Notes under the pieces: model-generated
Database searches by the model: none
Seen by the model: only the letters and a program-made list of their open reading frames with translations
What the model was told of the DNA's origin: nothing
Shown here: in pieces, positions 1-64,000 of the stretch
How positions within the stretch are numbered: the stretch's first letter is position 1
Layout of the letters: each line of letters begins with the position of its first letter
Virus record (IMG/VR): IMGVR_UViG_3300017912_003441
Coordinates: 55,264-119,263 of that record
Length of the DNA stretch: 64,000 bases
From: a virus
Lineage: Duplodnaviria; Caudoviricetes
Strand: one strand, 5' to 3'
Program-made: the position numbers and the translations under genes

Positions 1-390
1 TATATCATCTTCTTCTACATCTTCGAACTCTAGAATCTGTGGCGGAGCAGTGGTAGCAGACTCTAACAAATTTTGCTTCTTTATATCTAATACTATTAGA
101 TTTAATAATTGATTAGTAACTAAATCCTTCTTGGCTCTGGATACAAATCCTGAAACCTCTGACTTAGTAAACACACCCTCTAACATCTGTATGGGGTTCT
201 TAATCTGTGAATATATTAAGTGAGGTAAATAAAGTTCCGCAATCTTGGCGCAGTCACGAATAACGTAATAAGCGGACTTTTTGAGTATCTTAACTCCTGT
301 ATCGGGTTCTTTTGCAGCCTTCTTAGCTGCTCTTAAGAGCTTAGCCTCTTTACTCTTCGACTCTTTGAGAATCTTTTCTTCGAAGGTCAC
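1..390 (-). CDS. hypothetical protein, partial (runs off the window start)
   Basis: Manual translation from GTG at 390 (MTFEEKILKESKSKEAKLL...) stays open to position 1; TAAATA motif just upstream. Confidence 0.7.
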   Translation of the reverse strand, partial: MTFEEKILKESKSKEAKLLRAAKKAAKEPDTGVKILKKSAYYVIRDCAKIAELYLPHLIYSQIKNPIQMLEGVFTKSEVSGFVSRAKKDLVTNQLLNLIVLDIKKQNLLESATTAPPQILEFEDVEEDDI

Positions 391-505
391 GTAAATATTT
401 AATCATTCGTCGATTCTTAATCCAACGATAATAAGAACTTAATACTAATTTCCAGTTTTTTTATTCGCCATTTCTATCCATTAATAGCTAACTGTACAAA
501 TAAGT

Positions 506-739
506 TCAAGGCAACTCTATATTATAGATTGAATTCGTTGTCTCTGCGTTTAAGCTACGCAAATATAACATGTATTCATCTTTCTCTTCTCTCGTAAGAG
601 TATTATGTAAGCTTAACTTATTTTCTATTATTTTATTAGCTCTCACCTCTATTGGCTCTTCAGATAATAAGATAGAAAAGAATACTATAACTATCATTAT
701 AGTAAGTAACTTACTTGTCTCTTTTAACACTCGTACCAT
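506..739 (-). CDS. hypothetical membrane-anchored protein
   Basis: ORF track; N-terminal hydrophobic stretch. Confidence 0.55.
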   Translation of the reverse strand: MVRVLKETSKLLTIMIVIVFFSILLSEEPIEVRANKIIENKLSLHNTLTREEKDEYMLYLRSLNAETTNSIYNIELP

Positions 740-851
740 AAAACTTTAAATTACCTAGATACATAAATAATGCACATATTAACGCAATCGGTAATGCAAT
801 CAATATAACTAATGGACTTACTGGCTTATCTGGACAAGGAGGCTTAGACAT
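711..851 (-). CDS. small membrane protein (46 aa, below the ORF-track cutoff)
   Basis: Manual translation MSKPPCPDKPVSPLVILIALPIALICALFMYLG...; start overlaps the ferredoxin stop region. Confidence 0.45.
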   Translation of the reverse strand: MSKPPCPDKPVSPLVILIALPIALICALFMYLGNLKFYGTSVKRDK

Positions 852-1074
852 CATTTCCTATAGCTTCTACTGGACAATTGTCTAATGCGTTCTGACAGTC
901 AGACTCTTCTTCTTCATTCTCTGGCTGTTTATATACATATGAATAACCTTCTGTCTCTTGCCTAGTAAAGTTATTCGGCGCTTCTTCTCTACATAAATCA
1001 CAATCTATACATTGCTCATCTACGTAATACTTACCCGCTACATTCTCCGGTTGTATATCAGCTCTATCTGCCAT
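844..1074 (-). CDS. fdx: ferredoxin (single 4Fe-4S/3Fe-4S cluster type)
   Basis: CIDCDLC...CPVEAI motifs; ATAAATAA late-type motif 4 nt upstream of ATG. Confidence 0.92.
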   Translation of the reverse strand: MADRADIQPENVAGKYYVDEQCIDCDLCREEAPNNFTRQETEGYSYVYKQPENEEEESDCQNALDNCPVEAIGNDV

Positions 1075-1093
1075 ATAGTTATTTATCTAAAAT

Positions 1094-1169
1094 TGGAGCA
1101 CGTCCAGGGTACCGCCCCCTGCATAGATGGTTTTGCAGACCACTCCGTTCACTTGCTCGGTCGACGTGC
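1094..1169 (-). tRNA. tRNA-Cys(GCA) with non-canonical D- and T-loops
   Basis: 7-bp acceptor stem GCACGTC/GACGTGC, U73, encoded CCA, anticodon arm GTGGT-CTGCAAA-ACCAT; T-loop is GGCGGTA. Confidence 0.8.
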
Positions 1170-1245
1170 TGGTGGGCCTTGTAGGATTTGAACCTACGGC
1201 CAATCGATTATGAGTCGACTGCTCTAACCGCTGAGCTAAAGGCCC
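1170..1245 (-). tRNA. tRNA-Ile2(CAT), lysidine type, reads ATA
   Basis: Canonical cloverleaf GGGCCTTTAGCTCAG...GACTCATAATC...ACCA; paired 1:72 and body resemble ileX rather than fMet. Confidence 0.88.
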
Positions 1246-1254
1246 TTGATTCAT

Positions 1255-1482
1255 TTAATCTTTTAATACAAACTTCCTTACTGTGAATCTAAAAGCAAAG
1301 AAATTAATAATAGCCATTGCTATCAGTGCAAACGCATTAAATGATCCAGATTGCTCTAATGTATCCGGATCTGATATAGAACCTGTAATCGCTCCGATAA
1401 GCCCTACTACAAAGCCTACACCGAATAATCCTGCTAAGGTTATTAATGCAGTTAATACCCACGCTATCAAATAATCTTTCAT
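1255..1482 (-). CDS. hypothetical two-TM membrane protein
   Basis: Two hydrophobic helices; sigma70 promoter directly upstream. Confidence 0.75.
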   Translation of the reverse strand: MKDYLIAWVLTALITLAGLFGVGFVVGLIGAITGSISDPDTLEQSGSFNAFALIAMAIINFFAFRFTVRKFVLKD

Positions 1483-1489
1483 AAAACCT

Positions 1490-1517
1490 ATTATAGGAAC
1501 TCCGCAGAGGATTGCAA
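1490..1517 (-). promoter_or_regulatory. sigma70-type early promoter (leaderless)
   Basis: TTGCAA-16nt-TATAAT, 7 nt before ATG 1482. Confidence 0.7.
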
Positions 1518-1602
1518 AAAAAATTTAGCATGCGTTTAATTTACCCTTTTTTCGGGTTTCTATATATAACGAATTCTCGTACTTACAGCTCTATATAGAG
1601 AG

Positions 1603-1633
1603 GTGGAGAGAGTACTCTATATACTCTCTCCAC
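1603..1633. terminator. 12-bp stem-loop downstream of 1658..2143
   Basis: GTGGAGAGAGTA / TACTCTCTCCAC inverted repeat. Confidence 0.55.
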
Positions 1634-1657
1634 TCGACTGTTAGAAATGTAAGCTTG

Positions 1658-2143
1658 TTAGTTGATCTCTTGTAGTTCAGCTAATGCTTCATCGAATGTT
1701 GCTGGTTCTGGTTCTGGTTCAGGAGTAGATTTAGCAATCGACTCTAACGCGCTTTCGCTAGCGGTTACTTGTACAACATCATCTAATGATTGTACCTTCT
1801 CTTCTTTCTTCTTAGGAGTAGGCTTAGCGGTCTTGTACACACCAGCCTCAAACCAGAAGTTAGTTACTCGGCTCTTACTGTTCTTCTGAACAAGCTCCTT
1901 CAACTGCTCATCAGTACCGAGCCATGGCGGCATAGACTGATTGGTACGACTCTCGATAAGATCTTGTACGCTACGACCAGCTCGAAGTTGAGAACAGATA
2001 TACTTGCTTACATAATTATTAAGCAACCATTCACTAGTAACACCCAAGCGCGCTGCTTTAGATGCGAGATAGTTGTGAGAGGTCTTTCTGGATTGACCAG
2101 AGATGACACACGTTAGTACTGGGGCTGGATTTTTCTTAGACAT
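1658..2143 (-). CDS. hypothetical early protein
   Basis: ORF track; AAGGA SD-like motif upstream. Confidence 0.75.
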   Translation of the reverse strand: MSKKNPAPVLTCVISGQSRKTSHNYLASKAARLGVTSEWLLNNYVSKYICSQLRAGRSVQDLIESRTNQSMPPWLGTDEQLKELVQKNSKSRVTNFWFEAGVYKTAKPTPKKKEEKVQSLDDVVQVTASESALESIAKSTPEPEPEPATFDEALAELQEIN

Positions 2144-2178
2144 ATTAATTATAATTCCTTTCTGTTATGGTTATTGGT

Positions 2179-2334
2179 TTAAAGACTAGCTTCTGCTTCA
2201 CGACGCTCTTTCTTGAGCGGTTCAATTTCACGATGGATAGCACGGAGCATTTTCATTAATGCGCCCCAGCGCTTCCAAGCTTTTAGATTATCGATCTCTT
2301 TCTCTGTCATTTTCATGGCGCAATCAGCGTTCAT
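2179..2334 (-). CDS. small early protein (51 aa, not in ORF track)
   Basis: MNADCAMKMTEKEIDNLKAW...; TTGCAC-16-TATAAT promoter (2342-2369) 7 nt upstream. Confidence 0.65.
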   Translation of the reverse strand: MNADCAMKMTEKEIDNLKAWKRWGALMKMLRAIHREIEPLKKERREAEASL

Positions 2335-2372
2335 ACGATTAATTATAGCGATATTCCGGAGAGGTGCAACTG

Positions 2373-2573
2373 TTAATTTTCGAAATGTTTGGCTTGCTCA
2401 AAGCCCCAAACACGCATACTGTATTCTAAGAATTTATAGAATTCGAATTCACCCATATATGATCTAACTTCTCTGAGCATGTCATATTTATCATTATTAT
2501 CTGGAGAAGAAACCATACCAGTATCTTCTAACTCATCCATCACTTGCTCTATTATCTCTGTTTGTTTAGTCAT
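2373..2573 (-). CDS. hypothetical protein
   Basis: ORF track; packed in the early operon. Confidence 0.65.
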   Translation of the reverse strand: MTKQTEIIEQVMDELEDTGMVSSPDNNDKYDMLREVRSYMGEFEFYKFLEYSMRVWGFEQAKHFEN

Positions 2574-2582
2574 GACTGTAAA

Positions 2583-2765
2583 TTATTTAAAACGGAAAAA
2601 TTTCAACATCTTATAATGAATTGATCGCAACTCATTCAATTCTTCTTTCAGAGCTGGCTCTTCATTTATGACATCCTCACCTTCTGATTCAATCATATCA
2701 ATTTGCATTTCAATTAACGCTTCAAGCGCTTTAGCTTCTTGTTTATTAAATGTGATTTCTTTCAT
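2583..2765 (-). CDS. hypothetical protein
   Basis: ORF track; promoter at 2799-2827. Confidence 0.7.
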   Translation of the reverse strand: MKEITFNKQEAKALEALIEMQIDMIESEGEDVINEEPALKEELNELRSIHYKMLKFFRFK

Positions 2766-2785
2766 ATCTCTCTCTATCGTTCTAT

Positions 2786-2827
2786 CAACAACACCAATAT
2801 TATGGCGGCTCGCTCGGGTTTCGGCAA
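2786..2827 (-). promoter_or_regulatory. early promoter plus GTGTTGTT leader motif
   Basis: TTGCCG-17-CATAAT followed by GTGTTGTTG. Confidence 0.7.
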
Positions 2828-2862
2828 CTGTTATTTTCCGGATATTTATCTATCTCTTTCTA

Positions 2863-3039
2863 TTAAAGTGTTATTTCAGCAAACTCTACACTATCCATTT
2901 CATATCCGAAACCTTCTGCACCATCTACCATACTAACAAAACCATCTTCAATTTCGATAACAGTACCGCTATCTACACTCTTACCATTTTCGAAAACGAT
3001 CACTCTCATCCCAACTCTCAAATCGCTCTTATTTAACAT
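2863..3039 (-). CDS. small beta-barrel (KOW/SH3-like) protein, 58 aa, not in ORF track
   Basis: MLNKSDLRVGMRVIVFENGKSVDSGTVIEIEDGFV...; TTGCCG-17-CATAAT promoter at 3046-3074. Confidence 0.7.
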   Translation of the reverse strand: MLNKSDLRVGMRVIVFENGKSVDSGTVIEIEDGFVSMVDGAEGFGYEMDSVEFAEITL

Positions 3040-3162
3040 ACGTATATTATGGCGGGTTTTTGCGGATTCGGCAACAACTTTATTGCTTGCAGTGACAATA
3101 GTTTAGCGCAACGCCGCGCTTTTTTTTCAGTTAGTTTTTGCGATATAAACTATAACCGAGCG

Positions 3163-3444
3163 TTAAGCGCGTGCTTCGCGCGCTTTTACTCTATCTTCAT
3201 ACCGTTCATACTTGAATTCGAACGTGCTATTATCATCTGGACGATGCTGATCAATTTTATGATTCCAGCGCTTTTCATGACCTTCTGGAAATTTATAACG
3301 ATGCAGCTCACCGCTCATAATCTCTATGGTATGAGATAATCCCATTTCAATACCAATCTGAACTCCCTTTTCACGTCCAGCATTGAAACCTTCTTGATAA
3401 GCTTCCGCTTTGATCCGATCTAATGTTTTTCTCATTCTGCTCAT
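3163..3444 (-). CDS. hypothetical early protein
   Basis: ORF track; GGAG SD and promoter upstream. Confidence 0.75.
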   Translation of the reverse strand: MSRMRKTLDRIKAEAYQEGFNAGREKGVQIGIEMGLSHTIEIMSGELHRYKFPEGHEKRWNHKIDQHRPDDNSTFEFKYERYEDRVKAREARA

Positions 3445-3491
3445 ATCTCCAACAACACGAATATTATGGCGGCTAGAGCTGAAAACAGCAA
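3445..3491 (-). promoter_or_regulatory. early promoter plus GTGTTGTTGGAG leader
   Basis: TTGCTG-17-CATAAT. Confidence 0.7.
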
Positions 3492-3572
3492 CTACTTTCT
3501 GCGGATTTATTAAACTTTTTTTCTTTACTAACTCTCCGGGTAAAGTAGAATCATAGCAGAGATTATAAAAAG

Positions 3573-3597
3573 AGCTGGAGAGTATATCCCTCCAGCT
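3573..3597 (-). terminator. stem-loop terminator
   Basis: AGCTGGAG...CTCCAGCT with T-run on the minus strand. Confidence 0.6.
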
Positions 3598-3625
3598 TGA
3601 TTATTAAATTATCCAGAGAGGATAA

Positions 3626-3868
3626 TTAGTGAGTGGTAATGCGAGAAGTCTGCAATTCCCGAGAGAAGAAGCGGTTGTTGATCCCGACCTTCTGAGTCTT
3701 TCCGCCGACCTTATAATTGGCCTTCGCCGAATGAACATAATAATCGCCGTTCTCGGATCGGGTCATCTCGACTGTCACGCGACGCGCTCGAGCGTTGTCC
3801 TTAAACCAACTTGCGCGCTTACCATCAGTTGTCTCTAGCTGAGACTGAGCATATGTTTGTGCTGTCAT
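3626..3868 (-). CDS. hypothetical basic early protein
   Basis: ORF track; GAGG SD and TATAAT at 3881-3886. Confidence 0.75.
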   Translation of the reverse strand: MTAQTYAQSQLETTDGKRASWFKDNARARRVTVEMTRSENGDYYVHSAKANYKVGGKTQKVGINNRFFSRELQTSRITTH

Positions 3869-3972
3869 AACTACCCTCTTATTATAGGATATCCCGAGCA
3901 GTATTCCACTACTTTTTTTATTGGGAGAGTCGAGTCGAATTGTCTGAGGGGCCGTTAGTAAATCCTCTATGG

Positions 3973-4038
3973 TTACGTATATATGTATTACGTATATGTC
4001 AGACCCTGAGCTATCTTGAGAAAAACTGAGCTATCTTG
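3973..4038. repeat. two pairs of short direct repeats in a long intergenic gap
   Basis: TTACGTATAT at 3973 and 3988; CTGAGCTATCTTG at 4006 and 4026. Confidence 0.6.
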
Positions 4039-4085
4039 GGAGTTCTTTAAGGTTTATTGGTATTCATATATGGCTAATATACAAT

Positions 4086-4121
4086 AAAAAAATGCACTAT
4101 TCGTTAGAATAATGCACTTTT
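4086..4121 (-). terminator. intrinsic terminator
   Basis: Minus strand AAAAGTGCATTATTC-TAAC-GAATAGTGCATTTTTTTT. Confidence 0.65.
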
Positions 4122-4167
4122 GCGGAGATACTATATGTTTTTATCTGAGATCTATATATTTTTGACC

Positions 4168-4854
4168 TTAATTTCTAGGTAATTTCATACCAAAAGTATC
4201 TACATCCTGAGGAATACGGCCTGTATCATCATCAGGTAGGTTAAGATTTGCTTCTGGAACTGACCATCCTTCTGGGCCAACTTGCATAAGGTTAAAGACT
4301 CTTCCTTCATCTTCTTCATCTATGCTAACAATGATACCATCGTAATCGTCTTGAGATACATCTGCAGGAATAATCTCACCAACTTTATACGTACTAGGAT
4401 CTCCGGAGACATGATCGAATGCACCTTCTTGTAGCTTAGCTATTTTCTTTTTCAGCATATCTTTATATGCTTGTACACTGCCATAGTTCTTTTTAGCGAA
4501 TTCTTCATCAGGATTATCATGAAGCGCTTGTAAGTCTTTTACGTCATCATTACTACCTTCATCTACATTAGTAGACTCGTCGTAATCTTCTTCATCCCCG
4601 ATAACAGTATCAATGAACCAATTAGTCCAATTGTCACCTTGATCTTTGATCTGTTTAACCATATAATCAACAATGTCATCTGCACCAACAGCTTGTGCGG
4701 CTTTATGTAGAGGTTGTAGAAGTTCTTGATCCATCATGTATTGATTATGATGGTCAGTACTATTGTCTGCCTCTCTAGATACAAATGATTCCCAGATTAA
4801 CTTATCGTCGCTCTGGACTTCGTTTTGTGTTTTAGGTCCTTTGAATGACTTCAT
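4168..4854 (-). CDS. acidic hypothetical protein, possible internal virion protein
   Basis: MKSFK N-terminus; acidic, with LQE/VDE-type sites. Confidence 0.7.
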   Translation of the reverse strand: MKSFKGPKTQNEVQSDDKLIWESFVSREADNSTDHHNQYMMDQELLQPLHKAAQAVGADDIVDYMVKQIKDQGDNWTNWFIDTVIGDEEDYDESTNVDEGSNDDVKDLQALHDNPDEEFAKKNYGSVQAYKDMLKKKIAKLQEGAFDHVSGDPSTYKVGEIIPADVSQDDYDGIIVSIDEEDEGRVFNLMQVGPEGWSVPEANLNLPDDDTGRIPQDVDTFGMKLPRN

Positions 4855-4855
4855 A

Positions 4856-5080
4856 TTACTTGTTACAATGTGCGGCTTGAATTAATTCTCCGCACTTAGG
4901 GCATTCGAATTTATCAGAATCAGAAGCACCTTCTCTTTTAGTATTACAGCTTGTTTCATCAACAGTATCGGTATCAGTTGCTTCGTCTTCTTCAACAGTA
5001 TTGTTTGCTGGTACTTCAATCTTATGAGTATACATCTCATTAATGATTGCCTCAAGGTCTTTTTCGCGATTAGATCTCAT
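4856..5080 (-). CDS. small protein with a C-terminal zinc-ribbon-like motif
   Basis: FECPKCG...HC; TAAATAA upstream. Confidence 0.7.
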   Translation of the reverse strand: MRSNREKDLEAIINEMYTHKIEVPANNTVEEDEATDTDTVDETSCNTKREGASDSDKFECPKCGELIQAAHCNK

Positions 5081-5088
5081 ATAGTTAT

Positions 5089-5283
5089 TTAGTCTTCGTA
5101 GCGTGACTTTAAGTAAGCTTTGAACTTAGCCTCTTTCATTTTCTGTCTCTTAACTGCTGAAGGTTTCTGGAAGTATCGTCTTCTTCTGCATTCCCTAAGT
5201 ACATCATCTCTATCTAACTGCTTCTTCAGCCGCTTTAGAGCTTTGTCGATAGGTTCATCAGGGCGTAAGTTAACTTTAGACAT
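5089..5283 (-). CDS. rpsU: ribosomal protein bS21
   Basis: MSKVNLRPDEPIDKALKRLKKQL...RRYFQKPSAVKR; true start ATG 5283, since the ORF-track extension overlaps the upstream gene. Confidence 0.93.
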   Translation of the reverse strand: MSKVNLRPDEPIDKALKRLKKQLDRDDVLRECRRRRYFQKPSAVKRQKMKEAKFKAYLKSRYED

Positions 5284-5284
5284 A

Positions 5285-5983
5285 TTAGCGTTTGGAGTTA
5301 AAGTATTTCTGGAAGTTCTCGTCTCCGAGGTATGGAAGAGCATCTTCTTTATAGATCCAGAATCTAACATTATTACGATCACTATCATCTATAAAGTAAC
5401 CGTAACCTTCCAGAGAGGAGTTTCTTAATGATTTGAAAGCCAATTGAGTTAATTTAGTATAGATTGGACCTCTATTCTCATCTTTAGCACCAGTGAAGAG
5501 TAATACATTAGGTTGTCTAGTAATGATGTAGTGTTGCGCAATATGTATGATAGTGCCTATAACACGAGTAGCTCTATGGCCACCTTTACCTGTTTTAATG
5601 ACAGTACCTTCATCGGCATCAGAGAATCCATACTCAATAACGTTAGCATACTCGGGTTTAACTGCATTAGGATATTTAGATGCTACATATTGGTCCGCGG
5701 CCTGAACCGCTTGCCGGTGGTTGTACTTTGCGATACCGGCACTATCTCTCTCTGGTTCTATAAATTGATCTAAGGTATCGTCACTAGCGAAAGCTGCCTC
5801 TACCCTATATGGTTCGTCTGCGTCGTCTACCGTAAACTTATATAGTATAAGATTTCTATTGGTGCTATCGATATTAAAGTTATATGGATTATCGAATGCT
5901 TCTGTTAGCTTACAGTATTCTAGAAAGCTCATATGCTTTGTAGAAGATAACCAGCCCTCTTGTGTAGGGTAGAACGTACTCAT
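5285..5983 (-). CDS. hypothetical protein, possible GNAT-like/internal head protein
   Basis: ORF track; TGKG...R.IY pattern; internal MSFLEY..LTE segment. Confidence 0.7.
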   Translation of the reverse strand: MSTFYPTQEGWLSSTKHMSFLEYCKLTEAFDNPYNFNIDSTNRNLILYKFTVDDADEPYRVEAAFASDDTLDQFIEPERDSAGIAKYNHRQAVQAADQYVASKYPNAVKPEYANVIEYGFSDADEGTVIKTGKGGHRATRVIGTIIHIAQHYIITRQPNVLLFTGAKDENRGPIYTKLTQLAFKSLRNSSLEGYGYFIDDSDRNNVRFWIYKEDALPYLGDENFQKYFNSKR

Positions 5984-6390
5984 GAGTTGTATTGTGAAAC
6001 AGGAGGTGTTTTAGACCTTTGTTTATCTAATGGATCACTCTTTCTAGCTCCTCGCTCTTGAGCATCAGCACTCAATCTACCTTTGACCAAGTTACCAGAT
6101 TTAGTATAGTAATGACCATCCGGAGCTGTCTTAGTTTCTTTATTCATAGTCTCATAGCGAGTTTCAATCATATTCTTAATTTGTTTGAACTGACCCATGA
6201 GATCACTTACAATCTCTTTATCAGAGAAGTCCCAATCGAAGCCAAGTATATTCTTATCAATGTGATCGTATACGCTAGCAAGGATAAAGTCTTCTATTTT
6301 GAAGTTAGGTCTTTTACTCTCTTCAGTATATGTTTTCTTGAGATGTAGACCTTCGTAGAGCTCGTCGAGTTTAGAGTGGAACTGTTTCAT
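5980..6390 (-). CDS. hypothetical late protein
   Basis: ORF track; ATAAATAA upstream. Confidence 0.7.
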   Translation of the reverse strand: MKQFHSKLDELYEGLHLKKTYTEESKRPNFKIEDFILASVYDHIDKNILGFDWDFSDKEIVSDLMGQFKQIKNMIETRYETMNKETKTAPDGHYYTKSGNLVKGRLSADAQERGARKSDPLDKQRSKTPPVSQYNS

Positions 6391-6648
6391 TGTATAGAAT
6401 TATTTATTCTTTACGTGACGAGTTTAGGCTTGTTAATACGATCTAGAGCTTCTTGTACCTTCTTTATTTTATGTTGATCTGACTGCCATTTAGAAATAGT
6501 ATACAAAATATCTTTTATGTCTACTTGTTTAGCTTTCATTTTTTTGCTCTTTTATACTTCTTTTTAGGTCGTAAGTCCTCAATATATTTCATTTCAGGAT
6601 ATAGTTCAGCGTGATAATCTTCTATATCTTTAAACTTAAATAGCTTCT

Positions 6649-7185
6649 TTAAAATTTTGCGTACCATATACTTTCTTTCTCTTTCTTAGTTAGAGTCAAT
6701 TGTGCACCATTATTTGGTTCAATATAAACTACAGAGAGATTCTTTGCACCAGGTCTTTGTGTTATAACTGCATTGATAGCATGCAAGTTTTGTGAATTTG
6801 GTGCTTTACTATTATCATACCAGATTGTACCTACAGCTAATCCTTCTGAATCACTCTTGTTTTTCTTCTTTGCTTTAGAATTCTCTGTAAATGATAACGG
6901 GTTAGTCTTATAATGTAGCAAGTCACAATAGCTTTTATACAATGATGCTAAGTTCTCACAATCAAACTTACGGTGCCAGAATTGCTTTTGACCTGTCTTT
7001 CTATCTAATCCAATAAACTTTAACCATTTAGTAAAGCTATTATAAATTTCAGTCTTTATATAAGCACAATCTGGTATAGCATATGAAGAGTCAGTTATAT
7101 AATAACCTGCGTCTAATGAGAAGTCATCAACGTCTTTGTGAACGATATCTAATAGTTCTTGTCCGGTAATTGATAATACACTCAT
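6649..7185 (-). CDS. papain/transglutaminase-like Cys-protease fold protein (MOA agglutinin C-terminal-like)
   Basis: FDCENLA...HAIN...YIEPNN triad-like motifs. Confidence 0.55.
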   Translation of the reverse strand: MSVLSITGQELLDIVHKDVDDFSLDAGYYITDSSYAIPDCAYIKTEIYNSFTKWLKFIGLDRKTGQKQFWHRKFDCENLASLYKSYCDLLHYKTNPLSFTENSKAKKKNKSDSEGLAVGTIWYDNSKAPNSQNLHAINAVITQRPGAKNLSVVYIEPNNGAQLTLTKKEKESIWYAKF

Positions 7186-7373
7186 GCAATTAATTCCTTT
7201 ACCTCATCATAGGTTTGTTTCACTCTAATAACTCCGCGCTTAACTTCGATATTAGTTCCGTCTCCAGACTCAACCGGTGTAAAGCTTATAACTCTATTGG
7301 TGTTGATAGATACTTGTCGCTCTTTTCCTGTGGATAGTCCTGCTGTAATTAATTCTGTTAGTTCAATAAACAT
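7182..7373 (-). CDS. FlbD/SwrD-like small protein
   Basis: FIELT...IN...I..F...T.I...VKQTYDEV pattern. Confidence 0.55.
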   Translation of the reverse strand: MFIELTELITAGLSTGKERQVSINTNRVISFTPVESGDGTNIEVKRGVIRVKQTYDEVKELIA

Positions 7374-7594
7374 TATTCTTCCTCGTTATTGTCAAATTCA
7401 TACAATACTTTCAATAATTTATCAGCAAGTAGCTCAATATCACGTATGTCGTCGAACCTATCTTCTCTCACATCTAGAAACCTTTTGATCTCTACCATAA
7501 AGTCTAAGTACTCTTCTACTCTATGCTGGGCTGTACGTAACTTATTTTTTACGCTCTTATGATAACTTATTTGATCTTCTTGTGTCATCGCCAT
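7373..7594 (-). CDS. hypothetical coiled-coil protein
   Basis: ORF track; overlapping start/stop codons. Confidence 0.65.
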   Translation of the reverse strand: MAMTQEDQISYHKSVKNKLRTAQHRVEEYLDFMVEIKRFLDVREDRFDDIRDIELLADKLLKVLYEFDNNEEE

Positions 7595-7950
7595 ACTCTA
7601 TAACTATCTGAATCTTCTGAATAAGTACTCGTCTCGTCAAACTCAACTGGACTATCTTCATCAGCACTCAATCGATGAGCCATACCTCGAGGTATCTCCA
7701 TACAATCTCCCTCTTCTAATACTGTAACAGTATGTTCAACCGTCTTAGGATCAATTGTAGTAATAAACAACGTACCTTTTCTTACATAAAAGCATTCATG
7801 CTTCTTAAGATGATAATGCATAGAGGTACCTGCACCTGCATTAATATAAAGAATCTTACTGCAATAGTCTTCCTCTTTGTTGTTAACTCTAATGAGTTCG
7901 TACCCCCAGCTCTTATCTATCTTCTCTGGTAAGAATTGTAAGTGTTCCAT
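7585..7950 (-). CDS. cupin (mannose-6-phosphate isomerase type II C-terminal-like)
   Basis: KSWGYE...SMHYHLKKHECFYV..G...AHRL. Confidence 0.85.
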   Translation of the reverse strand: MEHLQFLPEKIDKSWGYELIRVNNKEEDYCSKILYINAGAGTSMHYHLKKHECFYVRKGTLFITTIDPKTVEHTVTVLEEGDCMEIPRGMAHRLSADEDSPVEFDETSTYSEDSDSYRVWR

Positions 7951-7964
7951 ATGAGTATTATAGC

Positions 7965-8171
7965 TTATCCATTCTCTTTATCAAGCTCAGTATAGATTTC
8001 GTTGAGAGAACATTCTTGACATTGAAACAATACTGTATTACCGAACATAGCTCCAGTTACTGGATTACCATCTCGACCTTCAGCACCACATTCGTCACAA
8101 GCGTCATAAGGTATATGTTTTTCTACAACGCTAGTTCCGACCGATATATTATTATAATAAGGACTTGTCAT
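7965..8171 (-). CDS. small zinc-finger-like protein
   Basis: CDEC...CQEC. Confidence 0.65.
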   Translation of the reverse strand: MTSPYYNNISVGTSVVEKHIPYDACDECGAEGRDGNPVTGAMFGNTVLFQCQECSLNEIYTELDKENG

Positions 8172-8359
8172 TTGAAAGTATTTCGTTTTTTAGATGTCAT
8201 ACGCTTCCACTCTTCCCAAGATGGTTTTGGCTCTTGCAAGCTTTCCCATTCACGCTTTAGCTTCTTTCGCTCTTGCTCTATAAATTGACTTGAACTCATT
8301 CTAGTTTCAATATATTCTCTATTGTTATCTGTTAATACACATAGACACATTATTCCCAA
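8168..8359 (-). CDS. hypothetical protein (start uncertain)
   Basis: ORF track. Confidence 0.5.
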   Translation of the reverse strand: MGIMCLCVLTDNNREYIETRMSSSQFIEQERKKLKREWESLQEPKPSWEEWKRMTSKKRNTFK

Positions 8360-8577
8360 TCTTTTCTCAAAGAAGAATCAGCTTCGTTATCATCAAAACC
8401 AGCCCAATACTCTGCAATCTCTTTTTTGCTCATATCTTTCTCTTCTACTTTAGGAGAGTAATATGTATCAGCTTCGAAGTAATGAGGTACTGGGGTACGT
8501 CCATACCAACTATCAGCTGTTCCTCGATCATATGGGCTTCCATGCCCCCTATCAGTTCTTTCAGTTTTAACTTTCAT
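8350..8577 (-). CDS. conserved phage hypothetical protein (HGSPYDRG family)
   Basis: HGSPYDRGTADSWYGR..PHY; start moved to ATG 8577, after the leader motif. Confidence 0.75.
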   Translation of the reverse strand: MKVKTERTDRGHGSPYDRGTADSWYGRTPVPHYFEADTYYSPKVEEKDMSKKEIAEYWAGFDDNEADSSLRKDWE

Positions 8578-8621
8578 CTCTAACAACACAATAATTATAT
8601 CTTATCTAGAGAGGACGTCAA
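8578..8621 (-). promoter_or_regulatory. early promoter plus GTGTTGTTAGAG leader
   Basis: TTGACG-16-TATAAT. Confidence 0.75.
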
Positions 8622-8623
8622 GC

Positions 8624-8905
8624 TTAGATTTGTTTCTCGAGCTTAGCGATCAATTGCTTGACGCTAACTGTAGGGTTGGTTAGATTATAGGTGAGAATAT
8701 TATAAAGCTGATTGCACTCACCTTTAGTTAGTTTAATTTCACTAGGAAGTTTTTCCCATTCTTCGAACTTAAGTTCAACTGGTTCAGCAATACCATGCAC
8801 ATAAACTTTTTTCTTTGCGAGAGGTCCTCTTGGATCTCTGCGGCGGTCGAGAGTATTATCGTATTCTAATTTCATATTAGTCTGCAATTCCGTAATGTTG
8901 CTCAA
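8624..8905 (-). CDS. hypothetical protein (likely start MKLEY...)
   Basis: ORF track. Confidence 0.65.
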   Translation of the reverse strand: MSNITELQTNMKLEYDNTLDRRRDPRGPLAKKKVYVHGIAEPVELKFEEWEKLPSEIKLTKGECNQLYNILTYNLTNPTVSVKQLIAKLEKQI

Positions 8906-9251
8906 CAGTAACTGTATTCTTTATATTGGTTTTCTTAAATCCAATATCACCTTCATTAAGAACCGCATGACCAGTAAACCATCTCAATTTACCATATGAA
9001 GATTGACGAGGGAACTTTTTATCAAGAGCTTTTCTAATCCTGTCTTTGTCGATCTTTCCTTTAACAGGAACAGAATACACTGTCACATCTCCATAAGCAA
9101 AATTCTTATGCTCAATGAATTTACGATCTCCCCATTTGAGGAGCCCTTTCTTTTCTACTGGATCTTTCATAAAAGCTTCTTCTGAACTTACTGAAGCAAA
9201 TCTGGAGCTTGTGCTCTCAGCCGCGAGGTTTTTGTAGTCATTCGCTATCAT
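8877..9251 (-). CDS. hypothetical early protein
   Basis: Start moved to ATG 9251; the track's TTG start is the -35 box. Confidence 0.7.
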   Translation of the reverse strand: MIANDYKNLAAESTSSRFASVSSEEAFMKDPVEKKGLLKWGDRKFIEHKNFAYGDVTVYSVPVKGKIDKDRIRKALDKKFPRQSSYGKLRWFTGHAVLNEGDIGFKKTNIKNTVTVEQHYGIAD

Positions 9252-9296
9252 CTCTAACAACGCCATTATTATAGCGTATTCGTAGCTAAACGTCAA
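9252..9296 (-). promoter_or_regulatory. early promoter plus GCGTTGTTAGAG leader
   Basis: TTGACG-17-TATAAT. Confidence 0.8.
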
Positions 9297-9340
9297 CTAC
9301 TTACTCCGGATAAATTTATCTTTACCGAGTAAAGATAGGA

Positions 9341-9529
9341 TTACTTTACCGGTAAAGAGTTGAGGTATTCTAGTTCTTGCTCTTCAGTTATTGGAGAAGT
9401 GTAATAATCTAAAGAAATTTCAGTAGGTTGCTCGTGAAGTATAAAAGCAATAGGAGATAATAAAAAGAAAGCATACAGTTTCTCGTTACGAGACCGTATG
9501 CTTTCTCTTAAATTAAACTTTTTATCCAA
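9341..9529 (-). CDS. hypothetical protein
   Basis: ORF track. Confidence 0.5.
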   Translation of the reverse strand: MDKKFNLRESIRSRNEKLYAFFLLSPIAFILHEQPTEISLDYYTSPITEEQELEYLNSLPVK

Positions 9530-9533
9530 AAAA

Positions 9534-9908
9534 TTACTCAGCGCCTTCAGCTGGAGCTTCTGCTGGTTCGACGTAATCAGTCAAATCTGAGACAGCTGCT
9601 TTATCACTTGGCCAATGATCAGCTAAATCAGTCCAGGAAAGAGCTGCAACAGCAGTCTTAGCTGCGTTTAACGCGGTTGTAACTTTCGCGACCTGTGTAG
9701 CTGCTGTTGTACGAGCAACATCAAGACCATCAATCTTACATGTCTCATCTAAAAATCTAAATAAGTCGCGCGCGGCTTGTTCAGTCTCTTCTAGCTTCCA
9801 TTTTGCCTGTTCAATAGCGCGAAATGGAGTGTTATCATTTCCCGGGCCCATGAAGTTATCATCGCCAGCGGCTGATAAGTAATTTCTAAGTTCTGTTTTG
9901 TGTGACAT
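9534..9908 (-). CDS. Ala-rich late protein
   Basis: ORF track; ATAAATAA upstream. Confidence 0.75.
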   Translation of the reverse strand: MSHKTELRNYLSAAGDDNFMGPGNDNTPFRAIEQAKWKLEETEQAARDLFRFLDETCKIDGLDVARTTAATQVAKVTTALNAAKTAVAALSWTDLADHWPSDKAAVSDLTDYVEPAEAPAEGAE

Positions 9909-9919
9909 ACTAAAATTAT

Positions 9920-10177
9920 TTATGGTTTATTGTATCGATTTGGAGTCTTTTTTTCTATTCTTTTGATACTTTTCACCTCATAGCCAGCCTTCTTCTTAGT
10001 AGCTTTCTTTTTCTTTTCTTTCTTAGGAGCAGTCAACTCTGCTTCTTTCAACTTTAGAGCCCGAGCTGCGCGACGAACCGTCTTCTCTGAAGCTTGTCCG
10101 TAACTTTGCAAGGTATCAAAGAACTCCTGAGCGCTCTTTACGTCTTTGGCCGATCGAATGTTATCTATCATTCCCAT
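9920..10177 (-). CDS. Lys-rich hypothetical protein
   Basis: Start moved to ATG 10177, 7 nt after TATAAT (TTGCCA-16-TATAAT). Confidence 0.65.
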   Translation of the reverse strand: MGMIDNIRSAKDVKSAQEFFDTLQSYGQASEKTVRRAARALKLKEAELTAPKKEKKKKATKKKAGYEVKSIKRIEKKTPNRYNKP

Positions 10178-10205
10178 ACCAAAGATTATAAATATTTCCA
10201 GAGCG

Positions 10206-10535
10206 ATGGCAAGCACAAAACCAATAATATTCAGAGAAGGAATTGTCTGTCCGCCTTCTGAGCCTCTAGCCATTCGATCAGTTTGTTTGTACATATCTAC
10301 TTTTGTAAAGAAAGACACGGAGTTCCTTTTAGAAACGCACAAACACAATAAGGACATCTATTACAAATGGATAAAGCAATTGTATTTAACTGACTTTATA
10401 ACTGATCTAGTCGAAGTCGAGGAAGAAGTATATGGACTAAGAATCGGGGATGAGGTAATGAAGAGACCCTGCCTTATATTCGACAGGGTCTCATGGGATA
10501 ATCTTCAACAGATTATATACTTGTTATCTACTTAG
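10206..10535 (+). CDS. hypothetical protein
   Basis: ATG 10206 downstream of TATAAATA (10187-10194). Confidence 0.65.
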   Translation: MASTKPIIFREGIVCPPSEPLAIRSVCLYISTFVKKDTEFLLETHKHNKDIYYKWIKQLYLTDFITDLVEVEEEVYGLRIGDEVMKRPCLIFDRVSWDNLQQIIYLLST

Positions 10536-10761
10536 ATGATATCTTCTTTAACTCTTTATGTACCTCAAAGATAATGAGCATTAGCTCAGCATAGATACGT
10601 ATAATAAGAGGACCACCTACTGCAGTACCAATACCAGTTAAAAGATCAGATGTAGCTGCAGTAAACACACCTGCGATAATTGCCAACACCATTCCAATGT
10701 AAGAAATAATCTTAAGTAAGCCTGGTGTAATCATGTATTCATATTTTAAGAATGCTTTCAT
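10528..10761 (-). CDS. DUF4282-like membrane protein
   Basis: FLKYEYMITPGLLKIISY...RIYAELMLIIF. Confidence 0.75.
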   Translation of the reverse strand: MKAFLKYEYMITPGLLKIISYIGMVLAIIAGVFTAATSDLLTGIGTAVGGPLIIRIYAELMLIIFEVHKELKKISSK

Positions 10762-10837
10762 ATCATTATTTATTATTTTAAGGAAAAAAGAGTCAGTCTC
10801 GATCGAGACTGACTCTCCAATCCCCATTTAAAGGAGC

Positions 10838-11203
10838 TTACTTCTTCTTACCTCCAGCCTTCTTCTTAGCTGGAGCCTTCTTCTTAGCTCCGACCGCCTT
10901 GATACCTTCTGTAGAAACAGATACCTTTTGGGTACCAGGTACTCCTACAGTCAGTTTAGGGGTTTTAGCTCCTACTTTGATGAACGGAAGTGAAACACTA
11001 GCACTACCAGAATCTGCTGATGCAGATACTTTCGTACCAGCTGCGCTTCCCAATGTTACACTTGGAACAGACACTTGAAGTGTTTGCCCGAATAGAGTAA
11101 CACTAGATGTTTCTCCGAACTTCGCACCGAACCAGCCCGCTTGGACTGGACTACTCATTAAGCCGATTAAGGCTACTGTCAATATGATTTTCTTCATACT
11201 CAT
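10838..11203 (-). CDS. secreted protein with signal peptide and Lys-rich tail
   Basis: MKKIILTVALIGLMSSPVQA cleavage-type signal peptide. Confidence 0.75.
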   Translation of the reverse strand: MSMKKIILTVALIGLMSSPVQAGWFGAKFGETSSVTLFGQTLQVSVPSVTLGSAAGTKVSASADSGSASVSLPFIKVGAKTPKLTVGVPGTQKVSVSTEGIKAVGAKKKAPAKKKAGGKKK

Positions 11204-11222
11204 AATATTTATTATAATTTAT

Positions 11223-11492
11223 TTAATTTCCTACAGTTTCCTCTTCTTCGACCCTAATGGGCCATACGCCATCAAAATGCATCTTACCTAATTCTTTATA
11301 TTTTTTTATACTTCCCTTACGCTCTTCTTTTAAGAATGTTACTTCGCCTTCAACACCTTCAAATACTTCGAAGTCTTTGATAGGACATTTAGCTTTCTTA
11401 CCTTCATCAGTTACAATCCTCGCATGAGTTGTGCCTTTAGGTCGCTTGAGTAGTTTTAAGTCTTGATAACTCATATCATTATTATATATCAA
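11223..11492 (-). CDS. hypothetical protein (likely start MSYQD...)
   Basis: ORF track. Confidence 0.65.
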   Translation of the reverse strand: MIYNNDMSYQDLKLLKRPKGTTHARIVTDEGKKAKCPIKDFEVFEGVEGEVTFLKEERKGSIKKYKELGKMHFDGVWPIRVEEEETVGN

Positions 11493-12250
11493 ATCTCGAT
11501 TGTTGCAACACCTTTTTTCTGGACTACTCGCGCAGCAAGATCATTAGCATAATGTAGAGCTTTATCTATATCTTGTTCATGAACATAAGAAGTCACTAAT
11601 CCGCACATGAAGGTATCACCAGCTCCAGATAAGTCGAAAACGTCTACAGGGTTGACAGGATATGTCTTACCATTATACATACAACCTTTACCCCCTAGCG
11701 TTACAATAACTTTATTTTTTACTTCAGATGATACATTATCTTTTGTAGCGTTCCATTCAGGTTCGTTTATCTTAATAAAAGCACATGACTTAAAATTATG
11801 ATCTAGAGTCTTCTTAGTATCAACAAACACTAATGGGTGAGCCTCGCAGATCTTTCTAATATCTTGTTGATGTAAGAACCCTTTACCATAATCTGATACA
11901 ATAATAGCATCCCATTTTTCACCAGCATTATATAATAATTCGTCTAAATTATCAGATTGTATCCGACTAACAGGTTTTTCAGTATCTACTCTAATGATAG
12001 TATGATTTGTCTTCTCATCAATGTATTTTCTCTTACAAATAAATTCCTCGTTAAACTTTGTATCAACATAACAGTCCCACTCTTTTAACTGTCGGGCTAC
12101 GTTACCAGCCATACCATCTGTCTGGACAGTCTTAACTGGTTTGAATACAGGTGCAGGAACATCCGGACAAAGACGCGTCACATTACCGTAAACGTACTGA
12201 TCAGCGCACTTATCACCAATGACCAAAATTCTTGGCTTATCAAATTTCAT
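11489..12250 (-). CDS. PfkB-family sugar kinase, HldE/RfaE heptose-7-phosphate kinase domain-like
   Basis: ILVIGD...YVYGNVTRLCP, GMAGNV, IIVSDYGKG, DLSGAGDTF. Confidence 0.88.
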   Translation of the reverse strand: MKFDKPRILVIGDKCADQYVYGNVTRLCPDVPAPVFKPVKTVQTDGMAGNVARQLKEWDCYVDTKFNEEFICKRKYIDEKTNHTIIRVDTEKPVSRIQSDNLDELLYNAGEKWDAIIVSDYGKGFLHQQDIRKICEAHPLVFVDTKKTLDHNFKSCAFIKINEPEWNATKDNVSSEVKNKVIVTLGGKGCMYNGKTYPVNPVDVFDLSGAGDTFMCGLVTSYVHEQDIDKALHYANDLAARVVQKKGVATIEI

Positions 12251-12284
12251 ACTTCTATTGTAGCGTTTCCATAAATAATTACAA

Positions 12285-12626
12285 GTGACTAATTTGAAGA
12301 AATTAGAAAAGTTGACTAGACAGCTGGAGCTGCATGAAAACGACTTTATTAATTATGTTATTGAAGCGGATTATTCCATCGTGCTGGTATCCGAAGCAGG
12401 CAGAATTAAGTGGTGCAATGAATTCTTTCAACAGTCATTTAAAGTGGACAATACTGAAATCCACAACAAGGGTCTAAAAAGTATTATTGGTGTAGATATT
12501 TCTAAATGGTCTAGAAAGACATTCACAATAGATATCAATGGTGCCACTCACACAGTAAAGATAAGAGATCTAAATAGAAATGGCAAATTAATACATAAAA
12601 AAGTAACCCTTGTACCGCATGAGTAA
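12285..12626 (+). CDS. stand-alone PAS-like domain protein
   Basis: SIVLVSEAGRIKWCNEFFQQSF.....IHNKGLKSII fits the PAS core; ATAAATAA upstream. Confidence 0.6.
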   Translation: MTNLKKLEKLTRQLELHENDFINYVIEADYSIVLVSEAGRIKWCNEFFQQSFKVDNTEIHNKGLKSIIGVDISKWSRKTFTIDINGATHTVKIRDLNRNGKLIHKKVTLVPHE

Positions 12627-12849
12627 TGATCCAAATAAATTAGAAAATGGTTCTTGGGCTGAGTGGAGACGATTAGTACTCAGCGAACTAAGCCGTTTAA
12701 ACTCAGATATAGAAGAGCTTCAAAAGAACCAAAAGAAAATAGAAGTGCAATTAGCCACTCTAAGTACTAAAATAATTATGTATGGTGCTATTGGGGCTTC
12801 TGCAATCGGTTTCGCAACTTCATTAATATCATCTTACCTTAGTAAGTGA
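12619..12849 (+). CDS. coiled-coil protein with C-terminal TM (XhlA/holin-like)
   Basis: NGSWAEWRRLVLSELSRL coiled coil followed by a TM helix. Confidence 0.65.
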   Translation: MSNDPNKLENGSWAEWRRLVLSELSRLNSDIEELQKNQKKIEVQLATLSTKIIMYGAIGASAIGFATSLISSYLSK

Positions 12850-13139
12850 ACAATAAAGGGTATACGCTTTTAGAACTTCTACTTTGTATTACTATTATTC
12901 TAATACTTGTAGGTAATTTAGCAGGTAATTTTTACGCTGCTAAAGAAGTCGCTAAGGAAGTCCGTTGTAAGACTTATAGAAAGCAAATGGAACTATTCTA
13001 TTCTATGCCAGAGTTCGATTATACTCAGGACTATGGAGAGTATTCTGATTATACATCAGTTATAGACGAAATGGTGCTAATGTATAATGAATGTTATAGA
13101 TGTCACCCAAGTGTAAGTAACAATAACTGGAATCCCTAA
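12846..13139 (+). CDS. prepilin-type N-terminal cleavage/methylation protein with C-terminal CxxCH
   Basis: KG|YTLLELL class III signal; AKEVAKEVRC; CYRCH. Confidence 0.8.
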   Translation: MNNKGYTLLELLLCITIILILVGNLAGNFYAAKEVAKEVRCKTYRKQMELFYSMPEFDYTQDYGEYSDYTSVIDEMVLMYNECYRCHPSVSNNNWNP

Positions 13140-13147
13140 ATAATTAT

Positions 13148-14728
13148 ATGGATGAGAGTTTGCACCAATTAGCTGCGACAGGGAACTTAAGATGTATAAA
13201 AAAGGCGTTAGAAACTCCTAAATTATTTTATTCTACTGATGAAAATAACGGATGGACTCCACTTCACTACGCGTCTAATAAAAGTAAAGTAAAAATAGTA
13301 AGCGTTATTCTTGAAGCTGGAGTAGATCCGAACACTCCAAGTAAACCTGTAAGCGTTAGACAGAGTAGTTGGAACTTAGCGTTGATGGAGGACAAAGAAT
13401 GCCCAATAGTTACTGCTATGGATGTAGCTGATGGGCCTAATCGTCATAAAATTGTAGGTTCATTGAGAGACGCAGGAGGTATGTTTTATAATAAAGAACT
13501 TACTTTACATCAATGCGTACAGTTAGAAGATATAGATGAAATAGAAGGTCTACTAGAAGATGATAGTTTAAAAATTAATGCAAGAGACCATAGAGGTTGG
13601 ATGGCTTTACATTACGCTGTAGATATTAACAATATTAATATAGTTAAGCTTTTATTAGACGCTAAAGCCAACATAAACGGATCAACTTATAATCCTAATG
13701 ATCAATTCCATTATAATGCTTGGGAAATAGCTAATGCTAATAATAGTAATGTAATGCTAGACTACTTAGTTAATAGAGGAGCATGTAAACACCCTAGTAG
13801 GGATAATCCTAAATACAAACCAAGAGTCAATAATCAAGTTATTGACAATAAAGCTGCCGATGAAGCTTTAGGTCGCATAAGAAAAGAACGCAGAGAACAA
13901 GATGAAGATAGAAAAGCATTACAAGAACCTGATACATTATTAGGCAAACTGTTTGAATCAAAAGAGAAAAAAGAGAAAAGAGAAGCAGTAAAAAGTAGAA
14001 TAGCTGCTGAACAAGCTAAAGCAAGAAGAGAAGCAGCAGAGAAAATACAAAAAGAAGAAGAAAATAAAAAGAAGCAAAGAGTTATAAAATGGAAGTGGGG
14101 ACAAGATCCATTCAAGTTAAAAGGAGAAGGAATCCAATACGATTCTCCGTGTCGAGCTCATACCTACTTCATGGATATAGTAGGTTATTCTAAAAAGACT
14201 ACAGCTGAACAAAAGAAAGTAACTAATGAGTTAATTGATTATGTTAAAAGCACACAAGGTTATCAACAAGCGGATCGACAAGGCAAACTAATTATATTAC
14301 CTACTGGGGATGGTATGGCGTTAGTATTTTTTAATAGCGTTAATGCTGCATTTAAGTGTATGGTTGATGTAGGTCGTATGACTTATAAACATTCTAGTAT
14401 CGGCTTAAGGAATGGATTGTATTCTGGCCCAGTAGTACCTGTAAAAGATATAAATGATAATCCTAACGTTAGCGGTACAGGTATTAACATGGCTCAACGT
14501 TGCATGGATGCAGGAGATAATGATCACTTATTAATATCAAACGATGTACATCAGTATGTATGTGAAATGGATATACCTGGTTTACAGTTTGATGATTGGG
14601 GCCCTGTTATAGTTAAACACGGGACTACTGTTCATATGTGGACAGCATATGGTAATAATTTTGGTAGGAGAGAATTTCCTCATTGGAGAGGAACAAAAAA
14701 AGCAGAATTTAAAACAGAAGAAGAATGA
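13148..14728 (+). CDS. ankyrin-repeat / coiled-coil / class III nucleotidyl cyclase fusion
   Basis: GWTPLHYA and GWMALHYA ankyrin motifs; MDIVGYS, TGDG, GLYSGPV, GINMAQR cyclase motifs. Confidence 0.88.
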   Translation: MDESLHQLAATGNLRCIKKALETPKLFYSTDENNGWTPLHYASNKSKVKIVSVILEAGVDPNTPSKPVSVRQSSWNLALMEDKECPIVTAMDVADGPNRHKIVGSLRDAGGMFYNKELTLHQCVQLEDIDEIEGLLEDDSLKINARDHRGWMALHYAVDINNINIVKLLLDAKANINGSTYNPNDQFHYNAWEIANANNSNVMLDYLVNRGACKHPSRDNPKYKPRVNNQVIDNKAADEALGRIRKERREQDEDRKALQEPDTLLGKLFESKEKKEKREAVKSRIAAEQAKARREAAEKIQKEEENKKKQRVIKWKWGQDPFKLKGEGIQYDSPCRAHTYFMDIVGYSKKTTAEQKKVTNELIDYVKSTQGYQQADRQGKLIILPTGDGMALVFFNSVNAAFKCMVDVGRMTYKHSSIGLRNGLYSGPVVPVKDINDNPNVSGTGINMAQRCMDAGDNDHLLISNDVHQYVCEMDIPGLQFDDWGPVIVKHGTTVHMWTAYGNNFGRREFPHWRGTKKAEFKTEEE

Positions 14729-14871
14729 AACAACAAACCAAAGAATTAATATTAGTAGGTATAGGTATCCTATTTATACTCGCTGTGTGTCTGAGTTCAT
14801 GTGACAACACTGCAAATATAGCTGTACAAAAGCAAGACTTTCCTACACGGATAGGGTCAGGTATAAGATAA
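14725..14871 (+). CDS. small lipoprotein (48 aa, not in ORF track)
   Basis: MKQQTKELILVGIGILFILAVCLSSC lipobox; ATGA and TAATG coupling to its neighbours. Confidence 0.65.
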   Translation: MKQQTKELILVGIGILFILAVCLSSCDNTANIAVQKQDFPTRIGSGIR

Positions 14872-15122
14872 TGGATATTGATAGAGAAATAAAATTTTTA
14901 GAAAGAGGTACATTTTGGACTCCTGTTGTAGGTCTTATTATATGCTTCTTTCTTCTTTTTCTTTCTACTGGTTGTAGTGGTACTTGGGTATGGCAGGAAG
15001 ATTACCCTAAACATAGAACAATGTCATTTAAATGCCCGAGATGGAATTATGATCAAGCATATGATAGACTACATCACGCATGGTCAACTAGACAACACGA
15101 ACCAATAAAAATAAAAAAATGA
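14871..15122 (+). CDS. putative lipoprotein
   Basis: Hydrophobic segment ending in LSTGC. Confidence 0.65.
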   Translation: MDIDREIKFLERGTFWTPVVGLIICFFLLFLSTGCSGTWVWQEDYPKHRTMSFKCPRWNYDQAYDRLHHAWSTRQHEPIKIKK

Positions 15123-15472
15123 AGTTCCATGCTTACATAAAAGAAATAAGATTAAAATACTTCAAAGACTTAACTAAGTTTAGTAAGATACTTGGAGTAG
15201 AAAAGACAATGTGGCGTAAAGTTGAAAGAGGTATCAACCCACCTCCCAAACGCTCATTACTTAAACGATTTGCTAGCTTGACTCATATGCTAAGTTACGA
15301 AGAAGCTCAATTGCATGAGCTAGCAAGAAGATGGGAACCTTCGCCTGATACTAACACTAACAATCATATATTATTATCTGATGCTTCTAAGGCAGAATGG
15401 AGACAGGCTTTATTAGAAGAAAATACTCCAGACTACGAGCATAAATTTTGGGGAAAAAAAAGCCCCCGTTAG
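15119..15472 (+). CDS. XRE-family HTH protein
   Basis: FSKILGVEKTMWRKVERGINPPP. Confidence 0.75.
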   Translation: MKFHAYIKEIRLKYFKDLTKFSKILGVEKTMWRKVERGINPPPKRSLLKRFASLTHMLSYEEAQLHELARRWEPSPDTNTNNHILLSDASKAEWRQALLEENTPDYEHKFWGKKSPR

Positions 15473-15481
15473 GAGGCTTTT
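15454..15481. terminator. bidirectional terminator between convergent genes
   Basis: AAAAGCC..GGCTTTT hairpin. Confidence 0.65.
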
Positions 15482-15505
15482 GTGCGTTGACTCTTTTAAA
15501 AGAGT

Positions 15506-15952
15506 TTAGGTACCGACACCAACGTTCCCATCTGCAGAACTACCTACACCGACATTACCATCAGTGCCTGTACTTCCAATACCTACGTTAGCTTCAGGCG
15601 CAGAACCGCCTACGTTACCAGATGATGTACCAACTCCGATGTTTCCATCTGTAGCTGTACTTCCAATTCCTACATTTCCTTCACTCATAGAAGTATTTAT
15701 AGGCTGAGACTGAATTAAATTAACTAATGTCGCAGCTGGTATTGTTACAGTAGGTGCAGAACTCCCGATCCCAATATTCCCATCTGCGTTTGTACCAATA
15801 CCAATATTACCAAGCGCTGGCGCCGGTTCTTCTAACAACCATTCATCTTCTTCTTCTAATGCGTCTACACGCGCGTCTAAATCAGCAATTGCACTTTGTA
15901 AGTCAGCAATAACTGTCCTAATTGATCTTCTTCGTCTACGGGGAATACTCAT
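15506..15952 (-). CDS. late protein with GN(V/I)G(I/V)G repeats
   Basis: Coiled coil followed by about 8 GNVGIG-type repeats; TATAAATA upstream. Confidence 0.75.
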   Translation of the reverse strand: MSIPRRRRRSIRTVIADLQSAIADLDARVDALEEEDEWLLEEPAPALGNIGIGTNADGNIGIGSSAPTVTIPAATLVNLIQSQPINTSMSEGNVGIGSTATDGNIGVGTSSGNVGGSAPEANVGIGSTGTDGNVGVGSSADGNVGVGT

Positions 15953-15964
15953 ATCGAAAGTATT

Positions 15965-15992
15965 TATAAAAAAAGGTGGCCGAAGCCACCTT
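15965..15992 (-). terminator. cUUCGg terminator, repeat copy 1
   Basis: AAGGTGGCTTCGGCCACCTTTTTTT on the minus strand. Confidence 0.9.
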
Positions 15993-16016
15993 AAAGATTC
16001 TCTCTAGAAAATAACT

Positions 16017-16622
16017 CTATGCGCTCACTGTAGATGTTGTAGAGGTACCATGAGGTACAATAGAAGCATTGAGAATGTCTAATACTTTCATCAAACCTTC
16101 AGGTGGTCCGTCGTCTCTAGCTTCAACATGTACATCGTATTTCGCTGAATTATCAGTCTTACGAGTACTTTCTGATTTACTTTGACTTGATACTGATGCC
16201 TTCATCTCGACACTTACTGGTGAATACCATGCACTGTATGAAACATCTGTACTTACATTAGCGTTGGTTGACGAGCTATCAGTTTGCACTGAGCTTGACT
16301 TTACTTCCATTGTAAAATCTACAGTCGCCTTTTTAACAGAAAGATTAGGAACATTAAGAATAGATAATAACGGTACTGATAATTTATCATCTACTAATTG
16401 GGTCGAACCGTCACTGTTTGTAACTGGAGCTTTAAAACCAAAATCAACAGAACGAGCCGAGACTGCTCCTCCACTTGAACTCGGCTCTGATAAACCTACA
16501 TCGTTAATAAACTGTTGAGTGTGTGTTGATAGTTTGCCTTGCGCTTTCGCTGCAGCTAACAAGGGTTGTCCTATCAAATCGGACATTGGAAGTCCTTTAA
16601 ATTGATCTGCGATACCTGCCAT
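16017..16622 (-). CDS. DUF2589-family protein
   Basis: FKGLPMSDLIGQPLLAAAKAQ...VPLLSILNVPNL...PPEGLMKVLDIL. Confidence 0.8.
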   Translation of the reverse strand: MAGIADQFKGLPMSDLIGQPLLAAAKAQGKLSTHTQQFINDVGLSEPSSSGGAVSARSVDFGFKAPVTNSDGSTQLVDDKLSVPLLSILNVPNLSVKKATVDFTMEVKSSSVQTDSSSTNANVSTDVSYSAWYSPVSVEMKASVSSQSKSESTRKTDNSAKYDVHVEARDDGPPEGLMKVLDILNASIVPHGTSTTSTVSA

Positions 16623-16672
16623 AACAAAATTATTTATCTACGATTTTATTTTAATCTATGTATCCGGAACAA

Positions 16673-17170
16673 CTAAGATGGTAGTTGTTTAATCATCTCT
16701 TGTCGTATGCGAGCTATACCTTCAGGTGGTTCTGTAGAGTCAAGTTTCATTCGGACTTTAGCCATTCGCTTCCCATTAACAGAAGTAACTGCAGCACTAA
16801 TATCATCATTGTCAATATCTTCTAAGTGACCTAGCTCAACTTCAAAATCAATCTCTAACTCTTTAATATTGAGATGATTACCATGAGTTAATGTAATAAG
16901 AGGTACATCTACTTCTACAGGATCTCCATCGTGAGTCGGTAGACTTAACCTAAACAAATTAGGATGACCATCTTTATCAAAGAATCTTTCTAGAAAATGC
17001 TCAACAACCTGCTCGTCTACTTTACGCTGCGCCATAATAGTCGAGCGATAGATAGAACGTACTAACTGATTAAAAGTCTTTGCAGCTTTAGATTTAGTTT
17101 GCTTAGGTTTTGTTCCTCCAAAACCAACACTGCTTTCGTCATCATCTTTACCGTATGAATATTTTGGCAC
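16673..17170 (-). CDS. DUF2589-family protein (second type)
   Basis: VPLITLTHGNHLNIKELEIDFEV...EPPEGIARI. Confidence 0.75.
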   Translation of the reverse strand: MPKYSYGKDDDESSVGFGGTKPKQTKSKAAKTFNQLVRSIYRSTIMAQRKVDEQVVEHFLERFFDKDGHPNLFRLSLPTHDGDPVEVDVPLITLTHGNHLNIKELEIDFEVELGHLEDIDNDDISAAVTSVNGKRMAKVRMKLDSTEPPEGIARIRQEMIKQLPS

Positions 17171-17205
17171 AACATTATTTTAACATAATCCGAATAGTAT
17201 GCAAC

Positions 17206-17243
17206 TATAAAAAAAGGCGGCCGAAGCCACCTTTTGCACACTA
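17206..17243 (-). terminator. cUUCGg terminator, repeat copy 2
   Basis: TATAAAAAAAGGCGGCCGAAGCCACCTTTTGCACACTA. Confidence 0.9.
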
Positions 17244-17266
17244 ATCATATTTTTTGTTTTCTGAGC

Positions 17267-18286
17267 TCATAGTTCTAAGTTTAATCTTTCTATTGTTATA
17301 TTAAACCAATTAGTAGGTTTAGGCTTATTAGTAGGTATTTTTGAAAAGTTTATATTAGGGCTAAACGTTGCGTAACCTGCTTGCTCAGCGTCATTACTAT
17401 TAGCATATTGTTCGTAGTGATTAGGGAGTGGTACCATTAATAAAGGCTTACAGAGGTTAATAGCTTCAGAGCTGGTTTCGAATCCTCCTGTACAGATAAC
17501 ACTTGAACATACTTTCATACGTTGCTGAAATAATTCAGCATCTACATTAAACAATTTAACATTATCTGGCACGTTAATGTGTTCTTTAGTGAGCCTAGTA
17601 AAGCATTCTACTTTAGTATCAGGATATTTTCTAGCCTCATTAAACAAATCTCTTAGCATTCCTTCGTTAATGAGATAACAAAGAATAAAGTCCTCGTTAT
17701 CAGCACTCTTTATATAGGCTTGTTTTCTTAATAAAGGAGGGGATATCGTTATCTTTGCATCAGGAATATCATAATAACTTAATCCGATTTTACACGATCT
17801 AAGAGATGTAGCCCAGTTAAGTATTTTTAGAAATAGCTTTTGAATCTTAAATCCTTCAATCTTAGGGTATGCTGACTGTGTCATACAAAACTGATGACTA
17901 ATACTAACATACTTAGTCTGCCAATTAATCAAAGATGACAAGCCTACAAGTGGGTCATAAAAGTTAACTATAATATCTGGTTTAGTTACTTTAATATGAT
18001 ATAAAATTTTTATCAAAGAGTATATTATTATCGGTAGCTTGATTGTATTATGCAAAAATGTTTTCCATAAAACCACTCTTCCTGTACTATCAAAAATAAA
18101 ATCAAAGCCACTATACGTAAATAATTTGAATTCATCTTTAAAGTATTGAGGTATACCTTTTTTTTTGTTTGGTACAACAGCGCTTACAATTTCATACTCT
18201 TCTTTATTTAAATGTTCTTTAAGAGCGAGCGCTTGCGTTAAATGCCCATTACCTTCTGTACACGCACTTACTAAAATTCTTTTCAT
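17267..18286 (-). CDS. GT-B glycosyltransferase (MJ1255/GT28-like)
   Basis: EGNGHLTQA; TGGFETSSEA..LCKPLLMVP...HYEQYAN. Confidence 0.85.
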   Translation of the reverse strand: MKRILVSACTEGNGHLTQALALKEHLNKEEYEIVSAVVPNKKKGIPQYFKDEFKLFTYSGFDFIFDSTGRVVLWKTFLHNTIKLPIIIYSLIKILYHIKVTKPDIIVNFYDPLVGLSSLINWQTKYVSISHQFCMTQSAYPKIEGFKIQKLFLKILNWATSLRSCKIGLSYYDIPDAKITISPPLLRKQAYIKSADNEDFILCYLINEGMLRDLFNEARKYPDTKVECFTRLTKEHINVPDNVKLFNVDAELFQQRMKVCSSVICTGGFETSSEAINLCKPLLMVPLPNHYEQYANSNDAEQAGYATFSPNINFSKIPTNKPKPTNWFNITIERLNLEL

Positions 18287-18987
18287 AGTTTAATTAATTT
18301 TATTTCACCTTCAGTCGTCTCAATCACGCAAGTATTTGATTCAACAAAATCACCACAATTAACATAATGTATGCTATCTTTTTTATAATCTGCTGGTTTG
18401 TGTATATGACCGGTAATAACACCATTACTTTTACTATTTTTAACAAATTTAAAAACAGCGTCTTCATAATTCGCCATATATTTTACAGCTTCTTTAGCTC
18501 TACTTTTGAGAAATTTACTAAAGCTAAATTTAAACCATCTAGTTATTTTATTAAGAGCTAAGCTTAATTCGTAGAACTTTGCGCCTATAACTTGAATCCA
18601 TTTATGTTTAGTAATAACCCCATCAAATTGATCCCCATGAATAATAATATATTCTCTACCTCTAAGAGTTTTATGATATGCTGTTCTACATATTTTTATG
18701 TCTCCTAGGAAATAACCATCAAAATAAGATAAGAAATCATCATGATTACCCCAGATATATCTAATTTTAACACCCTTTCTAGAGTGTTTTAGTAGCTTTT
18801 GAATAATAGTATTATAGTTCGGATGCCACCTAAAATTATTTCTAAGTAACCAACCATCAATAAAATCTCCTACGATGTATATATACTCACATTCTATATT
18901 TTTAATAAGGTTGAGTATTATTTCGTGATTACTATACTCAGAACCTAAATGGCAATCTGATATGAAAAGGGATCTCACCTTCATCAC
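18283..18987 (-). CDS. metallophosphoesterase, LpxH/PlcP (phospholipase C)-like
   Basis: SDCHLG, VGDFIDGW, GNHD, HGDQFD, GHIH, NCGDFVES motifs. Confidence 0.88.
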   Translation of the reverse strand: MMKVRSLFISDCHLGSEYSNHEIILNLIKNIECEYIYIVGDFIDGWLLRNNFRWHPNYNTIIQKLLKHSRKGVKIRYIWGNHDDFLSYFDGYFLGDIKICRTAYHKTLRGREYIIIHGDQFDGVITKHKWIQVIGAKFYELSLALNKITRWFKFSFSKFLKSRAKEAVKYMANYEDAVFKFVKNSKSNGVITGHIHKPADYKKDSIHYVNCGDFVESNTCVIETTEGEIKLIKL

Positions 18988-19006
18988 TATTATTTATTCA
19001 CTCTTA

Positions 19007-19043
19007 TATAAAAAAGGTGGCCGAAGCCACCTTTAGCACACTA
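19007..19043 (-). terminator. cUUCGg terminator, repeat copy 3
   Basis: TATAAAAAAGGTGGCCGAAGCCACCTTTAGCACACTA. Confidence 0.9.
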
Positions 19044-19108
19044 TCTTCACACGGCAGATTATTCGCCAGGTTTATTACCTTCAATCACCTTATCTAAAAA
19101 TAACTCAA

Positions 19109-19759
19109 TCATTGTTTACTCCAGAGAGCTTCAGCAACATTAGGGAAATGATCTTTAAGGATGCTCTTACACTCCTCTGCTATATCTCTATGCTCCTTCT
19201 GTGTGTTTTCTTCTGTTCTCAAATCAATATAATGTATCCAGCTTCTAATACTTCCTTTCATATACATAGTAGTTTGTGTTGTTAATGGCAACACCATACG
19301 AGCTTGCTCTTTAGCAACTCCTTGTGTGATAAGTTTATCATAAGTCATCATCGCTGTATCTATAGAGTGTTGTACTACGTTCTTAAGTACAGGGTCATCT
19401 ATTACATCCGAACTACTCTGTCTATTAGTCTCTGCTTTAGATCTTAATTCGATTGGCTCTATTTCTGTCGCAGCGCTATAACGTTGAGAGAATTCTTGAA
19501 AAGAAAAGCTCCTGTGTCTTAATATTTGCGCTGCAATTGCTCTTGATGTTTTGATCTCTACACACATATCAACCATTTCAAATGGTGACCAATGTTTATG
19601 CTTTATTAGAAACTTAAGCAGCCTAGGAGCTGTTTGTGCGTTGTTTTGATTTTCTGGGTTACTTACTCGAGCACAATATGCAATTAAGTCTTCAGGGAAA
19701 CCAGTTGCTTCATGATCGAACGGCTGGGTGAGTGATATAAGTTTAACTTTGTTATTCAT
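19109..19759 (-). CDS. thyX: flavin-dependent thymidylate synthase
   Basis: RHRSFSFQEFSQRY motif; HWSPFE. Confidence 0.96.
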   Translation of the reverse strand: MNNKVKLISLTQPFDHEATGFPEDLIAYCARVSNPENQNNAQTAPRLLKFLIKHKHWSPFEMVDMCVEIKTSRAIAAQILRHRSFSFQEFSQRYSAATEIEPIELRSKAETNRQSSSDVIDDPVLKNVVQHSIDTAMMTYDKLITQGVAKEQARMVLPLTTQTTMYMKGSIRSWIHYIDLRTEENTQKEHRDIAEECKSILKDHFPNVAEALWSKQ

Positions 19760-19810
19760 TATTTTTGGTCATCGCGACAATGTATATTTCATAAATATAT
19801 TTAGATTGTA

Positions 19811-20005
19811 ATGGTTAATAGACCACAGTGGCCTTTGAATAGCGAGGTGCTTAGAAACTATACTCTTTATATGGAAAACGAACTTGGACATAATTATTTG
19901 AATACTTCATTTACTGGAGCGACTACGGCTGAGAATCCACAAGTACAAGAACAAGATACTGAACAAGAGGAGTGTTGCGGTAGCGGGTGTGGGTGCCATG
20001 ATTAG
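19811..20005 (+). CDS. small peptide with C-terminal CCGSGCGCH motif (start may be 19871)
   Basis: ORF track; ATAAATA upstream. Confidence 0.55.
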   Translation: MVNRPQWPLNSEVLRNYTLYMENELGHNYLNTSFTGATTAENPQVQEQDTEQEECCGSGCGCHD

Positions 20006-20421
20006 ATTATATCCACTTGGATATTATTTTTACGTAGAAAGTCGATACCATCGGTAATTCTATACGCTTCAGCGCAAACAACTCTCTTTATCTCTGCTTG
20101 AACAATTAACTTAGCACAATCAAAGCATGGGCTCAGAGTTAAATAGATTGTGCTACCTTTACTACTGTTCGCGCCTTTAGCTAGTTTCATTAAAGCATTA
20201 GACTCAGCGTGTAATACTTCTCGCTTTGTCGTTAAAACCCCTGATACAAAATGCTCACACTCATTATCAAACCCTGAAGGAGTGCCATTATACCCATCGG
20301 AAATAATTTGACCATCTTTAACAACTAGACAGCCTACCTTCTTACGAGTAGCCTTTGATAGATTAGCCCATACAGCGGCCATCCTCAAATAAGTTTTATC
20401 TAATTCTAACTGACTAGGCAT
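20002..20421 (-). CDS. dCMP deaminase
   Basis: GYNGTP, HAESNA, SPCFDCAK; start moved to MPSQ. Confidence 0.93.
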   Translation of the reverse strand: MPSQLELDKTYLRMAAVWANLSKATRKKVGCLVVKDGQIISDGYNGTPSGFDNECEHFVSGVLTTKREVLHAESNALMKLAKGANSSKGSTIYLTLSPCFDCAKLIVQAEIKRVVCAEAYRITDGIDFLRKNNIQVDII

Positions 20422-21151
20422 TCCAAAGTTGTAGTTGTTTGTGTAAGTTTCCTTGATACTTGTGACGACCAATATGAACTAAATTAGTATCTGTAGCGCA
20501 GTAGATCTCTCCACCACATTCTTTCCATAGCTGACAAAATCCATAATCTTCACTCTCATACTTCTTCGTCTTAGGATTAACTCTCACTGAGAAGAAGTCA
20601 TAGAAATTATCACCTGCTCCCATATAAAAATCAATATCATTTTTGTACTTTAAGTCTGGTCGAGCTTTAATTATTGTCTCAAATACTGATCTATGTATCA
20701 ACATAAAACCAGTAGCACCATAATTTACTTTGATAACTTTATCTAATTTAGTACCTGCAGGTATCTCTGTACTAAAGTCTGTAGAATAACTTTCCCAGTC
20801 TTTATCTAAAGATTGTTTACGTTTAATGTAGTCTTCAATCTTTTCTTTTCTAAGATACTTCTTACAATAAGCTCCTATTGCTAATGGCTTCTTTACCTTT
20901 GCGACCTCATTAAAGTCATTTGGTTCAAAGGCCATGTCAGTATCAACAAAGAGCATATAGTCACAATCAGATTTTAAGAAGAAAGCTGCAGCACTATTTC
21001 GACCTCTACTGATTAAGCTCTCTGCTGTTATGGGGTGGAATATTGCTGCATATCTTCTGCTTTGGAGCGAATGCTGAAGCTTCATCATACTCATCATGAA
21101 CTCAGCATGAACCTGACCTCCGTATGCTATTATTGGTATGAATATCCTCAC
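20414..21151 (-). CDS. GT-A (GT2-like) glycosyltransferase
   Basis: SLISRGRN, LFVDTD, GATGFMLI, SEDYGFC. Confidence 0.85.
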   Translation of the reverse strand: MRIFIPIIAYGGQVHAEFMMSMMKLQHSLQSRRYAAIFHPITAESLISRGRNSAAAFFLKSDCDYMLFVDTDMAFEPNDFNEVAKVKKPLAIGAYCKKYLRKEKIEDYIKRKQSLDKDWESYSTDFSTEIPAGTKLDKVIKVNYGATGFMLIHRSVFETIIKARPDLKYKNDIDFYMGAGDNFYDFFSVRVNPKTKKYESEDYGFCQLWKECGGEIYCATDTNLVHIGRHKYQGNLHKQLQLWNA

Positions 21152-21357
21152 TCAGTAATAAGCATTTCGTTCTGACTAGCGCCAGCAGGAGAGTTAGACA
21201 GTTTTAATATTGTGTCTAAGTCTTCTTTTACTTTTGTGCTTCCCCATCTAGTACAAATGACTGTACCTTCAGGTAGTGGGTCTATACTTACAACAGTATC
21301 GAGATTGAATAACATCTCAGCATTATCTGAGCCGTGTAGTTTAATGAAGTGTGCCAT
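21148..21357 (-). CDS. FlbD/SwrD-like small protein (paralog of 7182..7373)
   Basis: FIKL...FNLDTVVSI...T...VKEDLDTI. Confidence 0.55.
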   Translation of the reverse strand: MAHFIKLHGSDNAEMLFNLDTVVSIDPLPEGTVICTRWGSTKVKEDLDTILKLSNSPAGASQNEMLITE

Positions 21358-21923
21358 TATTTTTTATATTGATCTAGAGCGGAAGGATCTTTCTTTAGAC
21401 GTTCTGAAACTTTGTATGCTTGCTCTCTTACCTTGTATGGTATTTGAGTTTTTAATTGCGCATAACTCGATAAGCGAGAGAACAAACAAGCTAACTTATC
21501 CCACATTTTAACGAGAGGTTTATTTCTATACTCGTCGAAATATTGTTGCTCAATCTTCCACATAGTTTCCTGCTCTTGCTTCTCTTTCTTTGTCTGAACA
21601 ACATGAGTACCAACAAACTCTTTAGAATCTAGTTTACCGTTCTTAAAGACAAACTTAAAGTCGAACCAATGCTCAGTCTCGCTTTCATCTTTTACTGATG
21701 TGTAAAAGTCAACCGCACCTGTATATGTATCCTTCTCCCAATTGTCTTCGCTTAGCACTGATGCTTTATATAATTGTCTACGATGGACTTTATAAGTAAA
21801 CATCGCATTCTCTAAGCTTTTAGTTTGAAAGACTACGTCATCATCAAATAATTTTTCTGTCTTCTTATCTAAGATACCTCTCAAATAAGCTACCGGTACT
21901 TTAATATCGTCGAACATTCCCAT
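21357..21923 (-). CDS. conserved phage hypothetical protein (MGMFD...FQTKSL family)
   Basis: MGMFDDI, FQTKSLEN, F.F.NGKL. Confidence 0.75.
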   Translation of the reverse strand: MGMFDDIKVPVAYLRGILDKKTEKLFDDDVVFQTKSLENAMFTYKVHRRQLYKASVLSEDNWEKDTYTGAVDFYTSVKDESETEHWFDFKFVFKNGKLDSKEFVGTHVVQTKKEKQEQETMWKIEQQYFDEYRNKPLVKMWDKLACLFSRLSSYAQLKTQIPYKVREQAYKVSERLKKDPSALDQYKK

Positions 21924-21928
21924 ATTAA

Positions 21929-22129
21929 TTAATTAGGTAAAGGGTTAGTAAGTACCACTTTATATTTTCCTTCTGGAGCATCTTCTCCTTCTGCACGAGG
22001 TATTAGGGTACCAAATATTGCTTCATGTGCTCTTGTTACGCAGAGTGCGCTACCGTTGGGGTCGTTCAACCTGTCTATAATATGCTTCTTCAGCTCATCT
22101 AACGTTCTATATGCAATGTCGTCTTTCAT
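21929..22129 (-). CDS. hypothetical protein (paralog of 23733..23933)
   Basis: ORF track; similarity by eye. Confidence 0.65.
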   Translation of the reverse strand: MKDDIAYRTLDELKKHIIDRLNDPNGSALCVTRAHEAIFGTLIPRAEGEDAPEGKYKVVLTNPLPN

Positions 22130-22133
22130 TCTT

Positions 22134-22313
22134 CTAAATTAAAGTCGTCGCAGCGCCACCCGCGATACGATAACCCTCTAGTTGGTTATCCAGTGTAAGA
22201 TGTCTTACCATCCCTGTCCAGCATCGACCAGTCTGGGTCGCTTCTCTGTATCTAGATTCGAGATCGTTGGCAATGGAGGCGTTGTACTCACCGACTATTA
22301 AATTCTTTATCAT
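22134..22313 (-). CDS. hypothetical protein (59 aa, not in ORF track)
   Basis: ATGA-coupled to the upstream gene; MIKNLIVGEYNASIANDLESRY... Confidence 0.6.
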   Translation of the reverse strand: MIKNLIVGEYNASIANDLESRYREATQTGRCWTGMVRHLTLDNQLEGYRIAGGAATTLI

Positions 22314-22753
22314 ACGGGCCAGTAATATTCTAGATTATCTGGAGTAGAAGGCCATAACTTTCTGTACCAGCTACTATCTTTTTGAGTCAACATACTACGA
22401 TGAGACTCATGAAGCTTATGAATACCTAACCACGGAGGAAATACTAACTGTTTCGAATGATCATAAAGAGCAGATATTTTCTCGTAACAAGTATCTTTGT
22501 AGCCGCGTTCTTTCCAAGCCTTACATACTGCTTGACCATAATAAACTAATGCGTTAGCATAGTCATGTTTACCTTTAAGGTACCACATTTTACGACATGG
22601 ATGATTCTTCCAGCCTCTATACGGTCTATCTTCTTTCGATGCTTTGATAGAGTTAAGCAATTGAAGTACTTCTACTCTCTGCTTACCTAGACGCTTCTGG
22701 TCTAATACCTTCGCACTCTGATAGAAATTGTTATATGGTAGAAACGTTTGCAT
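22310..22753 (-). CDS. pyrimidine-dimer DNA glycosylase (DenV/MSMEG_6728-like)
   Basis: MQTFLPY...LDQKRLGKQRVE...HP...HESHRS. Confidence 0.88.
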   Translation of the reverse strand: MQTFLPYNNFYQSAKVLDQKRLGKQRVEVLQLLNSIKASKEDRPYRGWKNHPCRKMWYLKGKHDYANALVYYGQAVCKAWKERGYKDTCYEKISALYDHSKQLVFPPWLGIHKLHESHRSMLTQKDSSWYRKLWPSTPDNLEYYWPV

Positions 22754-23676
22754 TACTTCTTGAATATGTAGTGAGTTTTACTTTTACCTGCCTTATCAGC
22801 TTCCACAATTATACCATCATCCCGAAGTTTTTTCAACACATAATATGCTCGAGGTTTGTTTTTGATCTTCTTGGTCACCTCGTCAATGCTAAACTTACCA
22901 TCCTTAATCTTATCCGCAAGTTGCTTGATCGTAGTCGTCTCAGACTTGATGCGATGACTCTTCGGTGATGCTGTATTCTCTGCTTTTACTTCCTTGACTG
23001 TAGTCCAATCATAACCACGCGCAGTAAAGTTTAGCTCTCGAACTAATGTAGGTCCGAATCTATTCTTAGTAATATTCAGCACCACAGACTTATCTTCCAT
23101 CTCGTCGAAGTCATCATGACGAGTCAAATGACACACCACATCCACAGAGTGCGGCAACAACGTACTTCCTTTCATCTTACCAGTCTTAGTAATATGAGAG
23201 ATAATGAATACTGTAGTCTGATGCTTCTTAGCTGCAGCGCAAATCTTCTCAACACATTCTTTCTCATGAGCCAATCCGCGCTTGTTTGTATTCAGTGACT
23301 GGAAGCTATCTATGACTAACGCATCAAAGCTCGGGATATGTTTGAGGATGGAGTTAAGGTTAGTCTCATTACAAGCTAGAACATTCTTGACACCAATCCG
23401 ATCACAATTGACCTTAAGCAGCTCTATGCACTCTTCTCCAGAAATATATCCTACATTGTATTTCCGAATGGCGAGCTCCTCAAGCACTTGCAACAGGAAT
23501 GTAGTCTTACCAGTGCCAGGTTCCCCGCTCATAACAACAGTGCTAGAAGGGAGAAAACCATCACCAAAAGCATTATCTACTACGTCGATTCCAGACTTTA
23601 GACGATTGTAAAAGATATCAGGGACATCGATATTCGATATCTTTTCGAATTTAGTTTTGTTTATGTTTAATTTCAT
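22753..23676 (-). CDS. RadA/Sms-like RecA-family ATPase without Zn finger or Lon domain
   Basis: GEPGTGKTT, YISGEE, VIDSFQ, HITK, KNRFG; start moved to ATG 23676. Confidence 0.88.
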   Translation of the reverse strand: MKLNINKTKFEKISNIDVPDIFYNRLKSGIDVVDNAFGDGFLPSSTVVMSGEPGTGKTTFLLQVLEELAIRKYNVGYISGEECIELLKVNCDRIGVKNVLACNETNLNSILKHIPSFDALVIDSFQSLNTNKRGLAHEKECVEKICAAAKKHQTTVFIISHITKTGKMKGSTLLPHSVDVVCHLTRHDDFDEMEDKSVVLNITKNRFGPTLVRELNFTARGYDWTTVKEVKAENTASPKSHRIKSETTTIKQLADKIKDGKFSIDEVTKKIKNKPRAYYVLKKLRDDGIIVEADKAGKSKTHYIFKK

Positions 23677-23720
23677 CTCTGACAACACCAAGATTATAGC
23701 GTAGCCAGAGATCTAGTCAA
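23677..23720 (-). promoter_or_regulatory. early promoter plus GTGTTGTCAGAG leader
   Basis: TTGACT-16-TATAAT. Confidence 0.75.
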
Positions 23721-23732
23721 GTCTAAACTCGA

Positions 23733-23933
23733 CTATGACTCGTAAACATAAACCCATTCCTCTCCAGTTCCTTCGACTTCAGCTTCATCTGTTACGATGT
23801 TTCCGGATAAGGATTCATATGCTTTACATACGAGAGATGTATCGTTTGCGGATCTCATCTTTTCGATTACATATTGTCTTAATTCTTCTACTGGTTTTAC
23901 TTTCATATGCTTGTGATTGTGACGGGTTATCAT
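23733..23933 (-). CDS. hypothetical protein
   Basis: ORF track; paralog of 21929..22129. Confidence 0.6.
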   Translation of the reverse strand: MITRHNHKHMKVKPVEELRQYVIEKMRSANDTSLVCKAYESLSGNIVTDEAEVEGTGEEWVYVYES

Positions 23934-24079
23934 TATTAGCGCCCTTGTCCTCTATATTTCTTTGTATAGAGTTTAGAGCCTTTTTGGTTGCTAGTTTTAT
24001 TTTTAGAATGGCGACCATTCATTCTTTTCTTTTCATTTAGTCCTAACTTACTAGTTGTTGTCTTTTTTGCCATAAATTT

Positions 24080-24394
24080 TTACCATTTGTGTATAATATT
24101 AGCTATAATAAAAAAGCAAGTTATAACATTAATTAAGATAATACTCGTACGGAATATTAAACTAACGTTAGCTTGCTCTAGGGATAAGATAGGTATTTGA
24201 GGCTCATCATCATCTGTTTTACCTATCCGATGATCAACAGTTCGGCACCATATTAACCATAACTGTTTTAATTTCGATGTGTGACCAACATGGGTGAGGT
24301 TTGGTATGGCTGGTTTTTTTCGACCCTCAAACCACGACCACATAAAGAAGCAACCAAACACAACACCAAAAGAATACGGTAACAATACTTCCAT
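24080..24394 (-). CDS. membrane protein
   Basis: Two hydrophobic segments; TAAATAA upstream. Confidence 0.7.
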   Translation of the reverse strand: MEVLLPYSFGVVFGCFFMWSWFEGRKKPAIPNLTHVGHTSKLKQLWLIWCRTVDHRIGKTDDDEPQIPILSLEQANVSLIFRTSIILINVITCFFIIANIIHKW

Positions 24395-24413
24395 ATTAAT
24401 TTTAATTATTTAA

Positions 24414-24489
24414 TGGAGCCAGTTGTCAGATTCGAACCGACGACCGTTCGATTACAAATCGAGTGCTCTACCAACTGAGCTAAACTGGC
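24414..24489 (-). tRNA. tRNA-Thr(TGT)
   Basis: Canonical cloverleaf, anticodon loop TTTGTAA, CCA encoded. Confidence 0.95.
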
Positions 24490-24490
24490 G

Positions 24491-24856
24491 TTACTTAGCT
24501 ACTCTATATACATCATTATCATGATGATAGGTACTAACTTCGATGGCAGTAACACCGCCATCCTTTGCCATTAAACGATGAGCAACATTCTGTTCGATTT
24601 CAAAACATTCCTCTGAATCAACATCGTATTGAACTAATTCTGCATTGTCTGGCTCAATAACTTCTATAGTCAAAGTGCCTTGTAAGACATATATTGTTTT
24701 ATGTTTTAGAGAATGGAAATGAGTCGATGTAGTATGATTTTGGTTTATATTGAGAATGCGACCACTATAATTATTATTTTCGTTGTCGACAATCTTAATA
24801 ACATTACCCCAATCTTTATTTGTTACAGCTCCATATCTCTTATGTCTTACTTTCAT
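24491..24856 (-). CDS. cupin (PMI-like), paralog of 7585..7950
   Basis: KDWG...STHFHSLKHKTIYVLQG...AHRL. Confidence 0.8.
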   Translation of the reverse strand: MKVRHKRYGAVTNKDWGNVIKIVDNENNNYSGRILNINQNHTTSTHFHSLKHKTIYVLQGTLTIEVIEPDNAELVQYDVDSEECFEIEQNVAHRLMAKDGGVTAIEVSTYHHDNDVYRVAK

Positions 24857-24951
24857 TTTAATTAATTATGTACCTATTGGTTTATTTCAAATGAGTTATT
24901 CTGCAACAACTTTGTAGAAGTTATTGTTAATAGAGGAGGTGGTAATTATTT

Positions 24952-25488
24952 TTATTGTCTTTTTCTGTTAAGAAATTGAAAAAATGATCCCTCTAAGTTT
25001 GCTATAAAAATTTTATTTACAATACGAGATCTAATATGTTTTTGAATTACATTGTTTACTCTAATTGGATCAATTAATGGGGAATTTTGCTTAGACACTA
25101 TCTCTTCTAATTGCTCTATAGACATTTTAGATAGTTGTTCCTCGGTATAAATTTCTGGATTCTTATCTTTTTTAAATGGTAAAATACACGTACCAAAAAT
25201 AGCAACACATAGACCAGATGCAGTAGTAATCATTGCTTTTGAAATACCATAAGACAAGCCCTGTACATCTGCTCCTGCTCGTTGAAGAGCGTTAAATGTA
25301 TCTATCATACCTACAACTGTTCCTAACAAACCTAATAACGGAACCACCCCTATCATTAGATTAGTAAAATTTTTTGTATATCTTCGGCTCCAATAGAAAA
25401 CACCTATAAAAAAAGAAGATAAAAGTATAACGAGATTAACAGTACCACCTGACCACCAGTAGTCCCAACAAAATTTTAAATATTCCAC
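24952..25488 (-). CDS. MotA/TolQ/ExbB proton-channel family protein
   Basis: PLLGLLGTVVGMIDTF...GISKAMITTASGL. Confidence 0.88.
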   Translation of the reverse strand: MEYLKFCWDYWWSGGTVNLVILLSSFFIGVFYWSRRYTKNFTNLMIGVVPLLGLLGTVVGMIDTFNALQRAGADVQGLSYGISKAMITTASGLCVAIFGTCILPFKKDKNPEIYTEEQLSKMSIEQLEEIVSKQNSPLIDPIRVNNVIQKHIRSRIVNKIFIANLEGSFFQFLNRKRQ

Positions 25489-25498
25489 ACTTTAACTT

Positions 25499-25551
25499 AG
25501 TATACGAAGTTTAGGGTTCGATTAAGATTGTATTAAGATTCGTCAAAGATT
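25499..25551 (-). promoter_or_regulatory. TATACT -10 with 11-bp-periodic direct repeats (OmpR/PhoB-type operator candidate)
   Basis: ATTAAGATT at 25521 and 25532; degenerate copies at 25510 and 25543. Confidence 0.45.
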
Positions 25552-25556
25552 TAATA

Positions 25557-25633
25557 TGGCACTCCAGACTGGACTTGAACCAGTAACCACCTGCTTAGAA
25601 GGCAGATGCTCTATCCAATTGAGCTACTGGAGC
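25557..25633 (-). tRNA. tRNA-Arg(TCT)
   Basis: Canonical cloverleaf, loop CTTCTAA, CCA encoded. Confidence 0.95.
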
Positions 25634-25714
25634 TAAACTAAGTACATGGCTGCTAATATACAATTTGCAATGACTAATATTAATATTAGCATCCACATTG
25701 CGATCTTTTCATTT

Positions 25715-25933
25715 TTAGTCATTCTCATTAGTATATGATTGTGCTTTGACTATTCGATAGTCATGAAACTCTTTGAACTCTTCAACATATTTTGCAGCAT
25801 CTACTCTTTCGTCAAATACCGCATCTGGCTCTGTTCCATGGACATCCATCACATAATAACGATATGTGTCGTCATAAACTTGTTGCGTAGTAGTACAACC
25901 ACACAATCCTACTAGTAATAATAACTTCTTCAT
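25715..25933 (-). CDS. lipoprotein
   Basis: MKKLLLLVGLCGC lipobox. Confidence 0.75.
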   Translation of the reverse strand: MKKLLLLVGLCGCTTTQQVYDDTYRYYVMDVHGTEPDAVFDERVDAAKYVEEFKEFHDYRIVKAQSYTNEND

Positions 25934-25938
25934 TTAAA

Positions 25939-26025
25939 TGGTACCAGTGGTCGGACTCGAACCGACAAGCCCAAAAGGGCGACAGATTTTAAGTCTGTTG
26001 TGTTTGCCAATTTCACCACACTGGC
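25939..26025 (-). tRNA. tRNA-Leu(TAA)
   Basis: Long variable arm, loop CTTAAAA, CCA encoded. Confidence 0.95.
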
Positions 26026-26026
26026 T

Positions 26027-26470
26027 CTATTGTAGCTTAGTAAAGAATGGTTCATTCACATTAACCCAGATAACTTGATCCCCATTCTTCGTAATCTTAG
26101 CTGACTTCTTCTCCCATCGAATTACATTAATATGATTACGCATCTCGAGTAGATCATATGAATAAATGTTTTTGTTCTCATAATCTACAGCGTAAATACT
26201 ATCAGCACTCGATGTAAATAACCAACCCGGAGATCCATTTTTCTTACCTACTTCGACACAATGCCAACCTTTGTAAATATTGTTCTTTACATCAATGGTT
26301 CTATCTCCAACACTAGAGTCAATCTTTTTATGGACTTGACTTTCAATATCAGTTTTGTGTTCATAAGTTATACTATTATGCAGAAAATATTCTTCTACTA
26401 GCTTTTCACCTAGGTCTCCTTTACGACCACTTGCTCCGTGTCGTCCTTCTGAATTTGCGTACCAAGTCAT
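26027..26470 (-). CDS. PD-(D/E)XK nuclease-like protein
   Basis: G..GE...KID......IDVK pattern; start MTWY at 26470. Confidence 0.65.
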   Translation of the reverse strand: MTWYANSEGRHGASGRKGDLGEKLVEEYFLHNSITYEHKTDIESQVHKKIDSSVGDRTIDVKNNIYKGWHCVEVGKKNGSPGWLFTSSADSIYAVDYENKNIYSYDLLEMRNHINVIRWEKKSAKITKNGDQVIWVNVNEPFFTKLQ

Positions 26471-26616
26471 AATGTCCAAACTAACCAGTTAAGAAAAAGA
26501 ATGAACCAAATGTCATCTTTTGCTAATTCTTTAATAACGTACCATGTCATAACTCTATATTATGTGATCTAGAGAGGATGTCAACTACCAAAACCATACG
26601 AAATAGTCTTGACCGT

Positions 26617-26820
26617 CTACTTCTTCAGGGAGGATATCATATTGATAATTCGACGAAGGAGAGATGGTCGTTTTAGCTCGCCGTTTTTTCTTAGCATCTC
26701 GTTTATTCCTTGTAGCTCTTTTAGGGATGCAGACCATCTTTCATCTTTCCAAGTAATAGCTATAATCTTACAATTCGGACTTAACGCTGAGTGCGACTCG
26801 TTCGGCTTTTTCTTTTGCAT
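26617..26820 (-). CDS. hypothetical protein (start uncertain; overlaps the purT end)
   Basis: ORF track. Confidence 0.4.
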
Positions 26821-27976
26821 ACTCTAATTTATTATCTAATGCTATAGCAACCCCCATACGTCGCGAACCTTTTACTCCAGGTTTTCCAAATAGTCTCACT
26901 TGTGTACCAATTTCTTTTAACCCTTCGAAGCCTGAGAATGTTACACTGTCACTCTCACCTTCTAACTTAATAACATGAGACGCTCCGAAACCTAGCTGTA
27001 GAATTTCTGGAACTGGTAGTCCTAATATAGCTCTAGCATGTAGAGCAAACTCTGATAGATCTTGAGAGATCATAGTCACTAACCCAGTATCATGTGGTCG
27101 TGGAGATACTTCAGAGAAATAAACTTCATCACCTTTAACGAATAACTCTACCCCGAACACCCCATAACCACCAAGATTGCTTACTACACTTCTAGAAATA
27201 TCTTGAGCTTTTTGTCTAGCATCCCCAGACATTGGATGAGGTTGCCAGGATTTGATATAGTCTCCATCTACTTGCTCATGTCCGATAGGTTCACAAAAAG
27301 AAATACCATCGCTATGCTTTACTGTGAGTAAAGTAATTTCATAATCGAATTCGATAAACTCTTCTACAATAACTCGACCAGCTCCAGCTCTACCTCCAGT
27401 TTGAGCGTAGTCCCAAGCAGTATGTACATCATCAAACGATCTAACTACACTCTGTCCTTTACCGCTAGAAGACATAATTGGCTTAACTACACAAGGTAAG
27501 AAGTGGTCGTCTACAGAAGACCGTAAAGAAATTTCATTAACAGCAGTAACAAACTCTTCTTTAGTAGAAGCGAATTTATAATTAGAAGTCTTTAATCCTA
27601 GCTCTTCAGCTACAAGAGTCCGAATACCTTCTCGGTTCATAGTAAGTTGAACTGCTCTAGCATTTGGTATGACTGTACGATCACATTCTTCTGCTTCTTT
27701 GAGGACATTTGTAGCAATAGCTTCAATTTCAGGAACAATAATATTAGGGTTGTATTTAACGATCACATCCCTCAATTGTTTTTCATCAAGCATATCAATA
27801 ACAGCTGAATGATCTGCTACTTGATGCGCTGGAGCATTCTCATATGAGTCCACTGCAACTACTTCAGCGCCTAAACGCTGTAATTCAATTACAACTTCTT
27901 TACCTAACTCTCCACTTCCGCATAGCATTACTAAAGTAGAAGTCTTCGTAAACGGGGTACCTATTTTTGTTTCCAT
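26768..27976 (-). CDS. purT: formate-dependent phosphoribosylglycinamide formyltransferase
   Basis: [44 protein letters not shown]; start METKIGTP. Confidence 0.95.
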
Positions 27977-27977
27977 T

Positions 27978-28406
27978 TTAAAATTTTGCGGCGATTGCGC
28001 GATGTTTTGCTGTGATTCCTCCATCTCGATCTACATTAATTCCATAAGCTGTTTTAAGAGCTCGTTTATTACCAGCTGCACCAGGTGGTTTGATATCGTT
28101 TACCACAACCCTAGGGCCTGCGCCCAACTCGAATATCCATTGATCAAACGGCATACCAATATATTCTAATACATTTAATGTATGGTCGATGTGTCTTTTT
28201 TCACGAGCGGTCGCAATGACGATAATATCAGTTTCAGGTAAGTCTTGAAAAAACTCTACTGCGCTAATAATAGGCTGTTCATATTTAAAACTATCATCCC
28301 CATACTCCTCGATAAGTTTATCCAAGCTATCATTTGTGTGATGATGTAAGATTGTTCCATCTACATCTACGAACCATGTTTTATTTAACGTTTCCATATT
28401 AATCAA
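27978..28406 (-). CDS. HAD-superfamily phosphatase
   Basis: FVDVDGT, TAR, VVND motifs. Confidence 0.8.
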
Positions 28407-28635
28407 TTACATCTGCTTCATCAAGTTGAATTAGGGCTAACAAATCTAGGATTCTATCCATACCATTTTCATTAAACTCTTCTAATGGAGTCTTATTTAA
28501 GAAGTTGTGATGCGTAGTCATCCAATCGCTAACGTATTGATCTTCTATCAGACACGTTTCGCAAATTTCATTTATTAGATTTACAAATGGGATGAGTTGT
28601 TCTTTATCTTTTATTAGAATAGATTCTACGTACAT
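28399..28635 (-). CDS. hypothetical protein (MbcA/ParS/Xre-antitoxin C-terminal-like)
   Basis: WMTT....LN.TPLE.....G...IL pattern. Confidence 0.55.
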   Translation of the reverse strand: MYVESILIKDKEQLIPFVNLINEICETCLIEDQYVSDWMTTHHNFLNKTPLEEFNENGMDRILDLLALIQLDEADVID

Positions 28636-28868
28636 TATTCGTCAGCGCATTGATATAGATCATCCCCGTTCTCATTCTTACCAACGATTTTAAGCAAACC
28701 TTCGGCAACCATTTCGTCTAGCAATTCTTGCATTGCTTTCATTTCTAGTGCTTTTTTCATACCTTCTGGATCATCTGAGTCATAATCAACATTTTTAAGA
28801 ATTGTGTCTGCATTATCAGAAACATAATTTAACATATCATCAAGTGACTCGAATTCATTCATACGCAT
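28635..28868 (-). CDS. hypothetical protein
   Basis: ORF track. Confidence 0.65.
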   Translation of the reverse strand: MRMNEFESLDDMLNYVSDNADTILKNVDYDSDDPEGMKKALEMKAMQELLDEMVAEGLLKIVGKNENGDDLYQCADE

Positions 28869-28900
28869 ATAATAATTTATCTGCAGAGGTATGCAAGAAC

Positions 28901-29059
28901 TTAGGTAAGGCTTATCTGGACAGTGTATCCATCATCATCTAACCGGACATCGATGTCGTAATATTCGTCTCTAATACAGTCGCCAACTACTTCAACATCT
29001 TGTTCTAGCTGGTCCTCATCTAATGCTTGAAGTTTCTCTAAAAGATCAAGGTAGGTCAT
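28901..29059 (-). CDS. small acidic protein (52 aa, not in ORF track)
   Basis: MTYLDLLEKLQALDEDQLEQDVEV... Confidence 0.65.
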   Translation of the reverse strand: MTYLDLLEKLQALDEDQLEQDVEVVGDCIRDEYYDIDVRLDDDGYTVQISLT

Positions 29060-29085
29060 ATAATATTCTTATTGATAAAGTTAGG

Positions 29086-29601
29086 TTATAATTTCAACAC
29101 TTTATCGGAGACTATTTTCTTCTTTTTATTCTTATGATAGATATAAAGTATAAAACCAACTAACCCTAATATAAAAATTGCTTGAACATATGCAACAGAA
29201 GCTACAAAATTATTTTTAAGCTCAACAATCTCAACTTGCTCCTCTGTCATAGGCATAAGTTTAGTTTCATCTACAATAATAGGTAGCTCAGTTATTTCCT
29301 GAGTCTCTCTAACTCTCCTTTTCGGAAGTTTTATAGGTGGTACAACTTTAGGTTTATTCGCTGTAATGGTTTTAGGCTTAGTTGTTGTTGCTGACTTAAC
29401 AGGAGGGTCTTTTTTGAATACCTTCTTTATTTTATCAGCAACGGTATCAACCTTTTCACCTATATCCTTGTCTGTGCCCTGATCTTTTACAACATAATAA
29501 TGTTTATACTCATCGTGAGAGATTACCTTACCTTGATTAATATCACTAGACTTACAGCCACATAGCAATATTAATGACAGAATGAACAACCTGAAGGACA
29601 T
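29086..29601 (-). CDS. lipoprotein with C-terminal TM helix (unimolecular-spanin-like topology)
   Basis: LLCGC lipobox plus C-terminal TM and basic tail. Confidence 0.6.
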   Translation of the reverse strand: MSFRLFILSLILLCGCKSSDINQGKVISHDEYKHYYVVKDQGTDKDIGEKVDTVADKIKKVFKKDPPVKSATTTKPKTITANKPKVVPPIKLPKRRVRETQEITELPIIVDETKLMPMTEEQVEIVELKNNFVASVAYVQAIFILGLVGFILYIYHKNKKKKIVSDKVLKL

Positions 29602-29831
29602 TATAATGATTTAAATGCTGTGTTAATATTATCAACCATTTTTTTATAATCTGGTTTAAACTTCTCGTTTATAATATTGTAATAGTTTTGTAGAATTTCT
29701 TTAAAAACATTTCTTCTGAAATATTGCAAGTCTGTATAATCATACTCTTTGCCTGTATGGTGATTAACACAAGCTAAGAGCATAACCTTTTCCTCATCAG
29801 ATAAAGAGTTGAGTATGTCGGAGTGAATCAT
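29601..29831 (-). CDS. hypothetical protein
   Basis: ORF track. Confidence 0.6.
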   Translation of the reverse strand: MIHSDILNSLSDEEKVMLLACVNHHTGKEYDYTDLQYFRRNVFKEILQNYYNIINEKFKPDYKKMVDNINTAFKSL

Positions 29832-29853
29832 TAAATAAGTTTAGTATCAGCCG

Positions 29854-30246
29854 ATGATAATTCAAGCCACAATTAAGTTTGAAGTTTATGTCGAATTACA
29901 TGACCAGACATTTGAATCAAAATTGATAGAAATAATGGGTGGGAAGGAACAAGGAGAGCTAAAAGGAGATATTGAGAGAATTGACGGTCAAAAAATATTT
30001 ACAATTACTAACTCTGATGTTCATGGAAAGCTGCATGGGTTGAATCTTGGCTTTCAATTTTATACTGCTACAATATCAAAATGCTTAGATCTTGGCGCGA
30101 CTGAATTTAGATCTTCTCACTTACTTAACGAAAACAGTACTGCTGTATGGAAAAAAATCGAACGATTATATTATAATTGTTCTTTCGTTAATAAAACAAA
30201 AAAAGATACATATTATTGTGTAAAGCGCGATAAAGAGTTATTGTGA
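29854..30246 (+). CDS. GNAT-like protein
   Basis: SDVH..LHG..LG...Y...S.AVWKKI pattern. Confidence 0.55.
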   Translation: MIIQATIKFEVYVELHDQTFESKLIEIMGGKEQGELKGDIERIDGQKIFTITNSDVHGKLHGLNLGFQFYTATISKCLDLGATEFRSSHLLNENSTAVWKKIERLYYNCSFVNKTKKDTYYCVKRDKELL

Positions 30247-31232
30247 AGCAATTTAATTTTCTAAGGAAAAAAACTTTCAGAGAAGAGATTCATCGAGCAG
30301 GGTGGAACTGGGTTAATGCCTGTATGGTAAAACGCTTTCACAACGATACAGCAGACATACTCATAGATGAATTTATAGAAAGAACATTCGATTGGGATTA
30401 TTGCTTTAACAACGATAAGCCTCAAGTACTTCCTCATCACAAAAAAGATTGGATTGGTTTTATACACAACCCAATGATTATACCTAAACCGTTTGATATA
30501 AAACAGACCCCTATAAACATGTGCGCTAGATTACCGTTTGTATTAGCTATGCGTAACTGTAAAGGTATATTTACTTTATCAGACGATTTAGAAGAACATG
30601 TAAGATATATTTTTACCCAATACGGATTCGATCATATTTTGGTTGAAACATTATTACACCCAACACCGTTAGATGTAGAAGAGTTTAATTTAAATGCATT
30701 CTTAGAGAAACCTCAAGTTACTTGTTTAGGTTACTGGTTGAGAGACTTTGAAAAGTATTGGCTGTTAAACACTCAAATGCCTAAAAATGTCTTATTAGGT
30801 AGATTACCTTATGCGCATCAAATATATGATGAGCAGATGAAAGAGTTTAAACGTAAGCAAGAGTATACTGGGGAACAAATTAAAGGTAACGTTATAGTAC
30901 ATAAGCATTTAGAGAATAAAGAGTTTGATAAGTTCATGACTGATACAATTGGTTTTTTATATCTAATAGACACAAGCGCTAATAACGGTGTTACTGATTG
31001 TATATCGAGAAACATTCCTCTTCTAGTTAATTGTCACCCAGCTGTAGTACAATACCTAGGTGAAGATTATCCCTTCTATTATAACTCGCTAGAGACTGCT
31101 AATAAAAAGATAAATGATATTGAGCTAATAAAAGAAACTCATCTGTATCTTAAAAATATGGATAAGTCTAGACTAGATATCAAAACATTTATGACTGAGT
31201 TTGAAGCGAGTGAAATTTATCAAGAAGCATAA
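30243..31232 (+). CDS. putative GT-B glycosyltransferase
   Basis: HRAGW, WIGFIHNP, LLHPT, DTSANN, PLLVNCHPAVVQYLG. Confidence 0.6.
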   Translation: MKQFNFLRKKTFREEIHRAGWNWVNACMVKRFHNDTADILIDEFIERTFDWDYCFNNDKPQVLPHHKKDWIGFIHNPMIIPKPFDIKQTPINMCARLPFVLAMRNCKGIFTLSDDLEEHVRYIFTQYGFDHILVETLLHPTPLDVEEFNLNAFLEKPQVTCLGYWLRDFEKYWLLNTQMPKNVLLGRLPYAHQIYDEQMKEFKRKQEYTGEQIKGNVIVHKHLENKEFDKFMTDTIGFLYLIDTSANNGVTDCISRNIPLLVNCHPAVVQYLGEDYPFYYNSLETANKKINDIELIKETHLYLKNMDKSRLDIKTFMTEFEASEIYQEA

Positions 31233-31259
31233 AAAAAAAGACTCCTTTCGGAGTCTTTT
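31231..31259. terminator. bidirectional terminator
   Basis: AAAAGACTCC-TTTC-GGAGTCTTTT. Confidence 0.85.
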
Positions 31260-31280
31260 GTTTATTATGTTTAATCTATG

Positions 31281-31514
31281 TTAAACTTGTTCAGCGGGTT
31301 GTGCGAGTCCAATTGCTGTTCCTACTGCCGCTCTAGCTTGCTCTAATTGAACATGCTCCATATATGTGAACGGCTGTGATCTTACAGCGCTTGTAAGAAA
31401 CCCAAATGCTTGCTCAGTACTGAGCTCATCTAGATTAATCTCTTGCCCACCTTCTTGCTGAGGTTGTGCTTGGGCTCCAGCGGGTGCTTCGGTACCTTGA
31501 CTAATGTTCGCCAT
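31281..31514 (-). CDS. small late protein (paralog of 31516..31761)
   Basis: Start MANISQG; QA...L......Y.EH..LE motif. Confidence 0.7.
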   Translation of the reverse strand: MANISQGTEAPAGAQAQPQQEGGQEINLDELSTEQAFGFLTSAVRSQPFTYMEHVQLEQARAAVGTAIGLAQPAEQV

Positions 31515-31515
31515 A

Positions 31516-31761
31516 TTACTTCTTCCTCCTTCCGCCACGACGAGGGGTTTTAGCCTTCGCCTTCGTTGGTGTAGGGGCTTCATCTTCTAGTACAACAGGT
31601 TCATCTGTGTCTAGAAGCTCTGCAGGTTCTTGACCACCACCACTTTGTAGTGCGTCTTTAAGAACATCTACAGATCTTTCAAGTAAGACGTGTTCATTGT
31701 AAGGTAGCTTAATACCTTTTACAACCTGATTTAACATATCTAATGCTTGTATCGGATCCAT
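31516..31761 (-). CDS. small late protein
   Basis: QALDML...LPYNEHVLLE; TATAAATA upstream. Confidence 0.7.
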   Translation of the reverse strand: MDPIQALDMLNQVVKGIKLPYNEHVLLERSVDVLKDALQSGGGQEPAELLDTDEPVVLEDEAPTPTKAKAKTPRRGGRRKK

Positions 31762-31816
31762 AACGAAAATTATTTATACCACGGTGGAATTTAGTCAACT
31801 TTGATTAAATACTTAC

Positions 31817-32101
31817 ATGCCAGAAGGTGAACCAACAGCAAATTCGACGGAAGCGCAGGCAGCAGTTACTGCCGCGTTAGATTCTGTTACAGTTATTGAC
31901 AATATCATAGATAATACAGAGGCAGTAGCAGGACAAACTACAGCTGAAAAAGCTGATGATGCAGACAGAAACTATCGACACATCGAACTTATGATGGATA
32001 AAGATTGGTTTACTGAAACTGCTACAACAGCTCAGAAGAGTAAGTTCAATACCGCTATTACAGAGGGTAGGACTTATTATCAGTCTAACAGCGCTGCTTA
32101 A
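31817..32101 (+). CDS. fibre-associated small protein (possible chaperone)
   Basis: DSVTVI...DRNYRHIELM..KDW; TAAATA upstream. Confidence 0.65.
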   Translation: MPEGEPTANSTEAQAAVTAALDSVTVIDNIIDNTEAVAGQTTAEKADDADRNYRHIELMMDKDWFTETATTAQKSKFNTAITEGRTYYQSNSAA

Positions 32102-32916
32102 TAATTAAAATACTTGAAATAAAACTCTCCGACCTCTTTTATATGGTCGCAAGTTTTAACACCAAGAACGTCGATATAATCCTGTGGTAATTCGCTTACT
32201 ACAGGATTAATTTTATGATCACCGTATATTCCGTATACGGTGTCATCTTCTTTTGTAGTCTGTTCTACTTTATTGAAGTTGTGTCCAGTATAAGAGTCAA
32301 GTTCTAGATAGTCATATATCCTATCCATTTCTTCATCTGGATACTTTGTGAAGTCTTCGAATTTTACAAACAACATATGCTTATCCCATCCGCGTTTAAT
32401 TATCTCACCGAAACGCTCTAATGCTAAGCCTACAGGCTGTGTTTGTAACCATACAGATGCTCTTTTCTCAACGGTTGTGCCCGACATTTCTGACCAATTA
32501 ACTATAGGGTCATGGTCGAGAGGGTTCTCTCTAAATTTCTTTTCCATAGAGGCGATTATCTGTCTAAGATCTCTAACCATACAAATGATCTTAGGTTCAT
32601 ACTCTAAGAATGCATCTAAGAAGTCATAATGTATACCCCAGCCTCTACTCTTATCTACTACATAGGGCTTATCAGTAATATTATCGTACCACCCATGTAT
32701 ACCTTCATTAAGAAAACCAATAAGACCATCCTCCATAGTTTTAGAATCTTGAGCTTGAAACTCATTAGATTCGTTAAACATATGTCGAGCAGCAAAGGTT
32801 AGCTCTAATACACCTGAGGTAGGTGTAGCATATATGTCGGGATTTTGAGCAAGTACATTTTGTAATAATGTACTACCTGCCCTCGGCATAGAGGACTGAA
32901 AAAAGATTGTTGACAT
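32098..32916 (-). CDS. PAPS-dependent sulfotransferase
   Basis: PRAGSTLLQNVL (5'-PSB) and MVRD..QIIAS (3'-PB). Confidence 0.88.
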   Translation of the reverse strand: MSTIFFQSSMPRAGSTLLQNVLAQNPDIYATPTSGVLELTFAARHMFNESNEFQAQDSKTMEDGLIGFLNEGIHGWYDNITDKPYVVDKSRGWGIHYDFLDAFLEYEPKIICMVRDLRQIIASMEKKFRENPLDHDPIVNWSEMSGTTVEKRASVWLQTQPVGLALERFGEIIKRGWDKHMLFVKFEDFTKYPDEEMDRIYDYLELDSYTGHNFNKVEQTTKEDDTVYGIYGDHKINPVVSELPQDYIDVLGVKTCDHIKEVGEFYFKYFNY

Positions 32917-33983
32917 TACTTTCTACGCTTCTTAGGTTTTTGTCTATTAGTACGTTTACCTGGTGCTGGAGGGAATGGGTTATTCATTTGAGCTAGCACA
33001 GGCTCAGGAGGTAATGGTTTAGCAGTATCAAATAAGTTCTTCTCTTGCTTGTTACTTACTCTCACCCCTGCAGGTGGTTCGTAAAATTCTTTCTCTTCTA
33101 ACTCTTCGAGACTGTCTAAGATTGGTTGTGATTCAAATATATTATCATTATCAAATGGGCACTCATGTAAGAACTCTCCATTGATCGGATGAGCACCTAA
33201 GTAACTATCAATCAAATGTACTTTACGAGTATCAGCATTAGATACAATATTGTTATGGAAATCAGGATAACCTAATGTCTTAACGTTATCAATAGGCCAT
33301 AATACAGTAGATGGTCTATCTAATGCTACCGCTGCATGCTGACCAAAACTATCAATTAATAATCTGTTATGAGAATATTCTATAAGAGCAAATAAGTCTC
33401 TTACATTAGGAGTTTCAATATAATCAATACCTTTAATCTCTAACTGATCTTTCCTTCTAATATGAATAATCTTATACTCTTTATTAACTTCATTTAGTAC
33501 TTCTTTAAGATTAGATAGAGGTACATCTCTTACCCATGATACTGGATAGTCTTGTGGTCCACCTCCGTTAGTTTGTAGAGCAAAAATAGGCTTACCAAAA
33601 CCACGAAGTTTTCTATCCATATTATCTTTCTCATTCTTAGATAGAACTATTGTGGGCATTTCTCCGTTGTATGGTACGCCTAGTTGCTCGCACCAAATAT
33701 CTGCAAGGTATCTCTTACCGTTTAAAAAGTCATGATGATGGTATGGTTCGGATTTAAAGATCCAAGTATCTTTACCTTTAATAAAATCTTCAAAGAAGTA
33801 TGGTGTTGCACCCAGCATATAAAAACGTTCAATATGAGGATTATTTACCCATACTGCTGCCCATGCAGCTACTACGATTAATTTTCTATCAGGATGTGCT
33901 TTTGATATAGCTTCAGCAACTGCCGTAGCCATAATGTTCTTACCGATACCGCCTTCTACGTGAAAGATAATATGTTTGTCCAC
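32916..33983 (-). CDS. GT9 (heptosyltransferase-like) glycosyltransferase
   Basis: GGIGKNIMAT...NNPHI; IDSFGQHAAVALDRPSTVLW. Confidence 0.82.
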   Translation of the reverse strand: MDKHIIFHVEGGIGKNIMATAVAEAISKAHPDRKLIVVAAWAAVWVNNPHIERFYMLGATPYFFEDFIKGKDTWIFKSEPYHHHDFLNGKRYLADIWCEQLGVPYNGEMPTIVLSKNEKDNMDRKLRGFGKPIFALQTNGGGPQDYPVSWVRDVPLSNLKEVLNEVNKEYKIIHIRRKDQLEIKGIDYIETPNVRDLFALIEYSHNRLLIDSFGQHAAVALDRPSTVLWPIDNVKTLGYPDFHNNIVSNADTRKVHLIDSYLGAHPINGEFLHECPFDNDNIFESQPILDSLEELEEKEFYEPPAGVRVSNKQEKNLFDTAKPLPPEPVLAQMNNPFPPAPGKRTNRQKPKKRRK

Positions 33984-34042
33984 GTAAAAATTTATCTACA
34001 TACAATTAAAACTCCAGTGTGTATGTTTTATCAAAGTTCAAC

Positions 34043-37000
34043 TTACTCTTTATACTTCTTCTCAGCAAGTACCTCAGGTCCTTCCCAGCTTTGAACTGCG
34101 GCATCCTTACGTGTACCTATTAATAATACGTTATAATTACCATCGGTTTCAGAGCAAACAATTAAACATTTTTGATCTTCTGTTACTTCTCCATATGCAT
34201 TACCAAAGTGACGATTCGGTGAAATCCATACTTGATCGTTTTTATTAAGATATCTATAGTAATCAGGTAACTCTATTACTGACCTACAATTAGTTGTCTC
34301 TGTTGTCCACCTATAAATATTATCACCTTCGGTTGGAGACTCTACAAACGAGTGTACCAAGTCATATTTCTCTCGTTTAGCAGGATCAGGATGCGGTATA
34401 TTAAAACAACCAGAAGACTTACTCAACGCACCACATATATATGTATTTGTGGTAGATGCATTACCAATGTAAGTTCTATTACAAGCTGTTGTATTAGCGC
34501 AACCTGCATGCTTACCAATACCAATATTATTACCACCAGTTGTATTACCATATAAAGCACCGCAACCAATTGCAACGTTAGTACTACCACCAGTATTACT
34601 ATACATCGCGTAATAACCGAGTGCAACATTTTGACCACCTGTAGTATTAATTCTTAAAGATTTAGCGCCCATTGAAGTATTTTGTTGACCGGTGGTAGTC
34701 GCGTAGGCCGATTGATAACCACTTGAAGTGTTACTACTAGCTGACGTGGTTGCATATAACGCACCAACTCCTACCGCAGTATTCTGACCACCAGTAGTGG
34801 TTTGTTGCATCGCACAACCACCCACAGCGGTATTAGACGAAGCGGTATTATTATATAAAGCGGAAACACCAACCGCGGTGTTCCTAAAGCCAGTAGTATT
34901 TTTGAACAAAGCTTGCATACCAAATGCTGTATTATTATGACCAGTTGTATTACAGCACATAACTCTATACCCACTAGCAGTATTAAAGAACCCTGATGTA
35001 GTAGCTTGCATTGCTTTGAAACCGATCGCAACATTACCAGTCCCTGTACCGCTAGGTAATGCACAATAACCTAAAGTAGTACAACTGCCATTTGCGGAAC
35101 CTGTACTACCACATAAACTACCACCAGCAGATATACCAGTTAAGTTAGATCCATCTCCGTAAAAACCAGAAGTAGCACAAACAACACCACCTCTTACACA
35201 AGTACTACCACATACTCTTGGTGCGACAACACATGACCCAGCGCATACATTCTGGTTATGACATACTCGGTTATAAGAAACTGTAAATTTACGCACCCCA
35301 CCAAATATTGCATCATAACCATAAGTAGCTGACGCACCCATTTCTACTTTAATACCGTATTCAGTAGCAGTACCGACATTTTTACAAACCCTCATAGCCC
35401 AATCACTATTACTGCATTGCCATATTAATAATGCAGTGTCGAGCGATGAATTTCTATCAGCACCGTCTATAACAACCGACCCACATCTACATACTTTTAG
35501 TGGGTGAATCCAGCCGTTACCTGCTGCATTACCAACTCCAAATGTTATACAATTTTGAGTCTGAGACCATGCGTAAATATGATTACCAGTTTGCAGATAA
35601 CCTGGTGTACGTAAATATGAGGAACCTGTAATACCAAGACAAGAGCAAATATTACTAGCAGCTTTAATACAATTGTTAACATATAAACAACCAGCGCAGT
35701 TAAGATGCAGTATGTTAGATCCGGCACAATTTCTAAAAAAGAAACAACCAGTGTTATAGTTTTGGAAGTACAGGTGACATGAATGAGCTTGTATTTTAGT
35801 TTTTTCTCCAGACCAGTTAGAGTGAGTAAAAGTTATACCACAACAAGCATGTACACAGTTAGTAGCTAATACATAAGGAGCCCTCGCGCACGTAGAACCG
35901 ATTATATAAGGTCCGCATACGCTATCAGCCGCGCATAGATGACCAGCTGAGCGAACCACACAAAAACAACCAGTCGTAGCAGAACCATTACCGACTCCTT
36001 GCATTTGTAGGGGGTAAGCAGAGGTATTACAAATAGTACTGTTTCTACAGGTTTGTGCATTAGCGCAAGTTAGTGCACAAACACAAGCACAGTTGCCCGG
36101 GCAAAAGTACGTACACGTACTATGAGGCATTCCTTGAGAATCTGTACCACCAGTGCCATCATATACACAAACACAACTATTACACATAGCATCTGAAGCG
36201 TAACAATAAAGAGCACCACCACCTCTTAGTAATACAATACCACCAGATACTGTATGTACGTGACCGCCTATAACAGTAGTATAAATTTCGCGAACCTGGT
36301 TGACTCTAAAAGATCTATCGTTACCTCCCCATTGGGTATCTGATGTTTGTTCCCAAGTATAATTTAAACCGCCTTTGTGAGTTGATGTATACCATGTATT
36401 AGGAGCAGTAGAATTATAACTTCTATTTATCGAATACCTTTTATATCCGAACGTGTAACCTCTAAAATAACACACAGGGTAAAAAGTATCTGCATCTCCG
36501 CAAACCATAAATTGTCTCCACTTACAGCAACCTTGTGCCATATTAGTTACATTAGCTCCGTTAGAGTAAACATTAGGAGCAGTTACACATCCTGTAGCAC
36601 ATACCGTAGGAGCTCTAAGACAGCTAGCAGCGCATATAATGCCACAATGACAAAGACAGCCTGTATATAGGTTCATTTTCACACTATTACCTATTCTAAA
36701 GTCAGTACAAGAACTAGCTACATGTCGTATAGCCCAATTCCCGTTAGAGTCTAATATACCGATATTGTTACTCGAGTTTCCATATAAATAACCACGTGCT
36801 GTAGTATTATCGCTCGTAGTTATTACTAGAGCAGTATTAGAGTGACACGATCTTAAGTGCATGTACGGAGTATTTGAACATGCTGGATATAGATGTAAGC
36901 TACAGTTACCACTCCAATATAACCCTCTTGTTGCAGAGCCAAATCTTACCCACTCTCCTACACATGTTGCGTTACCTGATACCAAATCACAACCAGCACA

Positions 37001-39199
37001 AACATTACAATTAGCTTGCATACAACTTACTGCTAATATACAACCCGCAGACCTTAAGCCCCAGTTTGTAGTCGCGTTAGAACAAAATCTTCCATTATTG
37101 TATGCACAAACAACACCAGTACCCCCACCGTGTATACCTGCTGTATGACTACTAAAATAAAGTCCATTATTACCTGTAATTCTGTACCAATCAGATGTAA
37201 CACATATACCACCAGCAGATACAATTGCACAAGATCCTGTCGCTGTTGAGCAAATCCGACCACCTACAATATTACCATATACACAAGTTGTATTACACAA
37301 TCTGATATCAGTACTAGAGTTTACTAAAATTCTAGCATTACCACCAGAGTCATATATATGAATTTGATTATCACAATTAAAATGTAAACAACCACGCCCA
37401 GCACCACAACTAAATCCTTGTAGACCGATATTATTAGCTTGACCACTATAAAACCGAACATTATTTGTCGCAGTAGAATAAAAATGAAATCCTGTACCTG
37501 TGTTATATAGTCCTTGACCTGAATTAGCATTTCTAAACCACGAACCAGAACAAATTTCAGTACCACATATATTACCTGTAGAGTGTACACAAGCTGTTCT
37601 TACACAAGTTGTACCACAAATAGCAGCACTCTGTACACATGATGTACCACAAATAACAGGTGCGTATAATTTACCTGTAAGAATCTGACCACCGTCTTGT
37701 ATACACTGTAAATTTACACTAGCACTGGTACAATAACAACCAGCAGGCCAACAAGCATTAAAACATGAAGTACTATAAGGTACACATGCATCACAACACC
37801 ACGAATTTAGAAAATACCAACCACTTGAGTGTATATTATCTCCTGCTTCATATGCTACGAGATTATTAGTCGCATCACACACATAAACCTGCAAAGCAGC
37901 ACCGTCGTATGTACTAGAATCCTTTATTCGAATACACTGCATAGGTTGATTAATATATCTACTATAGCTTAATACATTAATACTGTTACCTTCTCCATAC
38001 ATATGAGTGGCATAAAACACAACATATTGATGCCTACTACCAGTTGTATCTCTAAGAACAAATCTACCACCAGCTCTACTACCTGTATTAATAAAAATTG
38101 TATGCCAACCTACAGGAAGATTAGCGCTTGCATTTACTTGAGGTAAATAACGGGTACCCATAATACTCCATGTCGGGAACGAACGAGTCATACTAGTTGT
38201 AGAACACAAACAATTAACGCTCAACTGACCAGCTATTGTATTACACACATCCCCAACGGTACATATAGAACATACACGTGCTTGACCTGTTGCACAAACA
38301 GTAGCTCCTCTAAGACAACTAGTACCACATATTCTCGGAGATTGTAAACAAACACAACCGTATACTCCACCGCCTTGACACATTACCATAGCTGTAGTGC
38401 CATTAGGATTTGCTGTGGCATCGGCGCAGTTATTTACTACAAACTCAAACCGACCTCCTCCTGCTTCATCTCCTGCTATTATTTGGTTCACACCGTTATT
38501 ACCAAGTTGAAGTTTATTCCAGCAAAATAATCCTCTATAATTATTATTCCCGTCGCTATAACGAGCTGCATAAATCGGATATTTTATACAACCTGTACAA
38601 GAACATATAAAACCACATGATGTGGAAGCGAACCTCAAACCCTGGTGGTTCAACTGAGCTAAATTTTGTGTTGTACCAGACCCATTATCTTCTTGCCAAA
38701 CAAACCCTCTCTGGTAACTAGTACCAGACCCGTTGTTACCTAACATTTTAAAATACATATTATAATCGCCTTGTGACCAAAGCTCACCAGCTCCACTACC
38801 TCCGGTCGAAGACATATATATTTTATAACTCTGGGAACCGTTCCAGAATCTAATACCGTTACCATCCCCAGCGTCAACAAGGTAATTGTCTGAGTATGTA
38901 TTACCAGAACTACGAAGACAGGAAGCAGCACACACAGTAGGAGTACACAAAGTATTACAAACTTTAGTATGAGTAGAGCCAGAGTCTCCGATGATAATAG
39001 GACAGTTACCAGCCGCGCGAAAATGGAGATTAGTACAACTCTGTATTGTGTTATATAAGTTCTCTGAACCAACACATATATTACCAAAGCGCACACAACC
39101 ACTAGCGTTATCACTATTCGCACGTATAGTAGGAGTACATAAGGTACTTCCTGCAGTAAGCTCGACTACTTTTCCATATTGTTGACTTAATAATCCCAT
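34043..39199 (-). CDS. Cys-rich tail fibre/adhesin, 1718 aa
   Basis: Gly/Ser/Thr/Cys-rich beta segments, NTAxG repeats, C-terminal SGCFNIPHP...LPDYY chaperone-like domain. Confidence 0.85.
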   Translation of the reverse strand: MGLLSQQYGKVVELTAGSTLCTPTIRANSDNASGCVRFGNICVGSENLYNTIQSCTNLHFRAAGNCPIIIGDSGSTHTKVCNTLCTPTVCAASCLRSSGNTYSDNYLVDAGDGNGIRFWNGSQSYKIYMSSTGGSGAGELWSQGDYNMYFKMLGNNGSGTSYQRGFVWQEDNGSGTTQNLAQLNHQGLRFASTSCGFICSCTGCIKYPIYAARYSDGNNNYRGLFCWNKLQLGNNGVNQIIAGDEAGGGRFEFVVNNCADATANPNGTTAMVMCQGGGVYGCVCLQSPRICGTSCLRGATVCATGQARVCSICTVGDVCNTIAGQLSVNCLCSTTSMTRSFPTWSIMGTRYLPQVNASANLPVGWHTIFINTGSRAGGRFVLRDTTGSRHQYVVFYATHMYGEGNSINVLSYSRYINQPMQCIRIKDSSTYDGAALQVYVCDATNNLVAYEAGDNIHSSGWYFLNSWCCDACVPYSTSCFNACWPAGCYCTSASVNLQCIQDGGQILTGKLYAPVICGTSCVQSAAICGTTCVRTACVHSTGNICGTEICSGSWFRNANSGQGLYNTGTGFHFYSTATNNVRFYSGQANNIGLQGFSCGAGRGCLHFNCDNQIHIYDSGGNARILVNSSTDIRLCNTTCVYGNIVGGRICSTATGSCAIVSAGGICVTSDWYRITGNNGLYFSSHTAGIHGGGTGVVCAYNNGRFCSNATTNWGLRSAGCILAVSCMQANCNVCAGCDLVSGNATCVGEWVRFGSATRGLYWSGNCSLHLYPACSNTPYMHLRSCHSNTALVITTSDNTTARGYLYGNSSNNIGILDSNGNWAIRHVASSCTDFRIGNSVKMNLYTGCLCHCGIICAASCLRAPTVCATGCVTAPNVYSNGANVTNMAQGCCKWRQFMVCGDADTFYPVCYFRGYTFGYKRYSINRSYNSTAPNTWYTSTHKGGLNYTWEQTSDTQWGGNDRSFRVNQVREIYTTVIGGHVHTVSGGIVLLRGGGALYCYASDAMCNSCVCVYDGTGGTDSQGMPHSTCTYFCPGNCACVCALTCANAQTCRNSTICNTSAYPLQMQGVGNGSATTGCFCVVRSAGHLCAADSVCGPYIIGSTCARAPYVLATNCVHACCGITFTHSNWSGEKTKIQAHSCHLYFQNYNTGCFFFRNCAGSNILHLNCAGCLYVNNCIKAASNICSCLGITGSSYLRTPGYLQTGNHIYAWSQTQNCITFGVGNAAGNGWIHPLKVCRCGSVVIDGADRNSSLDTALLIWQCSNSDWAMRVCKNVGTATEYGIKVEMGASATYGYDAIFGGVRKFTVSYNRVCHNQNVCAGSCVVAPRVCGSTCVRGGVVCATSGFYGDGSNLTGISAGGSLCGSTGSANGSCTTLGYCALPSGTGTGNVAIGFKAMQATTSGFFNTASGYRVMCCNTTGHNNTAFGMQALFKNTTGFRNTAVGVSALYNNTASSNTAVGGCAMQQTTTGGQNTAVGVGALYATTSASSNTSSGYQSAYATTTGQQNTSMGAKSLRINTTGGQNVALGYYAMYSNTGGSTNVAIGCGALYGNTTGGNNIGIGKHAGCANTTACNRTYIGNASTTNTYICGALSKSSGCFNIPHPDPAKREKYDLVHSFVESPTEGDNIYRWTTETTNCRSVIELPDYYRYLNKNDQVWISPNRHFGNAYGEVTEDQKCLIVCSETDGNYNVLLIGTRKDAAVQSWEGPEVLAEKKYKE

Positions 39200-39205
39200 A
39201 GTATT

Positions 39206-42200
39206 TTAAAAAACTCTTTTAATTTTCACACATGTGTTATTTTTATATGACCCGCCCGCTACTTGAATTTGCAAGCAAGTTGCACAAGCAGCAGCATAAC
39301 ACTCGCACCCTGTTGTACCGACTAGTAATTTAGGTACGGCAGTTATTGTCCCACCACCCGAATCATGTACAGTACCTCTAACAAAATTATTTACGTGGTT
39401 AATGTACTTAGTCACTGCTGAACCACTCCAACCTGTGGTAACATATACTGACATATGTACTATATCTCTATATGATCCTGAACCAGCACAATTCGGGTTA
39501 GCTGAAACATATACATCATATACTGCATCATACCCTGTTACACAACTAGTATTAAAACAAATAGTACCCGTACACATAGTAGCGCATGAAAGGGTATCTC
39601 CTTCCATACCATCAGCACAAACCGTACCTGTAACGCATAGATTACCATGAACTTTTGTAAACTGACATATATGAGTTGTACCTGATGTAATTGTAATTCT
39701 TTCTGCTGCAGTACTATTTGCGCAACCTCTATGCAGTATTAAATCTTCATCATAAGAACCAATACAACCAGTATTTACGATCCATGGTTTATTTACATAA
39801 AATTTACTTCTATCAGTTATAAAATGGCCCCAACTACCTGTTGGGCAAATGTCTATATACCCAGCAGAAGAACACGTACGAGACCCATTAGCTAGAGTGC
39901 GGAATCTCGCCGCACCTGCTTGATAAAGGTAAGTAGAAGAACCACTACCAAAATATAGCACCCATTGATTGCAAGAATCGTTATAAATACCACCACCACC
40001 ACAATCTGATGCTGACATAAAAGTTGTTCCACAGAAATGAACACCACCATACCCTCCTTTGTTTCCTTCAATTGCCAATGCACCGTAATCAGAAGGTGCA
40101 CTACCACTACTAGAAATAACATTAGTAGCTAAACATGTTGTACCACAAACTTTACCAGCAACAAATGTACTGTTACTAGAGTCTCCGTCATGCCTTTTAA
40201 GAGCTAAACTAGGGGCAGAGTAAGTGCCACCGGTCTGGAGATATGGGCCGCAATTAGATGGATAACACCACCTAACAATACTACCAGAAGTCTCAATAAC
40301 ATTCCCCGTAACACAACTTGTAGCACAAAGAACGGAACCATGCACGCAAGCATTTAACATTTTACTTGAACCAATATAAAATCCTGAAGCTCCAGCTGTT
40401 TGATCTATACGTACTGTAGTTGAATCTTCAGTACTATCAAAGTGAAACGAATTTCCAGCACCACTAGCATCACAAGAATCAGCATGAAAATGTCTAAGGT
40501 AACCTCTCTGGGTACTTGCAGGATTATCATTAAACATAATTGACGTACCACCACCATTAAGACTATTAACAAGGTTAAGAGCATAACAAGCAGTCCCTCC
40601 GTCTTGAATTGCATTTAATACACCTACAGCACAGGTACCTGCAACTGTTAACTTACCTCCTGTAATTGTACAAGTAGCTCGTAAACACACACTAGTAAAA
40701 TCTTCTCCTAAAGATAATATACCACTATTACCTTCTATCGCGCGGTTACCCCCTATACAAACCCGACTAGCTGATCCCCCATAAAGACCAATATTTTTCA
40801 TGAAGCAATGGGTATGACAACTATATATGGTGCCAGACTGGTCACCTACTATTTTAAGAGACCAAGTACCAGCGCAATTCAATAAACCAAAATTACTAGT
40901 ACCATCATGATAAACATATCCTCGAACACAACCTTGACAGTCCCTAAACTGTATACCACCTATCAAACAACAACCATTACAAACACACATGTATGGAGTA
41001 GCACCATAATTTTTAATTACACAAGTTTGTATTGGTTTACAAAAAACAACACAAGAACTACTACATAGTCTAATATGTTCTGGTCCTTCATTATAAAATT
41101 TGGTATCAGAACCATCATTAGCAACGAAGAAATAATCAGTACCAGCTCCAATACCGTCAGAACCGTCAGAATCTAATGCTAGATAAGCTCTACTACCAGA
41201 ACCAGCGGTATCAGTACCTAACTTATAACCACGTGAACCATTGTTCATGCATATATCGCCCTGAGGTACAGCAGTACCACATATACATGTAGTAGAGCTC
41301 GATGTACAAAATATAGTACCTCTATTAGGTACAGATACTAAACAAGAACCTGTACAAGAATCAGGATCTACAAAAGAGTTACATGCTATCCATCCACTAG
41401 TGGGTCCGTGATCGACTGTATAATAACTACCAGCCCCTGTATAACTACCAAACCGTCCAAAAAATTCATAAAAACTTGAATTAACTTCATGTACAATAAA
41501 ACAGTGAGGAGCTCCGCATTCATGTTTAGTACTACCTTCTATAAAGGAATGTACAGCTGCACATACACTTGAACCACTTGCACCTTCAGTAGTATTTGCA
41601 GTTTGAAATATAAGTGTTGTTTCTTGAGTAGAGTCTGAATTGCTGCCATAACCATTACTCGCGACAACTTTCATCTGCATTTTATAACCGTGTTGCGGTA
41701 TACACATCGCTCCAAACTTTAACCAACACGTAGCATTACCAGTCTGCGGTACTAGGTAACCTTGTCGAGAATTTAACAACCAAGAACCACCAGGGTAAAG
41801 CCTTCCAGCAGTCATCCAGTCGTTACAAGCCATATTACCGCTACAAAAATGAAAGCACCCAGTATAACCTTGCGGGTATAATCTACATCCTTGGAAGTAA
41901 GAAGAAGCATATATCCACCCACTTCCCGATGATCTAATACCTTTACATGCTGTAAAACTACCATCAGTACAAAATAAAGCACATTGTGAGTTATTAAGTC
42001 TAAATGATATAGGTTGGCCGGTAGCTGCATTTAAAAGTGTTTGTCCTGAGGAGTTTTGCAGTAATGCATAATCCCCGGATGCGTCTCCATCCAAATGACC
42101 AAAACCAGCCCAATCGTTCGCTATACAGCACATACAACCGATTTTAGCTCTACCTATTGTTGCATAAGCATCTAGATCGTGTGCAGCGCATATTACTGCA

Positions 42201-43219
42201 GCTCCTCCAGAACCACAAATGTTCATAGGCTGACAACTAGTTGTTTTAGCAGTACCTATATTAATTCTATTTGTAGTACTACCAGTACGCGAAAGAGTTA
42301 AATCCTCATCGTAAGACTTTACATGACCACCATCTACGGCAATAGGGGCATTAAAATAAAAGCAGTTTCTATCAGTGGTTATATGAGCCCAACTGGAGTT
42401 ACCAGGACCAATTTTTATCCAGCCATACTGCGTAGTATGTAGCAGTTGATCATCACTTGAAGATAATTTACTAGAACCACAAGCACCATAAAATGTACAA
42501 GCAGTAGCTCTTAATATTGGTGTATAAACTTTATTACAAACTGTTAACTCTCCTCCATCTAAACACATCTTAGTAGTAGAGTTTGGTTCCCATACCATTT
42601 TATAGTCACCACCACCAGTAGAAAATCTTAAATTAGCGCCATAATTTCTTAGCTGACCGGTACCGCTAATATAAAGAGTTTTGTTATTTAACATCCATGC
42701 ACCTGTGGGCTCTACTCGAAATATATCGCACAACGAACCATTAATAGTAACCGTGTTGAGAATTACGCCACATTCACTACCAGAACCAACATTACGAATA
42801 CATCCTTTTATACTTGCATACTCTGTTTCATTTCCTGCAGCATCCTTACCACTAAATTTAATATGGCCTAAAGAATCGTTATTAGCTGGGCTGGCTGAGT
42901 CTCTATACAGTTTAAAATCAGGAGCAGCAGACGCACCTGCTTCTGTAGATACAATAGTAAAGTTATCAGTTGCACTTGTAGTTGTAGCTGTTACAGTAGT
43001 ATTAAGAGTAGTACAGGTACCATGAACTGTAAGGTTTCCGCAGACTTCGAGCGTATCTTTGAATATACCAGTATGAGCTGATAAAGATTGAAAACGGGTC
43101 CGACCTGTATTAGTCTTACATAATCTAAAGCGTGTTCTTGTATTAACATCAGCTCCAGAACGTAACTCAAAGTCTTCATCGGAATGTATTACTCCATTGG
43201 TTATAACAATTTTCGCCAT
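39206..43219 (-). CDS. Cys-rich tail fibre, 1337 aa
   Basis: Fibre modules (GNLTVHG, HITTDR..FYFN) shared with neighbouring genes. Confidence 0.85.
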   Translation of the reverse strand: MAKIVITNGVIHSDEDFELRSGADVNTRTRFRLCKTNTGRTRFQSLSAHTGIFKDTLEVCGNLTVHGTCTTLNTTVTATTTSATDNFTIVSTEAGASAAPDFKLYRDSASPANNDSLGHIKFSGKDAAGNETEYASIKGCIRNVGSGSECGVILNTVTINGSLCDIFRVEPTGAWMLNNKTLYISGTGQLRNYGANLRFSTGGGDYKMVWEPNSTTKMCLDGGELTVCNKVYTPILRATACTFYGACGSSKLSSSDDQLLHTTQYGWIKIGPGNSSWAHITTDRNCFYFNAPIAVDGGHVKSYDEDLTLSRTGSTTNRINIGTAKTTSCQPMNICGSGGAAVICAAHDLDAYATIGRAKIGCMCCIANDWAGFGHLDGDASGDYALLQNSSGQTLLNAATGQPISFRLNNSQCALFCTDGSFTACKGIRSSGSGWIYASSYFQGCRLYPQGYTGCFHFCSGNMACNDWMTAGRLYPGGSWLLNSRQGYLVPQTGNATCWLKFGAMCIPQHGYKMQMKVVASNGYGSNSDSTQETTLIFQTANTTEGASGSSVCAAVHSFIEGSTKHECGAPHCFIVHEVNSSFYEFFGRFGSYTGAGSYYTVDHGPTSGWIACNSFVDPDSCTGSCLVSVPNRGTIFCTSSSTTCICGTAVPQGDICMNNGSRGYKLGTDTAGSGSRAYLALDSDGSDGIGAGTDYFFVANDGSDTKFYNEGPEHIRLCSSSCVVFCKPIQTCVIKNYGATPYMCVCNGCCLIGGIQFRDCQGCVRGYVYHDGTSNFGLLNCAGTWSLKIVGDQSGTIYSCHTHCFMKNIGLYGGSASRVCIGGNRAIEGNSGILSLGEDFTSVCLRATCTITGGKLTVAGTCAVGVLNAIQDGGTACYALNLVNSLNGGGTSIMFNDNPASTQRGYLRHFHADSCDASGAGNSFHFDSTEDSTTVRIDQTAGASGFYIGSSKMLNACVHGSVLCATSCVTGNVIETSGSIVRWCYPSNCGPYLQTGGTYSAPSLALKRHDGDSSNSTFVAGKVCGTTCLATNVISSSGSAPSDYGALAIEGNKGGYGGVHFCGTTFMSASDCGGGGIYNDSCNQWVLYFGSGSSTYLYQAGAARFRTLANGSRTCSSAGYIDICPTGSWGHFITDRSKFYVNKPWIVNTGCIGSYDEDLILHRGCANSTAAERITITSGTTHICQFTKVHGNLCVTGTVCADGMEGDTLSCATMCTGTICFNTSCVTGYDAVYDVYVSANPNCAGSGSYRDIVHMSVYVTTGWSGSAVTKYINHVNNFVRGTVHDSGGGTITAVPKLLVGTTGCECYAAACATCLQIQVAGGSYKNNTCVKIKRVF

Positions 43220-43300
43220 ACTCTTTAATTATTTATTTTTCAAACCCCTTAATGTAAAATCTCACAAAGTTTTGCAAAAAGATTTTCTCGAGATCTCTAG

Positions 43301-46300
43301 TTACATTTTCCTAATCATAGCCTTGATAGTATAGCTATCACCTTCTCCAGACTCTAATGCCTGAGCAATAACTTTACCAAACAAGTTGTTACTAAATCCT
43401 TTCTTTCCATGTCCTCTCTTGTCAGATGTAACAATAAAGTCTCCTTCGTTAATTGGTCCTGTAACTAATACTGGCTCAGCTCCAAGTATGATTGGTGATT
43501 CATTATCATCTGCAGCTACACCTAATACTGTTACATCGTATTCTTCTTCACAAGGTATAGCTTTACCATCTTTCCATATCAATACCGTTCCTGTAGGATT
43601 GCCCTTTATCTCAAAGGAGCTGAGGTTACTTTCCATAAACGCACCAGTAGTAAGGCAGTTAGTAGAAATGTTCGGGACAACTGAGCAGACCGTTGCACTG
43701 TTACCAATGTATGTATAGTTGCTAGCCGAAGCTGTAACTACTTCACCAATTGCAATTGTATTACAAAAACTACCACAGGTTGGTCCAGAACTAGCTCCGA
43801 TTGCAATGTTACAATGCCCTGTGGTAATAACACAACCTGCATTGGTACCAACTGCAACGTTTTTACAACCTGTTGTAGCGCAATATAAAGCATTATAACC
43901 ACTTGCCGTGTTCTGACATCCAGTAGAAACATTAAATGCTGCTCTATAACCAAGCGCTGCATTAAAAGTACCAGTACTGTTATCCATTAACGCCTGATAA
44001 CCTACAGCGGTATTATTATTAGCTGTTGTATTAGTGCATAAAGCATGATGACCAATTGCGACGTTATTAGCGCCAGTGGTAAGTTTGTGCATTGCTGCAG
44101 TACCTATTGCAACATTATTACAATGAGTAGTACCACATCTCATCGACACATAACCAATAGCTATGTTACAACTACCAGAGGAAGTATTAACCATAGCCGA
44201 ACTACCTAATGCAACGTTTCTATTACCAGTTGTAATAGAGCAACCAGAAGCATAACCATACGCAGTATTACCACAACCTGTTGTGTTAGCAATTAAAGAG
44301 TTCCACCCTGCAGCCGTTATGCAACAACCTGTTGTGTTCGCACACATAGCTGCAGCCCCTATAGCTGTATTACCGGAACCTGTTGTAGTATTAACAGCAG
44401 CGTAACATCCAACAGCTATGTTGTTATTAGCTGTTGTGTTATTTGTTAATGCTCCATATCCAATAGCAACTATACCACAACCTGTTGTATTGGATTGAGC
44501 TGCAGCTCTACCAACTATAGTATTAAAACCACCTGTTGTATTAGCGCATAAAGAGTTCCTACCAACTGCAACGTTATGATTACCGCATGTATTAGCTAAG
44601 AGTGCATTAGCGCCTACCGCAACGTTATCTCCACCGCTTACATTAGCTATCATTGTTTGATAACCAATCGCAGTATTAGCCCCTCCACATGACGTTGTAG
44701 AGTTACCACATAACGCTCTGTGACCAAGTGCTGTATTAAAGTTACCTACATTATTATAATACATAGATTGATAACCTACAGTAGTATTATGACAACCAGT
44801 AGTGTTACAAATCATAGCCGCATATCCAACTGCAACCATACACCCTATTGTAGCTTTACATAAAGCATATGTACCAATGGCAGTACTATTACTACCAGTA
44901 CTATTAGCTCGATGTGCGTAATGACCTATACCAACATTCTGACCACCAGTAGTGTTACAATTAAGAGAATAATAACCACTAGCAGTATTGTTATTACCTG
45001 TGGTATTTCTACGTAATGACCAACCACCGAATGCTTGGTTTCTGACACCACTTGTATTAAAAGCTAAAGCATCTGGACCAACTGCTACGTTTCTACAACC
45101 GTCACTGTTTGTTAAAAGAGCGTTTTTTCCTACCGCGACATTTTCTTTTGCACCTCCTCCGCTGTTATTTCTTAAAGCACATTGGCCTACTGCAACATTA
45201 AAGCTCGCGCAAGTATTATAATATAAAGCGCCATGACCGACTGCTGTGTTAGAAGCGCCAGTAATATTAGCATATAAAGAACATGCACCAACTGCAACGT
45301 TATTGTTAGCTGTTGTGTTACAATGTAAAGCGTCATGACCGACTGCAATGTTATCATCACCAGTAGTATTTTTGTATAAGGAGCGAGTACCAAATGTCGA
45401 GTTACGCGTACCAGTTGTAGTATTTCTCGAAGATTGATAACCAAAAGAAGAATTACATGCACCAGTTGTATTTAACTGAGATGCACAATTACCAACTGCG
45501 GTGTTACATGCTCCTGTTGAGTTAGTGCATAACGCTCTATAACCAACTGCAGTATTATTACAAGCAGTAGTATTACAATATAAAGCATCTCTACCAACTG
45601 CAGTATTATTGTTACCTGATGTATTTTTTAACATCGCGTTGTAACCTAAAGCTGTATTATTATTACCGGTGTTGCATTGCATGGTATTATAACCCATTGC
45701 TACGTTATATGTACCAGCACCACACTGCATAACCCAAGCTCCGACTGCAACATTACGACAACCAGTTGTATTACAGTATAACGCACAGTTACCTACAGCT
45801 GTATTAGCACAACCAGTAGTGGTTTTATTGAGCGCTCTGAAACCTACTGCTGTGTTAACACAAGCACATGTACTAGATATCAAAGCAAATGTACCAACCG
45901 CAGTATTTTTGGCGCCACTTGTATTAACATATAAAGAACATGCACCAACTGCTGTATTATAATCAGACGTTGTACTCGAAAAACCTGCTCCATAACCAAC
46001 TCCCGTATTATTACAACCTGTGGTACTATTACGTACAGCATTCATACCAACCGCTGTGTTTTGTGTACCAGTTGTATTACTACACAAGCTATGTGAACCA
46101 ACCGCAGTATTATTAATACCTGATGAGTTACTCAAAGCGGCTCTATTACCAAACGCTGTATTATTATTACCGGTGTTGCATTTTAAAGAATAAAAACCAC
46201 TAGCAGTACTACCTGTTGCAGTTGTGTTAGCTGTCAACGCTTTATAACCAACTGCAGTATTACAAGTACCTGTTGTGTTTGCATAAAGAGCATAACTACC

Positions 46301-49300
46301 ACTTGCAGTATTAAAAGTACCAGTTGAGTTAACAAGAAGAGACCCATTACCAACAGCAGTGTTATGACTAGCAGATGTTGTATAGTAACCAGAATCCTTA
46401 CCAATAAATGTATTTGCAGAACCTGTAGTATTACTATAACCAGCTCTAGAGCCTAGGAATAGGTTATACTGGCCAGTAGTATTGGTGAATCCTGCGCAGC
46501 TACCAAGCGCTGTATTACAATTACCAGTTGTGTTAGCCGCAAGAGCTTTATAACCACTAGCCGTAATATTACAACCTGTAGTATTTTCAGTTAAAGCTTG
46601 ACTACCAACAACTGTATTCAACGCACCAGTAGTATTCTTCTTCAACGATTGGAAACCAACAGAGGTATTGTTATTTGCTGTTGTATTGTACAAAGCAGAT
46701 TGAGTACCAACTGCAACATTATATGTACCTGTTGTATTATTTAGTAGAGCCTTTACACCTACCGCAACACTTGAACCACCTGTTGTGTTAGTAGCTAGAG
46801 CACAAAGACCAACTGCCGTGTTACTATTAGCTGTTGTATTATTATATAAAGCAAAAAAACCAAAAGCACTATTACAACACCCTGTTGTATTACATCTCAA
46901 AGCCCTATCACCGAACGCAGCAGAGTATTTTGCAGTAGTAGAATATTCCATCACTTTATAACCACTTGCGGTATTACTACAACCAGTAGTGAGACGAGCC
47001 ATAGACCAATAACCAGTTGCTGTATTAACTTTACCGGTTGTAGCACAATGTAAAGAACCATATCCGAGTGCTGTCTGTCTACAACCAGTAGTATTTGCCT
47101 GTAAAGCACAAGTTCCAACTGCTGTATTTCTACCACAGCATGTGTTACTCTTTAATGCAAATGTACCAACTGCTGTATTATCTGTTCCTGATGTATTAGC
47201 ATATAAAGAACATGCTCCAACTGCTGTGTTATTATCAGCTGTAGTATTAGAATATAAAGCTCTAAAACCAACTGCAGCTAATCCAGTACCTGTTGTATTA
47301 CTTTTACCAGCGTCTAGACCAATCCCTACATTACAACTACCAGTTGAGGTACTATATAAAGCATTCGCACCTACGGCTGTATTACACTCTCCTGTAGTAT
47401 TAGTTGATAAGGTATCAAAACCTAATGCAGTATTATAACTAGCAGTAGTATTCGACCTTAAACCAGAATCACCAACTGCTACATTTCGTGTACCAGAAGT
47501 GTTGGAGCAACCTGCATTATAACCTACAGCAACATTAAAGTTACCTGTAGTATTATATAAAGTATAAGCACCAAAAGCTGTGTTACGATTTGATGTTGTC
47601 TGACAGTAAAGAGCAGCATAACCACTAGCTGTATTACATGCGCCTGTAGTATTATGTCTCATAGCAACCATACCAACAGCTACGTTACGAAGAGATGTTG
47701 TATTAGCTGCTAAAGCAAAATGACCTAGCGCTGTATTATGACAACCAGATATATTTGAACATAACGAAGAAACACCCATCGCTACGTTATTACAACCAGT
47801 TGTGTTTGCTCTTGCTGCACATGAACCAACTGCAGTATTTGAATTACCAGTTGTGTTTGTATATAACGAGTTTGTACCTACCGCTGTACTATAATTACCA
47901 GTTGTATTAGAGCATAAGGCCTTATGACCGACACCGGTGTTTTGATTACCTGTTGTGTTTTTACCTACAGCACCGTTACCTAATGCTACATTACATCCTC
48001 CAGTTGTATTTAAATACATCGCACTATAACCAAAAGCCTGATTTTCTGCACCGGATGTATTACAAGCCAAGGCACTATATCCTATACCAGTATTATAACT
48101 ACCTGAGTTATTAACTAAAGCTGACCGACCAACAGCTGTATTTCGAATACCGGTAGTTACAGTACTCAAGGCCGCATAACCATATGCGGTGTTATCATTA
48201 CCTGTTGTAAGAGCATCTAACGTGAGCGAACCAACTGCTGTATTAGTGCTACCACATGTCAAGCTGCACATTGCCCTATAACCATATGCTGTATTATGTA
48301 TAGCTGAAAGAGCAACTACATTAGACATTGAACCATCTCCAACATGAGTATTGCCTGTAGCAACACAAGTAACACCTCCAGAAGCTCCAGAAATTGATGT
48401 CCATGCAATATTACCAGAACCGTCAGTACATAATACATAACCTGCATTACCGCAACTACCACCAATACTCAACTTACCTGGCAAGTTAACTACTTGACTA
48501 GAGTTACCTAACTCAAACCAATTGTTAGTACAAGCAATCGCACCATGACCAATAGCTACTGTATTTGTATATGTTGCAACACATGCACAAGAGTTTGCTC
48601 CTATAAATACATTACATGCTCCTGAAGTAGTATTAATACCAGCAGAATGGCCTAACGCAACATTATACGTACCATTATTCAGACATAAAGCAGAACCACC
48701 TATTGCTGTATTATAACCACCAGTAGTAGTACAACGCAAAGCGTGACGACCGTACGAGGAATTGTGGCTTGCTGTTGTATTATTATAACTAGCTAAGTAT
48801 CCACTTGCAGTATTCATATCACCAGTAGTGTTACTTTGCATCGCTTGAGTTCCGAGCGCTGTATTTTGATTACCAGTTGTATTACCACATAAAGCTGTAC
48901 GACCAAAAGCAGCATTAAGATTGCCTGTTGTGTTAGCTCTCAGGACAGACCACCCAACAGCGGTGTTATAAGAGGCAGTAGTATTACAAGCCAAAGCATA
49001 CGCACCACTAGCAGTATTTTGAGCACCAGTTGTATTAGCATATAAAGAACATGCACCAGTCGCGGTATTACCGGTAGCAGTTGTATTGCATTGCATTGAT
49101 CTAAAACCAACAGCAGTATTCATACAACCTGTAGTATTATAGAACAGAGCCTCACCACCTAGAACAACATTACATTTACCAACAGTCGTTTGATTTGCTG
49201 CATATGTTCCTACTGCAGTATTAAATCCTCCAGTCGTTGCCGACTTAAGAGCTTCAAATCCTATACCTGTACTACGACAACCAGTTGTATTAGCATATAA

Positions 49301-52300
49301 AGCACAACCGCCTACTGCTGTATTAAGAGTACCAGTTGTATTAGTTATTAATGCTGTAAAACCAAATGCAGAGTTATTTGAACCTGTATTTTTATATAGA
49401 GCATATGCACCACTTGCTGTATTATCATTACCAGATACGTTACAACACAATGCAAAAATACCTAATGCAGTATTACGGCAACCAGTCTGGTTACAAATTA
49501 ATGCATGGTAACCTACAGCTGTTTGACCAAAACCAGTAGTATTAGACGACGCTGCATGAAAACCAATACCGGTATTATATGAACCAGTTGTGTTGTTATG
49601 TAAAGCTAGGCCACCAAATGCAGTAGCGTAATCAGCTGTAGTGTTATTTTGTAAAGCAGCGCGCCCAGTTGCAGTATTAAATTGACCGGTTGTATTAGAA
49701 GATAAAGAACATGCACCAATTGCAACGTTATTATTACCTGTTGTATTAGCGTATAAAGAACATACACCAACTGCTGTGTTGAAAGAGGCTGTTGTGTTAG
49801 TAAATAAAGCAGCTAAACCAATAGAAGTATTATTACAACCTGTTGTGTTATATAACAAACTATTGTAACCTACAGCAACATTACAATTACCAGTAGTAGT
49901 TTGTCTCTGTGCTTGATAACCTAAAGCTGTGTTATAATTACCTGATGTGGCTGTACAAAGAGCTTTCACACCTACAATAACATTCGCAACACCAGTAGTA
50001 ACATTTTCACCAGCTGCTTGTCCTACTGCAGTATTACCACTACCTGTAGTTTGATCCATTAATGCTTGAAAACCAACTGCTGTACTACAATTTGCGCATG
50101 TGCTTGATTTTAAAGCATTATAACCAACTGCAACTAAACTAGCGCCTGTTGTATTAGCATATAAAGAACATGCACCATACGCTGTATTACCATCAGCTGT
50201 TGTATTTTCACTTAAAGAGTAATGACCTAAAGCAGTATTGCAGCTACCTGTTGTGTTTTGTAGTAAACTATACAAACCTACAGCAACATTATTACAACCT
50301 GTTGTGTTAGTTCGTAAAGCTTCAAAACCTAGGGAAGAATTATTAGCTCCTGTTGTATTAGCACATAAAGAGTTTGCACCAACTGCAGTATTATATGAAG
50401 CTGTTGTGTTAGAGTTTAAAGCACTCCTACCAAGCGCTGTGTTACAATTACCTGTTGTATTAGTATATAAAGCAGAACTACCAACCACTACGTTACTACA
50501 ACCTATAGTATTGTTGATCATAGCATCTCTACCAATTGCAACGTTATTATTACCTGTTGTATTAGCGTATAAAGAACATACACCAACTGCTGTGTTGAAA
50601 GAGGCTGTTGTGTTTTCTTGTAACGCTAGGGTACCTAAAGCAGTGTTTTTACAGCCAGTCGAGTTACATAATAGAGCATAATAACCAACCGCTACATTAT
50701 CATCTGCTGTAGTATTATAATTTAAAGCCGTACGACCAATAGCCGTGTTTCTGCTACCCGTTGTATTACATTGTAAGGCTCCCTGACCAAGCGCAGTATT
50801 GCGCTCACCAGTCGAATTTGTAGCCAGCGATCGAGTGCCTACAGCTGTATTATCGTGCGCAGTAGTATTGCAAAGTAAGGCGTTCATACCAATCGCTACA
50901 TTACAGCAACCAGTTGAATTCTTACAAAGAGCAAACGATCCATGCGCTGTATTATACTTACCTGTACTTGTACCAGTCGCCGCTTTGTAACCACTAGCAG
51001 TATTATATGAACCAGTACTGTTGTTTATTAACGCAGCGTAACCAAAAGCACTGTTGTGGTTACCAGTTGTATTTCCTTTTAAAGTATATGAACCAGATGC
51101 TGTATTTCTTTTGCCTGTCGTATTACATCTAAGAGAATCATGACCAATTGCAATATTACATGAACCAGTTGTAGTAGCACATAAAGCATTAGTACCAATA
51201 GCAACGTTTCTATTAGCGCAAGTACTTGATAACAACGCTTTAAAACCAAGCGCTGTATTACATGCACCTGTTGTATTAGAAAATAAAGAACATGCACCAA
51301 TTGCTGTGTTACAGGCACCTGTTGTATTAGCATATAAAGCAGTTCTACCTAAAGCAGTGTTATGACTAGCTGTTGTATTACTAAACAGAGCGCAATAACC
51401 TACTGCAGTATTATTACAAGCAGTTGTATTATTTCTTAATGCTACAAAACCAACTGCAACGTTATTATCTCCAGTAGTATTAAAACACATCGATCCATGA
51501 CCAACTGCTACAAGACTACAACCTGTTGTGTTACAGTATAAAGCTCTCCAACTACCAACTGCCGTATTATATCTACCAGTTGTATTTTTAGACAATGACT
51601 GGTGACCGATAGCAGTGTTAATTTCTCCAGTTGTGTTGGATACTAGAGCGCAACTACCAATTGCAGTGTTACATGCCCCTGTTGTATTCTGATATAAAGC
51701 ACACGCACCAATACCTGTATTAAAACAAGCTGTTGTGTTTGAACTTAGAGCGAACTTACCAATACCTGTATTCAAGGCACCTGTAGAATTAGCTTGTACG
51801 GCAGACTTACCTACAGCTGTATTAGAATGTCCAGTTGTTAAACATAAAGCATATGTACCAAGAGCTGTATTATCATTACTACTAGTATTAGCCTTTAATG
51901 ATTGATAACCAACAGCAACATTATCAGCACCAGTTGTATTACCGCACATCGATTGGGCACCTACAGCAACGTTACAATTACCGGTTTGATTATTCCGCAT
52001 TGCTTGATTACCTGTTGCAGTATTATCACTACCGTTGCTACTTTCTAAGGCATACCACCCAGTAGCAGTGTTACAATTACCTGTTGTGTTAAAATAAGCC
52101 GATTTATAACCACTTGCAGTATTACCAGTTCCTGTTGTGTTAAATTGTAAAGAATATACACCACTAGCAGTATTCTGAGCACCCGTTGTATTAGATTGCA
52201 AAGTATATGCTCCTACTGCGACATTCATAGTACCTGTTGTATTAGCACCTAAAGCGAAGTAACCACTAGCGGTGTTTCTACTACCGGTTGTATTATTTTC

Positions 52301-55300
52301 TAATGCTTGTCTACCAATAGCAACTAGTTGCGCTCCAGTTGTGTTGTCATATAAAGCAGCATAACCAACTCCGGTGTTATAATTAGCTGTTGTGTTACAT
52401 TGCAAGGTAGCGTAACCAAGTGCTACGTTACCTATACCGGTTGTGTTATACAACATAGAATGTGTACCGACTGTGGTGTTATAACTACCAGTAGTAGTAC
52501 ATCTAGCAGCTCGATAACCACTTGCAGTATTATTACAAGCTGTTGTTTGCATTTGGAGAGAACCATATCCAGTTGCAGTATTTCTTAAACCAGTTGTGTT
52601 GGATGCTAGAGCTAAACCACCAACTGCGGTGTTACATGCTCCTGTTGTATTAGCAAATAAAGAACAACCACCAACTGCTGTGTTAAAGCTTGCTGTTGTG
52701 TTGTTGTATAAAGATAACCTACCAACTGACGTGTTAAGAGTACCAGTAGTATTGTTTTGTAGCGCTGATGTACCAAACGCAGCATTGTCTGCAGCTGTAG
52801 TATTTTTATATAAAGAATATGTACCGCTAGCAGTATTGTTCGAACCTGTAGTATTGTTGGAAAGAGCAGATCGACCAACGGCGACGTTATTAGCCCCTGT
52901 TGTGTTTGCAAGCATCGCTAAGCTACCGGCTGCAGTATTCTTAGAGCCTATAGTGGTTAACTTTAATGATTGATAACCAACCGCGACGTTATTATCTCCA
53001 CAAGTACTAGTCGTAAGAGCCTGATAACCAACTGCAACGTTATTAGCACCTGTTGTATTAGCAAATAAAGAACAACCACCAACCGCTGTATTAAAACAAG
53101 CTGTTGTATTTGAACAGAGAGCTGAACTACCAAGTGCAACATTTTGACAACCTGTTGTATTATCTTCTAAAGCTAGCACACCAAACGCAGCGTTACAACC
53201 ACCAGTTGTATTCAATCGCAATGCTTTATAACCACTAGCAGTATTATACGCACCGGTGGTGTTAGAACATAAAGTATGAAAACCAACTGCTGTGTTATAA
53301 GAAGCTGTAGTGTTACAATATAAAGCACTACCGCCAACTGCAACATTACAAGCACCTGTTGTGTTACATTTCATTGATGCTTCACCAAACGCAGTATTTA
53401 CATTAGCAGTAGTATTCGCATACAAAGCATACGCTCCGCTAGCTGTGTTTTGACAGCCAGAAGAGTTACAAAACAAAGCTGCAAATCCAACTGCTGAATT
53501 CCATCTACCAGTCGTATTATACCTTAACGCAGCTCGACCTAACGCTACATTTTTGCAACCTGTTGTATTAGCGTATAGAGCATCTTGACCTACACTTGCG
53601 TTGTCACAACCACTAGTATTTGAACGCAAAGCGCTTGTACCTATTGCGACGTTATACAGACCTGTTGTTAGACCGTTTAATGCGCATGTACCGAACTTAG
53701 CATTAGCATTTTCATCACTACAATAACCACCATTAGCGCTAACATAACCACTCAATGTAAGATTACCTGCTAAGTCAATATTGTCATTAAAATCTATTGC
53801 AGTACCACCTGTAACTGAATTAAATGCATCAGCATAGACTGTACCACTTGCACTAATATTACCTGAAACTGTAAGCTTTTCATTTGGATCAGTTGTTCCT
53901 ATACCAACTTTACCGTCGGATACGACTGTCATTATGCTATCAGCGATTACAGCATTAGCTGCATTAGCGCCATTATCTAACGCAAAATGCATTTTTCCAC
54001 GGGCGTAAACATCTTGACTTTCGTATATTATGGCTCCTTTTTGATAAGTACCTCCAGTGTAACCAAACTGAATACCTAAATAGGTACCGGGGGTACCTAT
54101 ATTATTTGCTTGTAGGGAAACCGGGAAATAATCGCCAGATGTCCTATATAACGTTAATTGATTCGATGGATTGTTAGTACCTATACCAACATTACCACCA
54201 TCTTCAATATAGAAAGCAGATGTACCATCATCTTGAAAATCTACTAGAGGTTGGGAACCTGTCTGATTTAACTCTAATGCAGGACCTGTACCAGCATTAC
54301 ATATACACATTGCCTCTGTAGCAGTAACTGTTGTGTTTAATGTTGTACATGTTCCATGTACTATAAGATTACCAGCAATAGTAGCATCTCCTGTTGAGTG
54401 CAAACAACCACCACATACTTTTGTACAACCAACAACGTTACCTGCGGTTTGTATAACACTACCACAACTTACTATATTACCACAATTGCATATAAGATTA
54501 GTAGCACATATATTATTTGCTGTTAGATCCCCAGTTAAAGTAACATCATCATTAAATGTAATCTCACTACCACCAGTAATAGAATTAAATGCATCAGCAT
54601 AGACTGTACCACTTGCACTAATATTACCTGAAACTGTAAGCTTCTCATTTGGATCGGTTGTTCCTATTCCAACATTACCAGCGCTTAATATATTAAGATT
54701 ACTATTGTTTAGTCCATTACACTGACCTAAAGAAGCAACCCCATTAGATGCATTAATATAAGCATTGGTAGTAGAGTCATTAATTAGTATTCTACCACCG
54801 GCATCTGAACTAGAAAACTTACTTATAATATCATCAGAAGTATATACATGTAAACTCTTGCCTGGAATAGTAGTACCTATACCAACATGACCACCATCTT
54901 GAATAAACATTTCAGTGGTACTACCACCGTCTGTAGAAAATATTATACCTTCATTTGTAGCATTAGGATTAGCTAATATTCTTAAACTTTCATTAGTTGG
55001 TCCAATAATATCTCTCGCACCCCCGTCTCCTAGTCTAATGTTTCCATCAACTTCAAGTAGTTCAGTTGGATTAGTAGTACCTATACCAACATTACCATCC
55101 CCGTTAATTGTTAAACGATCGGTAGTACCTAAACCATTATTTCTAGCAATTTTAAACTTATCTCCATCACTATTATCAATACCAATAGTGTAAGATCTAC
55201 CACTTATATTAAAATGTAAAGAAGCATCTCCAGAAGAACTATTTTGCAATAGAGCTGTTGGGGTTGCATCTGTGTCTGAATTAACTACTACTAATTTATT

Positions 55301-56374
55301 AGAAGGATTAGTTGTTCCTATACCAACTTCACTATTAGCAATATCAACATGAATAGTACCATCAGCAACTGCTTGATTAGAAGAGTTACCTACAAATAAT
55401 CTACCTTCATTTAAGTTAGGTGTCGCATTCGAACGACCAGCACCCATAACTTTAACAGAACCTGTCGATCCATGTGTTCTAGTTACTTTAGCTATTTTTT
55501 GTATTTGAGCGGATTCCCCTGTAGGTGCTGAACTTACTAAAGCTCCTGCAGTAGTTCCCACAAATAACTCTGTACCTTCTGGCCAGCCGTCAGTATTAAA
55601 ATTCGTAAGAGTACCAAATGTAGTTACTTCTACAGAAGCGTTCAAAGAAACTGTTTCATGTGCTAAACCAAACGCTGGCATTTTACTGCTATCATCTGCA
55701 TCAGCTTTAGATACAATTGTGGTATTACCGCTTATACCAGAAATATAAACAGCTTCTCCTTTTGTTAAAGCTTCACCCGCTAGAGCTTTAAATATTACCG
55801 GGCCTCGTAGCTCTCCAATAAACTCTGAAGCTTGAACATTACCTACAACATCTAATGCTTCTCCAGGATTAGTAGTTCCTATACCAACACAACCACCAAA
55901 TGGTTGTAAATTTAAATCTTTAGCTGTACTTGAATCTGTTGTACCATCTGTAACCTGTAAATAAGATCCATCAGCACCTTCTGAAATATATAAACTTATG
56001 GCATTACTACTATCAGCTTCAAAGCGAGCAATAGATTGAGTATCAAAGTGAGCAAGCGATGTAGGGTGTGTACCAGGACCAACGGCGTGGAAAATAGATG
56101 TGGCGTCTGTTACACCAATACCTACGTTACCTGCGTTACTTACATTAAAGATATTACCGGTACCTGTAGCGAGTTTGAGTGCGTAATTAGTGTTACCTGT
56201 ACCGCTATTCTCAATTAGGATTCCGTTAACATTCGATAAGTTAGCTCCTGTACCATTAGCAGCTGACTTTACATGTAGTTTCGCTGAAGCTCCATCAGTA
56301 TACGTATTACCGTTAAGTAACGTATTACCCTTGACTTTCAGCCCGTCATTTACAAAGAAATTTTTAGTTGCCAT
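43301..56374 (-). CDS. giant Cys-rich fibre/adhesin, 4357 aa, with YadA-head-like repeats and a C-terminal intramolecular chaperone-like domain
   Basis: GNVGIGTTNP modules; long array of 14-17 aa NTAVGxxAL repeats; C-terminal GDFIVTS...GKVIAQALE. Confidence 0.88.
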   Translation of the reverse strand: MATKNFFVNDGLKVKGNTLLNGNTYTDGASAKLHVKSAANGTGANLSNVNGILIENSGTGNTNYALKLATGTGNIFNVSNAGNVGIGVTDATSIFHAVGPGTHPTSLAHFDTQSIARFEADSSNAISLYISEGADGSYLQVTDGTTDSSTAKDLNLQPFGGCVGIGTTNPGEALDVVGNVQASEFIGELRGPVIFKALAGEALTKGEAVYISGISGNTTIVSKADADDSSKMPAFGLAHETVSLNASVEVTTFGTLTNFNTDGWPEGTELFVGTTAGALVSSAPTGESAQIQKIAKVTRTHGSTGSVKVMGAGRSNATPNLNEGRLFVGNSSNQAVADGTIHVDIANSEVGIGTTNPSNKLVVVNSDTDATPTALLQNSSSGDASLHFNISGRSYTIGIDNSDGDKFKIARNNGLGTTDRLTINGDGNVGIGTTNPTELLEVDGNIRLGDGGARDIIGPTNESLRILANPNATNEGIIFSTDGGSTTEMFIQDGGHVGIGTTIPGKSLHVYTSDDIISKFSSSDAGGRILINDSTTNAYINASNGVASLGQCNGLNNSNLNILSAGNVGIGTTDPNEKLTVSGNISASGTVYADAFNSITGGSEITFNDDVTLTGDLTANNICATNLICNCGNIVSCGSVIQTAGNVVGCTKVCGGCLHSTGDATIAGNLIVHGTCTTLNTTVTATEAMCICNAGTGPALELNQTGSQPLVDFQDDGTSAFYIEDGGNVGIGTNNPSNQLTLYRTSGDYFPVSLQANNIGTPGTYLGIQFGYTGGTYQKGAIIYESQDVYARGKMHFALDNGANAANAVIADSIMTVVSDGKVGIGTTDPNEKLTVSGNISASGTVYADAFNSVTGGTAIDFNDNIDLAGNLTLSGYVSANGGYCSDENANAKFGTCALNGLTTGLYNVAIGTSALRSNTSGCDNASVGQDALYANTTGCKNVALGRAALRYNTTGRWNSAVGFAALFCNSSGCQNTASGAYALYANTTANVNTAFGEASMKCNTTGACNVAVGGSALYCNTTASYNTAVGFHTLCSNTTGAYNTASGYKALRLNTTGGCNAAFGVLALEDNTTGCQNVALGSSALCSNTTACFNTAVGGCSLFANTTGANNVAVGYQALTTSTCGDNNVAVGYQSLKLTTIGSKNTAAGSLAMLANTTGANNVAVGRSALSNNTTGSNNTASGTYSLYKNTTAADNAAFGTSALQNNTTGTLNTSVGRLSLYNNTTASFNTAVGGCSLFANTTGACNTAVGGLALASNTTGLRNTATGYGSLQMQTTACNNTASGYRAARCTTTGSYNTTVGTHSMLYNTTGIGNVALGYATLQCNTTANYNTGVGYAALYDNTTGAQLVAIGRQALENNTTGSRNTASGYFALGANTTGTMNVAVGAYTLQSNTTGAQNTASGVYSLQFNTTGTGNTASGYKSAYFNTTGNCNTATGWYALESSNGSDNTATGNQAMRNNQTGNCNVAVGAQSMCGNTTGADNVAVGYQSLKANTSSNDNTALGTYALCLTTGHSNTAVGKSAVQANSTGALNTGIGKFALSSNTTACFNTGIGACALYQNTTGACNTAIGSCALVSNTTGEINTAIGHQSLSKNTTGRYNTAVGSWRALYCNTTGCSLVAVGHGSMCFNTTGDNNVAVGFVALRNNTTACNNTAVGYCALFSNTTASHNTALGRTALYANTTGACNTAIGACSLFSNTTGACNTALGFKALLSSTCANRNVAIGTNALCATTTGSCNIAIGHDSLRCNTTGKRNTASGSYTLKGNTTGNHNSAFGYAALINNSTGSYNTASGYKAATGTSTGKYNTAHGSFALCKNSTGCCNVAIGMNALLCNTTAHDNTAVGTRSLATNSTGERNTALGQGALQCNTTGSRNTAIGRTALNYNTTADDNVAVGYYALLCNSTGCKNTALGTLALQENTTASFNTAVGVCSLYANTTGNNNVAIGRDAMINNTIGCSNVVVGSSALYTNTTGNCNTALGRSALNSNTTASYNTAVGANSLCANTTGANNSSLGFEALRTNTTGCNNVAVGLYSLLQNTTGSCNTALGHYSLSENTTADGNTAYGACSLYANTTGASLVAVGYNALKSSTCANCSTAVGFQALMDQTTGSGNTAVGQAAGENVTTGVANVIVGVKALCTATSGNYNTALGYQAQRQTTTGNCNVAVGYNSLLYNTTGCNNTSIGLAALFTNTTASFNTAVGVCSLYANTTGNNNVAIGACSLSSNTTGQFNTATGRAALQNNTTADYATAFGGLALHNNTTGSYNTGIGFHAASSNTTGFGQTAVGYHALICNQTGCRNTALGIFALCCNVSGNDNTASGAYALYKNTGSNNSAFGFTALITNTTGTLNTAVGGCALYANTTGCRSTGIGFEALKSATTGGFNTAVGTYAANQTTVGKCNVVLGGEALFYNTTGCMNTAVGFRSMQCNTTATGNTATGACSLYANTTGAQNTASGAYALACNTTASYNTAVGWSVLRANTTGNLNAAFGRTALCGNTTGNQNTALGTQAMQSNTTGDMNTASGYLASYNNTTASHNSSYGRHALRCTTTGGYNTAIGGSALCLNNGTYNVALGHSAGINTTSGACNVFIGANSCACVATYTNTVAIGHGAIACTNNWFELGNSSQVVNLPGKLSIGGSCGNAGYVLCTDGSGNIAWTSISGASGGVTCVATGNTHVGDGSMSNVVALSAIHNTAYGYRAMCSLTCGSTNTAVGSLTLDALTTGNDNTAYGYAALSTVTTGIRNTAVGRSALVNNSGSYNTGIGYSALACNTSGAENQAFGYSAMYLNTTGGCNVALGNGAVGKNTTGNQNTGVGHKALCSNTTGNYSTAVGTNSLYTNTTGNSNTAVGSCAARANTTGCNNVAMGVSSLCSNISGCHNTALGHFALAANTTSLRNVAVGMVAMRHNTTGACNTASGYAALYCQTTSNRNTAFGAYTLYNTTGNFNVAVGYNAGCSNTSGTRNVAVGDSGLRSNTTASYNTALGFDTLSTNTTGECNTAVGANALYSTSTGSCNVGIGLDAGKSNTTGTGLAAVGFRALYSNTTADNNTAVGACSLYANTSGTDNTAVGTFALKSNTCCGRNTAVGTCALQANTTGCRQTALGYGSLHCATTGKVNTATGYWSMARLTTGCSNTASGYKVMEYSTTAKYSAAFGDRALRCNTTGCCNSAFGFFALYNNTTANSNTAVGLCALATNTTGGSSVAVGVKALLNNTTGTYNVAVGTQSALYNTTANNNTSVGFQSLKKNTTGALNTVVGSQALTENTTGCNITASGYKALAANTTGNCNTALGSCAGFTNTTGQYNLFLGSRAGYSNTTGSANTFIGKDSGYYTTSASHNTAVGNGSLLVNSTGTFNTASGSYALYANTTGTCNTAVGYKALTANTTATGSTASGFYSLKCNTGNNNTAFGNRAALSNSSGINNTAVGSHSLCSNTTGTQNTAVGMNAVRNSTTGCNNTGVGYGAGFSSTTSDYNTAVGACSLYVNTSGAKNTAVGTFALISSTCACVNTAVGFRALNKTTTGCANTAVGNCALYCNTTGCRNVAVGAWVMQCGAGTYNVAMGYNTMQCNTGNNNTALGYNAMLKNTSGNNNTAVGRDALYCNTTACNNTAVGYRALCTNSTGACNTAVGNCASQLNTTGACNSSFGYQSSRNTTTGTRNSTFGTRSLYKNTTGDDNIAVGHDALHCNTTANNNVAVGACSLYANITGASNTAVGHGALYYNTCASFNVAVGQCALRNNSGGGAKENVAVGKNALLTNSDGCRNVAVGPDALAFNTSGVRNQAFGGWSLRRNTTGNNNTASGYYSLNCNTTGGQNVGIGHYAHRANSTGSNSTAIGTYALCKATIGCMVAVGYAAMICNTTGCHNTTVGYQSMYYNNVGNFNTALGHRALCGNSTTSCGGANTAIGYQTMIANVSGGDNVAVGANALLANTCGNHNVAVGRNSLCANTTGGFNTIVGRAAAQSNTTGCGIVAIGYGALTNNTTANNNIAVGCYAAVNTTTGSGNTAIGAAAMCANTTGCCITAAGWNSLIANTTGCGNTAYGYASGCSITTGNRNVALGSSAMVNTSSGSCNIAIGYVSMRCGTTHCNNVAIGTAAMHKLTTGANNVAIGHHALCTNTTANNNTAVGYQALMDNSTGTFNAALGYRAAFNVSTGCQNTASGYNALYCATTGCKNVAVGTNAGCVITTGHCNIAIGASSGPTCGSFCNTIAIGEVVTASASNYTYIGNSATVCSVVPNISTNCLTTGAFMESNLSSFEIKGNPTGTVLIWKDGKAIPCEEEYDVTVLGVAADDNESPIILGAEPVLVTGPINEGDFIVTSDKRGHGKKGFSNNLFGKVIAQALESGEGDSYTIKAMIRKM
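43740..53710 (-). repeat. coding tandem repeat array (NTTGxxNTAVGxxAL), two blocks split by a linker at about 48350-48510
   Basis: Visible in both protein and DNA. Confidence 0.9.
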
Positions 56375-56408
56375 AAGCTTCCACTATCCACTTACCTAAT
56401 TATTTAAT

Positions 56409-56432
56409 AAAAAAAGGGCCCGAAGGCCCTTT
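56409..56432 (-). terminator. cUUCGg terminator
   Basis: AAAGGGCCTTCGGGCCCTTTTTTT. Confidence 0.88.
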
Positions 56433-56453
56433 GATTTCTTATATAAATTTAAA

Positions 56454-58616
56454 TTAGCAAGTTAAATGTTGGATAGCAGTTACAAATGTAGCCGTTGCGG
56501 ATCCTCCAAGCTCATTGCAAGCTCTTAATTCAATATTACCACCGTTGTTTACTGCAGAAAACTCCCCTACTGTATCTCCAGATCTAATAGTTGCATACTC
56601 TGTAGTATATACATTAGTACCGTCATGAATCATTAATATTTCTGTGGCTTCAACATGAGATGTACAAGCAGAAGCTCCTTTAGCTGAAATAACAATTTTA
56701 CCAGTTCTGTAAGAAGTAGCAGGAATACTTACTAATACACCAGAAGCTGCATTAGCAATTGTACATGTAGTTGTATGATAAGCAGAAGCATTATTATTAA
56801 ACTGTATAGAACCAGCAGTAGCGTCATCATCAACTTTAACTGTTGTATTAGTAGTACCTAATATAATATCACTACCATCATCAGATATTGTAGAATCTGC
56901 TATTGAATCAGCATCAGAAAATTTAGCTAATCTATTCGCTGTACCATTAACACCACCATTATCAACTAATGTACTTCCCCAAGTTCTTGAATCTATTGTT
57001 CTCTTCTTAACTACCCCGCTATCTTCTATAAGAACTGAGTTTGTCGTACCAGCTACCGTAGTTAATGTTAACTGCTTACTAATTTCTACTCCCTCGGATC
57101 CATCAGTAGTAACAAATCTTTGATATAAATTACTACCTTCTTTAATCTCTAATGCGGCTCCTATGTTATCAGGTATTAAAATATCGCTTGAAGAAGAAAA
57201 TGATAAGTTACCTGCTAACGCTATATCATCATTAAAGTCAATCGTACTCCCACCTGTTACAGAATTAAATGCATCAGCATATATAATACCAGAAGCACTA
57301 ATTGTACCTGCTACAGTAAGGCATGCATTAGTAGCTGTAGTGCCAATACTTAGGTTACTATCAAAACAAGAACTACCATCAGCACCTAATGTAATACCAC
57401 TATCACCATATCCACCTCCTGCAAGAATACTACCGTCAGCAGACAGATTACCAGTACTTGATATAGTAATCCCAGTAGATCCAAAACCACCACCACCACG
57501 AATAGTATCACCACAAACTGTTGTACCAGATAATGACGGAGAAGAAAATGATGTGCTCGCAGCTATAACTGGTGAACAAACTGCTGTACTTGCACTCAAT
57601 GTACCAGAAACCGTTAATTCGTGATTTGGATTTGTAGTACCAATACCAACCTTACCACCTCTAATTGTAAGTCTTTCAGCAAGAGTACCTTCGTTAGCTG
57701 TTTTTAACGTTAAGTAAGATGTTTCACATGTATCTCGTACATCAGTAATACGTGTTGTTATTTGAGCAAAATCAACATCTTGACTATTATCATTTCTACC
57801 TGTAAAAAGTAAATTACCAATTCTATCATCATTAGCAGGACTAGAACTATTGCGATATAATTTTAAATCTGGAGCAGCATCAGCACCATCATCAGTAGAA
57901 ACAATAACAAAGTTGTTTTCAGTAGCAGTAGTAGTCGATGTAACCTCTGTGTTTAAAGTAGTACATGTACCGTTTACTGTTAAATTACCAGCAATAGTGA
58001 CATCGTCAGGTAAACCAATTGTTATTGTATTACCACTAGCGGAGGTTTCGATTTCATTGGCTGTACCAGCAAGAGTAAGTTTTTCAGATAAAAGATCAAT
58101 ACCAATATCAGTTGTACCATCATTAGCGGTAAGAGTAGTAGCAATTGTATTAGTAGTAGCAGATGTAATTCTACCTGTCTCATCAACAGTAAGAGCTGGA
58201 ATAGCAGTTTGTGATCCATATGTACCAGCAGTAACTCCAGAAGATTTGAGACCTAAACCTGTAATCGTCGCTCCCTCTCCAGTACCAATTGTACCAGTAA
58301 GAGTTTCGAAAGTAGTATTAACAGCAAAACTCTCAACATAATCTCCTGTAGTATCAGTACCAAGAGCAATACTATTAGCTGCTATAGTTGCGGTGAGAGT
58401 TTTAGTACCATTAAGGGTATCTAAAGCGACTGAACCTGATAAATCTCCTCCTAAAGCTATAGTTGCACCGGTTGTTACACCAGCACCAGCAGCACCGCTA
58501 AGTGAGGCAGCGCTTAAGCTTGTTAGAAAACTCGCGTCACCAGCGGTTAATGAACCGGTGCCTGAGGAGCCTCCTACCCTCAGACCATTTTTTACAATAA
58601 AGTCCTTGCTAGCCAT
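56454..58616 (-). CDS. tail fibre/virion structural protein, 720 aa
   Basis: N-terminal KDFIVKNGL; C-terminal YRTGK...EILMIHDGTNVYTTEYA domain typical of T4-like marine phage fibres. Confidence 0.85.
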   Translation of the reverse strand: MASKDFIVKNGLRVGGSSGTGSLTAGDASFLTSLSAASLSGAAGAGVTTGATIALGGDLSGSVALDTLNGTKTLTATIAANSIALGTDTTGDYVESFAVNTTFETLTGTIGTGEGATITGLGLKSSGVTAGTYGSQTAIPALTVDETGRITSATTNTIATTLTANDGTTDIGIDLLSEKLTLAGTANEIETSASGNTITIGLPDDVTIAGNLTVNGTCTTLNTEVTSTTTATENNFVIVSTDDGADAAPDLKLYRNSSSPANDDRIGNLLFTGRNDNSQDVDFAQITTRITDVRDTCETSYLTLKTANEGTLAERLTIRGGKVGIGTTNPNHELTVSGTLSASTAVCSPVIAASTSFSSPSLSGTTVCGDTIRGGGGFGSTGITISSTGNLSADGSILAGGGYGDSGITLGADGSSCFDSNLSIGTTATNACLTVAGTISASGIIYADAFNSVTGGSTIDFNDDIALAGNLSFSSSSDILIPDNIGAALEIKEGSNLYQRFVTTDGSEGVEISKQLTLTTVAGTTNSVLIEDSGVVKKRTIDSRTWGSTLVDNGGVNGTANRLAKFSDADSIADSTISDDGSDIILGTTNTTVKVDDDATAGSIQFNNNASAYHTTTCTIANAASGVLVSIPATSYRTGKIVISAKGASACTSHVEATEILMIHDGTNVYTTEYATIRSGDTVGEFSAVNNGGNIELRACNELGGSATATFVTAIQHLTC

Positions 58617-58632
58617 ATTAATTATTTATGGT

Positions 58633-59022
58633 CTAGTATATAGATAAATCCGAATAGTCTTTAATTTCCCATCCGTAACTATCTTGTAGTAAAGAAAGAA
58701 AGAATTCATCAGTCATAGGCTTATTATAATCTAAATCGTAAACAACCACATGAGTCTGAGCGTGATAGTCACAATCTCCTAATCCCATACCAATAAAATT
58801 CTTTACAACTAAGGTACCATCTAAAGAGGCATTGCGAGGATACGTAAGTATTATACTATCTCCATTCTTTAAATAACCTTCAAACACACATATTTCGGTC
58901 TTTTTAGTTTTTGTAAGCTGTTCTACAACAACATTAGACGGAAATATCTGTTGAGGCTCTGGAGGTTTACTATACTTAGCTATGTTTTGATACCAAAACT
59001 CTTCTGGGGTTTCAGCGCTCAT
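58633..59022 (-). CDS. hypothetical protein
   Basis: ORF track; ATGA coupling. Confidence 0.65.
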   Translation of the reverse strand: MSAETPEEFWYQNIAKYSKPPEPQQIFPSNVVVEQLTKTKKTEICVFEGYLKNGDSIILTYPRNASLDGTLVVKNFIGMGLGDCDYHAQTHVVVYDLDYNKPMTDEFFLSLLQDSYGWEIKDYSDLSIY

Positions 59023-59672
59023 CGTAATTCAATTTGTTTTTGATGACCCACTACAACCTCAGGATGTACATATACATCAATAAGTTTTTCTTTTAATTTT
59101 AAACATAGCGTCACATCTTCCATAGAAAAGTCTTGACAGTCTTTAATTTGTAAATATGTTGGCTCGAACCATGGATACTTTAATTGTTCGAATACTCCTT
59201 TTTTAAATAACAGAAAACCAAAACCAACATACTCTACTGTAAATGGTAATAATCTAGATTTGATATCTTGTTTGTTTAAAAACTGAAACGTTCCGTTGTC
59301 TTGAAAATATTCTTCATCCCATACTTCTACAGCAGCGTACTGAGAACCATTAGCCATTAAATACAAACCTGATATTACATCTTTATCTTCTTTATATAGT
59401 TTTTCGAAATCTTCAGGAGTAAAAACTATATCATCATCCAACCATAAAATATAATTATATTCTTGACCATCAAATAATTCTTGAAGAGGGCCTTCTTCTG
59501 GTTTACCCATCAAGCATTTATTACGAACTTCATATATATTACGAGTAAATGTAGAACTAAATAAAACTTTAAAACCTTTACTTGTGAGATGTCTTATTAG
59601 ATAAGTTAAAGATGTTAAGAACTTTCCTGTAAATGAATTACCAGGGCAACATATTACAATAGTTTTATTCAT
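59019..59672 (-). CDS. GT-A (GT2-like) glycosyltransferase
   Basis: LWLDDDIVF (DxD), VGFGFLL, YPWF, MEDVTLC. Confidence 0.85.
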   Translation of the reverse strand: MNKTIVICCPGNSFTGKFLTSLTYLIRHLTSKGFKVLFSSTFTRNIYEVRNKCLMGKPEEGPLQELFDGQEYNYILWLDDDIVFTPEDFEKLYKEDKDVISGLYLMANGSQYAAVEVWDEEYFQDNGTFQFLNKQDIKSRLLPFTVEYVGFGFLLFKKGVFEQLKYPWFEPTYLQIKDCQDFSMEDVTLCLKLKEKLIDVYVHPEVVVGHQKQIELR

Positions 59673-60253
59673 ACTACTTTTACGAAATTAAAATCTCCTT
59701 CATGTAGATCTATATCTTTATCTATCAAAAGATCTATATCTAGTTCTTTTATTCTATTACATATATCAATATCAACAAACTGTTGCTCAACTTCGTTTTT
59801 ACTTACATGAGGTCTGAACCATGGATACGTTAATTGCTCGAAAACTCCTTTCTTTATAAACACAAAATCAAAATCTAAATACTCTGCAACAATATGATTA
59901 ACATCTTCTGATTGTTTTTTATATCGACCATCAAACTTACCTGATAAAAACTTATAATCGTTTTCATTAAACTTATTAAACGTTTTAATAAAACTTGTAG
60001 GGGTGAAAGAGATCTTGTTACTTAAGAAGACTAACGTGTCGTATTTAATTTTGTTTTGAAAAGGTACTTGTTTAGGTCCTGCTAAAACATTACCACCTAA
60101 ACACATTTGCTTAGCGTAAAATGCATTACAACTAGAATGTTGGGAAACAAAATAATTAACTCCAGTCTTATTTAAATATGAAGTTAAATTAACCCACGAT
60201 TTTAAAAAAGCGCCGCTATAAGTAGAATCAAATAAATTAAAAACGACAGTCAT
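59669..60253 (-). CDS. degenerate GT-A paralog lacking DxD
   Basis: KKGVFEQLTYPWF shared with its neighbour; LVFLSNK replaces LWLDDD. Confidence 0.7.
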   Translation of the reverse strand: MTVVFNLFDSTYSGAFLKSWVNLTSYLNKTGVNYFVSQHSSCNAFYAKQMCLGGNVLAGPKQVPFQNKIKYDTLVFLSNKISFTPTSFIKTFNKFNENDYKFLSGKFDGRYKKQSEDVNHIVAEYLDFDFVFIKKGVFEQLTYPWFRPHVSKNEVEQQFVDIDICNRIKELDIDLLIDKDIDLHEGDFNFVKVV

Positions 60254-60290
60254 CCTGTAGGATTATTTACAGGAATAATTTAGGAAACCA

Positions 60291-61337
60291 CTATTTACGA
60301 AATGTACTTTGTAATCCTTGAATAATAAAGTCGCCTGTTATTTTAACCGGACGTTCATCTATTCTCGGATCTCTAATTACTACTCCTTCGTGAGAATCAA
60401 CACGACCCATAGGAGAGTCTAAAGTCTCTAATAATGCTTTTCCTAAAAATCTTGTAGCGTGATAAACGATAGCTCCGTCGATCGCAGCTTTTTGTTGATT
60501 TGGATCTTCATAAAGAGTGTCAACAGGAACTTGCTGTAAGATAATATCCATGTAATTCGCTTTGCTTATTGCTTCTCTCGGTGTTCCATCTAGCCTCTTT
60601 AACTTGACTCTCTTAGGTAATTTTAACTCTTGGAGCCATTGCTTTAAAGGTTTAACTTCATTGCTAGATTGTTCGTATGGTATCTCTACATTTTGTGATA
60701 ATACAGCTTCATAGTTTGGTTTTTCTCCAACACCAACATCTACAGAACCAAACACTTTAAAGTCTCCGCTAGCGTTTAATTTCTCGATAAGAGTCTTCAT
60801 TACCTCTGGATTATAATTAACTTCTTTAGAAGCTCTTCTACGTGGTGTTGCTTGATACATTTCTAGTAAACCATGTATAGCAATAAATTTTTCATCATAC
60901 TCTAAAACATTAGTACTACCATCAACGTATTCCAAGTTAAACAGTATGTTAGGGTTTTCTAATAGACCTAATGATTGTAATTCTCCTTTAATGTTACCAA
61001 GAGCGTTATTGAAAAAAGAAAGTACCTCAGTACCTACTTTAATCATTCCGTGACCTTCTGGGAATCGCTCTCCAAGACGAGCAATAGTAATACCCTCTAC
61101 ATCTATAGGCTTGTTACTACCTCTATCTAAAGCAAACTCTTGCCCTATAAATTTAATTGAGGCGTTAACACCATCAATCTTTAATGAACCTGGTTGATTA
61201 GCTAAACTATCATATGCTCGATCAAAAAATGTAATTAGATCTTGACCTGAGTTTACTGAATCAACATCAAAAGGATGTTGCATATGTCCACCAGCACCAC
61301 CTTCGTTAAATAAAAAATATTCTTTATATGTAATCAT
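60291..61337 (-). CDS. ATP-dependent ligase-fold (KxDG) protein, putatively virion-packaged
   Basis: EGGAGGHMQHPFD, KIDG, EGVVI, KITGDF. Confidence 0.7.
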   Translation of the reverse strand: MITYKEYFLFNEGGAGGHMQHPFDVDSVNSGQDLITFFDRAYDSLANQPGSLKIDGVNASIKFIGQEFALDRGSNKPIDVEGITIARLGERFPEGHGMIKVGTEVLSFFNNALGNIKGELQSLGLLENPNILFNLEYVDGSTNVLEYDEKFIAIHGLLEMYQATPRRRASKEVNYNPEVMKTLIEKLNASGDFKVFGSVDVGVGEKPNYEAVLSQNVEIPYEQSSNEVKPLKQWLQELKLPKRVKLKRLDGTPREAISKANYMDIILQQVPVDTLYEDPNQQKAAIDGAIVYHATRFLGKALLETLDSPMGRVDSHEGVVIRDPRIDERPVKITGDFIIQGLQSTFRK

Positions 61338-61549
61338 ACGTCTTTAACTCTATAAACATTAACTTTAATACCCATACTCTCTGTTAACCACACATCACAA
61401 AAACCTTCATGTATAATATATCGGACTATCTTATTTGGTATTTGTGTACCTTCAATTGAACCATCTTCGTCAAAGATACTTATCTTATAAGGTTGTACTT
61501 TAACCCTATAACCCATCACCGTTGTATCATATAGTCCGATTGCGTTCAT
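61334..61549 (-). CDS. hypothetical protein
   Basis: ORF track; ATGA coupling. Confidence 0.65.
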   Translation of the reverse strand: MNAIGLYDTTVMGYRVKVQPYKISIFDEDGSIEGTQIPNKIVRYIIHEGFCDVWLTESMGIKVNVYRVKDV

Positions 61550-62640
61550 GTACCGAATGTAAATCTGGTTGCTTGTTTGTCAATATTAAAATTATACCAA
61601 TCTTTTCCTAGCATTAAATTAATAGTACCCTCTAACCCTAAAGCTGGAATGTTCGCATACCGGACATCGTATTTATTAAAACCAGCAGGTTTCTTAGCAC
61701 CATGATAAATTGAAACGATAATATCATCGTTGTGACCAATTATGTAATCATATAAAACAATACCACCAAGAATTCTATTTAATTCACTGTTACCAGCTGT
61801 TCCACCACCACGACCACGAGATTCGACATCCTCCTGACGGTCTTCATCAGCAGCTTCCTTAAGTAAGTCTACTAGCCAATCTAAATTTCCACTCAAAACA
61901 GGGTACTTTAATAACAATTCTTGTACATATGACCATTTTTGTTCTTCATTGTTAAAATACATATCAGTCTCATTAACAATAGGAGCTTTTATTGCGTCTA
62001 TAATAGTACGCGCTAAACTCATATAACCCTTTTCTCTTGACGAACCACCTATAATTTTATTAGAGGTACCTACCTCTAACGTAGTTTCTGTACCGTCAAT
62101 TTGTATAACGTCTACATCTCCTGTACGTCCTTTTATACCATTACCTAGTATGCCTAAAATAAACTCCCCATCTCCAACCGATGTACCACCAATAGCAGGG
62201 TTAATAACGAACAACTCTTCAAAAAAGTCTAAAACATTATCTTTTACAAACTTACTTAAAATAGGTTCAGCAAAATCTGTATATAAATTAAAAGAGCCAT
62301 ACTTATCTTTAAAGAGGTTCTGTAAGTTATTTTGGGTGAACCTATTTTTAGTATGCTCTTTAAACTTGTTCCAATCGATTTTATATTTTTCGTTAGATAA
62401 CAAATAAGCAAAAACTTGATAATACTTATTTTTTTCATAGTTACCACCACTAGTATCAAATTTAGATGTGTTTATTAAGTTTACTATATCTTGTTGACTA
62501 CCGCTACTTAATCTATCAACATAATTAGCGATTTTTTTAACTTCGTCAGCATCAACAGTACCAAGAGACACCGGTGATCCTCCGGGGGGTATTGCTGCAA
62601 TATCTACAGTATTTTCGAAAAATTGTTTAAATGTTTTCAT
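61546..62640 (-). CDS. putative internal virion protein, possible PD-(D/E)XK-like
   Basis: MKTFKQFFE N-terminus; GDGE...GDV...LEVG. Confidence 0.65.
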   Translation of the reverse strand: MKTFKQFFENTVDIAAIPPGGSPVSLGTVDADEVKKIANYVDRLSSGSQQDIVNLINTSKFDTSGGNYEKNKYYQVFAYLLSNEKYKIDWNKFKEHTKNRFTQNNLQNLFKDKYGSFNLYTDFAEPILSKFVKDNVLDFFEELFVINPAIGGTSVGDGEFILGILGNGIKGRTGDVDVIQIDGTETTLEVGTSNKIIGGSSREKGYMSLARTIIDAIKAPIVNETDMYFNNEEQKWSYVQELLLKYPVLSGNLDWLVDLLKEAADEDRQEDVESRGRGGGTAGNSELNRILGGIVLYDYIIGHNDDIIVSIYHGAKKPAGFNKYDVRYANIPALGLEGTINLMLGKDWYNFNIDKQATRFTFGT

Positions 62641-63503
62641 ATTCCTATTGGTGGTCTTTTCTCTCCATATTTATGTGGTTGTGAATCTTTATCATTCTTA
62701 GTACCTAAAGCACTAAGCATAGCCTTTTCCCATTCTTCTAATCCAGCCTTTTCTTTCAGCTCTTCTTTAGAATACATAAGGTCATATGACTTAATAATCA
62801 AGTCATTTAATCTAGCTATAGTCTGATCATTACGTAAATTTTTAAAAGCAAGATTTTCTACAGAAAACTCTCCCTTACCAGCGAGACCCTCTTTACGCAT
62901 TCTCATAATCTTCTCTTTAAGCTTTTTTGCGCGCCTATTGATAAGACTAAATTCTTTCTCGTCACTAATATTATCTAAAGCATCATCTAATAAGTCAAAC
63001 TCTCGTTTAAATGATTCTGCCTTTTTAACTACGTCTTCATGATCTACTTCCGGTTTTTCGTACTTAGGCTTTTTAATCCATCTATTGCCAGATAAACTAA
63101 ATAGACCGGAAGCCACATGAGGTTCATGAATATCTTGAAAATATAACTCAACTTCATGGCCATTAAATTTTATATCGTGTCTAAGATTCCAAATAAATCT
63201 CTTACCATCTAACGCTCTCTTTACTATCTCTTCATCTTTATTAATATCAGCAAAGTCTAAAAGTATATGTACATCTAAATCAGAGTACTCTGAGTAATTA
63301 TAGTTTGCTAATGAACCAGTTAACTGTACATCTTCTACCATCTCAGGAGAAATATGAGCATCATCTTTGACAAAGTCGTCGACAATCTTTAAAATTGGTT
63401 TAAGTACGTCTTCTTTGAACTCAAATTCATCCCAGAACTGAGGATGAAGAGTATCATTATAGTAATTACTCTCTTCGAAATATGTTTTAAAACTATTAGG
63501 CAT
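62637..63503 (-). CDS. Pol-beta-superfamily nucleotidyltransferase
   Basis: LTGSLANYNYSEYSDLDVH...VELY. Confidence 0.82.
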   Translation of the reverse strand: MPNSFKTYFEESNYYNDTLHPQFWDEFEFKEDVLKPILKIVDDFVKDDAHISPEMVEDVQLTGSLANYNYSEYSDLDVHILLDFADINKDEEIVKRALDGKRFIWNLRHDIKFNGHEVELYFQDIHEPHVASGLFSLSGNRWIKKPKYEKPEVDHEDVVKKAESFKREFDLLDDALDNISDEKEFSLINRRAKKLKEKIMRMRKEGLAGKGEFSVENLAFKNLRNDQTIARLNDLIIKSYDLMYSKEELKEKAGLEEWEKAMLSALGTKNDKDSQPHKYGEKRPPIGI

Positions 63504-63825
63504 CTGCTTTTAATGTTTTTGGAGAAGTAGCTATATAAACTGTAACGTGATCATTCTTACTTTCCTCCCCTTCTCCTGTTTTATCATAAGAAACATACTG
63601 ATGTACTGATCTAATATAATCTGCTGCTTTAGTAATCTTAGCCTCCATCCAATCATCTAATGGATAGTCATCATCTAACATATCATGTAGTTCTTTAGAT
63701 GTGTTAGCTAAATGATATAAGTCTGTTTTTGCCATACCAGCACCATTAGGTTCGGCTTTCTCTTCAGAATCACCTGTATGAGTAAATTCATTTAAGTAAC
63801 TATCTAATTTTTTAGTAGTTTCCAT
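63496..63825 (-). CDS. conserved large-phage hypothetical protein
   Basis: MAKTDL...WMEAKITKAADYI; start METTKK after TATAAATA. Confidence 0.75.
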   Translation of the reverse strand: METTKKLDSYLNEFTHTGDSEEKAEPNGAGMAKTDLYHLANTSKELHDMLDDDYPLDDWMEAKITKAADYIRSVHQYVSYDKTGEGEESKNDHVTVYIATSPKTLKADA

Positions 63826-63838
63826 ATAAATATTTATA
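63825..63838. promoter_or_regulatory. palindromic bidirectional T4-like late promoter
   Basis: TATAAATATTTATA between divergent ATGs. Confidence 0.7.
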
Positions 63839-63842
63839 CGAT

Positions 63843-64000
63843 ATGACACCAGAATTCGATAAAGTATACGAAGGTCTTTGGGATAATATTAATAAGGCTA
63901 AGAAAAAAGGGAGAACTTCTAGTAAATGGAAGAAAAGCTCCAAGTATAGAAAGCAGATGAAGAGCCAAGCAAAGAAGCTCGCTAAAGAAAAAAAGCTATG
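63843..64000 (+). CDS. basic late protein (EGLWDNI type), reaches the window end
   Basis: Manual translation MTPEFDKVYEGLWDNINKAKKK... Confidence 0.6.
   Translation, partial: MTPEFDKVYEGLWDNINKAKKKGRTSSKWKKSSKYRKQMKSQAKKLAKEKKL

Follow-up and report, generated by a model that had tools for sequence, protein, structure and literature searches.

Does a compact run of seven phage genes act as one signal transduction circuit, or is it an assembly of separable units that share a site? The run lies on the plus strand, at positions 12285–15472 of a 64,000-nucleotide stretch (hereafter, the window) of the IMG/VR record IMGVR_UViG_3300017912_003441, whose source is a large uncultivated marine tailed phage. 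A sequence-only reading had noted its resemblance to a module in which a sensor, envelope components, a second-messenger enzyme and a regulator could cooperate. The record is 119 kb long and ~59% complete. When the island and its genes g3 and g4 were compared with 50,697 GenBank phage records by blastn and tblastn, zero matches were obtained; therefore, no cultured relative is at hand. Regarding T4 markers, gp19 gave a weak match in the record (E = 4.9e-4, under the cut-off), and the search for Gp23 was matchless, but its controls were silent too. The label "T4-like" is firm for only one contig of the comparison set described below, L008, which belongs to the far clade of cyclases.

A plus-strand island in a variable slot

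The seven ORFs were found at the following positions, tightly packed, together with two promoter-like motifs and a hairpin:

TAAATA (in CATAAATA), 12272–12277, plus strand: late-promoter-like and start-proximal, 7 nt before the GTG of g1
g1, 12285–12626, plus strand: stand-alone PAS-domain protein of 113 aa, capped by an N-terminal helix; start codon GTG
g2, 12610–12849, plus strand: 76–79 aa, cytoplasmic coiled coil with a single C-terminal transmembrane helix, as read from the sequence; overlaps g1 by 17 nt, or by 8 nt if it starts at ATG 12619
g3, 12846–13139, plus strand: 97-aa prepilin-like protein (KG/YTLLE) with invariant C41 and C83-x-x-C86-H87; overlaps g2 by 4 nt
TAAATA, 13137–13142, plus strand: 5 nt before the ATG of g4, overlapping the stop codon of g3
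g4, 13148–14728, plus strand: 526 aa; ankyrin repeats (~1–215), long helix (234–310) and class III cyclase homology domain (~335–505); follows g3 after a gap of 8 nt
g5, 14725–14871, plus strand: 48-aa lipoprotein precursor with lipobox ..SS/C and a C-terminal GSGIR conserved in the alignment; overlaps g4 by 4 nt
g6, 14871–15122, plus strand: 83-aa lipoprotein precursor (..STG/C) with a mature domain of ~48 aa, strongly conserved in the alignment; overlaps g5 by 1 nt
g7, 15119–15472, plus strand: 117 aa, probable N-terminal XRE/Cro-type HTH and a conserved C-terminal region of ~55 aa; overlaps g6 by 4 nt
Shared hairpin terminator, 15453–15482, no strand assigned: between g7 and the convergent gene at 15506–15952

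Around the island, ORFs of at least 100 aa lie overwhelmingly on the minus strand, and the sign of the GC skew reverses across 12–16 kb. Together with the coordinates, these observations agree with the earlier description of seven packed genes running against the dominant strand. Because each of them has conserved homologues, we consider g1–g7 to be real genes. The slot that they occupy is delimited by a PfkB-kinase gene on one side and a DUF2589 gene pair on the other, and its content is variable.

Both TAAATA motifs noted in the sequence-only reading are present. The hexamer itself is not enriched (93 found vs. 121 expected); however, many window genes have ATAAATA placed 5–8 nt ahead of their start codon, and based on this recurrence a chance origin was rejected for the start-proximal form only. 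The island is probably driven by T4-type late-promoter-like ATAAATA boxes located before g1 and g4. These candidate promoters rest on the motif, which before g4 is kept in the closest relative (L002) but not in L003–L007, a pattern that counts against the explanation that we favor below. At the other end of the island, the hairpin (15463–15475) is preceded by A8 and followed by TTTT, an arrangement that makes a stronger terminator in the minus-strand direction. The position of this element is conserved in a relative (L170), in which the stem sequence differs yet pairs, supporting the proposal that a bidirectional terminator closes the island.

Proteins encoded by the island

The product of g1 scored below the cut-off of the PAS sequence models (17.3 vs. 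27 bits), and PF13426 is present in some of its homologues. Its AF2 model (pLDDT 78.7) has the topology beta-beta-alpha-alpha-alpha-beta-beta-beta, with a five-stranded antiparallel sheet and flanking helices, and all the top Foldseek matches were PAS domains, such as the cytoplasmic PAS of WalK (TM 0.6–0.7), which bears out its assignment as a PAS-like protein. The translation of g2 is coupled to that of g1. Family searches with g2 retrieved weak matches only; among them, the one pointing to an XhlA-type lysis protein was not adopted, since it merely reached E = 0.018. The TM coiled coil previously proposed for g2 was borne out, its sequence being that expected for a C-terminally anchored coiled-coil membrane protein.

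The prepilin-like character of g3 was confirmed by its scores above cut-off with PF07963 (26.3 vs. 21.2 bits) and TIGR02532 (22.1 vs. 16.3 bits), and by a class III signal peptide with Gly at −1, Glu at +5 and a hydrophobic N-terminal helix; G5 and E10 are invariant. The family comprises 66 homologous clusters, and its CxxCH motif is unchanged in 15 homologues with identities down to 32%. This motif and the third cysteine, C41, may serve for haem attachment, as a metal site or in a disulfide. The prepilin peptidase family Peptidase_A24 was unmatched in an incomplete Flavobacteriales-labelled bin that contains a related contig.

Both g5 and g6 show an invariant cysteine after a hydrophobic stretch (..[AV]xSS/C in g5, and ..STG/C or ..SG/C in g6; by inspection only), consistent with the two lipoproteins that had been predicted. 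Family and profile searches matched no known family for g6, a phage-only orphan family present in 30 viral loci; g3 and g5 likewise belong to phage-only or orphan families. The case for g7, which is present in 53 viral loci, is suggestive of an XRE/Cro-type HTH protein: HTH_31 matched seven of seven family members and the neighbors of g7 in the protein atlas are HTH clusters (0.95–0.98), but every HTH_31 score is under the cut-off (best E = 8.8e-5). The best PDB profile match was a transcriptional regulator with E = 0.12.

The N-terminal part of g4 matched Ank_2 (E = 2.7e-17), and in the model the paired helices of 33-residue helix-turn-helix units extend over residues 5–209. Taken alone, g4 is under the cut-off for the cyclase family PF00211 (E = 0.13; 12.2 vs. 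21.9 bits), which weighs against an active cyclase, a component of the explanation that we prefer; PF00211 was matched by 35 of 36 sampled homologues with 40–46% identity to g4 (best E = 4e-30). Given that a PDB profile search with the full-length protein was swamped by the ankyrin repeats, the C-terminal domain alone was used, and it retrieved the cyclase domain of Rv1900c (E = 2.9e-5) and 3mr7 (E = 1.8e-4). The motifs of both proteins align with D343 and D388 (the metal Asp), R421 (the phosphate-binding Arg), and N447 and R451 (the transition-state pair) of g4, five residues that do not vary among 41 homologues from phages and cells. The domain was modeled by AF2 with a pLDDT of ~93 over residues 335–505, and Foldseek aligned it with the solved cyclases 3et6, 6aob, 1ybt and 5d0g (TM 0.75–0.78). 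The ankyrin-cyclase assignment is thus upheld. Class III cyclases need dimerisation, and the presence of the metal Asp, Arg and Asn/Arg residues on one chain indicates a symmetric homodimer with two active sites.

The purine is specified by a Lys/Asp pair in cyclases that use ATP, and by Glu/Cys in those that use GTP. The corresponding positions of g4, which we take to be L384 and N440 from the alignment and from literature residue numbering, carry neither pair. The Leu/Asn pair is conserved throughout the subfamily of g4 and is the norm in a large subfamily of cellular proteins whose fusion partners are kinases and TPR repeats. With Leu/Asn at the specificity positions, the base of the product is not predictable, and neither cAMP nor another product is established, a point that also tempers the explanation favored below. 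The sequence and the model indicate that g4 is likely an active cyclase; its product is probably a cyclic nucleotide, with cAMP as the most likely, though only predicted, candidate. That the domain is instead a pseudo-enzyme, g4 being an ankyrin scaffold only, would agree with the score under the Pfam cut-off and with the missing Lys/Asp pair. However, we regard this as highly improbable, given that the metal-binding and transition-state residues are invariant in phage and cellular members, that the fold is modeled with high confidence, and that, within g4, conservation is highest in the cyclase domain (83–94% identity among relatives, vs. 56–57% for the ankyrin part).

Distribution of the genes among related phages

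To establish which genes travel together, we used a comparison set of ~170 related loci. Three of them (L169–L171) share the flanks of the island, that is, the PfkB gene (71%), g8, g9 (71%) and g10, and the island genes present there are g1 (82%) and g2 (87%) alone; g3 is missing. In L170, the stop codon of g2 is directly followed by the A8-hairpin-TTTGTGCG...CTCTTTTAAAAGAG element that in the window is found after g7. Since the same terminator lies directly after g2 in the closest syntenic relatives, g3–g7 represent a 2.6-kb insertion. A second indel was observed in the backbone "..9+ 11+ g7+ 13- 10+ 14+": L044, L046 and L052 carry the run g6-g5-g4 inserted immediately behind their resident g7, and L050, L053 and L057 have the same backbone but lack the run.

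The cyclase was found on 116 viral contigs and forms two clades. Among the 18 near-clade loci with full flanks, g7 is nearby in 14, g6 in 11 and g5 in 6; around the far-clade cyclases, g5, g6 and g7 are nearby in none of 25 loci. When the loci were anchored on g7, g4 was present in 13 of 29 and absent from 16, and many phages devoid of g4 have g7 as a resident of their backbone. In several otherwise unrelated genomic contexts, g4, g6 and g7 are within ~3 kb of one another. A 77-kb contig that was binned into a Flavobacteriales MAG, and that is itself probably phage DNA, carries a cyclase domain 86% identical to that of g4, and far-clade relatives occur on contigs of 63% GC labelled Verrucomicrobiota.

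The wide distribution and strong conservation of g4, in two clades and in very different contexts that include the structural module of the T4-like contig L008, would fit a counter-defence or takeover enzyme that floods the cell with cyclic nucleotide or drains the NTP pool, the small exported proteins being separate superinfection-exclusion genes. The target of such an enzyme would be host cyclic-nucleotide immunity or regulation, which it would jam or pre-empt. The ankyrin part, which evolves far faster than the catalytic part, as would be expected of a surface following changes in its target in the host, and the non-canonical specificity residues point in the same direction. Nevertheless, PADLOC matched the ankyrin repeats only and no Pycsar or other defence cyclase model, the Leu/Asn pair is no phage speciality, being the norm in cellular proteins, and a link to a defence system, contextual or experimental, is absent. 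This alternative seems to us quite unlikely.

The view that all seven genes form one circuit proposes that the PAS protein senses redox or a ligand, that the membrane protein, pilin and lipoproteins gate the cyclase, and that the HTH protein sets timing or exclusion; here the messenger, or the cyclase itself, would control the HTH regulator, in loose analogy to Pil-Chp/CyaB/Vfr of Pseudomonas. The overlapping stops and starts couple the genes tightly, and the gene set is repeated in L104 and L107 with the order PAS, TM coiled coil, prepilins, cyclase, lipoprotein, HTH. In addition, prepilin-like genes were detected solely upstream of near-clade cyclases (5 of 38 loci vs. 0 of 73 control loci), and g7 lies ≤3 kb from g4 in the 14 near-clade loci mentioned above, on different backbones. 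On the other hand, the window is a syntenic relative of both L104 and L107, and the order common to the three may be inherited. Moreover, L169–L171 have g1 and g2 alone at the corresponding site, g7 occurs without g4 in more than half of its loci (16/29), far-clade cyclases are partnerless, the contexts of the g3 homologues differ widely and are unrelated, and an unrelated NAD-epimerase (sugar epimerase) and a TnpB-like gene are interspersed in larger islands, the epimerase within the L104/L107 arrangement itself. Chp-type and Vfr-type components were not found. The cNMP-binding domain PF00027, which was matched in 11 of the 14 control genomes, was not found in the 119-kb record; hence, a sensor-messenger-regulator circuit closed within the phage is not apparent, although a phage cNMP receptor could sit elsewhere given the incompleteness of the record. 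Thus, from the proposed seven-gene module we retain the linkage of g4, g6 and g7, the order shared with L104/L107 and the prepilins, and its genes were shown in part to occur independently. A single circuit is, in our judgment, rather unlikely. Very doubtful, in turn, is a more specific version in which the near-clade islands are pilus-coupled second-messenger devices, with CxxCH prepilins and the PAS protein reporting the envelope or redox state to the cyclase, and a non-canonical cyclic nucleotide reprogramming the cell. In such a device, the haem- or metal-binding prepilins would join the host pilus or secretion machinery, and the output would pass through the HTH protein or host receptors.

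The explanation that we favor, with a probability of roughly 0.6, is a mosaic accessory island in a variable slot, with late-type boxes on the opposite strand, a shared terminator, separable units and an active cyclase. By sequence comparison, four units are distinguished: g1 and g2, resident at the site and paired in L169–L171, L104 and L107; g3, the small prepilin-like protein; g4-g5-g6, in which the ankyrin-cyclase and two small lipoproteins form a mobile cassette; and g7, often beside the cassette, yet standing on its own in the backbone of many related phages. The recurrence of g1, g2, prepilins, g4, g6 and g7 at the syntenic site of L104 and L107 argues against this mosaic, as does the closeness of g4 and g7 across several backbones, and the association of prepilins with near-clade cyclases could reflect functional coupling rather than shared descent. 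In the mosaic island, g4 would dimerise via its long helix and turn NTP into a cyclic nucleotide within the cytoplasm of the infected cell; its fast-evolving ankyrin domain may bind a protein, of host or phage origin, by which the enzyme is localised or gated, and the product would work on host receptors. Once exported, g3, g5 and g6 may change the envelope or the pilus machinery.

Relation to known systems and implications

The closest known counterparts of g4 are homodimeric bacterial class III adenylyl cyclases, namely the cyclase domain of Rv1900c/LipJ (1ybt/1ybu) and Ma1120 (4wp9), which have the same fold (TM 0.75–0.78) and the same one-chain catalytic residues. In contrast to them, g4 is phage-borne, has an N-terminal ankyrin domain joined by a ~75-residue helix, and its activity is predicted. 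By our reading of the alignment and the literature numbering, its Leu384/Asn440 replace the Lys/Asp of adenylyl cyclases (Asn/Asp in Rv1900c). PycC, the pyrimidine cyclase of Pycsar, has non-purine specificity, acts in phage-host conflict and, like g4, is a class III-type cyclase; however, g4 has no PADLOC PycC match and no adjacent effector, and is encoded by the phage rather than the host.

In Pseudomonas, Pil-Chp/CyaB/Vfr constitutes a pilus-coupled cAMP signaling pathway. As in the island, type IV pilin-type proteins occur together with a class III cyclase, but Chp proteins, FimL/FimV and a Vfr/CRP-type receptor were not found here and, unlike in Pseudomonas, the pilin-cyclase association is confined to a sub-lineage. 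Phage moron-type lipoproteins and pilus-blocking proteins (e.g., T5 Llp and Cor) are small, exported or lipidated, and have no role in virion assembly. The products of g3, g5 and g6 share these traits and plausibly alter the cell surface; they have no sequence similarity to the T5 Llp/Cor type, and the timing motif suggests late rather than early expression. Compared by description, the curli (T8SS) clusters of uncultivated pelagiphages also place a marine phage adenylate cyclase beside envelope or secretion and sensor-type proteins (PMC9599517). Those clusters include CsgA/B/F/G, a histidine kinase and FecR, with ankyrin, pilin and PAS proteins unmentioned, and the authors suggest that the cyclase may regulate a surface structure encoded by the phage (PMC9599517).

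The comparison indicates that the unit to clone is g4-g5-g6, often with g7 beside it, the other genes being merely neighbors. The g3 family, small pilin-like proteins with an invariant CxxCH, is a separate oddity that is cheap to test. It is mainly in defence and counter-defence that second-messenger enzymes of phages have been described, and a cyclase whose fusion partner is a fast-evolving protein-binding domain would differ from those cases. Present on more than 100 contigs of uncultivated phages, the ankyrin-cyclase would give marine phages a widely shared means of reprogramming the signaling of their hosts.

Layout and flanks of the plus-strand island

The record spans 119 kb and is ~59% complete by CheckV, the window being its final 64 kb. 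The window has a GC content of ~37% and four tRNA genes, and encodes ThyX, a PfkB kinase, glycosyltransferases and very large fibre-like ORFs. Nearly all of its long ORFs lie on the minus strand, and within it the GC skew changes sign only at 12–16 kb. The seven plus-strand ORFs that the sequence-only reading had placed at 12285–15472 were confirmed to the nucleotide. They overlap by 1 to 17 nt, except for an 8-nt gap between g3 and g4, and since conserved homologues exist for each of them, they are not chance ORFs. The island and its neighbours are as follows.

12285-12626, plus, g1, predicted PAS protein
12610-12849, plus, g2, protein with a C-terminal hydrophobic helix
12846-13139, plus, g3, prepilin-like protein
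13148-14728, plus, g4, ankyrin-cyclase
14725-14871, plus, g5, small protein with a conserved Cys
14871-15122, plus, g6, small protein with a conserved Cys
15119-15472, plus, g7, probable XRE-type regulator
15506-15952, minus, g8, 148-aa protein with ~8 GN(V/I)G(I/V)G repeats, a coiled coil and an N-terminus rich in Arg
16017-17170, minus, pair of neighbouring DUF2589 genes (E = 2e-37 and 4e-17)
11489-12250, 17267-18286, 18283-18987 and 19109-19759, minus, metabolic accessory genes (PfkB-family sugar kinase, GT-B glycosyltransferase, metallophosphoesterase, ThyX)

The DUF2589 pair is kept at the equivalent place in five related loci (L104, L107 and L169-171). A homologue of g8 is located between g6 and g7 in L104 and L107, and a perfect TATAAATA precedes g8 in the window.

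The TAAATA hexamer showed no overall enrichment in the window. Many genes in it are nevertheless preceded by ATAAATA placed 5–8 nt before the start codon, among them g1, at 7 nt, and g4, at 5 nt; examples on the other strand are listed here.

58616, 16622, 15952, 9908, 5080 and 1074, minus, starts preceded by ATAAATA

Such proximity to the start leaves no space for a Shine-Dalgarno sequence, and the arrangement suggests that these motifs may be T4-type late promoters yielding near-leaderless transcripts. The copy upstream of g4 is retained in the closest relative and missing from other relatives (L003-L007). Downstream of g7, a terminator hairpin (15453-15482) is flanked by A8 and T4; its counterpart in L170 (5555-5600) has the same position and flanks and a different stem sequence that still pairs, which supports a functional hairpin.

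Products of the island genes

PAS sequence models remained below threshold for g1, and PF13426 was present in some of its homologues. The AF2 model of g1 (15 homologues, pLDDT 78.7) consists of an N-terminal helix followed by a PAS topology, and all Foldseek matches to it were PAS domains; judged by its modelled fold, g1 is a PAS protein. As read from its sequence, g2 combines an N-terminal part rich in heptads with a single hydrophobic helix at its C-terminus; the family search gave no significant match for it. In g5 and g6, a hydrophobic stretch is followed by a conserved Cys, and the mature peptides are conserved; the g6 family is an orphan, found only in phages. A weak HTH_31 match was obtained for all seven g7 members tested, and the protein-atlas neighbours of g7 are HTH clusters. 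It is probably an XRE-type regulator, the assignment applying to its N-terminal half.

The g3 product passes the prepilin N-methylation model, and its residues G5, E10, C41 and C83-x-x-C86-H87 are invariant in 15 homologues with identities down to 32%. Small prepilin-like proteins (95–119 aa) carry exactly three Cys each, one ~40 residues in and two in a C-terminal CxxCH, and this pattern is likewise invariant down to 32% identity. These residues could possibly serve for haem c attachment, as a Cys3His metal site or as a disulfide. Larger proteins (~325–360 aa), most with a clear prepilin signal, are also encoded upstream of the cyclase and share a conserved C-terminal Trp-rich motif, DSWGWYWND; for the two from L107, the N-methylation motif was the sole Pfam match.

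Window 12846-13139; L104:3762-4088; L116:4083-4442 and 4442-4729, small three-Cys prepilin-like genes
L104:2818-3798; L107:2109-3101 and 3083-4078; L116:2199-4153; L029:204-2200; L108:2829-4901, large proteins with the Trp-rich motif, most with a prepilin signal

The ankyrin repeats of g4 were detected with E = 2.7e-17; its C-terminal domain alone barely matched PF00211 (E = 0.13). With a four-sequence profile, matches to the cyclase domain of Rv1900c (E = 2.9e-5) and to 3mr7 (E = 1.8e-4) were obtained, in which the FxDIVG, GDG, R and N...R motifs are in register. An exhaustive search retrieved 3,513 relatives, the cellular ones being 40–46% identical; 35 of 36 sampled cellular relatives match PF00211, with fusions to Ser/Thr kinases or TPR repeats. 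The AF2 model (pLDDT 84.5) comprises ankyrin repeats (1-215), a helix (234-310) and a cyclase domain (335-505) that superimposes on solved cyclases with TM of 0.75–0.78. Among g4 relatives the catalytic domain is 83–94% identical, as against 56–57% for the ankyrin part. The base-selecting positions are Leu384 and Asn440, fixed throughout the subfamily, and for this reason the product cannot be named. Class III cyclases function as dimers whose active sites lie where the two subunits meet. A single g4 chain contains all the catalytic residues and, like other dimeric cyclases, has a long helix ahead of the domain, so a homodimer would be the expected form. No cNMP-binding domain was found in the 119-kb, ~59% complete record by a search that was positive in 11 of 14 control genomes; the cyclase product presumably acts on host proteins. 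Pycsar and other defence models gave no match; the PADLOC hits were confined to the ankyrin repeats.

Linkage and mobility of the island genes

The sequence-only reading had taken the island for a phage-encoded signal transduction module. Part of this interpretation is supported: in the syntenic loci L104 and L107, g1 and g2 are followed, in the order of the window, by two prepilin-like genes and then by g4, g6 and g7, with an NAD-dependent sugar epimerase gene between the pilins and the cyclase. In L116, several prepilin-like genes are followed by g4 and a TnpB-like gene. Of 38 loci in the near clade of g4 homologues, five have prepilin-like ORFs, each time just upstream of g4, and none of 73 other loci has any (one-sided Fisher p ~0.004, calculated by hand, the five loci being mutually related). 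However, that g1-g7 form one module is unlikely. In the syntenic loci L169-171, the genes flanking the site on either side match those of the window, but the only plus-strand genes are g1 and g2. In the L170 junction alignment, the g2 stop is directly followed by the terminator that lies after g7 in the window and by the downstream sequence; g3-g7 (about 12846-15450) are thus a 2.6-kb indel.

The distribution of the genes also speaks against a single module. A cyclase-domain alignment scan gave hits in 116 viral contigs, and 80 of these were retained. Near-clade cyclases are at least 62% identical, and far-clade ones, 593-aa proteins, 44–46%; one of the latter lies among gp13, gp23 and prohead-protease genes in a T4-like contig. 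Within a few kb of near-clade cyclases with full flanks, g7 was present in 14 of 18 loci, g6 in 11 and g5 in 6, and three loci had none of them; near far-clade cyclases they were found in 0 of 25 loci. Moreover, g7 occurs in 53 contigs, g4 is absent from 16 of the 29 g7 loci with full flanks, and neighbourhood clustering identified g7 as a fixed backbone gene. A g6-g5-g4 run directly beside g7 is present in L044, L046 and L052 and absent from L050, L053 and L057, which indicates that g4-g5-g6 are the mobile unit. In other phage contigs, g3 homologues are found in unrelated gene contexts. In L116, a TnpB-like ORF (6749-8107) with a Cas12f1-like TNB domain directly follows the ankyrin-cyclase gene, which hints that transposon-associated mobility may operate at this hotspot. 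Far-clade ankyrin-cyclases, 68–74% identical, also occur on contigs of widely differing GC binned into bacterial MAGs, where they are either cellular or from mis-binned phage.

L173, L174 and L176, 63% GC, labelled Verrucomicrobiota, far-clade contigs in MAGs
L175, 34.5% GC, far-clade contig in a MAG

No account of phage cyclases fused to ankyrin repeats, or of CxxCH pilin-like proteins, emerged from our literature search; the IMG automatic annotation of relatives reads "ankyrin repeat protein/class 3 adenylate cyclase". Uncultivated pelagiphages carry adenylate cyclase, histidine kinase and FecR genes within phage curli-secretion clusters (PMC9599517), a precedent for marine-phage cyclases beside envelope systems. 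The island belongs with known kinds, as a phage accessory island with a class III cyclase.

Follow-up and report, generated by a model that had tools for sequence, protein, structure and literature searches.

The analysed window, a stretch of 64,000 nt from the virus record IMGVR_UViG_3300017912_003441 (positions 55,264 to 119,263), carries on its plus strand a gene whose 526-aa product combines ankyrin repeats, a charged linker and a class III nucleotidyl cyclase domain (13148..14728; the ORF call is exact). The genome is that of a distant T4-like myovirus, marine and uncultured. GenBank phage records contain no protein similar to the ankyrin-cyclase, and their DNA matches are at tRNA level only. 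Searches with four other contig proteins (tblastn) added no information on lineage or function. A signal peptide is absent from the ankyrin-cyclase protein.

The ankyrin-repeat domain (residues 1-210; 13148..13777, plus strand) was recognised by Pfam (Ank_2, 2.7e-17; Ank, 6.9e-15; Ank_4, 3.8e-14; Ank families overall, 1e-8 to 1e-17) and by PDB ankyrin matches (ankyrin-1/2 at 6e-27). It consists of the tandem 33-residue helix-turn-helix units with a TPLH-type motif that are characteristic of ankyrin repeats, with a beta-hairpin inserted at residues 70-81. The helices are paired in the AF2 model (pLDDT ~90).

The linker (residues 211-334; 13778..14149, plus strand) was delimited from the AF2 model and the homologue alignment. 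Residues 211-234 are predicted to be disordered, two helices follow (235-258 and 272-309, pLDDT 60-74), and residues 310-334 are modelled with low confidence. The initial annotation described this connector as a charged coiled coil. Its charge (47 of 90 residues are K, R, E or D) and a predicted helical structure agree with that description; heptad-type hydrophobic residues, however, are few, so that the coiled coil is at most putative, and the segment could instead form a single ER/K-type helix. Across 48 homologues column identity is about 0.3 and the length 89-109 aa, so that the linker, as aligned, is poorly conserved in sequence and constrained in length.

The ankyrin-cyclase architecture recurs in 1,716 metagenomic protein matches, and the ankyrin-fusion phage sequences form a single clade on one side of a branch with SH-aLRT support of 100. 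By these counts and this tree the family is large and phage-specific. Homologues are carried on contigs of up to 162 kb. The searched literature contains nothing specific on ankyrin-cyclases in phages and no characterised member of the subfamily, phage or bacterial. The bacterial relatives belong mainly to soil Verrucomicrobiota and Acidobacteriota, where the cyclase domain has TPR repeats or protein kinases as fusion partners. Hints at the host conflict: the contig of one relative was binned in a Crocinitomicaceae MAG, while the Verrucomicrobiota relatives of the cyclase and a pilin-like N-methyl gene point elsewhere; a further hint is that Shine-Dalgarno sequences are nearly missing from the genome. 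Parts of the cyclase gene are covered at 90-99% identity by contigs of three marine metatranscriptome studies; this is weak evidence of expression, since DNA can occur in RNA libraries, and equally the stretches of the plus-strand island that RNA-run contigs leave uncovered carry no meaning as silence. In the ocean the family is abundant; it is also strongly conserved and, apparently, active.

Cyclase fold and catalytic residues

The cyclase-homology domain (residues 335-505; 14150..14662, plus strand) is the best-conserved part of the protein in the homologue alignment and was modelled with a pLDDT of 89.6. A Foldseek search of the PDB gave 188 matches at E<=0.001 (best E ~1e-10); among the matches listed, all are class III adenylyl or guanylyl cyclases (AC/GC). 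VIA comparison yielded Z 19.6 to Ma1120, with an rmsd of 2.4 A over 159 residues, 19.4 to Rv1900c and likewise about 19.5 to Rv1264. Sequence similarity to solved structures was also detected: the phage protein matched 1ybt (1.8e-4) and 3mr7 (5.6e-4) in phmmer, and the family profile, built from the cyclase domain only, matched 3mr7 (3e-12) and 1ybt (2e-10). PF00211 was matched by 33/33 sampled bacterial relatives. With the Pfam Guanylate_cyc model the phage protein reaches 12-15 bits, short of the cut-off of 21.9, but the class III fold is clear from the model despite this score. The domain thus has the cyclase-homology fold, the sequence similarity and the two metal Asp and transition-state Asn/Arg residues of the superfamily, and the earlier description of the gene as a fusion of ankyrin repeats with a class III cyclase holds. 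We regard the encoded protein as a predicted soluble, three-part enzyme.

Both metal-binding Asp motifs noted at the outset (MDIVGYS and TGDG) proved intact. Asp343 (codon 14174..14176, plus strand) lies in FMDIVGYS, which aligns to FTDIVGST of 1ybt, and is invariant. The second metal Asp ends the segment L384-P-T-G-D388 (14297..14311, plus strand), invariant in the phage family and aligned to TAGDG in 1ybt and TTGDG in 3mr7. The same applies to the INMAQR motif, which supplies the transition-state Asn and Arg (N447...R451): the segment N440...N447-M-A-Q-R451 (14465..14500, plus strand) is invariant, and HMMER aligns INMAQR to the matching catalytic motif of 1ybt and 3mr7. Six residues are invariant from 33 to 98% identity, i.e. 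both metal Asp (D343, D388), the phosphate Arg (R421), the transition-state Asn and Arg (N447, R451) and a C-terminal Lys (K490). Since the catalytic residues are unchanged in 48 phage homologues (33-88% identity) and in the bacterial relatives, these motifs are not, on alignment evidence, due to chance.

In canonical enzymes two positions select the base. The one four residues ahead of the second metal Asp is Lys in AC and Glu in GC; the other, seven residues ahead of the catalytic Asn, is Asp in AC and Cys, Ser or Thr in GC. In the phage protein the purine-selecting Lys position is occupied by Leu384 and the adenine-selecting Asp position by Asn440, which aligns to the Asp of GDIFG in 3mr7; both residues are invariant in the phage family. 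A register shift of one residue in the 3mr7 alignment would bring Ile383 to the Lys position, so that Lys and Glu are absent either way. The protein therefore fits neither canonical pattern, and Leu384 and Asn440 in place of Lys and Asp permit no claim of either adenylyl or guanylyl specificity. This agrees with the initial annotation, which had found ILPTGDG in the region of the specificity Lys and considered the substrate not readable. The Leu/Asn pair is the norm of a large subfamily rather than a peculiarity of the phage. ATP, converted to cAMP, is most likely the substrate, even though the base is unreadable from the sequence.

Expression signal and downstream genes

The cyclase gene has a TAAATA signal of its own (13137..13142, plus strand) 5 nt upstream of the start codon, similar to the T4 late promoter. 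Of 111 genes, 23 have this motif 3-9 nt upstream of the ATG, where 0.63 would be expected. It stands at the head of structural operons and does not occur in the replication module. For this reason the cyclase is probably a late gene, a timing suggested by motif association only. A late-type signal is evidence against a simple reprogramming of the host early in infection, unless the virion carries the protein. In related loci TGTAATA is present in place of TAAATA, and we read it, without proof, as a lineage variant of the signal. The sigma-70 promoter scan showed no enrichment over shuffles.

Three small genes follow on the plus strand. The first is a 48-aa lipoprotein-like ORF (…LAVCLSSC…; 14725..14871); its ATG and the stop codon of the cyclase gene overlap (ATGA), and it had no match in the family search. 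The second encodes an 83-aa membrane or lipoprotein-like protein (14871..15122) and is close to the cyclase in 5/6 related viral loci (tblastn identity 59-89% in L003-L007; unmatched in L002). The third (15119..15472) encodes 117 aa and has this position in 6/6 loci (54-77% identity in L002-L007); its product is probably a regulator of the XRE/Cro type with an HTH domain, for which its Atlas feature neighbours, HTH_31/HTH_3 clusters at 0.95-0.98, are a lead only. A terminator-like hairpin (15463..15475, minus strand) marks the convergent end of the plus-strand island. The gene's own TAAATA signal and the small downstream genes staying near the cyclase are new features. A pilin-like N-methyl gene adjoins the cyclase gene.

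None of the neighbouring small proteins matched a known effector family. The cNMP-binding domain PF00027 was not found above the cut-off on the contig (best 11.9 bits), and five related viral records likewise yielded no such domain; since every viral record in the analysis is a fragment (completeness 8-59%), a phage receptor or phosphodiesterase could lie elsewhere. A metallophosphoesterase encoded at 18283-18987 was considered as a cNMP phosphodiesterase and rejected as LpxH-like.

Possible roles of the enzyme

In bacteria, cyclic nucleotides have a central place both in physiology (cAMP-CRP) and in immunity to phages (Pycsar, Pucsar, CBASS), and phages destroy or soak up these signals. To our knowledge, a phage that makes a cyclic nucleotide is barely documented. 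The phage described here probably makes such a signal in its host, and we lean towards the view that its protein is an ankyrin-docked, probably late-expressed class III cyclase whose product acts on host receptors. The N-terminal ankyrin solenoid would dock on a protein partner and would probably set the place or time of cyclase activity, and a long charged helical spacer would join it to the C-terminal domain. The latter is expected to convert an NTP to a 3′,5′-cyclic nucleotide and pyrophosphate by the two-metal mechanism, most likely as a homodimer, the state shared by all class III cyclases; the complex prediction for two copies of residues 230-526 gave a score of 0.00, which has no bearing on dimerisation either way. 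As a phage-borne receptor was not found in the records searched, the product most likely acts on cNMP receptors of the host. The cyclase would be made alongside virion proteins and take effect at a late stage of infection or in the cell infected next. The system is a clean test case, in which product, ankyrin partner and timing are measurable by standard methods.

A rather improbable alternative, though the best placed of those considered, is a module that senses and signals in the competition between phages or in superinfection exclusion. In this reading the ankyrin domain would sense a protein of a competing element, and the cNMP would switch on membrane effectors, perhaps the lipoprotein-like genes of the operon, under the XRE-type regulator. 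The downstream genes fit such a module (the 48-aa and 83-aa lipoprotein-like products, the latter kept in five of six loci, and the XRE-like 117-aa product, kept in all six). So do the closest cellular relatives, which join the same cyclase domain to repeat sensors (TPR, WD40-like) and to kinases. A preprint places STAND NTPase-fused cNMP cyclases in a predicted immune clade, with TPR among the domains listed for the architectures (10.64898/2026.08.12.744502). Moreover, 10 of 24 aligned members weakly match PADLOC PycC (best 1e-6). All ten are bacterial, however, and the phage domain itself matches no PycC model at E<=1. None of the six viral records yielded a cNMP-binding domain, the small proteins have no match among known effector families, and the cyclase family is strongly conserved, unlike fast-evolving defence genes.

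We think it unlikely that the late-made cyclase, like T4 Alt, is packaged in the virion and injected along with the DNA, flooding the next host with cyclic nucleotide within seconds. The ankyrin domain would then dock the protein in the particle or find the host target, and the nucleotide might be neither cAMP nor cGMP, given the Leu/Asn positions.

Counter-defence, the decoy idea of the initial annotation, is equally doubtful; both that idea and the proposed triggering by ankyrin-bound ligands are purely inferential. Here a flood of cyclic nucleotide would block or desensitise receptors of the Pycsar/Pucsar type, or drain the NTP needed by the host cyclase. Fold and chemistry are the same as in defence cyclases, and the non-canonical base-selecting residues leave room for an unusual product. 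A late gene would also suit abortive systems that fire late, many of which do so upon the appearance of capsid protein. Yet making the host's own signal would trigger abortive infection, not block it, and the known phage answers to these systems, in the literature found (PMC9117128, PMC13712596), are the nucleases Apyc1 and Acb1 along with sponges; none is a synthase. That the host has a cyclic-nucleotide defence is, besides, an assumption.

Least probable of all is a catalytically silent protein, in which the cyclase domain only binds nucleotide or dimerises and the work is done by the ankyrin repeats. The sub-threshold Pfam score would allow this, and regulatory pseudo-enzymes are known among class III domains (the beta subunit of soluble guanylate cyclase, the C2 half-site of mammalian AC). 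Pseudo-enzymes, however, usually lack one or both metal Asp or the Asn/Arg pair, whereas here all residues needed for catalysis are invariant across some 50 sequences from phages and over 70 from bacteria.

Comparison with known systems

The closest solved structures by fold are compact mycobacterial cyclases. The phage domain has the fold of the Rv1900c/LipJ CHD (1ybt, 1ybu), Ma1120 (4wp9) and Rv1264 (1y10, 1y11), with VIA Z 19.2-19.6 and rmsd 2.3-2.9 A over 156-166 residues, at an identity of just ~20%. By sequence, too, these enzymes rank first or close to first among the solved structures, and their metal-Asp, Asn and Arg motifs align. They are cellular proteins with lipase-like or pH-sensing partners, whereas the phage protein is viral and has ankyrin repeats. 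Ma1120 and 3mr7 retain the Lys/Asp pair that is Leu/Asn in the phage protein; Rv0386 reportedly has Gln/Asn at these positions.

The phage domain shares its superfamily and its two-metal chemistry with the antiphage cyclases of Pycsar (PycC) and Pucsar (PucC). A few base-contacting changes let the class III fold make cCMP, cUMP or cGMP (PMC11224242; 10.64898/2026.08.12.744502). The connection to Pycsar drawn in the initial annotation is nevertheless not supported. Besides the lack of a PADLOC PycC match, no Pycsar structure was among the family-profile PDB matches, and no counterpart of the adjacent CNBD-TIR or TM effector of Pycsar was recognised beside the phage cyclase. The base-selecting residues reported for Pycsar/Pucsar (Y50/D94/R97; F100/R142/Q144) have no counterpart in the phage protein either. 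Judged from these comparisons, the link is remote.

Two phage systems offer partial parallels. Uncultivated pelagiphages, including Myoviridae MAGs, have adenylate cyclase genes in curli (T8SS) clusters and are an earlier case of such an enzyme being encoded by marine phages (PMC9599517). Their cyclase sits with CsgG/CsgF/CsgA, a histidine kinase and FecR, and ankyrin is unmentioned. A similar curli linkage was considered for the present phage and rejected, CsgG being absent from the 119 kb contig. In the 'ankyphages' of sponges, ANKp are ankyrin-only proteins thought to act on the eukaryotic host. Both they and the phage cyclase are ankyrin-repeat proteins of environmental phages; the latter has no signal peptide and adds an enzyme domain.

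The nearest relatives by sequence are the bacterial subfamily of Verrucomicrobiota (Chthoniobacterales, Udaeobacter) and Acidobacteriota, with 36-46% identity over the whole domain (E to 1e-46); none is near enough for a recent donor. A signature is common to both sides (FMDIVGYS, LPTGDGMALVF, DIN.N.NV.G.GIN.AQR.MD.GD..H, VKHG and a G-x-x-E/x-P tail), and the base-selecting positions are Leu/Ile and Asn, as in the phage. The partners differ, being TPR, kinase or beta-propeller in bacteria and ankyrin in the phage. The phage enzyme would offer the first functional handle on this large bacterial cyclase subfamily without textbook base-selecting residues.

Domain architecture and fold of the ankyrin-cyclase

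The ankyrin-cyclase gene is a 526-aa ORF spanning exactly 13148..14728 on the plus strand in the ORF listing of the window. Residues ~5-215 carry strong ankyrin repeats (Pfam Ank_2, 2.7e-17; Ank, 6.9e-15). In the full-length model (pLDDT 81) residues 1-210 form an ankyrin solenoid with an inserted beta-hairpin (70-81), and the cyclase domain occupies residues 335-505. The intervening linker is disordered at residues 211-234, continues as helices at residues 235-258 and 272-309 (pLDDT 60-74), and ends in a segment (310-334) of low model confidence yet conserved sequence (…VIKWKWG.DPFKLKG…). Charged residues make up 47 of 90 linker positions, and large hydrophobic residues are few. Across 48 homologues, column identity is ~0.3 in the linker versus 0.7-0.9 in the cyclase domain, and linker length keeps within 89-109 residues; the linker thus behaves as a fixed-length spacer. 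It may form a coiled coil; a single charged helix would fit equally well.

The match to the Pfam cyclase model PF00211 is weak, reaching 12.2 bits for the whole phage protein and 15.4 bits for the C-terminal 211 residues alone (cut-off 21.9). Such a score should not be equated with absence of a cyclase domain, because P0001, the C-terminal piece used as a query against solved structures (window 14093-14725), matches the cyclase domains of Rv1900c/LipJ (1ybt, E=1.8e-4) and 3mr7 (E=5.6e-4). These alignments pair FMDIVGYS with FTDIVGST, PTGDGM with TAGDGF, and SGTGINMAQR with AGVAVHIGAR; thus, the cyclase motifs quoted in the initial annotation are present, correctly placed and homologous to catalytic motifs. 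The profile of the domain family, built from the domain-only alignment A3, matched 3mr7 (3e-12), 1ybt (2e-10) and Ma1120 (4e-9). With 41 aligned sequences as input, AlphaFold2 gave a confident model of the domain (pLDDT 89.6, pTM 0.86). Foldseek returned 188 PDB matches to it at E<=0.001, and all those listed are class III adenylyl/guanylyl cyclases. VIA-align Z scores were 19.6 for Ma1120, 19.4 for Rv1900c and 19.2-19.4 for Rv1264, with an rmsd of 2.3-2.9 A over 156-166 residues.

Catalytic residues and probable substrate

In alignments A2, A3 and A4, which cover the phage family together with related bacterial proteins, the two metal-binding Asp residues (D343 and D388; full-length numbering), the phosphate-binding R421, the transition-state residues N447 and R451, and K490 of the VKHG motif are invariant. 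The subfamily signature is sharp: FMDIVGYS, LPTGDGMALVF, DIN.N.NV.G.GIN.AQR.MD.GD..H and VKHG.

Adenylyl cyclases carry Lys, and guanylyl cyclases Glu, at the position four residues ahead of the second metal Asp. The phage residue at this position is Leu384, and a one-residue gap there in the profile alignment to 3mr7/1ybt would move the equivalent position to Ile383; in either register, neither Lys nor Glu occurs in the phage proteins. Asn440, which lies seven residues ahead of the catalytic Asn, is invariant; its counterpart in the alignment to 3mr7 is the adenine-selecting Asp. With Leu384 (or Ile383) and Asn440 at the base-selecting positions, the initial annotation was therefore right to call the substrate unclear. 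The Leu/Asn pair is the norm throughout the subfamily and no phage peculiarity. By analogy, ATP is the most likely substrate, since the characterised compact cyclases Ma1120, Rv1900c and Rv1264 are adenylyl cyclases (PDB titles), and since mycobacterial enzymes with non-canonical base-selecting residues still yield mainly cAMP.

Genomic setting and probable timing of expression

The source is a 119-kb IMG/VR viral contig, 59% complete (CheckV). With a DNA polymerase that shares ~30% identity with gp43 of T4-like cyanophages and with a gp18-like sheath, it is a distant T4-like myovirus that has no close relative in culture. The minus strand of the window carries four tRNA genes, Met-CAT (1170-1245), Thr-TGT (24414-24489), Arg-TCT (25557-25633) and Leu-TAA (25939-26025).

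The ankyrin-cyclase lies in a plus-strand island (12285-15472) inside a mainly minus-strand region. Upstream genes encode a PAS-like 113-aa protein, a 79-aa membrane protein and, directly before the cyclase, a 97-aa protein (12846-13139, plus) with a type IV pilin-like prokaryotic N-terminal methylation motif (Pfam N_methyl, 5e-6), which is unusual for a T4-like phage and may be a hint to the host. None of these upstream genes recurs in the related viral loci. An unlisted 48-aa lipoprotein-like ORF (…LAVCLSSC…; 14725-14871, plus) starts with an ATG that shares bases with the cyclase stop codon, so the two may be translationally coupled. Downstream follow an 83-aa membrane/lipoprotein-like gene (14871-15122, plus) and a 117-aa gene (15119-15472, plus) encoding a probable XRE/Cro-type HTH protein, as assigned from language-model features only. 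Near the cyclase in the six related viral loci, the 117-aa gene is found in all six and the 83-aa gene in five (no match in L002), in differing order and orientation.

An HldE domain-I-like heptose-7-phosphate kinase gene (11489-12250, minus) flanks the island, and the genes of an LpxH-like metallophosphoesterase and an MJ1255/VC2487-family glycosyltransferase are coupled to each other (17267-18987, minus); all three fall among envelope or sugar-nucleotide genes. The metallophosphoesterase is not CpdA-like. Two adjoining DUF2589 proteins (16017-16622 and 16673-17170, minus; 2e-37 and 4e-17), the first with a TAAATA sequence, were also found, as was a 148-aa protein (15506-15952, minus; TAAATA ahead) composed mostly of D-G-N-[IV]-G-[IV]-G-[ST] repeat units, possibly a small fibre-like virion protein. 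Upstream of the window lies a DHH phosphoesterase-like gene (L008:7768-8667, contig coordinates; PHROG 4771, 2.8e-16); some DHH enzymes break down cyclic or linear dinucleotides.

Immediately 5′ of the cyclase start the window reads CTAAATAATTAT-ATG, identically to the closest relative, L002. Of 111 contig genes, 23 have TAAATA placed 3-9 nt ahead of the ATG, versus 0.63 expected by chance, and only six genes have a Shine-Dalgarno-like sequence. Examples in the window are at 13137, at 12272 and upstream of 15952, 16622, 18984 and 58616. The sequence resembles the late promoter of T4, TATAAATA. It heads structural operons, namely those of the sheath (-16), tube (-11), gp25-like baseplate wedge (-7) and tail fibres (-6, -10 and -26), and is all but missing from the replication module (contig 164-16250). 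The cyclase has its own copy, though the preceding ORF ends just 8 bp upstream. More distant relatives carry TGTAATA 5-8 nt before the cyclase ATG, and it is enriched before genes in their loci (7 versus 0.12 expected in L005); this genome makes no use of it (0 of 131). We read it as a probable lineage variant of the TAAATA signal. Because TAAATA precedes the cyclase ATG and heads structural operons, we infer that the cyclase is transcribed together with the late (virion) genes and that its mRNA is nearly leaderless. A late promoter makes a simple early host take-over unlikely; the cyclase may act late or travel in the particle.

At least nine studies yielded metagenomes with near-identical DNA, from seawater, estuaries and marine biofilms. 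Parts of the gene also match, at 90-99% identity, contigs of three marine metatranscriptome studies (e.g. 572 nt, depth ~43, over 13418-13988), which is weak evidence of transcription in nature, as RNA libraries can contain DNA.

On the best reading, an ankyrin docking domain tethers a putatively active nucleotide cyclase, and the cyclic nucleotide product would act on host receptors. No cNMP-binding domain scored above threshold on the contig (best 11.9 bits) or in five related viral records, all of these being fragments. Less likely rival readings are a phage-borne sensor-and-signal module directed against competing phages, a counter-defence role, and a cyclase domain serving as a silent scaffold.

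Relatives and comparison with known cyclases

An exhaustive search yielded 3,525 cluster representatives at E<=1e-3 (300 at E<=1e-30), and a word-indexed search 1,716 proteins. The best 120 of the 1,716, nearly all of which are ankyrin plus cyclase, span identities of 98% to 44%; marine metagenomes (Tara, ENA, JGI) are their main source. The closest non-phage relatives (36-46% identity) are overwhelmingly from soil Verrucomicrobiota (Chthoniobacterales, Udaeobacter) and Acidobacteriota, where one genome often encodes several of them. Among those sampled, PF00211 was matched in 33/33, a protein kinase domain in 13/33 and TPR repeats in ~13/33. Maximum-likelihood analysis of 55 phage domains and 72 bacterial ones, the latter from half of the bacterial rows, gave an unrooted tree in which one branch (SH-aLRT 100) separates the phage sequences from the rest, consistent with the ankyrin fusion having arisen once in phages.

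GenBank phages yielded no similar protein, and the literature searches no account of a phage ankyrin-cyclase fusion. Automatic annotation does know the architecture: the JGI pipeline labels some members ‘ankyrin repeat protein/class 3 adenylate cyclase’.

The A3 profile matched none of the structures of Pycsar, the antiphage defence system, even at E<=10. The PADLOC model of its cyclase, PycC, gave weak matches in 10 of 24 aligned members (best 1e-6), all bacterial relatives, and none to the phage domain. A 2026 preprint defines an ‘immune clade 1’, in which cNMP cyclases are fused to STAND NTPases and whose domain list includes TPR (10.64898/2026.08.12.744502); the bacterial relatives may belong to it. 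The Pycsar literature shows that a few residues can redirect the cyclase fold to CTP, UTP or GTP (PMC11224242 and 10.64898/2026.08.12.744502), and these have no counterpart in the phage ankyrin-cyclase.

The one precedent found in the literature for a cyclase in a marine phage comes from pelagiphage curli clusters, which include an adenylate cyclase (PMC9599517). The curli gene CsgG is absent from our contig, that source mentions no ankyrin, and the genomic context of the pelagiphage enzyme differs from that of the ankyrin-cyclase.

Follow-up and report, generated by a model that had tools for sequence, protein, structure and literature searches.

Lipid remodelling by PlcP and Agt is encoded in bacteria by operons in which the esterase gene is followed by a tightly coupled gene of a GT-B glycosyltransferase. 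The operons compared here with a phage locus are those of S. meliloti (SMc00171), Phaeobacter (MED193_17359), SAR11 HTCC7211 (PB7211_983/960), P. aeruginosa (PA3219-PA3218) and B. cenocepacia (BCAL2364-2365). The phage cassette resembles them in the order and coupling of the genes, in the core-plus-insertion architecture of the esterase and, as judged from its sequence, in the esterase clade, and the same conversion of phospholipid to diacylglycerol and further to glycosyl-diacylglycerol is predicted for it. Unlike these operons, it belongs to a lytic T4-like phage, has a phage motif in the place of the Pho box, and lacks dagK. The transferases also differ: Agt is a retaining GT4 enzyme, whereas the one in the cassette is of the PF13528/TIGR00661 type, GT1/GT28-like and probably inverting, so that its product would be expected to differ in the anomer and possibly also in the sugar.

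The closest cellular counterpart is an operon of a plcP-like gene and a TIGR00661-type gene in Bacteroidota and Verrucomicrobiota (P. distasonis WP_154395874/WP_005868473). Both of its genes are homologous to those of the cassette, at about 30-42% identity, and have the same order and strand, but the proteins of the phage have fewer residues (233 and 339 vs approximately 255-290 and 370-385). The best structural match of the esterase is LpxH (PDB 5B49, 5K8K, 6PH9, 8QJZ), with the same seven-metal-ligand core and helical lipid-binding insertion. Among phage genes, the cassette may be likened to pstS, phoA and phoH of cyanophages and pelagiphages, as these are host-derived metabolic genes plausibly easing the phosphorus limitation of replication; however, they import or signal phosphate, whereas the cassette would recycle an internal pool. 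The esterase homologues of phages Mosig (annotated as 'putative UDP-2,3-diacylglucosamine hydrolase') and S-SRM01, unlike the cassette, have no coupled transferase, and we found no paper describing a phage-borne PlcP.

We read the cassette as a pathway that would remodel host phospholipids into glycolipids and feed the phage with lipid phosphorus, and assign to this reading a probability of approximately 0.6.

Layout of the cassette

In the window, that is, the whole analysed stretch of 64,000 nucleotides, the ORF listing contains a minus-strand two-gene unit with the metallophosphoesterase gene at the 5' side and the GT-B glycosyltransferase gene at the 3' side (Table 1). An overlapping two-gene unit had been claimed in the preliminary description of this DNA, and both reading frames indeed lie on the minus strand where it had placed them, joined by an ATGA overlap. 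The esterase frame is listed as 18283..18987, 234 aa from a GTG codon; since the homologues begin with MKVRSLF, its true start is one codon further inside, at ATG 18984. The overlap suggests translational coupling of the two genes, and the tight order of esterase and then transferase is also seen in viral loci L005, L006, L098, L099 and L100.

Table 1. Features of the cassette and its edges, in window coordinates.
Feature	Position	Strand	Remark
Intrinsic-terminator hairpin AAAGGTGGCTTCGGCCACCTTT and T run	19013..19034	-	closes the upstream thyX unit; 5' cassette edge
ATAAATAATA, cassette copy of the recurring phage promoter- or leader-like motif	18988..18997	-	ends 3 nt before ATG 18984
Metallophosphoesterase, assigned to the PlcP/LpxH2 clade	18283..18984	-	233 aa
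ATGA, overlap of esterase stop and transferase start	18283..18286	-	4 nt
GT-B glycosyltransferase, PF13528/TIGR00661 (MJ1255/VC2487) type	17267..18286	-	339 aa
Second copy of the terminator hairpin and T run	17212..17235	-	1 mismatch; 3' cassette edge

The terminator hairpin is present in three copies in the window, with zero expected by chance, and the one at the 3' edge lies 32 nt past the stop codon of the transferase. This layout is best explained by a moron, an accessory transcription unit of the phage that consists of two genes and has a promoter-like motif and a terminator to itself.

The motif ATAAATAA, which had been noted ahead of the genes, was found again on the minus strand, at 18990-18997. 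The 8-mer taken alone shows no enrichment in the window (12 found, 11 expected). The longer form TAAATAATT is enriched (13 found vs 3.7 expected; 13 was reached in 0 of 100 shuffles), and TAAATAAT or ATAAATA occurs at most 30 nt upstream of 12 of the 55 start codons, compared to 0.4% of random windows. Thus, from its enrichment and its placement before start codons, the motif is a real recurring signal of this phage, promoter- or leader-like, with a separate copy belonging to the cassette.

The esterase and its relation to PlcP and LpxH

The esterase contains the motifs IVGDFIDGW (residues 38-46), IHGDQFDG (116-123) and VNCGDFVESN (209-218). Its full metallophosphoesterase set (D11-x-H13, G40-D41, G80-N81-H82-D83, H117 and G193-H194-x-H196) is invariant across 29 homologues; the set called complete in the preliminary description, which had quoted GDFIDGW, HGDQFD and NCGDFVES, is complete. 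The Pfam model Metallophos matches with 46.4 bits (cut-off 21.5). The protein comprises a catalytic core, for which pLDDT in the AlphaFold2 model exceeds 90, and an aromatic-rich helical insertion (approximately residues 120-175; 20% F/W/Y) modelled with low confidence.

The architecture of a core with a helical insertion is common to PlcP and LpxH, and LpxH is the only solved relative of the esterase having the insertion domain; the best 25 matches listed by Foldseek against the PDB were all LpxH. These matches, together with the names given to relatives by JGI and GenBank (UDP-2,3-diacylglucosamine pyrophosphatase), would agree with a true LpxH that acts with an LPS or lipid A glycosyltransferase, boosting or altering the lipid A of the host. 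We consider such a function highly improbable, as the sequence comparisons point towards PlcP. In tblastn searches the esterase reaches 37.5% identity with PA3219 of P. aeruginosa (E 4e-45), recognised by its neighbours agt1 and cyaB, and 37% identity with the S. meliloti SMc00171 orthologue (E 4e-44), recognised by the adjoining sinR/sinI, compared to about 25% identity to true LpxH (E 1e-5); the LpxH chains of the PDB match it at E of about 1e-4 only. It scores below the cut-offs of both LpxH equivalog models (NF003743, 54.8 bits, cut-off 134; TIGR01854, 35.6 bits, cut-off 190.35), while in five control genomes true LpxH proteins received 195-345 bits on the LpxH models and their PlcP paralogues, 30-39 bits.

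The same division is seen at the level of individual residues. The third block reads GNHD, as in LpxH2, whereas LpxH has GNRD, and the esterase has GHIH and Y208/N210 in place of GHTH and the R/V pair of LpxH (R, T and R/V are present in six of six LpxH sequences). Thirteen residues discriminate between the clades, in that the PlcP-side sequences never vary at them and LpxH has another residue there, and some of them are situated within the lipid-binding insertion; all thirteen are in the PlcP state (G15, D44, W54, H82, D122, Y139, S155, K161, K165, I195, Y208, N210 and E216).

Clustering with true LpxH had been named beforehand, along with hydrolysis of UDP-diacylglucosamine but not of phospholipids, as what would overturn the PlcP assignment. 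In the trees, the esterase sits with both characterised PlcPs. In one of them, a branch of 2.3 substitutions per site (SH-aLRT 99) lies between LpxH and a group of 92 rows, which includes the window esterase, every viral row, PA3219 and the SMc00171 orthologue; the LpxH-like second paralogue found in Bacteroidota also falls outside this group. In another, 33 viral or unplaced metagenome rows form a distinct viral esterase clade (support 95). The AU test is the point at which the tree leaves room for LpxH, as the attachment of its branch is not fixed: joining it next to the window esterase was not rejected (delta lnL 11.7, p 0.24), and neither was forcing the window esterase together with the second Bacteroidota paralogue (p 0.09). 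We read these results as a sign of the uncertain attachment of very long branches and not of an LpxH identity. Still, the root of the PlcP subtree is not fixed, and hence the bracketing of the esterase by characterised PlcPs is not robust.

Placement of the esterase in the PlcP/LpxH2 clade, and not in LpxH, is well supported by these comparisons, according to which LpxH would be its paralogue and not its orthologue. P. aeruginosa LpxH2 (PA3219), a member of the same clade, fails to complement an E. coli lpxH mutant (PMC3087551). The transferase provides no help to LpxH either, as it has no LpxB match among the profile models and obtains about 21 bits on the MurG equivalog models, whose cut-off is 250. 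Thus, the original suggestion of a PlcP-like phosphoesterase holds, while its proposed alternative, modification of lipid A or LPS, is unsupported.

The glycosyltransferase and its gene neighbourhoods

The transferase matches the Pfam models Glyco_trans_1_3 (PF13528; 82.2 bits, cut-off 25) and Glyco_tran_28_C (28.3 bits, cut-off 22), and receives 108.1 bits from TIGR00661 against a cut-off of 195.9; JGI labels its relatives as the TIGR00661 family. The AlphaFold2 model is a confident GT-B fold of two Rossmann-like domains (pLDDT 92.7), so that the GT-B enzyme expected from the first inspection is borne out by both domain matches and fold. The VIA-align Z scores are 23.5 to B. subtilis YojK, 23.3 to MurG, 23.1 to the sterol glucosyltransferase UGT51 and 18.3 to the plant MGDG synthase MGD1. 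MurG, the sterol glucosyltransferase and MGD1, which belong to this fold class, all act on lipophilic acceptors. The N-terminal motif G-x-G-H15 and the C-terminal donor motif GGFETSSEA...H-x-EQ both align to YojK/YjiC in a profile search, and 37 sequences share H15, E274, H290, E292 and Q293 without variation.

From these matches, the protein is classified as a PF13528/TIGR00661-type, GT1/GT28-like enzyme; it is probably an inverting GT-B transferase, with a UDP-sugar predicted as the donor. Two other identities were ruled out, MurG by the equivalog scores given above, and an Agt homologue by the lack of a match to the GT4 Pfam models (PF00534/PF13439). A tblastn search with PA3218 found Agt at 50 loci of cells and about 30 of viruses, but neither in the window nor in viral loci L005 and L006. 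The transferase is only about 30% identical to any of its cellular relatives; the single-sequence PDB search gave no match, PHROGs has no family for the transferase, and PADLOC matched neither cassette protein. We found no paper on the PF13528/TIGR00661 family and no member with a demonstrated acceptor.

The partner role of the transferase was considered from the gene context. Among the 80 nearest cellular homologues of the esterase, the gene directly downstream is of the characterised Agt type in 50, and in 5 a transferase of the window type takes this slot. Vice versa, in 21 of the 30 best transferase loci of Bacteroidota the transferase gene is immediately preceded, in the same orientation, by a PlcP-like gene. 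Thus the pair forms a conserved operon in Bacteroidota, and it also occurs in Verrucomicrobiota. Two tested Verrucomicrobiota genomes with the pair also encode LpxI, so that their esterase is dispensable for lipid A synthesis. This context, with Agt in the slot in most cases and the window type there in Verrucomicrobiota and Bacteroidota, supports the idea of a partner transferase. The earlier proposal of a partner making glycolipids is therefore retained in part: the transferase occupies the Agt slot and is ATGA-coupled, but it is not an Agt homologue.

In viruses, at least 571 stretches of IMG/VR encode relatives of the esterase. Of the viral loci analysed (n = 85), 52 have a glycosyltransferase of one of three families as the next gene (Agt-type GT4, n = 27; GT2/GT21-like, n = 20; window type, n = 5), and in three further loci a distant relative of the window transferase lies directly upstream of the esterase. 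The occurrence of three families in one slot is most simply explained by a shared substrate, diacylglycerol. Among 50,697 phage records, relatives of the esterase were found only in Mosig, S-SRM01 and one unverified faecal contig, and a blastn search with the cassette against deposited phages gave no match.

The slot could also be filled by enzymes with other substrates: the esterase might cut a different lipid- or nucleotide-linked phosphodiester or pyrophosphate, and the transferase might pass the sugar to a different lipophilic molecule, with polyprenol-linked sugars, aminolipids, sphingolipids, carotenoids and hopanoids as examples. The transferase comes from an uncharacterised family, the solved folds nearest to it belong to enzymes with a wide variety of small lipophilic acceptors, and the membranes of Bacteroidota are rich in aminolipids as well as in sphingolipids. 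Besides, 9 of the 30 Bacteroidota transferase loci have no esterase. A search for phoBR beside loci of this kind turned up a single histidine kinase, a LytTR pair and an Exo_endo_phos gene. However, the esterase retains every PlcP-side residue, including those of the lipid-binding insertion, and the same esterase clade is coupled in both cells and viruses to Agt, the acceptor of which is known to be diacylglycerol. Thus, we regard other substrates as quite unlikely.

Proposed pathway, regulation and occurrence

The preferred phospholipid-to-glycolipid pathway would comprise two steps. At the first one, a Mn-dependent phospholipase C of the PlcP type, as the esterase is predicted to be with good support from its sequence, would cut host PE, PG or PC into diacylglycerol and a phosphorylated head group. 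At the second one, suggested by gene context and fold, the coupled transferase would place the sugar of a UDP-sugar on this diacylglycerol, yielding a phosphorus-free monoglycosyl-diacylglycerol, probably beta-linked, as expected from the resemblance of the transferase to inverting GT-B enzymes. The second step would preserve the bilayer and prevent accumulation of diacylglycerol. As a net effect, lipid phosphorus would be freed into the cytoplasm during infection and become available for phage genome synthesis; PlcP yields phosphorylated head groups and not free phosphate, hence further host enzymes are needed. The phospholipids of marine bacteria contain 0.5-2.6e6 phosphorus atoms (PMC4796936), and a phage genome of about 200 kb is estimated to hold about 4e5, so that this pool is worth roughly one to six phage genomes.

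In F. johnsoniae, phosphate depletion strongly induces both PlcP and a PF04101 transferase encoded in the phoBR operon, and the two are classed under lipid remodelling (PMC8115612). In Dokdonia, a flavobacterium with plcP, aminolipids are reported to build up under phosphorus starvation, with no glycolipids reported (PMC4796936), which by analogy would count against glycolipids as the product.

That phosphate mining is the purpose of the cassette we infer; a purpose is not readable from sequence. With the same chemistry, the benefit could be other than phosphorus: a changed envelope might block superinfection, adjust lysis or the stability of the membrane at a late stage of infection, or resist membrane-active stress. 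Lipid remodelling is known to alter phage adsorption and antimicrobial sensitivity in bacteria (PMC8528852, PMC9938194, PMC9804370). The upstream region of the cassette also agrees with such a benefit: its 47 nt are filled by the terminator and the constitutive-looking phage promoter motif and contain no Pho box, and the cassette is likely regulated by the phage programme. Furthermore, the 119-kb record yielded neither a pstS or PstS-type gene nor phoH, although at 59% completeness it does not imply their absence from the phage. On the other hand, the pathway belongs to the Pho regulon in every characterised bacterium, and viral relatives adjoin phosphorus genes, namely pstS in Pelagibacter phage Mosig, whose esterase homologue is 34% identical, and phoH, directly upstream of the esterase relative in two viral loci. 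These observations would still be compatible with a second benefit. Overall, we consider a benefit other than phosphorus unlikely.

Over much of the surface ocean, phosphorus is limiting for the growth of bacteria and for DNA synthesis by phages. Recycling of host membrane phosphorus with the membrane kept intact would differ in strategy from pstS, phoA and phoH. Viral renovation of membrane lipids may even be widespread and overlooked, with many aquatic phages using PlcP and one of three unrelated glycosyltransferase families (Agt GT4, GT2/GT21-like, PF13528/TIGR00661) to strip phosphorus from the host membrane and rebuild it with glycolipids; we hold this tentatively, at somewhat less than an even chance. 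If this is true, infected cells would contribute a part of the glycolipid signal in phosphorus-poor seawater, and a first, testable function, that of a diacylglycerol glycosyltransferase, would be gained for the PF13528/TIGR00661 family, which is widespread in Bacteroidota and Verrucomicrobiota. Viral 'lpxH' genes are catalogued under LPS biosynthesis in surveys of accessory genes (PMC10653327, PMC9611531), and those matches that belong to the esterase clade would have to be re-read as PlcP.

A nearly identical cassette was found in seawater metagenomes of 12 studies. In one DNA run (X4), a joint from 17209 to 18266 would remove the transferase, but it is seen in a single contig with a 29-nt side and is too weak to be relied upon. 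In one metatranscriptome assembly, contigs cover the cassette and almost none of the flanks, whereas the DNA run of the same sample covers everything; this RNA signal, coming from assembled contigs of one sample, may include carried-over DNA. The source is an uncultured marine T4-like phage with a lytic lifestyle, whose DNA polymerase shares only about 30% identity with the polymerase of any isolate. The match of the cassette type to the operon of Bacteroidota and Verrucomicrobiota, together with the fact that the phage uses no Shine-Dalgarno sequences, hints at a host from Bacteroidota.

Identity of the esterase

The esterase had been read in the preliminary description as PlcP-like (the PlcP clade is also called LpxH2), with lipid A/LPS modification as the alternative, and surveys list viral 'lpxH' as an LPS gene (PMC10653327, PMC9611531). 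In Pfam, the protein matched general metallophosphoesterase families only, and it fell short of two curated models of LpxH, the lipid A enzyme (54.8 bits, cut-off 134; 35.6 bits, cut-off 190). Reference sequences were taken from annotated records, their identity being fixed by gene context: P. aeruginosa PA3219, whose role in glycolipid formation is experimentally established (PMC8528852), was recognised by the overlapping downstream agt1 and by cyaB; in S. meliloti, the adjacent sinR/sinI served to recognise the SMc00171 orthologue. The true LpxH references came from E. coli K-12, A. baumannii and five beta-/gammaproteobacterial genomes holding both paralogues. The phage protein is 37.5% identical to PA3219 and 37% to S. 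meliloti PlcP (E about 1e-44), versus 25% to LpxH (E 1e-5). In the five two-paralogue genomes, true LpxH scored 195-345 bits on TIGR01854 and the paralogue linked to Agt, the GT4 transferase partnering bacterial PlcP, 30-39 bits; the score of the phage protein falls in the range of the latter, not of true LpxH.

The third block has Arg (GNRD) in LpxH, whereas His is kept in LpxH2, and lpxH is not complemented by P. aeruginosa LpxH2 (PMC3087551); the motif of the phage protein is GNHD. Thirteen positions of an alignment of 93 rows discriminate the two sides, LpxH sequences differing there from a residue that PlcP-side rows conserve to at least 90%. At all 13 the phage protein carries the PlcP residue, for example H82 (R in LpxH), I195 (T), Y208 (R) and N210 (V), and also K161 and K165, both located in the helical insertion. 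In the AlphaFold2 model the core is confident and this insertion (20% aromatic) is flexible; the 25 best fold matches listed are all LpxH, the only solved relative with this insertion. What this shows is a common architecture, not a common substrate; the same conclusion was reached for PaLpxH2 in a structural paper on P. aeruginosa LpxH (PMC5016852).

The trees are in accord with this. In the phylogeny including characterised PlcP and LpxH, which the preliminary description had proposed, a branch of 2.3 substitutions per site (support 99) splits 92 rows from LpxH and a second LpxH-like paralogue of Bacteroidota; all viral rows, the two characterised PlcPs and the window protein are among the 92. 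AU tests also allow the LpxH branch, which is very long, to attach beside the window row (p = 0.24). The tree therefore does not fix a root within the PlcP clade, and the assignment does not lean on bracketing by characterised members. At the sequence level, the PlcP-type assignment is well supported: the identities, GNHD, the 13 residues and the failed LpxH models bear out the original PlcP-like reading. The lipid A/LPS alternative gets no support from the model scores, GNHD or the identity to LpxH.

The transferase and its counterparts

With 82 bits on PF13528 and 28 bits on the GT28 C-terminal domain, the transferase matched both; on TIGR00661 it stayed under the cut-off (108 against 195.9 bits). 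Its predicted model (pLDDT 92.7) has a GT-B fold closest to GT1 and GT28 enzymes, with matches to YojK (Z 23.5), MurG (23.3), a sterol glucosyltransferase (23.1) and plant MGD1 (18.3). As the invariant G-x-G-H15 and GGFETSSEA...H-x-E-Q align in a profile search to the YojK/YjiC catalytic histidine and UDP-sugar motifs, its most likely activity is that of an inverting transferase that uses a UDP-sugar donor and a lipophilic acceptor. Strictly speaking, it is no homologue of Agt, a GT4 enzyme; no paper on the PF13528/TIGR00661 family (the window type) was found in the literature.

With one genome taken per species, the esterase's 80 best cellular relatives share only 35-42% identity with it. An Agt orthologue (46-73% identical to PA3218) is directly downstream in 50 of these loci, and a window-type transferase takes Agt's slot in five (three Verrucomicrobiota, one Methylomirabilota, one Bacteroidota); the same arrangement was seen in P. 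distasonis and an unverified faecal contig. The window type was present in 41 of the 301 Bacteroidota genomes sampled, and 21 of the 30 best Bacteroidota transferase loci have a PlcP-like gene directly upstream on the same strand. A second paralogue of LpxH type lies elsewhere in each of the five pair-bearing Bacteroidota genomes checked, and the three of them searched for LpxI gave no hit; both pair-bearing Verrucomicrobiota genomes tested do have LpxI. In neither group is the transferase-linked esterase the obvious lipid A enzyme. The second paralogue (L222-L225, L229; genomes G145, G046, G013, G274, G006) forms its own clade with GNHD, GH[S/R]H and A-D-x-H as the first motif, and may be the unassigned hydrolase that acts on UDP-diacylglucosamine when Bacteroidota make lipid A.

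Esterase relatives are encoded in at least 571 IMG/VR stretches. Among 85 viral loci analysed (six of them cut off), the next gene encodes an Agt-type GT4 in 27, a GT2/GT21-like enzyme in 20 and the window type in five; in three more, a distant window-type transferase is directly upstream. Viral contigs with a PlcP-like gene and, right behind it, an Agt-type GT4 (35-45% identical to PA3218) are listed under L104, L106, L111-L117, L120, L122-L126, L139, L142, L145, L151-L159, L163 and L174, and those with a GT2/GT21-like transferase in that place under L103, L118, L119, L124, L127-L130, L134, L148-L152, L165-L172 and L176. Since three different transferase families occupy the place behind one esterase clade, a common product, diacylglycerol, is the simplest explanation. 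Judged from context, the transferase would yield a glycolipid, and the purpose of the cassette would be phosphate mining. In F. johnsoniae, phosphate depletion strongly induces PlcP as well as a transferase of PF04101 that belongs to the phoBR operon (PMC8115612). Around the viral esterases lie nucleotide-metabolism genes of the kind typical for T4-like phages, with ribonucleotide reductase and ThyX or ThyA, and also SegE homing endonucleases; PhoH is directly upstream of the esterase in two loci (L120, L125). In Pelagibacter phage Mosig (L001, MT647606.1, 3903-5738), the protein named 'putative UDP-2,3-diacylglucosamine hydrolase' is a homologue from the PlcP clade (34% identity); its gene is divergent from the phage pstS and has no transferase beside it; Synechococcus phage S-SRM01 has a lone homologue. 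This kind of system is already known in bacteria; what is new is that a phage carries it, that the transferase comes from another family and that viral contigs have it so widely, and no paper containing both 'PlcP' and 'auxiliary metabolic' was found.

Organisation and mobility of the cassette

Features of the cassette and its surroundings (window positions)
Feature	Position	Strand	Remark
Esterase ORF	18987..18283	minus	234 aa
Transferase ORF	18286..17267	minus	339 aa
Terminator hairpin AAAGGTGGCTTCGGCCACCTTT + T run, copy 1	19034-19013	minus	just upstream of unit
Terminator hairpin, copy 2	17235-17212	minus	32 nt past unit's end
Terminator hairpin, copy 3	15993-15972	minus	
ThyX	19109-19759		upstream of cassette
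dCMP deaminase	20002-20472		upstream of cassette
phrog_1574 glycosyltransferase-like gene	20414-21151		upstream of cassette
DenV-type pyrimidine-dimer glycosylase	22310-22753		upstream of cassette
DUF2589, first tandem paralogue	16017-16622	minus	directly downstream of cassette's terminator
DUF2589, second tandem paralogue	16673-17170	minus	directly downstream of cassette's terminator

The overlapping two-gene unit described earlier was recovered, both ORFs lying on the minus strand with ATGA as the overlap. As homologues begin with MKVRSLF, the esterase truly starts at the ATG at 18984. The hairpin occurs three times in the window, versus none expected by chance; the flanks of the copies are similar (GCACACTA on the plus strand), two copies bracket the cassette exactly, and the hairpins are possible markers of recombination sites or of the edges of cassettes.

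ATAAATAATA sits between the esterase ATG and the terminator upstream of it. The motif reported upstream of the cassette is present, and its longer form TAAATAATT is enriched in the window (13 found, 3.7 expected), whereas the bare 8-mer as originally quoted is not (12 found, 11 expected). TAAATAAT or ATAAATA occurs at most 30 nt from the start codon in 12 of 55 genes, versus 0.4% of random positions. The conserved form (A)TAAATAAT(T) lies upstream of starts 6390, 9908, 12285, 13148, 16622, 18984, 24394, 43219, 56374, 58616 and others, ending 3-10 nt 5' of most of those listed and about 30 nt 5' of 56374. The first DUF2589 paralogue has its own ATAAATAATT motif.

With this motif near starts and hairpins on its flanks, the unit is equipped with a promoter-like signal and a terminator of its own and so is built like a moron. 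The cassette moves as a unit: viral locus L006 has only the two cassette genes in common with the window across 12.7 kb, and metagenome contigs are about 98% identical over 16866-19094, with unrelated sequence past 19094. In another viral locus (L005), the phrog_1574 gene accompanies the cassette. One metagenome contig (run X4) joins 17209 to 18266, its shorter side being only 29 nt; this unconfirmed joint would be a variant with the esterase and without the transferase.

Virus, host and occurrence

The IMG/VR virus record is 119,263 bp long (59% complete by CheckV), and the window makes up its second half. The virus is a deep-branching T4-like myovirus; the record encodes a gp43-type DNA polymerase (about 30% identical at most to any isolate's), large terminase, tail sheath and baseplate wedge. 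Shine-Dalgarno sequences precede 3 of 55 window genes, which is the background level, i.e. no such usage; together with the motif close to starts, this suggests very short leaders and a host without Shine-Dalgarno-led initiation such as Bacteroidota. The window-type transferase is typical of Bacteroidota, and the two features hint at a host from this phylum.

Nearly identical copies of the cassette occur in metagenomes from seawater and other marine samples, from 12 studies (2014 to 2025). In one metatranscriptome assembly, an 898-nt contig covers the whole esterase gene and further contigs lie inside the transferase, the flanking thyX and DUF2589 being nearly uncovered, whereas all of these are covered in the sample's DNA run; for transcription of the cassette in the sea, this is no more than a weak hint.
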